From Candidatus Wukongarchaeum yapensis (GTDB taxonomy: Archaea; Asgardarchaeota; Wukongarchaeia; Wukongarchaeales; Wukongarchaeaceae): DNA of 18,531 nucleotides. The first letter of the stretch is position 1, and each line of letters opens with the position of its first letter. The stretch covers positions 1 through 18,531 of the forward strand of contig JAEOSI010000020.1 of assembly GCA_016840425.1 (NCBI GenBank). The letters are read 5' to 3'. Positions 1 through 18,531 of the stretch are shown in pieces. The translations under genes were made by a program, and so were the position numbers. The notes under the pieces were generated by a model. That model saw nothing but the letters and a program-made list of their open reading frames with translations, ran no database searches and was not told the origin of the DNA.

Positions 1-60
1 ATTACTCTAACAGTATATCTAAACATATTATTATTAAAATTTTCACATCATTTATCAGCT

Positions 61-1695
61 TTACTTCTGAGCTTTAATTTTCTCTAAAGCCTCTTTTACA
101 GCTTTCTTAACACTTTCATGTTTATCTTCCAAAGCTTCAACGAGGGGTTCAACAGCCCTCAAATCGCCTATCTTTCCAAGAGATTCTGCCGCTTTCCTTC
201 TAACATCCTTATCTTTATCTTTTAGGGCTTCTATGAGTGGATTAACAGCCCTCAAATCGCCTATCTTTCCAAGAGATTCCGCTGCCCTTTCTCGAACAAC
301 CCGAACAATCCAATGTTTATCTTTCAAAGCCTGGATGAGAGGAATTACAGCCGGTTTTCCTATCTTTGCAAGGGCATTTACTGCTTTTTCTTGAACTCTC
401 CAATTTTTATCTCCTAAAGCTAACATGAGAGGTTTTATTGCTCTCGAATCGCCTATTTTTCCAAGGGTTTCTGCTGCTTGTTTTCGAATCTCACTCGCTT
501 TATCGCTCAGAGCTTCAATTAGAGCTTTTACAGCCCTCTCATCACCAATTTCACCAAGAGCTTCTATTACTCTCAATCGATTCAAAAAGATGTTTTTTAA
601 AGCTTTAGTGAGTGCTTCTAACGCTTCTGAATAGGCCATTTTACCAAGAGCGCATAATATCTCAATTTCAAAATCAATATCATCTCGTGCATTTTCAAAA
701 GCCAACAATAAAGGCCTTACAGCCCTTCTATCACCAATCTCGCCAAGAGCCCAAGCAGCATTGCATCGCACATCCCAAACTTTATCGTAAAGTGCTTCGA
801 TGAGAGGTTCAACAGCTCTCTTATCACTAATCCTACCAAGTTGCCGCGCTGCGTTCAAACGAATAATGCTATTTTCGTCTTTCAAAGCTTGAATCAGTGG
901 AAAAATAGCAGGTTCTCCCATCCTACCAAGGCTTCGTGCTGCCCTCATACCAACACGACTATCCTTATCCTTCAACGTTCGAATAAGGGGACCAATAGCC
1001 CTAGGATCACCTATTCTGCCAAGAACAGATTCTGTCACCAAACGAACAGCAGTGTCTTCATCTTCTAAAACCTGAATAAGCGGTTCGACAGATCGTTTGT
1101 CTCCAATCCTGCCAAGAGCCCCTACAGCATACCTTCTAACGCCGGCATCTTCATCTTTAAGTGCCAGAATTAGATGATCTACCGCCCCCAGATCGCCTAT
1201 TTTTCCAAGGGCCCACGCTGCATACCTTCTAGTATCAATATCTTCATCCTTCAAAGCTTGGACAAGGGATTCTACGATTCTAGAAACCCCCATATTACCA
1301 AGGGCTACTATAGCATATCTGCGAACTTCGATATCTTCGTCTGTCAAAGCTTTAATTAGCGATTCTATAGCCGTCGGATCGCCTATTCCACCTAGAATCC
1401 ATGCTACCCTTCTTCGAACGTCCGCATCTTCATAGCTTAGACCTTTTAAGAGGGGTTCAACAGCAAGTTTTCCTATCTTAACAAGAGCTTTTGCCGCCCC
1501 CTCCCGAACAGTCCAATTTTCACCCTTCAAAGCCTCTATAAGAGCTTTAACAGCCCTCACATCCTTCATATTCCCAAGTGTCCATTGTGCCCTCCACCGA
1601 ACATCGCTAGCTTCATCTTTTAAATCTAAAATTAGCCGTTCTATTTCCTCAGAGACTTCTTTTTCTTTTTTAATCGCTTTAGCGGGTATTTCCAT
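61..1695 (-). CDS. HEAT repeat (PBS lyase HEAT-like) protein
   Basis: Many ~31-aa repeats of the form D..VR..AA.ALG.IGD.RAV.PL..AL. The ORF track starts at TTG 1716; ATG at 1695 has an upstream GGAGCAGGA SD-like motif and is preferred. Confidence 0.92.
   Translation of the reverse strand: MEIPAKAIKKEKEVSEEIERLILDLKDEASDVRWRAQWTLGNMKDVRAVKALIEALKGENWTVREGAAKALVKIGKLAVEPLLKGLSYEDADVRRRVAWILGGIGDPTAIESLIKALTDEDIEVRRYAIVALGNMGVSRIVESLVQALKDEDIDTRRYAAWALGKIGDLGAVDHLILALKDEDAGVRRYAVGALGRIGDKRSVEPLIQVLEDEDTAVRLVTESVLGRIGDPRAIGPLIRTLKDKDSRVGMRAARSLGRMGEPAIFPLIQALKDENSIIRLNAARQLGRISDKRAVEPLIEALYDKVWDVRCNAAWALGEIGDRRAVRPLLLAFENARDDIDFEIEILCALGKMAYSEALEALTKALKNIFLNRLRVIEALGEIGDERAVKALIEALSDKASEIRKQAAETLGKIGDSRAIKPLMLALGDKNWRVQEKAVNALAKIGKPAVIPLIQALKDKHWIVRVVRERAAESLGKIGDLRAVNPLIEALKDKDKDVRRKAAESLGKIGDLRAVEPLVEALEDKHESVKKAVKEALEKIKAQK
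151..279. repeat. Identical 36-nt copies inside the HEAT gene (151-186 and 244-279), period 93 nt
   Basis: aacagccctcaaatcgcctatctttccaagagattc occurs twice, one HEAT unit (31 codons) apart. Confidence 0.9.
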
Positions 1696-1791
1696 GTTCC
1701 TGCTCCCACTTGGCAACTGATTGCCTGACTAATTGGTTTAATATTATATCTTTTAATAAAGTTTTCATAAGGCTGAAGTTTTGCCCAATAA

Positions 1792-2757
1792 TCATCGTTT
1801 GTGCCTTTCATGGAGTTTTCTCATATAGAATTTTTTCCCTTCGTATTCTGTCTCGATGAGTTGTTCTTGATCGATTAATTTTTGAATAGTGGACCAGTCA
1901 GCCTTTGCCTGCGACAAAAACTTCTTCACAGCTTCTTCTCTCATGGGATGCACCGATGTAATGCTCAACAGATCTTCTTCAACGTTTCCCGTAAAAGCAA
2001 AGGCATTGCCCTCGTAACCTATGAGATATTCTACATTGTCAATTTTTTCACTAAAGTTTTGGTAGGCTCTATTAATAACTTCTTCACTGGGAGGTTGCAC
2101 CCACTTTTCTGCGGGCGGTCTTGTGGCGACGGATAAGTAAGCCTTACTGGGTTTCAACTGTGTCAAAAAGTCGGCAACTTCCTTAATATGTTCCTCACGG
2201 TCATTAGCGCCTTTTAGAAGCATCGTTTCTGTTACTAACTCTCCGTCGTAAACCTTGGAAAACTCTAACATACCGTCCAAAATTGTGTCTAATTCCAAAT
2301 TTTGATGGGGTCTGTTGATCCTGCGCCAGAACCTTTCTCGGGTCGAATCTACTTTCAAAGAGACCCAATCTGCTTTCATAAGGTCTTCTCTAACATCAAC
2401 ACGCCAAATGAGTGAGGCGTTGGTGATCACCGCAGTCTTGATCCCCAAGGGCTTCAAAAGATCGATTTCAAAGCCAAGATTAGCGTCTAGCGTAGGCTCG
2501 CCGTCGGGTACGAAGGTAAGGTAATCGATGGATTCGCCAACTTCTCTTGTTTTTTCTATCTTTTCCTCAACCGCCTTCAAAATTTCCTTTGGTTCATAAA
2601 ATATGAGGCGCTGGACCTGTTTCTTTATTGTACGTCCTAACTGGCAATAGACACAGCCATAACTGCAAATCTTAGGGGGGATATTGTTGATTCCTAAGCT
2701 ACGTCCTAAACGTCTAGATGGGACCGGTCCGAAGGCTATCATGATTTGGAACTCCAT
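1792..2757 (-). CDS. Radical SAM Fe-S oxidoreductase (COG0731-like, TYW1/Taw1-related group)
   Basis: CSYGCVYC (CxxxCxxC), N-terminal FGPVPSRRLGRSLGIN and DGEPTL motifs typical of this family. Alternative start ATG 2742. Confidence 0.88.
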   Translation of the reverse strand: MEFQIMIAFGPVPSRRLGRSLGINNIPPKICSYGCVYCQLGRTIKKQVQRLIFYEPKEILKAVEEKIEKTREVGESIDYLTFVPDGEPTLDANLGFEIDLLKPLGIKTAVITNASLIWRVDVREDLMKADWVSLKVDSTRERFWRRINRPHQNLELDTILDGMLEFSKVYDGELVTETMLLKGANDREEHIKEVADFLTQLKPSKAYLSVATRPPAEKWVQPPSEEVINRAYQNFSEKIDNVEYLIGYEGNAFAFTGNVEEDLLSITSVHPMREEAVKKFLSQAKADWSTIQKLIDQEQLIETEYEGKKFYMRKLHERHKR

Positions 2758-2888
2758 GGTAAGAATTGGTTTCTAAAACATTTTTAATTTATGTCACCAT
2801 CCCCTTATACCCTTTTATTTTATACTGTTATTTTATTGAAGTGGAGATGTTTTAGATTTTTAGAGGTTGTTTGGAGGGTTTTTTGTTT

Positions 2889-3467
2889 TTATTTTTTGTT
2901 TGTTTGGAAGTATTTTTTTGTTTTTATTTTTTCCATCAGTTTTTCGTAGGTGTCCTTTAATCCCTCGACAATAACTCTTGTGCCAGAAAATATGTCGAAG
3001 AAGTTGGCCTCTCTTTTATATCGGGGGACTATTTGGATGTGCAAGTGTTTGATGCTTCCGCCACCAGCGTATCCTTGGTTTATTCCTACGTTGAACCCGT
3101 CGGGATTGTAGGGATCTTTGAGGAGGAGGATGGAGTCTTGAACAAGCTTGTTTAAGTGTAAAAGTAAATCATCGTTTAAATCTTCATAATTTTCGTAGTG
3201 TTTTAAGGGCACAACCATTAGATGTCCGGGATTGAATGGGTATATGTTTAGAACTACCATCGCTTTATTGTCCCTGAAAAGTTCCCAGCTTGGGACTTGG
3301 GGGTTTTTTTTCACTATTTCGCATAGCGTGCAGGCGAATTTTCTTTTTTGGTGGTGTCTTCTTATATATTGAATCTTTTCGGGGCACCATAAATAATCGC
3401 GAAAAACTTTGCCTTCTTCTATCTCTGAATCATTATTTTCGACCAATTGGGTTACTTCTCCTTGCAA
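2889..3467 (-). CDS. HIT-superfamily nucleotide hydrolase/transferase (Ap4A phosphorylase-like), HxHxQ variant
   Basis: CxxC (CTLC), LNIYPFNPGHLMVVP, GFNVGINQG, HLHIQIVPR. Start is a TTG and uncertain. Confidence 0.88.
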   Translation of the reverse strand: MQGEVTQLVENNDSEIEEGKVFRDYLWCPEKIQYIRRHHQKRKFACTLCEIVKKNPQVPSWELFRDNKAMVVLNIYPFNPGHLMVVPLKHYENYEDLNDDLLLHLNKLVQDSILLLKDPYNPDGFNVGINQGYAGGGSIKHLHIQIVPRYKREANFFDIFSGTRVIVEGLKDTYEKLMEKIKTKKYFQTNKK

Positions 3468-3615
3468 GGCTGTTTTATATTGGTTTTTAACTATTTTTAC
3501 TTCTTTTTTTAGTTTTTTATGGTTCTTTTTGAGCGTTTCATGTTACATGGAAAGTATGTGGATAACAGAGGGTTTAATTTTTTCTATTAAGGGAACTTTT
3601 TTGGGTGTTTCTATT

Positions 3616-4251
3616 ATGAATAGTGATTTAGAACTACTTTCGGTTGTCAGGTTTTTTGGCAAAGACGGTTTTTACGCGAGGAAAAAGGAGCAAACAGAAG
3701 CATTATTAGAGTTAGAAAAAGCGAAGTTAGTTAAAATAAAGAAGAGTTCTAAAAAAACTTTCTTGATAACGGATAAAGGTTTAAAATTGCTTCAACAAAA
3801 TTACACCCTTCCACCGCCAAAGATTGAAACAAATGTCGACATGAAAGGGATAGAAGAACTATTTTTACAAGTTAAACATCTTATGGTTAAACTTGAGGAC
3901 ATGCTTGTACAAGTTCAAGGTTTAAGTCAGACGAATAAAGACTATGATGGTTTTAATAATCATGATTTTTTGAATGTAAATAAGGAGAAGGAGGTTTTCT
4001 TTCAAAGCGTTAGAAAAGCTTATAGGCGGAGAATTACTGTCTCAAATCCCTTGGTGAAAATATCGGAGATTTGGGAGGAGGTTCGTAAAGCGCTTCCCAT
4101 ATCTCGAGAGAAGTTTGAAAACTATCTGTTGGAGCTTCATGATAAAGGGAGATTAACGCTTCAGACTGCTATAAGCTCTTTAAAAACGCGGGGAGGAATC
4201 AGGGTCCCTCACGGGGTATATAATTACATTATTTTAGAAGAAGGGGCATAA
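3616..4251 (+). CDS. Hypothetical protein with predicted N- and C-terminal winged-helix-like domains and a central coiled coil
   Basis: The ORF-track start (3409) overlaps the HIT gene and translates low-complexity T-rich DNA. ATG 3616 follows a GGGTG SD-like motif. EALLELEKAKLVKI...FLITDKG and ISREKFENYLLELHDKGRLTL resemble wHTH helix plus wing patterns. Confidence 0.7.
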   Translation: MNSDLELLSVVRFFGKDGFYARKKEQTEALLELEKAKLVKIKKSSKKTFLITDKGLKLLQQNYTLPPPKIETNVDMKGIEELFLQVKHLMVKLEDMLVQVQGLSQTNKDYDGFNNHDFLNVNKEKEVFFQSVRKAYRRRITVSNPLVKISEIWEEVRKALPISREKFENYLLELHDKGRLTLQTAISSLKTRGGIRVPHGVYNYIILEEGA

Positions 4252-4252
4252 A

Positions 4253-5548
4253 ATGGCAAAAGATAAAGTATCTAAAGATGAGATTTTAATACAGGAAAAT
4301 CCTTTTAGGATCTTTGTATCTCGTTCAGACATCCCGGATGAAGTAGACATAATAGAGCCAAGAGTGCATGTAGAAGAAGCGATTGTTGATGTTATTAAAA
4401 CTGTTTCACGGGACAGGATGCCGTATATTTTGCCCGTTTTAGGAGAGGCAGGTTACGGAAAAACTCACCTCTATTGGGCGCTTAAAAAGAGACACAATGA
4501 TCTTAATATTGTTTACATAACACCTCCTTTAAAGGGTTATGACAGGCTTATTCAACACGTCTATTTTTCAACGGTGAAGAACCTTGGCTATGGGATCTTT
4601 GAGAAGATCTCTGAAAATTTGGAAAAAGCTTATGGAGACTTAGATAAAGCAATGTTACATAATCCAGGGTATGCTGCGGATTTGATTCAAGTTTTAAAAA
4701 AGATTGAAAAACCAGAGTTAAGAGATTTGGCGGTAAAATATCTTTGTGGGACGCCTGTTTCTAAGGATGAGTTGGAGGTTTTGTGTGCACGTGAACCAGT
4801 TTTTCGTGAAGACGTCGCACTTCAAGCGTTAAAAATTTTAACTGATAATCTTGAAAAACCTTTAGTGTTATTTTTGGACGAGCTTGAAGCGCCGTACTTG
4901 GAGGGGGGTGAAGAGTCACAGATCAGGTATTTAGAAAACGTAAAAAGAATTTTTAACGAGTGCAAAAATATTGTAATTATTATGGCTTGTCTTACAGATA
5001 TTTGGTCGAAAATAATCTCAATGGCTTCAAGCGCGGCTCAGGGGAGAACAGAGAAACCTAAAATCCTTAGGCGGTTCACTGCAAAAGATATAACCGAATT
5101 TTGTCAAAAAGTATTATCGAACTTTTGGACCAACAAAGGGATTACAAGTCAGAAAAAGGATTCGTTGTATCCTTTATCGGAAAACGATTTCCTTTCTGCT
5201 TACAGGTTTTCCCACGGCAATCCCAGGGAGGCTATACGCTGGATAAAAAACAGAATAGAGGAAAAGAGGTTTAATATACTTAAAAAAGAAAAACCCATAG
5301 AGCCCATTGAAGTCGTTGAAGACGTTATAAAACTGTTAAAAGCCATGGATAACGATCTTGATATAAAGATGATGTTAAAGGGGGAAGAAGTGCAGACAAA
5401 GGTTTCAAAGAACGGTTCTGAAGTCAAATTACGGATAAAAGATAAAAAACTATTTTTAATCAACAAAAATAAGCAGGAAACAGACGTTTCTGAAGAGGAT
5501 ATAGACACCCTAGCCAAAAACATAATCGAAAATCTTTCAAAAAACTGA
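4253..5548 (+). CDS. P-loop (AAA+-like) ATPase of unknown function
   Basis: Walker A GEAGYGKT, Walker B LVLFLDELE, helical lid-like GNPREAI. Starts 1 nt after the upstream stop codon. Confidence 0.88.
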   Translation: MAKDKVSKDEILIQENPFRIFVSRSDIPDEVDIIEPRVHVEEAIVDVIKTVSRDRMPYILPVLGEAGYGKTHLYWALKKRHNDLNIVYITPPLKGYDRLIQHVYFSTVKNLGYGIFEKISENLEKAYGDLDKAMLHNPGYAADLIQVLKKIEKPELRDLAVKYLCGTPVSKDELEVLCAREPVFREDVALQALKILTDNLEKPLVLFLDELEAPYLEGGEESQIRYLENVKRIFNECKNIVIIMACLTDIWSKIISMASSAAQGRTEKPKILRRFTAKDITEFCQKVLSNFWTNKGITSQKKDSLYPLSENDFLSAYRFSHGNPREAIRWIKNRIEEKRFNILKKEKPIEPIEVVEDVIKLLKAMDNDLDIKMMLKGEEVQTKVSKNGSEVKLRIKDKKLFLINKNKQETDVSEEDIDTLAKNIIENLSKN

Positions 5549-6328
5549 TTGAAAAAGCATGCGTATTGCTGCAACGATTAGGATTACTGCAAATAACATA
5601 CGGATACGCTCAACTTTCACGTAACTTAAAGCAAATTTTGAGCCTGAAAAAGCACCAAAAAAAGTTGCTATAGCTAGAGGTAAGGCGAGACCTAGGTTCA
5701 CGCGACCAAATGATCCATAGAGGAGTAAAGAGTACATTGTAGTAATCACTATCATGAAACTGCTGGTACCGACAGAATTACGCATAGAAACCCCCAAAAC
5801 AAGGTGCAGTATAGGGACTTTTATGACACCGCCACCAATCCCTAAAGAAGCTGAGAAAAACCCGGCTAAAAACGAGAATAATAGAGCTAAAAGCAAGACG
5901 TTCTTAGAAAGATTTTTAAAGGAAAAGGGAAAAAAACCGTTTTCCACGTCATTATAAGCCCTTTTAGAGCCTGTAAAAATTTTTATCGATGAAAGGAATA
6001 AGACCAAGGAGAATAGGAACACTAGTATAGTTTGCCCAGCGTGTAGATGAAAATAAAAGCCAAAAGTTGCCCCAATTAAGGTGACGGGCTCTAAAAATAA
6101 CCCTAATTTTAAAATTACCTTTCCGCTTTTAAGATAATTTATTGTAGCGCCTATACTTGTAGGAAGAATCATGGCCAAACTGAGGGGGACCGCCTCCTTC
6201 ATACTAAAACCAAAAATTAGGACCAAGATAGGCACGTAAAAGACTCCGCCGCCTATGCCCACCATGCTTGCTAAAAAACTAGCAAAAAAAACAAACAAAG
6301 CCAACAAAACAAAGGTTAAAAGATCCAT
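5537..6328 (-). CDS. Sulfite exporter TauE/SafE family membrane protein
   Basis: Twice-repeated G(I/L)GGG...VP motif (MVGIGGGVFYVP; LGIGGGVIKVP) and about 8 hydrophobic segments. Confidence 0.9.
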   Translation of the reverse strand: MDLLTFVLLALFVFFASFLASMVGIGGGVFYVPILVLIFGFSMKEAVPLSLAMILPTSIGATINYLKSGKVILKLGLFLEPVTLIGATFGFYFHLHAGQTILVFLFSLVLFLSSIKIFTGSKRAYNDVENGFFPFSFKNLSKNVLLLALLFSFLAGFFSASLGIGGGVIKVPILHLVLGVSMRNSVGTSSFMIVITTMYSLLLYGSFGRVNLGLALPLAIATFFGAFSGSKFALSYVKVERIRMLFAVILIVAAIRMLFQSVF

Positions 6329-6389
6329 GGAAAAACACCAAAAAAAACATTAGAGAATTTTTATAAATTCAAACATAGAAATGTAGCAC

Positions 6390-6566
6390 CTAAAAAAAAG
6401 CAAGGAAAAAATAAACTAAAAAAAGCGCTGCCAAAATTAGAAAAGCGAAGAAGCCGCAGATGCAGATGTTAACAGTTTTTTCAGAGGGAGGTTTTTGCTC
6501 TTTTTCTTCAATGTCCCCATAATATTTTAATGCTTCTTTTATCATCTCATCAGGATGTTTATCCAA
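6390..6566 (-). CDS. Small (58 aa) predicted tail-anchored membrane protein, below the ORF-track cutoff
   Basis: Manual translation: TTG 6566 with GGAGG 10 nt upstream gives MDKHPDEMIKEALKYYGDIEEKEQKPPSEKTVNICICGFFAFLILAALFLVYFFLAFF, stop TAG 6392-6390. Confidence 0.55.
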   Translation of the reverse strand: MDKHPDEMIKEALKYYGDIEEKEQKPPSEKTVNICICGFFAFLILAALFLVYFFLAFF

Positions 6567-6750
6567 TATTAGTTTTCCTCCTAAATCTTGACCAATTAAA
6601 ACCTCAGTTTTTTCATAAAATTTTCCCCCCTAGAAAACTTAAAAAAATGCGATAATATATAAAAAAATAAAAAATAAGGTCGTTCAAAACTAGAAAATTA
6701 AAAAAAAGAGAGAAAATTAATAATAGGAAATTTTTAACAGGGCGATTTTT

Positions 6751-7203
6751 TTACCAATTTATAAGCTTTAAGACGTCTTTTAAGTCTTTCTCAACGATTT
6801 CGGGTTTTTGCGGGGCTTTTGGCTTTTCCATTAGTATTTTGTTGACTTTCTCAAGGACTTTGGATAATTTAAGCCTTATGAGGCCGATATTTCCATTTTT
6901 ATCCATAGCCACTGAAATAATATGGTTTTTAAAACAGGGGTTAATAAGGATAAAACCTTTTGAAAACTCTAAGGTTAAAAGGTCCATTCTCTTCATTTCT
7001 GCCCTCTCACCTTGTTCCATATTACCTGAGAAAATCGCGTGAGATATAGGACCCATAACTAATTCTTTAGGATCATCTTTTCCTAGTCCTGCACTAAATA
7101 ATAAAAGCCCAACATCATCTACCAAAACCACCGAGATAATGTGCTTGTCTGAGCTATACAATTCCTCCAACACAGAACTAATTTCTACTAGTTTTTCCTG
7201 CAA
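6751..7203 (-). CDS. Roadblock/LC7 (MglB/LAMTOR-like) domain protein with a charged C-terminal tail
   Basis: Pattern IISVVLVDDVGLLLFS ... LTLEFSKGFILI ... IISVAMDKNGNIGLIRLKL fits the Roadblock alpha/beta fold. TTG start. Confidence 0.75.
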   Translation of the reverse strand: MQEKLVEISSVLEELYSSDKHIISVVLVDDVGLLLFSAGLGKDDPKELVMGPISHAIFSGNMEQGERAEMKRMDLLTLEFSKGFILINPCFKNHIISVAMDKNGNIGLIRLKLSKVLEKVNKILMEKPKAPQKPEIVEKDLKDVLKLINW

Positions 7204-7371
7204 AAATAAAGACCTACCTAATCAACACTACTTATACTTAAATAACTTCTAAAAAAAATAAATATCTTCTAGAAAAAATATCCGAATTTCTAAAAGAAAA
7301 ATCCGCAAATTAAAGTTTAAAAAACAATTTTCTCATAATTAACAGATGCAATCACTTTTCTTTTCATTTCT

Positions 7372-9294
7372 TTAGCCTTGTTCTAGAACCGCCTTTATCT
7401 CTTCTCTTAAGATTCGGCTAACTGTTTTCCCATCAATTTTCCCACGTAACTCTTTCATAATCTCCCCCATCAGAGGACCGATAGATTTCTCTCCTCTTTC
7501 TTTAATTATATTGAGATTTCTCTCCAGTATCCCTTTTATGAAAATTCTAACTTTTTCAACGGACACCGTTTCAAGTTTCAACTTTTCAACGGCTATATTA
7601 GCGGTGTCTCCAGGATTGCTAGCAAGATGTGTTAAAAGGTCGTCAACAACTTCTTTTGCTACACGATTTTCAGCTAAAAGTTCAAAAACCTGCCAAAGAT
7701 GATCCCTTGTTATCCTATCAACAGGAACACCATCCCGACCCAAAGCCTTCATCTTCTGAAGAACAGTGGTAGCTACAAGCATCGGATCAATACCAAGTTC
7801 ATTAACAATATTTTCAAATAAAATAGCATAATCATGAACCGCTAATTCATAAGCTAAAGTTTCAGGTAATTTAAGCCCTTTTACGTATCTTTCCTCACGA
7901 ATCCACGGATAATCAGACAACTCTGCCCTAATTTTTTCTACCAGCTCTTCAGGAATAGATATCGGAGGCGTATCCGTATCAGGATACATCCTAGCACCAC
8001 CACCAAGAGGTCTCTCAAACTCCGTATTACCTTCAAGCAACGCCCTCCTAGTTTCTGGGGGCACACCGCCTAAAGCCTCTCTAGCGCGGATTATACACTC
8101 TTCAAGAGCCATTCTAGCCCGTTCAAGCTCAGAAACAACCACAATAACACAATCATCATCACGAGCCCCAAAAACGGATAACAACGCCTGTTTTTCATCC
8201 TCGGATATGCTGTATGCTGGAAGCTCATCCGTATGAATTATGCCACCAACACCAGCAATTACCCGAGCTCTATCTGAGACCTCCTTCCCAAACCTCCTCC
8301 CCGGCTGAACTTCCTTCCCAAGCAAACCGGCAAATTTTGAAAGTTTAACGCCTAAAACTACGGCGCCCTTACCCACAGCCTTCCTTATAAATTTAGCCTT
8401 AGTTTCTGAGAAAATATCAGTAACATCTTTAAAATCAACAGTCAATTCCTCTACTTTCAACCCTCTTTGCTCCAACTCATCCCGAATCTCGAGAAGAGCC
8501 AACTGTCTCAACACTTCATTCCTAACAAGAGGCGCAATCCACTCAAGCCTCTGCACCCCTTTAACCTCTACGCGCCTTCCCCCCTCAATACTCACATTAA
8601 TATCCTGACGTATCGTGCCCAAACCCTTTCTAACACGCCCCGTAGCTCGAAGTAACCTGCTTATCCTATGAGCAGCCTCCACAGCCTCCTCAGGAGACGA
8701 TATATCCGGATAAGTACCAATCTCCACGAGAGGAATACCGATACGATCAGTCCTCCAAACAATCTCCTCCTCACTCTCATCAATCTCCCTACAAGCATCC
8801 TCCTCCAAAGAAAGCAAAGAAACCCTAATCTTTTTACCACTCCTCAAAGGCAAAAAACCCCCAGTCCCCACAATCATCGTCCTCTGAAAACCCGTAGGCA
8901 CACTACCATCAAGATACTGCTTCCGCGAAATATGCCACTCATCAAGCACCTCCACATTAAACAAAAGAGCAATCTCTATAACTATATTCACAGCCTCTTC
9001 ATCCACCTCAAAAGGAGGAATCTCATCAATCTCATAAAGACAAGTAGTATCATCATAAATCTCATAAACTATCCTCTTACCCTTCTTAAACTCCATAAGA
9101 GCAGTCGGATCAAACTCCCCCATCTCACTCAAAGTCGGCCGCATAAAACGAACCACGCGCGAATCAGGATCCTCCTTCCTCAACTCCGCAGGACAACGAC
9201 AAAAAAGCTTTCCCCGCGTAAACAACTGCTGATGAATCTCCAAACCCACCTTAAGACCAACACTTCCATAATCCAACCTATCACTTTCAACCAT
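7372..9294 (-). CDS. gatE: Glutamyl-tRNA(Gln) amidotransferase subunit E
   Basis: GLKVGLEIHQQL..KLFC.CP, DGS..GFQRT, LEEDA, GLGTIRQDINVSI, ARMYPDTD, and a C-terminal YqeY-like GPLMGEIMK. ATG 9294 is preferred over TTG 9330. Confidence 0.97.
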   Translation of the reverse strand: MVESDRLDYGSVGLKVGLEIHQQLFTRGKLFCRCPAELRKEDPDSRVVRFMRPTLSEMGEFDPTALMEFKKGKRIVYEIYDDTTCLYEIDEIPPFEVDEEAVNIVIEIALLFNVEVLDEWHISRKQYLDGSVPTGFQRTMIVGTGGFLPLRSGKKIRVSLLSLEEDACREIDESEEEIVWRTDRIGIPLVEIGTYPDISSPEEAVEAAHRISRLLRATGRVRKGLGTIRQDINVSIEGGRRVEVKGVQRLEWIAPLVRNEVLRQLALLEIRDELEQRGLKVEELTVDFKDVTDIFSETKAKFIRKAVGKGAVVLGVKLSKFAGLLGKEVQPGRRFGKEVSDRARVIAGVGGIIHTDELPAYSISEDEKQALLSVFGARDDDCVIVVVSELERARMALEECIIRAREALGGVPPETRRALLEGNTEFERPLGGGARMYPDTDTPPISIPEELVEKIRAELSDYPWIREERYVKGLKLPETLAYELAVHDYAILFENIVNELGIDPMLVATTVLQKMKALGRDGVPVDRITRDHLWQVFELLAENRVAKEVVDDLLTHLASNPGDTANIAVEKLKLETVSVEKVRIFIKGILERNLNIIKERGEKSIGPLMGEIMKELRGKIDGKTVSRILREEIKAVLEQG

Positions 9295-9523
9295 TTCAGA
9301 AACCAAAAAACCCACTCCGTAAAAACCCAAAAAACCTTAGCTTAACTAAAAATGATAAACAAAAAACTAGCTTTTAACATTAGCGCAACATACAACAACA
9401 AAAAAACTAAAATCCTTACCGAGGAATGCTTGAGGAACTTTAATGCTGCACTATATATTAAATAAAACATCTGAAAACCAGAAAAACATGAAAAACATGA
9501 AAAAACCGTTAAAGTTGCTTTTC

Positions 9524-9970
9524 TTACCTGCGTATCATGCGTATGCCCGTATTAACATGGTTAAGCTGCCTTTCAGTATAAGGTTTTAAAAGCTTAAAAC
9601 CGAAATTTGAATACCATTCTATAAGACCTTTCCTCCGCTCTAAAAACTCCCTTCTTAACAACTCTTTACCACCTTTTTCAAAAGGTTTTACAACAAGGGT
9701 CGCTATCGCATTTCTCTCATCTAAAAAGTCTAGAAACTTATTCATCAAGGTCTTTCCATATCCCTTGTTCCTAAAATCAGGATCAACATAAATCTTGAAA
9801 AGTTTATACAATCCAAGAGTGAATTCGTCCACTTCCAACCGTGCAACAATTTTCCTCCTTTTACCTGCCGGAACCGTACTAATAGTAAAAAAATAAGAGT
9901 CACGCCTTTTTACAACACGCAAAATATCATTCAAAGATTTTCTTCCTTTGAATAATGTTTCCTTCCCCAT
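9524..9970 (-). CDS. GNAT-family N-acetyltransferase
   Basis: Acetyl-CoA motif A YVDPDFRNKGYGKTLM and motif B LIEWYSNFGF. ATG 9970 has GAGG upstream; the ORF track extends to 10009. Confidence 0.82.
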   Translation of the reverse strand: MGKETLFKGRKSLNDILRVVKRRDSYFFTISTVPAGKRRKIVARLEVDEFTLGLYKLFKIYVDPDFRNKGYGKTLMNKFLDFLDERNAIATLVVKPFEKGGKELLRREFLERRKGLIEWYSNFGFKLLKPYTERQLNHVNTGIRMIRR

Positions 9971-10262
9971 GCAAAACCTCTTTTTCACCCCAAGATCGGA
10001 CGTAAGCAATCACCTTAAAATTATCACACCTACAACCCTAAAACAAAATATATACATCCCATCTCAAATAACTTTCTACTCCTTAAGTATATTACAATTA
10101 AACCCTATATATGGACATATTAATAGTTTAGAACCCTTCAACTCCTACCTTATAAAAATATCTCAAGACTATATTTAAAAAAACAACCAAAACCAAATTT
10201 GACATAAAAACAAAAAAAAACAAAGCGAACCCGAAAACAGGCTCAACAAGAGGTTTTCACTC

Positions 10263-10733
10263 TTGCTAAATTTAGAAAAAGAAAAAGTTTACCCCATAGG
10301 ATACGTAGCAAAAGTTTGGGACGAAGAAAAAGCCAAGATAAAGATTAAAAAAGAGTTTGCAGAAGGTTTTGAAAGAATTGAGGAGTTTTCCCACTTAATA
10401 ATCCTTTACTGGTTTCATCTTCGCGATAATTCGGAGCATAGAACTGTTTTAAAAGTCCATCCAAAAAGACATCCCGACGCCCCCATCGTAGGCGTTTTTT
10501 CTTCCCGCAGCCCGAGTAGACCGAACCCCATAGGACTATGTATAGTAAAAATTTTGGAAATAGGGAGAAACTATGAGTATATAGATGTCGAGGGATTAGA
10601 TGCTCTGGAGGACAGCCCAATAATCGATATAAAACCCTATATTCCCCTCAGAGACACAATACCTAAAGCCACTATCCCCCATTGGCTTAAAAAACAAACA
10701 GACAACAATCGAAATCCTGAGAAATATCTTTGA
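10263..10733 (+). CDS. trmO: tRNA (N6-threonylcarbamoyladenosine(37)-N6)-methyltransferase TrmO/TsaA (YaeB/AF0241 family)
   Basis: PIGYV, FSHLIILYWFH, GVFSSRSPSRPNPIGL, LDALEDSPIIDIKPY. Confidence 0.92.
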   Translation: MLNLEKEKVYPIGYVAKVWDEEKAKIKIKKEFAEGFERIEEFSHLIILYWFHLRDNSEHRTVLKVHPKRHPDAPIVGVFSSRSPSRPNPIGLCIVKILEIGRNYEYIDVEGLDALEDSPIIDIKPYIPLRDTIPKATIPHWLKKQTDNNRNPEKYL

Positions 10734-10816
10734 TAAAAAACTTTTAAAGCAAAAAAAAGTTCGAAAACAAAAAAAAACGTGAGAAAATCTAAGAGATTTT
10801 AATGGTGGCTTAAAAC

Positions 10817-12247
10817 ATGGATAAAAAAGAAGAAGATTCTTTACAAGGTTACAGAGGAGAAGCTCAAAAAACGCTACAAAAGTACGGCGTAAAAGTATGG
10901 TCCGAAGTAAAAATAACAGGAAAAAAACGAATTTTTGAAGGAATAGTGCTCCCAAGAAGCGAACTAGGAGACGACAAACACATCGTGATAAAACTACCAA
11001 ACGGATACGACATAGGAATAAACATCAAAGACATAGAAACAATAGAAGAAAAAGGATACGAACCCGCCGCCTACAAACTCCCAGAAAAAACCTTTCCAAA
11101 AGACGAGAAAAAACCCAACGTAACCCTCCTAGGCACCGGAGGAACCGTAGCAGCCCGCCTCGACTACCGCACAGGCGCCGTAATACCCGCCTTCACCCCC
11201 CAAGAACTCTTCACAGCAGTACCAGAACTAACAGACATCTGCAACCTAGAAACAAGAACAATCTACGAAATATTCTCAGAAAACATGAAACCAGAACACT
11301 GGCAAAAAATCGCCGAAGAAACAGCCAAAGAAATAAACAAAGGAACAGAAGGAGTCATAATCGCCCACGGAACAGACACAATGCACTACACAGCATCAGC
11401 CCTCACATTCATGCTAAAAAACCTACCCGTACCCGTCGTAATGGTCGGAAGCCAAAGAAGCAGCGACCGCCCCTCAAGCGACGCAGCAACAAACCTCATA
11501 AGCGCCACCCTAACCGCCGCAAAAAGCGACATAGCCGAAGTAACAATCTGCATGCACGAAACAACAAACGACCCCACCTGCCTCATACACAGAGGAACAA
11601 GAGCAAGAAAAATGCACTCAAGCAGAAGAGACACCTTCCGCACCATAGACGACACACCCCTCGCAAAAGTAAACCCCCTCACAAAACAAATCACACCCCT
11701 AAGAAAAGACTACAACAAAAGAAAAAAAACCAACAAGAAGAAGAAAGAGGAGAAGAAGAAGGAAGAGAAGAAAAAAGAAGAAAGAGGAGAAGAAGAAGGA
11801 AGAGAAGTAATAGCAGACACAGCCTTCGAAGAAAAAACAGCCCTAATATACACATACCCAGGCATAAAAAAAGAGATAATAGAACACCTAATAGACCAAA
11901 ACTACAAAGGAATAGTCATAGCAGGAACAGGACTCGGACACACACCAGAAACACTCATCCCCACCCTAGAAAGAGCAATACAACAACAAAACATGACAAT
12001 AGTAATGACCACACAATGCCTCTGGGGCCACATAAAAATGAACGTATACGACACAGGCAGAAAACTCCTAAAAATAGGCGTAATACCCGGAGCCAACATG
12101 CTCCCAGAAACCGCCTACATAAAACTAGGACACATACTAGGACACACACAAAACAAAGAAGAAATAAAAAAACTCATACAAACAAACATAGCAGGAGAAA
12201 TCACAAAAAGAGAAAAACACAAAGCCTACCAAATACTCCAAAACTAA
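10817..12247 (+). CDS. gatD: Glutamyl-tRNA(Gln) amidotransferase subunit D (asparaginase-like)
   Basis: N-terminal KLPNGYDIG domain, GTGGTVAARLDYRTGAV, HGTDTM, SQRSSDRPSSDA, MLPETAYIKL. Confidence 0.97.
   Translation: MDKKEEDSLQGYRGEAQKTLQKYGVKVWSEVKITGKKRIFEGIVLPRSELGDDKHIVIKLPNGYDIGINIKDIETIEEKGYEPAAYKLPEKTFPKDEKKPNVTLLGTGGTVAARLDYRTGAVIPAFTPQELFTAVPELTDICNLETRTIYEIFSENMKPEHWQKIAEETAKEINKGTEGVIIAHGTDTMHYTASALTFMLKNLPVPVVMVGSQRSSDRPSSDAATNLISATLTAAKSDIAEVTICMHETTNDPTCLIHRGTRARKMHSSRRDTFRTIDDTPLAKVNPLTKQITPLRKDYNKRKKTNKKKKEEKKKEEKKKEERGEEEGREVIADTAFEEKTALIYTYPGIKKEIIEHLIDQNYKGIVIAGTGLGHTPETLIPTLERAIQQQNMTIVMTTQCLWGHIKMNVYDTGRKLLKIGVIPGANMLPETAYIKLGHILGHTQNKEEIKKLIQTNIAGEITKREKHKAYQILQN
11738..11807 (+). 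repeat. Tandem duplication inside gatD: two identical 33-nt copies (11738-11770, 11775-11807), period 37 nt
   Basis: aagaagaaagaggagaagaagaaggaagagaag twice, read in different frames (KKKEEKKKEEK versus EERGEEEGRE). Confidence 0.9.
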
Positions 12248-12353
12248 GAAAACCGAAAAACACCAGCTCTTCTTAGATATACATTAGATGATTATTTTCA
12301 GGCAAATTTTTACCATCGCTTGAGAACTCAACCCTAAAAAAACTACCCCCAAC

Positions 12354-12768
12354 CAAAAACACGCAAAAAAACAACAACCACTAACCAAAAAAATGTAAAC
12401 TTTAAAACAAAAACACGCAAAAAATACACACAAAAAAATAAACCAAAAGGTTAAAAGCCTTAAACAAACCAAATATAAATGCAAATAAACAAAAAAAACA
12501 CAAAAGATCAACTCCCCACCAAACCAGAAGATATAAAAACACCCAACACACAACAAAGTTTTGCTACAAAAATAATAGTAACTCCCTAGATGCAGACCAA
12601 TGAACCGAAAAACCCACTCTTTTGGGTGTAAGGCTCCCTTGGTCGAAGAATAGATGCAAACCAAGAGAATGAAAAAAAGACCTATTCTTTTGGTTGAAGG
12701 ATCAAAGGGAGAGCGGGAGATATCAAAAAAAAACACACAAAGATACCCTCCCAAAAACACGCAAAAAA
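12354..12768. repeat. Three dispersed identical 17-mers CAAAAACACGCAAAAAA (12354, 12408, 12752)
   Basis: Read directly from the sequence. The background is A/C low-complexity, so information content is modest. Confidence 0.65.
12524..12538 (+). promoter_or_regulatory. Candidate BRE/TATA for the 16S transcript
   Basis: CCAGAAG followed by ATATAAAA, upstream of the processing-stem 5' arm. Another candidate lies at ~12473. Position is plausible but unproven. Confidence 0.3.
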
Positions 12769-12809
12769 AACAATAACTCACTCCCAAACTCCCTTAATGA
12801 AGATCACGC

Positions 12810-12892
12810 AAAGGCCCAAAAACAAATAACAATCCCAGCAGAAAACAGAAAAACCCGCTAAAACAAAAACCCCCCCGGAAAAACAAAACAAA
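12810..12892 (+). other. 5' arm of the pre-16S rRNA processing stem, including one BHB strand
   Basis: AATCCCA(12831-37)/TGGGATT(14628-34); central helix GCAG(12838-41)/CTGC(14621-24); 3-nt bulges AAA(12842-44) and TCA(14625-27); ACAGAAAA(12845-52)/TTTTCTGT(14613-20); further pairs CCCCGGAAA/TTTCCGGGG and CAAAACAAA/TTTGTTTTG. Confidence 0.85.
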
Positions 12893-13038
12893 AAAGCGCT
12901 GGGTGTCAGAACCAGACAAAACCCAAAAAAAAACGGTAAAAATGAATGAAAGGTTCAATCCAACAGCGCAAGCAAAAACTCCCCCAAAAACAAAAAAAAC
13001 AAACAAATAGCGGTCAAAAACTTCCCGTCAACTAAACA

Positions 13039-14575
<1,537 letters not shown>

Positions 14576-14580
14576 GATCG

Positions 14581-14645
14581 TTTGTTTTGGGATTTCCGGG
14601 GTGGAGAAGGGCTTTTCTGTCTGCTCATGGGATTTTTGGGCCTTT
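14581..14645 (+). other. 3' arm of the pre-16S rRNA processing stem, including the second BHB strand
   Basis: Complementary to 12810-12892 as listed for the 5' arm. Confidence 0.85.
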
Positions 14646-14651
14646 TTACCT
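14598..14651 (+). repeat. Direct repeat, copy 1 (16S trailer)
   Basis: 31-nt core AGGGCTTTTCTGTCTGCTCATGGGATTTTTG (14608-38) plus GGCCTTTTTACCT (14639-51), both identical to copy 2. Confidence 0.93.
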
Positions 14652-14739
14652 ACCTCTTCTTTTATCTTGAACAGTCTATTTAATTGGGAGTGATTTTTAG
14701 GAGTGCATAAAAAAAGATACAAAGAAAATTTAGCCTTCT

Positions 14740-15504
14740 TTATTGATCATTTCTTCTTTTTTTAATAATATAGAATTCAAATTTTACCATTTTTTCGTAA
14801 AAACAATTCCATAATTCAATGATCATTTGTGCAAATTCTCTGTACTGTTTAGCAGTAAAGTAAAAACCTTTTTCGTCTGTTTTTTCATCTGTTCGTCTAT
14901 GGGGGAAAGAAGAATCCATCTGGCTCACTGTAAAGTTAAGATTACTAGTTATAGTATCAATTAATCTAACTTCCTTAGACGATAATATTTTCTTTTCTTT
15001 AGGTCTAATTATATCCAATTCTTGGACAAATTGTTTTAATTTTGAGAGAAATTGGTTAAACTTTTTTTCATCCCATAGTTTTATCTGTTTTTCAACTTCC
15101 TTTTCCCTATTTACGATATATTCTCTAAATGTAGTAATTATCGCTATATCACCTTTTTGAAAATCATTCTCAACAAAAGTTTCATCCAATATCTTATAAT
15201 AATCATTTATTAAATCTAGATCTCCTAGAGTATCTCTCATATAATTAATAATCAATTTACGAACTTTTCCATAAAATACTGAGTTCCTTTCAAAATCTTC
15301 CTTTTCCTTTTCAAATTCTTCCTTCTTTTTTTCCTCTAACCCATGATACCAATATAAATAGCTAACACTAATCGCTATAATGAGAGTAAATAATATTTCC
15401 GAAAGAAGGTCTTTGAAAAAAAGATAGCTTATAATCACAGTTAGCAAGAGGAATATTGCAATTTTAAGAATAAGGCTTTCTTTAAAACGGTTAACAATTT
15501 TCAC
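14740..15504 (-). CDS. Hypothetical protein with two N-terminal transmembrane helices and a charged helical region
   Basis: Hydrophobic stretches LILKIAIFLLLTVIISYLFF and ILFTLIIAISVSYLYWY. GTG start with GGGGAG upstream. Confidence 0.75.
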   Translation of the reverse strand: MKIVNRFKESLILKIAIFLLLTVIISYLFFKDLLSEILFTLIIAISVSYLYWYHGLEEKKKEEFEKEKEDFERNSVFYGKVRKLIINYMRDTLGDLDLINDYYKILDETFVENDFQKGDIAIITTFREYIVNREKEVEKQIKLWDEKKFNQFLSKLKQFVQELDIIRPKEKKILSSKEVRLIDTITSNLNFTVSQMDSSFPHRRTDEKTDEKGFYFTAKQYREFAQMIIELWNCFYEKMVKFEFYIIKKRRNDQ

Positions 15505-15613
15505 CTTTACTGCTCCCCTTAAAGTTTAATTTTGAAGTACTCTACTTTCTTCAACAAATTTCATGTAAATAGAGCTTGCTTATCTCCACAAAAAAGAAAT
15601 TATCTTTAAGTTA

Positions 15614-16543
15614 TCACGAGATTATCTCATCATAATAGACTTGTAACTTGACCAAGTCTTTTTTGCTTACTTCCCTAGAGTGGGCAATAGCATTCCTTAT
15701 AGGTTCTAGTTCACTTAGTTTAACGGAAATTACTTTCTCGTCTTTGAATTTCTCTTTAAACACTTGTTCCCAATTTTCTTTATCAGTTATTATTTTTACG
15801 TAATCTGTAAAATCAACGTAGTGAATGGGATGGAGGTCTTCGCCTTTGTGCCATGGATATTGTTTCTCATCTTTTTCTTTTCGTTGTTCTGCTTTTTTAC
15901 GAATTTTTGATGGTATTCTTTCTTCCCACCAATTTTCAGAAACCATTTTGAGTTTAGTTTTGATATATTCTCTCAGCTTTGTTTCTAGTTTTTTCAATAT
16001 CTTGTAGGGTTCTTCCATCCGTTTCTTTCTTTCTTGTTCAAGGATCTGAGGGATCTCTTTGTTATAGATAAGGGGATGATTTTTGATCGTTCGAAGGATT
16101 GAAATGGCATGTTTTATCCTAGTTTCGGGTTTTACATAACTATAAACCCGATCAATTTTATTCATTATCAGGTAACTGTTACCTTCAGCAGTTAGATTCT
16201 TCCTCTTTATAGAAACAGATCCAAGATAGTTTTTGATCCTTTCAAGCCATCCCTCACATTTGAATAGAAAGGATCGATCTGTATCTTTCTGTTGCTTTTT
16301 TCGTTGAGCATCAAGATGTTTTTTAGTATATTTTCGTGCCCGTTTTCTTGTTCCAGGTATCCCTAATACTTGGTCTGCAATTTCACCAGCTATTTCGATT
16401 TTAATATCGTCAACTATTTCTTGCCCTACTCTCTTTGTTTCCTTCCCTAAACTTTCGACTTCTCTTGCTAAACTCTCTCCTTCACGAATGAATTGCTCGA
16501 TTTGGCTTTTTATATCCTCCGAAATCTTTATTCCCCAGCTAAT
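15614..16543 (-). CDS. Swt1-like HEPN domain protein (putative RNase) with an N-terminal extension lacking a canonical start
   Basis: C-terminal Y..L..LE..LR.YI...WW...IP...YVDF.DY..II...NW..F...IRNAIAHSR with the HEPN RxxxxH motif. The frame stays open 126 codons upstream of the ORF-track ATG 16165, up to TAA 16546-16544. Confidence 0.72.
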   Translation of the reverse strand: MSWGIKISEDIKSQIEQFIREGESLAREVESLGKETKRVGQEIVDDIKIEIAGEIADQVLGIPGTRKRARKYTKKHLDAQRKKQQKDTDRSFLFKCEGWLERIKNYLGSVSIKRKNLTAEGNSYLIMNKIDRVYSYVKPETRIKHAISILRTIKNHPLIYNKEIPQILEQERKKRMEEPYKILKKLETKLREYIKTKLKMVSENWWEERIPSKIRKKAEQRKEKDEKQYPWHKGEDLHPIHYVDFTDYVKIITDKENWEQVFKEKFKDEKVISVKLSELEPIRNAIAHSREVSKKDLVKLQVYYDEIIS

Positions 16544-16597
16544 TTACTTTAAAGTGTCTTTAAGGTTTGTCATCAAGAATAGTTTAATATTTTTAAA

Positions 16598-16605
16598 TTT
16601 ATAAA
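16598..16605. promoter_or_regulatory. Palindromic TTTATAAA, candidate shared TATA box for the divergent HEPN and nuclease genes
   Basis: Lies in the AT-rich gap between the divergent ORFs, about 27 nt from ATG 16573 on the minus strand and about 35 nt before GTG 16640. Confidence 0.35.
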
Positions 16606-16639
16606 TCATTAAACATTTTTTTAAACGGGAAGATGTGGG

Positions 16640-17548
16640 GTGATTGGATTGGAGAAGAAGAGGTTTGAAAAGTTGGATTTGATTTTGAGTGATTTTTTTG
16701 AGGCTCTTTTTGAGATGAAGACAGAATTCGAAGAAGGGGAGTTGGATCCTGTGAAAGCTTTGGAAACTTATGAGAGGTATGCTTTGGGTCATAAGGCGGA
16801 GCGTGATTTTTTTCGGGGAGTGAATTCGATCGATACGACTTATGTTAGGGTTTCTGCGATTAAGATGTATCATAGAAGGTGGAAGGAGGGTGAGAGGGTT
16901 CTTGATGCTCAGCTTATTTTGCAGAAGGGTAATGATAAGAGGATTTTTGGTGTTGAGTTGAAGTCGAAGTTGTTTGTTGTTCCTGAATTCAAGGGTTCTT
17001 TTTGTAACTTGAAGTGTTTGGTTTCTTTTCCTAAGTATCAGATTGAAGGAGAGAAAAGATTTTGTGAGAATAATGGTTTTGAAGGTTTATTGCTTGGAAT
17101 TGATTTGAGAAAAAACGTTTTTGCGAGAGGAGTTAGACAGTTTTTTAATAGGGTTTTAAGTCGAGAAGAAAAGGATTATGAAAAAGTTCTAGAGAGCGTT
17201 AATATCATAATAAGGAGCAATAAGGCTGAGAATGTTAATTATATAACAGATGTAATTCCTTACATGGTTGATCAGGACTTTGACTATTTGATTTCGGGGA
17301 TTGAGGAGTCTTGGAAATTGAAACATAGGCCTGATTCTTATGAAGGATTTTATTTATTCGGGTTGAGTGATGATATCGTGAAAGAAGCTAAACATGGAAG
17401 ATCTTACTATATTCACCTAGGGGATAGGGAAACTGTTAGTAATTCGCTTTTTATTTTCTTTCCAAAGACTTTGATGGAAGAAAAAGGAGAAAAGAGACAC
17501 ATGGCTTACTTTAATATGGACAAGATATTCAAAAGGTTGCAAGATTGA
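16640..17548 (+). CDS. Putative PD-(D/E)xK (restriction endonuclease-like) nuclease
   Basis: Spacing of helix E (GHKAERDF), strand D (VLDAQL) and ExK (GVELKSK) fits the fold. No specific family is recognised. Confidence 0.6.
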   Translation: MIGLEKKRFEKLDLILSDFFEALFEMKTEFEEGELDPVKALETYERYALGHKAERDFFRGVNSIDTTYVRVSAIKMYHRRWKEGERVLDAQLILQKGNDKRIFGVELKSKLFVVPEFKGSFCNLKCLVSFPKYQIEGEKRFCENNGFEGLLLGIDLRKNVFARGVRQFFNRVLSREEKDYEKVLESVNIIIRSNKAENVNYITDVIPYMVDQDFDYLISGIEESWKLKHRPDSYEGFYLFGLSDDIVKEAKHGRSYYIHLGDRETVSNSLFIFFPKTLMEEKGEKRHMAYFNMDKIFKRLQD

Positions 17549-17592
17549 TGATAAAATGTGACAACCACACTTTTTAAACTTCATAAAAAATA

Positions 17593-17651
17593 GGGGCGGA
17601 GGAGGGCTTTTCTGTCTGCTCATGGGATTTTTGTTTTGGGCCTTTTTACCT
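17593..17651 (+). repeat. Direct repeat, copy 2
   Basis: Same 31-nt core (17603-33), 5 extra nt TTTTG, same 13-nt tail (17639-51). The 10 nt upstream match at 8/10. Confidence 0.93.
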
Positions 17652-17696
17652 TCACTTTTTTTATCGTTTTATCCTGATTTTTAGAGTTTATTTTTT

Positions 17697-18437
17697 CTAT
17701 CCTAAAGGTATTTCTTCTTTGAAGTAGGGGAATTTCTCGAGGATTTTTCGGGGATTTGCTCTTAGTTCAGGCCAGTATTCTGCAAAATAATCTTTAAACC
17801 AATCCCAAGCGTCTTGGAGTTCGTCTTTATAAGAACCAAAAACATCTTCTTTCCATATTCTGTCTTGGTTATTGAACCAGTTCAGAAAGTCGGGGGTTTT
17901 CATAATGTAGGTTTTGATTGGGCGTAAATTCTCTTCCTTCCAAGTGATGCCTTTTGAATCCTTTCGTATTAAGTTAATACCACTCACACGCACCATAGCG
18001 AAAAGAGAGTTTTTCACTGTGTAAAGTGATTCGTAGTAACCTCTCCATGAAACTACCATGCCTATTCCATTTTCCAACAGCCAGTCTTTTATTTCTATAA
18101 ATACCCTCTGCATGTTATCGAATAAGAAGCTATAAGCGCGTTGGTTTTCGCCCCTCTTCTTTTCTTTTAAAGGTAGAGGATTTGCAAAAACCGCCATATC
18201 TTCCCATTTGTAGTCTACATCATTGAATATTTCTTCGTTTACTTTTTTTAGGACTTTATCATTCTCTTCTTTTGACCAGAAGATTACAACATCAAAAACG
18301 CTTTCTGGGTCAGGCTCTTCACAGAACTCACCAAAGAATAGAGTATCTAACAAAGCAAACCTCCATCCCCACTGTCGAGGAGCATCCATCTTTATCTTGT
18401 CGATATGGTTGAGAATCCTCTTTTCAAATTCGTTCAT
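17697..18437 (-). CDS. Hypothetical protein (246 aa, Trp/acid-rich)
   Basis: Long ORF with ATG start and protein-like composition; no motif recognised. Confidence 0.7.
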   Translation of the reverse strand: MNEFEKRILNHIDKIKMDAPRQWGWRFALLDTLFFGEFCEEPDPESVFDVVIFWSKEENDKVLKKVNEEIFNDVDYKWEDMAVFANPLPLKEKKRGENQRAYSFLFDNMQRVFIEIKDWLLENGIGMVVSWRGYYESLYTVKNSLFAMVRVSGINLIRKDSKGITWKEENLRPIKTYIMKTPDFLNWFNNQDRIWKEDVFGSYKDELQDAWDWFKDYFAEYWPELRANPRKILEKFPYFKEEIPLG

Positions 18438-18443
18438 TTCAAA

Positions 18444-18530
18444 TCAAACCAGCTCTATTTCTATTGTAAAATTCTGAGTTAAGTTAAAATTTGGTATCCA
18501 TGTTCTTTTGTTCGTATTCCTACTTTTTTT
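18444..18530 (-). CDS. Possible 3' end of an upstream gene cut by the window edge
   Basis: Frame open from the edge to TGA 18446-18444, 7 nt before the next ATG. Too short to be sure. Confidence 0.3.
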   Translation of the reverse strand, partial: KKSRNTNKRTWIPNFNLTQNFTIEIELV

Positions 18531-18531
18531 A

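Follow-up and report, generated by a model that had tools for sequence, protein, structure and literature searches.

The window, by which we mean the whole 18,531-nt stretch analysed here, comes from a fragmented 2.16-Mb MAG (277 contigs, 1,815 ORFs) of the sediment Asgard archaeon Candidatus Wukongarchaeum yapensis, and carries gatE and gatD on opposite strands together with a 16S rRNA gene. Its plus strand forms a ramp that is G/T-rich at 2.8 kb and A/C-rich at 13.0 kb, and then jumps back across the 16S gene. The features are:

2757..2889, no strand: left anchor, where A/C gives way sharply to G/T within the spacer that separates a radical-SAM gene from a HIT-domain gene (Pfam names)
2890..13038, no strand: descending limb, the plus strand passing from +0.37 (G/T-rich) to -0.59 (A/C-rich) over nine genes in both orientations
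7372..9330, minus strand: gatE (Pfam GatB_N, GAD, GatB_Yqey), coding strand G/T-rich at silent sites
10817..12247, plus strand: gatD (Pfam GatD_N, Asparaginase, Asparaginase_C), silent sites A/C-only from about 10988 to the stop save 2 G and 1 T at twofold sites
12248..13038, plus strand: gatD-16S spacer (A 394, C 190, T 114, G 93), G/T retained only in conserved islands
13039..14575, plus strand: 16S rRNA gene (Rfam RF01959, 1390 bits, full length)
14576..17500, no strand: right arm, plus strand rich in G/T (between about +0.1 and +0.35, the GC skew reaching +0.63)

Examination of the third codon positions of gatD reveals that in the 131 codons of 11342-11734 they comprise 64 C, 62 A and 5 G, all five G belonging to ATG, and over the whole gene 268 A, 171 C, 30 G and 8 T (GC skew -0.70, TA skew -0.94). 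The third-position keto skew of the gene, -0.84, is the lowest among the 1,815 ORFs of the genome. From 10988 to the stop (394 codons, a range that leaves out a Lys/Glu-rich insertion) the twofold sites hold A 75/G 2 and C 71/T 1, and the fourfold sites 99 A, 74 C and neither G nor T. Codons 1-200 of gatE are the mirror image of this on the opposite strand, with third positions of G 83, T 104, C 3 and A 10 and twofold sites of G 33/A 4 and T 38/C 1; the bias is strongest at the 5' end of the gene and fades toward its 3' end. These silent-site counts confirm the preliminary description, which had reported A/C endings running to the gatD stop, G/T endings in the 5' part of gatE and their mirror-image relationship; its counts for gatD 11342-11734 and, on the plus strand, for 12361-12420 (14 C, 3 G), 16621-16680 (23 G, 1 C) and 2821-2880 (17 G, 1 C) all proved exact on recount. 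Four 500-nt segments within 11001-13000 rank 1st, 4th, 5th and 8th lowest in skew among 4,182, and the skew of gatD and gatE is far above chance expectation. In the GatD protein K, N, T, P, Q and H together make up 36% of residues, as against 23-29% in 14 other Asgard families.

A linear fit to the 200-nt keto skew along the descending limb gives a slope of -0.063 per kb (r = -0.84, p = 2e-14, n = 51). At the left anchor this skew rises from +0.06 at 2601 to +0.37 at 2801, a switch that the congener G001 shares. The 16S rRNA gene is constrained in sequence and has no skew of its own; the jump lies inside it or at its edges, with a change-point scan placing it at 13044. The left arm of this jump exceeds all others of the genome in length and strength, while the right arm contains smaller secondary jumps near 15635 and 16600 and an ORF (16624-17545, plus strand) with a third-position keto skew of +0.49. 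The spacer at 12248..13038 is probably the promoter and pre-16S leader. Aligned with the same spacer of the relative L026, it displays blocks of conservation, among them a TATA-like AAATATAAAT near 12471, and a 547-nt contig from an RNA library spans its positions 12355-12867. The ORF at 12284-12787 on the minus strand has no Pfam match and is probably spurious. Copy searches of the genome returned one match for gatD and, for the spacer, no second copy, just short low-complexity matches.

Across the genome the G+T versus A+C strand bias is extreme and traces a sawtooth, of which the gatD/gatE mirror forms a single tooth. Whole-gene skew correlates at +0.49 between neighbours on the same strand (n = 944) and at -0.50 between neighbours on opposite strands (n = 594), and the extreme genes divide by coding sense into 38 positive and 38 negative; the bias is therefore tied to the DNA strand and not to gene direction, its sign tracking the strand over genes of either orientation. 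This upholds the earlier view of a DNA-strand effect rather than translational selection, and the outcome named there as its refutation, a bias following gene orientation, is not what is seen genome-wide. GC and TA skews have the same sign in 76 of the 76 extreme genes, and the mean coding-sense third-position keto skew of the genome is -0.02. The change-point scan finds about 142 sharp A/C-to-G/T jumps in the 2.16 Mb, roughly one per 15 kb, and steps larger than 0.5 comprise 41 of this sign versus 2 of the opposite one. As many as 108 of the 142 jumps (76%) are intergenic, against about 19% of the genome, and they are equally common at convergent, divergent and tandem junctions (25, 24 and 52, respectively). 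Codon-sharp jumps also occur within conserved genes, namely psmA, an ABC ATPase, SecY and EF-2 of G013. The arms extend over 0.3-10 kb and typically over 0.3-1 kb. Within genes, coding-sense skew drops 5'>3' in 82% of 828 cases, the end effects fade within 300-500 nt, and the A/C-richness of 3' ends on the coding strand exceeds the G/T-richness of 5' ends. The 23S gene coincides with a switch like that of the 16S gene, and at both the upstream arm is the stronger one. The genes flanking the top jumps are ordinary rather than highly expressed ones, and no motif common to the anchors was found. Together these observations agree with the earlier suggestion of several local sources and point to a highly asymmetric mutational process that starts at many gene borders, not at one replication origin.

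The skew is inherited, long-standing and directional: third-position keto skew of gatD lies between -0.74 and -0.90 in four of four genus-level relatives and within 0.13 of zero in other Asgard families. The relatives diverge by only 9-20% at silent sites and by 8-12% in their proteins, and first-position changes comprise 13 G>A versus 4 A>G. In the relative L027 gatD is equally skewed with no 16S gene within 2 kb downstream.

A long-acting and strongly one-sided transition pressure strips G and T from the plus strand at 2.8-13.0 kb, being G>A and T>C on that strand or, as read on the minus strand, C>T and A>G. It acts wherever selection permits, at silent codon positions, in the non-conserved 16S leader and even in amino-acid choice, and it is anchored at discrete, mostly intergenic points, with an effect that decays over 0.3-5 kb. 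The 16S rRNA gene is the anchor here and the 23S gene another. On both sides of an anchor the strand leaving it 5'>3' is G/T-rich. Given that this is the polarity of a leading strand, the anchors are most likely sites at which outward DNA synthesis is repeatedly launched. Such synthesis might represent replication initiation, recombination-dependent restart or long-tract repair synthesis; the changes may arise either in the displaced strand, as C>T and A>G, or through G.T-type errors in the new strand. The short typical arm suggests that abortive or repair synthesis fits better than far-travelling replication forks.

A possible cause of the intensity of the asymmetry lies in mismatch repair. 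NucS was found in G000 and G001, alongside no more than a weak MutS-like match (E about 1e-10), and a canonical MutS match is present in 15 other Asgard genomes (E about 1e-80). Seven of the 8 most skewed genomes lack canonical MutS, in a comparison drawing on samples of 6-60 kb from each genome, or 440 kb in the case of G013, among genomes that are not phylogenetically independent. The link is imperfect, as G003, G014, G021 and G024 lack MutS1 yet have little skew, and G025 has MutS1 and some skew. EndoMS cleaves G/T, G/G and T/T mismatches but not C/A, Actinobacteria are without mutS homologues, and the leading strands of NucS-dependent C. glutamicum show A>G 48 versus T>C 13 and C>T 67 versus G>A 40 (PMC6159521). 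The leading/lagging asymmetry there is about 2-4-fold (PMC6159521), and silent sites here imply roughly 40-fold or more. The present lineage, apparently without canonical MutS/MutL, would rely on NucS/EndoMS, which would cut G/T but not C/A mismatches, and the leftover transition errors could carry an inherent keto/amino strand bias; we infer that the asymmetry is extreme because of this apparent lack. UDG and endonuclease V are present and the habitat is temperate sediment, so that simple unrepaired heat deamination does not account for the pattern. DNA synthesis repeatedly launched from the anchors, in a lineage with NucS and apparently without canonical MutS, would in our assessment have about an even chance of being the correct explanation as a whole. 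That the sawtooth might be a fossil map of replication or recombination-dependent replication starting from more than 100 discrete intergenic sites including the rRNA genes, a eukaryote-like multi-origin mode visible through NucS-only mismatch repair, we consider unlikely.

If the jumps are indeed starts of DNA synthesis, they would furnish a site-resolved map of replication or repair initiation from sequence alone, and this for an organism that is uncultured and belongs to the archaea most closely related to eukaryotes, in which to our knowledge nothing is known of origin usage. Protein sequences are recoded under a pressure of this strength, as in the case of GatD. The skew also distorts codon-usage and horizontal-transfer tests, can mislead phylogenies, gives rise to long spurious ORFs on the G/T-rich strand, which is poor in stops, and biases composition-based binning.

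Transcription-associated mutation, whereby a non-template strand exposed in bubbles or R-loops gains C>T and A>G, could account for the mirror if divergent antisense transcription from a very strong rRNA promoter skewed gatD, and gatE's own transcription skewed gatE. Consistent with this, both rRNA genes, the expected sites of the strongest promoters, are marked and have the stronger arm upstream, the coding strand of gatE is G/T-rich with a 5'>3' decay, gene 5' ends are on average G/T-rich on the coding strand, and contigs from RNA libraries (of unknown strand) cover gatD, gatE and the spacer. However, the G+T excess on the coding strand that characterizes transcription asymmetry is not seen: gatD is A/C-rich on its coding strand, the genome has no net coding-strand bias by either its mean or its extreme genes, and the effect at gene 3' ends outweighs that at 5' ends. 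Moreover, strong jumps are as frequent at convergent, promoter-free junctions as at divergent ones, the genes at the top jumps are ordinary, and the conserved and probably transcribed 16S leader, downstream of an inferred promoter, is A/C-rich on its non-template strand; this reading thus seems improbable to us.

Alternatively, the anchors could be scars left where double-strand breaks recur at fixed sites and undergo 5'>3' resection and then homologous repair; homing endonucleases of rRNA introns or inteins, mobile-element nucleases or NucS could make such breaks. The 16S genes of Asgard relatives contain large insertions or are split (2.4 kb in G013, 1.8 kb in G002, four pieces in G022), making rRNA genes plausible homing targets; the codon-sharp jumps inside conserved genes and the resemblance of 0.3-5 kb arms to resection tracts also favour breaks, and clustered strand-coordinated mutation, both near breaks and during break-induced replication, is reported to be established in yeast (PMC6786661, PMC9262586). 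Against this, deamination of the surviving 3' tails predicts the reverse polarity, G/T-to-A/C, and the model fits only with errors in the fill-in or nascent strand. An intein-split EF-2, sought at the G013 switch, was not found in 201 Asgard genomes, and most anchors are plain spacers without mobile element, motif or RNA gene, leaving recurrent breaks a rather doubtful source.

The preliminary description had placed a replication origin or a strong single-strand mutagenic source near 12.3-14.6 kb. The origin-like polarity of the switch across the 16S gene and the local nature of the source stand, but a lone origin is not supported, since the same sharp switch recurs about 142 times, mostly in ordinary intergenic spacers. 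A classical Orc1/Cdc6-dependent origin beside or inside the 16S gene, with ordinary but very strong leading/lagging asymmetry, would agree with the polarity and with the exceptional left arm, and on a syntenic 60-kb contig of G001 the 23S end, the 16S end and the vicinity of an orc1/cdc6 gene carry the large-scale jumps. Yet the Cdc6_C domain (PF09079), searched throughout the genome, occurs only on contigs C234, C137 and C32 and not on that of the window (C165), the nearest gene bearing it lying about 20 kb to the left by synteny; at 4253-5548 lies an AAA ATPase whose AAA_16/AAA_22 matches are no more than weak. Of the features of an archaeal oriC, the skew switch (13039-14575) is present, while an adjacent orc1/cdc6 gene, origin recognition boxes arranged as inverted repeats about an AT-rich unwinding element and a number of one to a few per chromosome are not. 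Inverted repeats, as flank archaeal origins, were not found in 12200-13100, which has direct A/C-rich repeats only (CAAAAACACGCAAAAAA, three copies, not conserved in L026). A search of the top 20 jumps found no RNA gene, and the neighbourhoods of the three orc1/cdc6 genes show no special skew. These points, and the skewed gatD of L027 that lacks a nearby 16S gene, make such an origin distinctly unlikely.

Selection on codon choice or on RNA/DNA structure, for instance for an unstructured A/C-only mRNA, might be invoked as A/C-only RNA is unable to self-pair and the bias peaks at silent positions; it is very improbable in view of the opposite codon endings in two subunits of one enzyme, the equally skewed non-coding spacer, the neighbour correlations, which already contradict it, and the unskewed orthologues of other families. 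An artefact of assembly, binning or library DNA damage, as the fragmentation of the MAG could suggest, is for practical purposes refuted, because the same skewed sequence, with only a few differences per kb, recurs in contigs of independent metagenome runs made in other studies, three related assemblies are also skewed, and reading frames and Pfam domains are intact with a codon-position-specific skew.

A published description of such a sawtooth was sought in the literature and none was found, the nearest phenomenon being bacterial GRINS. In vertebrate mitochondrial DNA one strand is likewise nearly without G and poor in T at silent sites, with a gradient that scales with distance from the start of synthesis and is usually explained by deamination of C and A on the displaced single strand; however, that DNA is one small replicon with one gradient, whereas here many short gradients of alternating sign occupy a chromosome. 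Mammalian skew N-domains share the sawtooth shape, rising abruptly at initiation zones and declining slowly and more or less linearly from one zone to the next, but on a megabase scale and with tiny amplitude, as opposed to kilobases and near saturation. Replication asymmetry, including that of C. glutamicum (PMC6159521), has the same coupled GC and TA skews (keto versus amino) with a sign tied to the strand, the same A/C-to-G/T origin polarity and C>T and A>G on the strand leaving the start 5'>3'; in known cases it switches only at origin and terminus, over hundreds of kb and with few-fold rates, unlike the one switch per about 15 kb, arms of 0.3-10 kb and nearly saturated silent sites (40:1 or more) seen here. 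Clusters at breaks and in break-induced replication reportedly also form kilobase tracts with one strand changed and a sign flip at the break, on a substrate of long-lived single-stranded DNA (PMC6786661, PMC9262586), but each arises as one event in one cell and is usually restricted to C and due to a deaminase or alkylating agent, in contrast to an evolutionary equilibrium with both C>T and A>G.

By definition, GRINS are segments present in duplicate (>500 bp, >80% identical) and associated with gene conversion among paralogous modules, and they are commonest in Streptomyces, an actinobacterial genus, with a mechanism that is not known (PMC8256042). They share with the present case intense correlated GC and TA skews, abrupt changes, an effect strongest at third codon positions and a shift between Gly/Val/Cys/Trp and Pro/Thr/His/Gln. 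The tentative link to MutS-less, NucS-only repair would supply a testable cause for these unexplained bacterial elements. Unlike GRINS, the sawtooth involves single-copy housekeeping genes and spacers genome-wide with regular polarity; neither gatD nor the spacer has a nearby region of >500 bp and >80% identity, and gatD does display the GRINS-type skew, with correlated third-position GC and TA skews of mean absolute value above 0.15.

The window, contig C165 of a MAG of 2.16 Mb (277 contigs, 38% G+C), carries the two enzyme subunit genes with mirror-image codon endings beside a ribosomal RNA gene:

7372-9330, minus strand: gatE (Pfam)
10817-12247, plus strand: gatD (Pfam)
13039-14575, plus strand: full-length archaeal 16S rRNA gene (Rfam)

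The counts in the preliminary description are all exact on recount. Third positions of gatD at 11342-11734 comprise 64 C, 62 A and 5 G, each G belonging to an ATG codon. From 10988 to the stop, with a Lys/Glu-rich insertion left out, twofold sites show 75 A to 2 G and 71 C to 1 T, and fourfold sites consist of 99 A and 74 C with no G or T. On the opposite strand, codons 1-200 of gatE end in G (83) or T (104), with C in 3 and A in 10, a bias that fades toward the 3' end of the gene; the 790-nt spacer between gatD and the 16S gene contains 394 A, 190 C, 114 T and 93 G. In skew gatD ranks first among 1,815 ORFs, and the 500-nt windows at 11-13 kb fall within the lowest eight of 4,182. Other studies' independent metagenome runs yielded contigs with the same sequence, so it is real. 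The contigs from these other runs end at the Lys/Glu-rich repeat of gatD (11735-11808), a purine-only insertion, KKKKEEKKKEEKKKEERGEEEGRE, which accounts for 10 of the few codons in the gene that end in G; at 476 aa, GatD is here 12-14 residues longer than in close relatives (462 and 464 aa). The insertion resembles a recent slippage expansion, as yet unconverted by the skew.

Each gene's score was its keto skew at third positions, (G+T-A-C)/N, computed on crude stop-to-stop ORF calls. The scores have a genome-wide standard deviation of 0.245, against about 0.06 expected from sampling. Genes at the extremes are evenly divided between those with a G/T-rich coding strand (38) and those with an A/C-rich one (38), and the skews of neighboring genes correlate at +0.49 on the same strand and at -0.50 on opposite strands. 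Thus, the bias is a regional DNA-strand effect, as had been argued from the two subunit genes, and is neither translational selection nor a simple gene-orientation effect.

On the plus strand of the window keto skew is +0.37 at 2.8 kb, declines roughly linearly (slope -0.063 per kb, r = -0.84) to reach -0.59 at 13.0 kb, and is positive again beyond the 16S gene. The same shape recurs genome-wide; hence the gatD/gatE patch is one tooth, the genome's largest, of a general sawtooth in which ramps alternate with sharp A/C-to-G/T jumps. At sampled positions, 41 steps greater than 0.5 are of this sign versus 2 of the opposite sign, and opposite-sign changes are gradual and occur within genes. The suspicion that several local sources exist proved right: with jump thresholds that are arbitrary, and with long teeth under-sampled on short contigs, 142 sharp A/C-to-G/T steps are found, 108 of them intergenic in a genome that is about 19% intergenic. 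Their junctions are evenly spread (25 convergent, 24 divergent, 52 tandem), and the 23S gene has an A/C-to-G/T switch too. Coding-sense skew drops from 5' to 3' in 82% of 828 long genes (mean +0.10 to -0.17); these gene-end effects fade within 300-500 nt, and 3' ends show them more strongly than 5' ends do. We found no published description of such a sawtooth in the literature searched.

The gatD gene is restricted to A/C in four genus-level sequences, with skews of -0.84 in the window's genome, -0.86 in its congener G001, and -0.90 and -0.74 in the loci L026 and L027 of two further relatives, the last without an adjoining 16S gene. In 18 other Asgard genomes its skew lies within 0.13 of zero. 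The four relatives diverge by only 9-20% at silent sites, against 8-12% in their proteins; the correlation of skew between the two congeners (r = 0.93) was set aside as support, since it largely follows from their 87-91% identity. Lineage-specific third-position changes in gatD number 18 C>T and 13 A>G versus 0 T>C and 1 G>A, and silent-site G and T arise without persisting. First positions show 13 G>A versus 4 A>G, and residues with A/C-rich codons make up 36% of GatD versus 23-29% elsewhere. Together the genus-wide skew, the substitution counts and the amino-acid shift show a pressure that is old, ongoing and powerful enough to recode the protein. Were it purely mutational, the asymmetry needed to give these silent-site ratios would be about 40-fold or more; alternatively, a fixation bias may be involved. 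A scan of metagenome contigs for further relatives to polarize substitutions returned the same contig only, and the two relatives used were obtained via protein search.

The best reading, to which we would give an even chance, is that mutation is strand-asymmetric because it is linked to DNA synthesis anchored at particular sites, in a lineage that apparently relies on NucS alone: DNA synthesis starting at the jumps would produce strand-asymmetric mutations. Canonical MutS, matched at E ~1e-80 in 15 Asgard genomes, has no match in the window's genome or its congener, which yield a weak MutS-like paralogue only. The relevant genes of the window's genome are:

C92, 3980-4375, and C124, 6402-6743: NucS/EndoMS (C124) and the MutS-like paralogue of about 738 aa

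Skew was sampled in 30 Asgard genomes; 29 relatives contributed 6-60 kb apiece and G013 contributed 440 kb. Among the eight with the strongest skew, seven have NucS without canonical MutS, and the spread of skew has a median of 0.118 in genomes lacking MutS versus 0.084 in those that have it (Mann-Whitney p = 0.005, the genomes being phylogenetically non-independent). The association has exceptions both ways, strong mosaics occurring mainly in genomes with NucS and without canonical MutS; a Y-family polymerase is present and does not sort with skew. EndoMS/NucS cuts mismatched G/T, G/G and T/T and leaves C/A uncut (PMC6159521). On the leading strand of NucS-dependent C. glutamicum, A>G exceeds T>C (48 vs 13) and C>T exceeds G>A (67 vs 40; PMC6159521), the same keto-enriching polarity as in the sawtooth. 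Actinobacteria are without mutS homologues (PMC6159521). GRINS, commonest in the actinobacterial genus Streptomyces, have the same compositional signature, but are defined by duplication, which the sawtooth region here lacks.

The upstream arm, the stronger one at both rRNA genes, leaves some room for a variant linked to transcription. Transcription as the cause would predict G/T-rich coding strands, whereas the genome mean is -0.02 and the coding strand is A/C-rich at the 3' ends of genes. Jumps are, moreover, as frequent at convergent as at divergent junctions, and the 16S leader, given its putative promoter, is A/C-rich on the presumed non-template strand. This leader (12248-13038; 1631-2200 in L026) is conserved between the window and L026; it includes a TATA-like box near 12471 and conserved islands that retain G/T, e.g. 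GCGCTGGGTGTCAGAACCAGAC and GAATGAAAGGTTCAATCCAACAGCGC. It also contains a duplication of about 70 nt specific to the window's genome (12590-12720), and CAAAAACACGCAAAAAA in three copies; such elements probably belong to the promoter or serve pre-rRNA processing. Antisense in the same A/C-rich spacer lies a 167-aa ORF (12284-12787, minus strand) without a Pfam match. Stop codons are scarce on G/T-rich strands, and skewed patches therefore yield long spurious ORFs.

Break repair at fixed sites would be consistent with the large insertions in rRNA genes of relatives and with jumps that are codon-sharp within conserved genes. Against it, deamination of resected 3' tails gives the opposite polarity, and no intein was found at the EF-2 switch of G013. 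That switch (L038 3880-3900; G013:C1 at about 103.9 kb), the strongest in 440 kb of this closed genome, falls within the gene for EF-2, only a few codons away from the HRG loop, diphthamide-bearing in eukaryotic EF-2, and has arms of 3-4 kb; an intein scar was rejected after a search of 201 Asgard genomes found no split EF-2. Several Asgard 16S genes are far longer than the model or in pieces (G013:C1:448464-450889, G022:C142:2337-5006, G002:C1:440-2273), which points to large introns or insertions; that of the window has 1,537 nt and is without such an insertion.

An origin at 12.3-14.6 kb had also been proposed. The polarity is indeed origin-like, but a single classical origin is not supported: the three orc1/cdc6 genes are all on contigs other than C165, no inverted repeats were found in the gatD-16S spacer, and the jumps share no motif, k-mer enrichment within 75 nt of the 142 jumps versus 994 control spacers giving A/C-rich words only. 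GGCC is weakly enriched, and at 13% of jumps versus 7% of controls is not a general anchor. Neighborhoods of the orc1/cdc6 genes are unremarkable, without special skew; one gene, placed by synteny with a 60-kb G001 contig some 20 kb to the left of the 16S gene, is near a further large jump, which has a multi-copy element beside it as well. The 23S gene (L068, G000:C123:9181-12253) is unlinked to the 16S gene; synteny with G001, whose contig C1 ends at both rRNA genes, gives a distance of about 60 kb with an orc1/cdc6 gene (C234) in between. No Rfam RNA genes occur at the top 20 jumps, and ARAGORN finds few tRNAs in the MAG. Highly expressed or mobile genes were rejected as anchors, the flanks being ordinary (TrkA, GGT, PEP carboxylase, HisRS, LeuA, an MFS transporter). 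Neither heat nor lost uracil/hypoxanthine repair is the cause, since the runs in which this DNA occurs sampled marine sediment, mangrove and marsh, and two copies of UDG and an endonuclease V are present.

A repeated spacer, about 330 bp long and extremely rich in G/T, is found beside jumps on C189 (10880-11240), C109 (11430-11750) and C89 (2150-2400). The C189 copy is upstream of a 623-aa ORF without a Pfam match, with partial copies on C110, C89 and C137; spacer and ORF make a candidate mobile element, skewed at one end. At the left of the window, 61-1716 (minus strand) encodes a 551-aa HEAT/PBS-lyase repeat protein whose numerous diverged paralogues (64-75% nucleotide identity) are arrayed in tandem at 44-48.5 kb of G001:C1 and scattered on contigs of the window's genome. 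Directly downstream of the 16S gene, 15614-16165 (minus strand) encodes a Swt1-like HEPN-domain protein.

Follow-up and report, generated by a model that had tools for sequence, protein, structure and literature searches.

Behind the 16S rRNA gene of Candidatus Wukongarchaeum yapensis, a short sequence is present twice, and three protein genes lie between its two copies. How did a piece of an rRNA precursor come to bracket protein-coding DNA? The window considered here is the whole stretch of 18,531 nucleotides of contig JAEOSI010000020.1 that was analyzed, and its features are collected in Table 1. The bracketed DNA at 14666-17592 is a cassette of 2.9 kb that begins 91 nt past the 16S end. 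It is probably foreign or accessory DNA that lies in the 3′ trailer of the single 16S gene with ~70 nt duplicated, at a spot that serves as a recurrent site of gene capture in Asgard archaea.

Table 1. Features at the 16S trailer locus, in window positions.
Feature	Position	Strand	Evidence or remark
Leader (5′) strand of pre-16S stem	12810..12893	+	BHB half 12832-12852; co-fold with trailer
16S rRNA gene	13039..14575	+	Rfam RF01959, 1390 bits, full length; single 16S of genome
Inner trailer	14576..14597	+	Pairs with leader 12870-12893; single, outside duplication
Direct repeat 1 (copy 1), outer 3′ arm of processing stem, adjoining 16S	14598..14665	+	BHB half 14613-14633; two T5 runs
Cassette gene 1, 254-aa membrane orphan, hydrophobic N-terminus	14740..15504	-	ORF
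Cassette gene 2, Swt1-like HEPN, defence-type, ~304 codons	15614..16525	-	PF18731, PDC-M34B; RNAIAH motif
Cassette gene 3, 302-aa orphan, candidate PD-(D/E)xK nuclease	16640..17548	+	D89 ... E105-x-K107
Direct repeat 2 (copy 2), displaced outer 3′ arm	17593..17665	+	BHB half 17608-17628; extra TTTTG
Segment X, trailer flank	17666..17694	+	Common to cassette-free strain and genus-mate G001
Flanking 246-aa gene, outside cassette	17697..18437	-	ORF

The duplication contains an identical 31-mer at 14608-14638 and 17603-17633 (spacing 2995 nt), after which GGGCCTTTTTACCT follows in both copies, in copy 2 alone with the 5-nt TTTTG in between. A 31-nt plus 13-nt repeat had been reported at these places by an initial annotation of this DNA, and the similarity proves wider than it noted, covering ~70 nt with 64 of 76 aligned columns identical (84%). 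None of 200 shuffles contained any match at ≤3 mismatches, and the chance expectation is none. In the 2.16-Mb genome, the repeat was counted twice, both times at the 16S trailer locus, rather than as the genome-wide terminator or MITE that would have spoken against the annotated reading. Each copy is indeed soon followed by the stop of a minus-strand gene, 75 nt past copy 1 (14740) and 32 nt past copy 2 (17697). A scan of IMG/VR returned no match to the arm core, thus no free arm-bearing element was found there. Pattern scans of metagenomes and genomes matched mostly unrelated bacteria, with L039 and G001 as the only relevant matches.

The archaeal pre-rRNA stem carries a bulge-helix-bulge (BHB) that is cleaved by the splicing endonuclease EndA, which gives rise to circular pre-16S. 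The repeat had been annotated as the 3′ strand of this stem, and both a co-fold and a strict BHB search agree with it. The leader (12810-12893) and the trailer (14581-14646) fold together at −71 kcal/mol, and one strict 3-4-3 candidate is present, with a 4-bp helix (GCAG/CTGC) and the bulges AAA and TCA. Its leader side at 12832-12852 reads ATCCCA/GCAG/[AAA]/ACAGAAAA, and its trailer side at 14613-14633 reads TTTTCTGT/CTGC/[TCA]/TGGGAT. Copy 1 completes both the stem and the BHB, and the gene-proximal copy stays intact. Copy 2 was claimed to pair better with the outer leader, and it does (−48.8 vs. −43.0 kcal/mol for copy 1); the accompanying idea that copy 2 is the ancestral arm stays ambiguous. 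In three relatives (G032, G036, and G004), the strict search returned no candidate, and their BHB motifs may take a relaxed form.

An empty-site allele was sought, and the contig of a co-occurring strain (L043) provides one. This contig is 99.78% identical to the window over 13.85 kb (window 818-14664, 16S included), and its leader is identical. Its single arm runs directly into segment X, which follows copy 2 in the window; since the arm is joined straight to the copy-2 flank, this strain is without the cassette, and it is not the case that all relatives carry both copies. Judged by sequence, segment X is likely the original continuation of the trailer. The identity between the strains is 100% over the final 322 nt before the repeat and then 89% exactly from the repeat start. 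In the cassette-free strain, the arm is a diverged allele (89% identical to copy 1, 82% identical to copy 2) and the contig stops 62 nt beyond it, so the comparison is best taken as presence/absence between non-isogenic alleles rather than as a clean before-and-after. Consistently, the depth of the Logan contigs falls from ~20 upstream of 16S to ~9-10 in the cassette and across the 246-aa gene, which fits two strains at roughly 1:1.

Two loci or strains fused during assembly at the shared 31-mer, with the two copies on separate molecules, could imitate this layout. The DNA comes from a metagenome bin in which two strains co-occur, the k=31 unitigs end at the repeat, and a second assembly breaks within copy 1. 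Such an artefact is nevertheless very improbable, given that independent contigs bridge copy 1 to the cassette, the cassette to copy 2, and copy 2 to the right flank. At 100% identity, one k=141 contig of a different assembly runs through the cassette, copy 2, and the 246-aa gene; the unitigs that enter the cassette do so with the form specific to copy 1, which lacks TTTTG; and closed genomes (G025, G046, and G037) show the same architecture. The mis-assembly that the initial annotation had considered thus fails at both cassette junctions and at the copy 2-flank junction, whereas the 16S-copy 1 join is seen in the window contig alone. No repeat-to-repeat joint and no circle junction were found among the assembled contigs; contigs drop rare forms, and this result counts neither way. 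Together, the cassette-free allele, the two genomic copies, and the bridged cassette junctions support the cassette as an insertion into the 16S rRNA trailer.

The cassette genes are probably accessory. Cassette gene 2 matches Pfam PF18731 (HEPN_Swt1; 6e-11, 43 bits with a cut-off of 27.5) and PADLOC PDC-M34B (4e-27), and its translation contains the R-x4-H motif as RNAIAH. Its 307-aa homologues align end to end, with an ATT codon here at the position of their ATG, and one of them, 67% identical, adjoins a type I restriction-modification system. The 254-aa protein belongs to no Pfam, PADLOC, or PHROG family, and its Atlas matches are uninformative. The 302-aa protein may be a PD-(D/E)xK nuclease, as a D...(D/E)xK motif is legible in its translation and its structural neighbours in the Atlas (Hjc, RecU, PDDEXK_14, and a restriction endonuclease) have TM scores of 0.3-0.5; its single-sequence AlphaFold model (pLDDT 35) is too poor for use. 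No Pfam match was obtained for this protein, no homologue in a word search of 5.8 billion or an exhaustive HMMER search of 1.8 billion sequences, and no similarity by BLASTP to the PD-(D/E)xK nuclease of HeimV2. Outside the cassette, the 246-aa protein has a single homologue, annotated as a HEAT-repeat protein in the genus-mate. Since the 254-aa and 246-aa proteins are unrelated, a duplication of arm plus gene as one unit is ruled out. In base composition, the cassette is not clearly distinct.

The layout is not confined to this genome. At least nine other Asgard genomes from six further families (G025, G046, G004, G032, G037, G110, G149, G026, and G036) carry further copies of their 16S end or trailer 2-38 kb downstream, with accessory DNA in between; the repeats measure 45-261 nt with 84-98% identity. 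Such a repeat was found for 5 of 18 trailers vs. 4 of 270 random 320-nt pieces of the same loci, related genomes being non-independent samples. Only 16S 3′-terminal and trailer pieces are repeated in the islands, and neither leader nor 16S-body pieces recur. The recurrence of this layout suggests that genes are captured at the rRNA tail much as they are at tRNA genes. Separately, G013 contains a 29-nt repeat of the 16S end, 951 nt downstream.

Some relatives have two to three extra trailer copies, and the distal ones are usually more diverged (92 then 84% in G032, 98 then 92% in G037, 97 then 96% in G046), which fits serial insertion beside 16S; in G004, two copies are equally close. The array built by serial insertion that was first proposed for this locus is therefore backed by the relatives, whereas the window itself holds one cassette before the contig ends. 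Within one array, moreover, the repeat boundaries differ from copy to copy: counted from the 16S end, the left ends range from about −145 to +34.

The decay of distal copies bears on whether copy 2 could be kept as a functional RNA, either by terminating transcription of the convergent 302-aa and 246-aa genes or as a second BHB partner, in cis on read-through transcripts or in trans. Copy 2 does retain a full BHB half together with its strong leader pairing, lies on the strand of the 302-aa gene with its start 45 nt past that gene, and includes T5 runs. The decay, however, is scar-like rather than that of a maintained element, and the two T5 runs in copy 1 would make 3 kb of read-through antisense to two genes unlikely. 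We consider maintenance for function improbable as the origin of the second copy.

Copy 2 might alternatively be left over from a lost rRNA gene, either another 16S gene or a 23S gene that used to lie downstream and of which the 3′ arm would survive, as a 23S gene is about as long as the ~3-kb spacing. G037 indeed has its 23S gene after the final trailer copy, with ~30 kb of inserted DNA, bounded by 16S-trailer copies, between 16S and 23S. The 23S gene of the present genome is on a separate contig (C123), and its flanks have nothing in common with the repeat: no second copy of its end or trailer was found within 8.9 kb downstream, nor any similarity to the 16S arms. Copy 2, on the other hand, corresponds to the arm of 16S, with whose leader it also pairs. 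Neither LSU nor additional SSU fragments were found in the window, pieces of the leader or the 16S body are absent downstream, and the interval holds intact protein genes, one of them with homologues elsewhere. An rRNA relic, which the initial annotation had listed as its weaker alternative, was rejected on these grounds as very unlikely.

The arrays also call integrons to mind, with the trailer copies as attC-type sites for an integron integrase. Relatives do have short gene modules separated by similar repeats, and integrons have reportedly been found in archaea (a 2022 bioRxiv preprint is said to describe them). Yet no IntI-type (PF00589) gene was found near the arrays searched or anywhere in the complete genome G025, the modules reach 38 kb, and the repeat pairs with the leader as one side of a helix rather than folding on itself as a palindrome. 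Of the alternatives, this one appears the most remote.

Insertion into the trailer would have proceeded as follows. The entry of 2.9 kb would duplicate ~70 nt, so that copy 1 would leave 16S with a complete 3′ processing arm, including the BHB half needed by the splicing endonuclease, and copy 2 would be the displaced copy, still attached to its original downstream flank, segment X. New DNA would enter beside 16S and shift older trailer copies outward, and arrays of defence-type and accessory genes would result. As to the route, between a site-specific recombinase and recombination that uses the conserved 16S end and arm as its anchor, we tentatively favor the latter. No element-encoded integrase would be needed, whether a circle carrying a trailer copy integrated by a single crossover or homologous anchoring on one side was combined with illegitimate joining on the other. 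This route is suggested by the lack of PF00589 or other integrase matches in the islands searched, by the variable boundaries within arrays, and by the drop in identity from 100 to 89% at the repeat start.

Integrases were searched for at several levels. None was found by Pfam among the three cassette genes or among the island ORFs of seven genomes (G025, G032, G004, G046, G037, G110, and G149), and PF00589 had no match in the 16S islands of five (G000, G004, G025, G037, and G046) or anywhere in the G025 or G004 genomes. A tyrosine recombinase at further repeat copies, for which the initial annotation had proposed to look, was not found in the islands searched with PF00589. The genome-wide recombinase searches covered PF00589 and LAGLIDADG, and other recombinase types could escape them. 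A LAGLIDADG endonuclease as the common engine was rejected, as only one of ten genomes (G025) has one in its 16S island; the remaining matches lie outside the 16S islands, mostly inside very long ORFs.

Integrative elements duplicate the 3′ part of their target RNA gene and leave the target functional. Direct repeats of this kind are their signature, and the 70-nt repeat is within the range of att sites. A site-specific recombinase could therefore use the 16S trailer arm as its att site, the repeats being attL and attR, and could itself be lost, encoded elsewhere and acting in trans, or of an unrecognized family; three PF00589 genes are present in the source genome, all on other contigs. Furthermore, PMC8813620 places aloposon-type elements related to HeimV2 at several tRNA sites, a distribution that points to an active site-specific enzyme and speaks against anchoring by homology alone. 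The integrase searches above, together with boundaries that differ within single arrays and repeats of up to >260 nt, speak against such an enzyme, and we consider it the main alternative, though less likely than the homology-anchored route.

By extension of the homology-anchored route, the 3′ strand of the pre-16S stem could possibly be a general, integrase-independent gene-capture site in Asgard archaea with the 16S end as a universal recombination anchor, a site that builds defence and accessory arrays, hosts giant-gene aloposons, and can part 16S from 23S, as in G037; this is put forward with more reserve than the route itself. Trans pairing with the leader would also be conceivable for displaced copies that retain a BHB half. 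Should the 16S trailer indeed capture genes, horizontal gene gain in the archaea most closely related to eukaryotes would have rRNA gene ends as anchors alongside tRNA genes, and a path to unlinked rRNA operons would be provided, for which G037 is an example. In metagenomes, the sequence just behind 16S would mark strain-variable defence genes, and assemblers often break there.

Several known systems can be compared with this locus. The archaeal pre-rRNA stem is matched by the leader-trailer helix with its canonical 3-4-3 BHB, in which copy 1 is the normal 3′ strand; the locus differs in its second 3′ strand 3 kb away, which on sequence grounds would be a DNA-level duplication, with an RNA role only conceivable. 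Elements at tRNA and tmRNA 3′ ends (archaeal pNOB8/SSV-type, bacterial genomic islands) likewise have direct repeats of the 3′ part of a structured RNA region, a gene-proximal copy that preserves function, arrays from repeated use with older copies further out, and a cargo of defence and accessory genes. Here, in contrast, the target is a processing-stem strand behind 16S, no integrase was found in the cassette or the islands searched, and repeat boundaries vary by copy. In homology-facilitated illegitimate recombination, reportedly described by de Vries and Wackernagel in 2002, and in Campbell-type single-crossover integration, one conserved anchor, here the 16S end, admits diverged DNA; this fits the variable distal junctions, the lack of a dedicated enzyme, and the sharp drop in identity at the repeat start. 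At archaeal rRNA genes it is only inferred here, and we know of no archaeal case in which integration of this type at rRNA genes has been shown. The Swt1-like HEPN proteins of defence islands (PADLOC PDC-M34B) form a family that cassette gene 2 fits, except that its partner genes here are orphans and its start position is ATT.

The closest published parallel is provided by HeimM2 and HeimV2 of Ca. Heimdallarchaeum, which Wu et al. (2022; PMC8813620) describe as mobile elements exactly between the sole 16S gene and tRNA-Arg(TCT). Insertion is attributed there to a co-opted homing endonuclease or to the tRNA site, and direct repeats or att sites are not mentioned as far as word searches of that text show. 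The elements of G025 and G046 match HeimM2/HeimV2 in size, gene content, and site between 16S and tRNA-Arg(TCT), and at their borders stand copies of the 16S end or trailer. G046 and G025 also contain the genes by which such elements are recognized, either giant tandem genes together with a ParA module or an LRR protein with LAGLIDADG; the LAGLIDADG gene of G025 is situated beyond the repeats that delimit the unit. The cassette of the window also lies directly behind a single 16S gene, but unlike HeimM2, HeimV2, and the aloposons, the window is without LRR protein, giant genes, ParA, and LAGLIDADG. The trailer repeat would offer a concrete recombination site for HeimM2 and HeimV2.

An identical 31-mer occurs behind the 16S gene at 14608-14638 and 17603-17633, as the initial annotation had noted, and the similarity extends over 14598-14665 (copy 1) and 17593-17665 (copy 2), with identity in 84% of aligned columns. 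After the 31-mer both copies contain GGGCCTTTTTACCT, which is preceded by an additional TTTTG in copy 2 only. Not one match to the repeat was obtained in any shuffled version of the window. Furthermore, a search of the window genome found no third copy, and a genome-wide repeat is rejected because the arm is absent from the genome beyond copies 1 and 2. Overall, the analysis supports the initial reading of an insertion at the 16S trailer arm. The window is the entire contig of a 277-contig, 2.16-Mb metagenome bin, and the 23S gene of this genome is on a different contig from the 16S gene. Another contig (G000:C43, L032 1-180) begins with the 3' end of what, by sequence reading alone, is seemingly an actin-type gene.

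The leader and trailer co-fold into a long helix (-71 kcal/mol), and a strict motif search returned one canonical bulge-helix-bulge (BHB) only, formed by the leader and trailer of the window 16S (Table). Since its trailer side lies within the repeat, the entire 3' half of the BHB and the outer stem are contained in the repeat, and the 22 nt of the inner trailer (14576-14597) were left out of the duplication. The proposed identity of the repeat with the 3' strand of the pre-16S BHB stem is thereby borne out. Copy 2 pairs with the outer leader better than copy 1 does (-48.8 vs. -43.0 kcal/mol), again as proposed. Two T5 runs are present inside copy 1, so transcription would be expected to stop ahead of copy 2, which makes it unlikely that copy 2 acts as an alternative BHB partner. 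The initial annotation had also considered copy 2 as a relic 23S arm; nothing was found in favor of this origin and it was rejected.

The GatD gene and the ~790-nt 16S leader (window 10817-13038) are extremely rich in A and C on the plus strand (GatD, 45.6% A and 11.5% T; leader, 49.8% A and 14.4% T), which is not so for the other window genes. The leader includes four copies of AACACGCAAAAAA-like words. A 56-nt stretch of it (window 12707-12762) is swapped for 23 other letters in the unitigs of three runs, which points to a strain polymorphism.

Features of the window and 16S-end/trailer copies in other Asgard genomes (signed offsets in nucleotides relative to the 16S end)
Feature or genome	Position	Strand	Description
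GatD and other housekeeping genes	upstream of 16S in window		
BHB, leader side	12832-12852		ATCCCA-GCAG-[AAA]-ACAGAAAA; strict motif search
16S rRNA gene	13039-14575	+	only one in genome
BHB, trailer side	14613-14633		TTTTCTGT-CTGC-[TCA]-TGGGAT; strict motif search
Cassette gene 1	14740-15504	minus	254-aa orphan, N-terminus hydrophobic
Cassette gene 2	15614-16525	minus	Swt1-like HEPN protein; Pfam 6e-11, PADLOC candidate PDC-M34B 4e-27
Cassette gene 3	16640-17548	plus	302-aa protein
G004	-59 to +199 repeated at +14456; -11 to +141 at +16208		97%
G025	-19 to +114 repeated at +6630		95.5%
G026, G036	downstream		16S-end/trailer copies
G032	-5 to +113 repeated at +2032; +8 to +119 at +4380		92%; 84%
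G037	+26900, +28171, +29623		
G046	+38005, +40769		
G110	+3256		135 nt
G149	+4687		97 nt

Three genes lie in the cassette, and no integrase, transposase or RNA gene was found between the repeats. Homologues of the HEPN protein are ~307 aa long and align end to end with the product of gene 2; therefore the gene has ~304 codons, with ATT in place of the homologues' ATG. In its start region (16523-16543, minus strand), the ATT is preceded by a GGGG motif at a distance of 8 nt and by an in-frame TAA at 18 nt; either translation may start at ATT, or a start codon may have been lost recently. One homologue, 67% identical, is adjoined by a type I restriction-modification system. Two very large sequence searches retrieved no sequence relative of the 302-aa protein. 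It has a D...ExK motif and a fold model of poor quality, and its structural neighbors in the Atlas are Hjc, RecU and PDDEXK_14; the motif and these neighbors suggest a candidate PD-(D/E)xK nuclease.

A cassette-free arrangement was found in L043, a contig of a second public assembly that carries GatD, an identical leader and the 16S, with 99.78% identity to window 818-14664. Here the inner trailer is followed by a single arm and then by TTTTATCCTGATTTTT(G)AGAGTTTA, that is, segment X (17666-17694), which in the window adjoins copy 2, not copy 1. The same order of arm and X is present in the genus-mate G001. Unitig depth is ~20 upstream of the 16S and ~9-10 across both the cassette and the 246-aa gene beyond X; this halving is consistent with two about equally abundant strains that have a common 16S and different DNA behind it. 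Identity between the strains is 100% over the 322 nt ahead of the repeat and falls exactly at the repeat start; therefore the strains differ by an exchange starting at the repeat. In L043 the arm is a divergent allele, with 89% identity to copy 1 and 82% to copy 2; L043 and the window are not an isogenic pair that differs by a clean insertion. Thus the empty site envisaged in the initial annotation exists as a junction of 16S, one arm and X without the cassette, but with a diverged arm and in a background that is not isogenic.

Mis-assembly at the repeat had been raised as a concern. A k=141 contig of the second public assembly (L042) is identical to window 14621-18528, covering the cassette, copy 2 and the 246-aa gene, and unitigs in Logan for four runs, which belong to four studies, also cover the cassette. 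Unitigs bridge copy 1 to the cassette (14611-16517), the cassette to copy 2 (16488-17631) and copy 2 to its flank (17604-17849), but the join of the 16S to copy 1 is found in the window contig alone. In one contig from a single run, position 17694 (the end of X) is followed by 36 other letters and then by a ~91%-identical copy of 18265-18531; with a match of just 21 nt on one side, this hints, for window 17694-18265 and 18300-18486, at a divergent second allele around the 246-aa gene.

In 20 Asgard genomes, the 5-20 kb behind the 16S were screened for repeats of the 16S end (-60 to +260), and a second, phylum-wide survey, which looked for additional occurrences of the final 17 nt of the 16S, brought in further genomes. 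Such repeats are present in ten genomes of seven families, the window genome included (Table). Of 270 random 320-nt pieces drawn from these loci, 4 were repeated, vs. 5 of 18 trailers. Only 3'-terminal and trailer pieces recur in the islands, i.e., the DNA bounded by trailer copies behind the 16S; no recurrence of leader or 16S-body pieces was found there, and the downstream copies are not 16S genes. In genomes whose leaders were compared, the stem strand is repeated over its full length, and the repeats of G025 contain a BHB candidate. Among the products encoded in the islands are a SIR2-STAND-TPR protein, a HEPN protein, peptidases and NosD-like beta-helix proteins. In G032, G037 and G046, the copies farther from the 16S have diverged more than the nearer ones; in G004, divergence is equal. 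The trend fits entry of new DNA adjacent to the 16S and thus serial insertion as initially proposed.

In the closed 3.58-Mb genome G037, ~30 kb with a 7241-aa gene separates the 16S from the 23S (L053, L071; 23S at L071 10603-13688). This DNA is bounded by three 16S-trailer copies, the last one ~600 nt ahead of the 23S, and the rRNA operon seems to have been split through insertion at the trailer. Trailer copies without a 16S were observed in G001:C3 (L017 4557-5039), exactly where a radical-SAM ORF is cut off, and in the metagenome contig L039, where 45 nt of degenerate 16S end are included; both contexts are incomplete, and the copies look like displaced distal copies. The truncated radical-SAM ORF has an in-frame TGA at an expected cysteine (CGL*PEH). 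No 16S is assembled in G001, whose GatD contig stops at the leader.

The initial annotation had suggested looking for a tyrosine recombinase at further repeat copies. None with PF00589 was found in the 16S islands of G000 (the window genome), G004, G025, G037 and G046, nor anywhere in the G025 or G004 genomes; for G032, G110 and G149, no integrase turned up when the island ORFs were scanned against Pfam. LAGLIDADG genes are not common to the islands, and an integron reading was rejected. Repeat boundaries vary among copies within one array, and repeat length reaches >260 nt. The lack of an integrase, the variable boundaries and the sharp drop in identity at the repeat start favor recombination for which the conserved 16S end and arm serve as the anchor. 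A serious alternative is a site-specific enzyme of unrecognised type, because giant-gene elements related to the published HeimV2 are reported at several tRNA sites (Wu et al. 2022, PMC8813620). If recombination is anchored on the 16S end and arm, a trailer-bearing circle could enter by a single crossover, or one-sided homologous anchoring could be combined with an illegitimate distal join.

HeimM2 and HeimV2 are mobile elements of Ca. Heimdallarchaeum described as inserted exactly between the only 16S gene and tRNA-Arg(TCT), and word searches of Wu et al. (PMC8813620) turned up neither direct repeats nor att sites. G025 and G046 match Ca. Heimdallarchaeum aukensis and Ca. H. endolithica, respectively, in gene content. 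Behind its 16S, G025 has an LRR protein and a LAGLIDADG protein, then tRNA(TCT) at 8.1 kb; G046 has ParA, a PD-(D/E)xK nuclease, two giant genes and IbrA, then tRNA(TCT) at 44 kb. The two trailer copies internal to the 44-kb HeimV2 (L072-L074) delimit a unit with ParA, the nuclease and the giant genes, a unit with the IbrA-like gene, and the stretch ahead of tRNA(TCT). Trailer copies thus bound the HeimM2 and HeimV2 elements and subdivide HeimV2.
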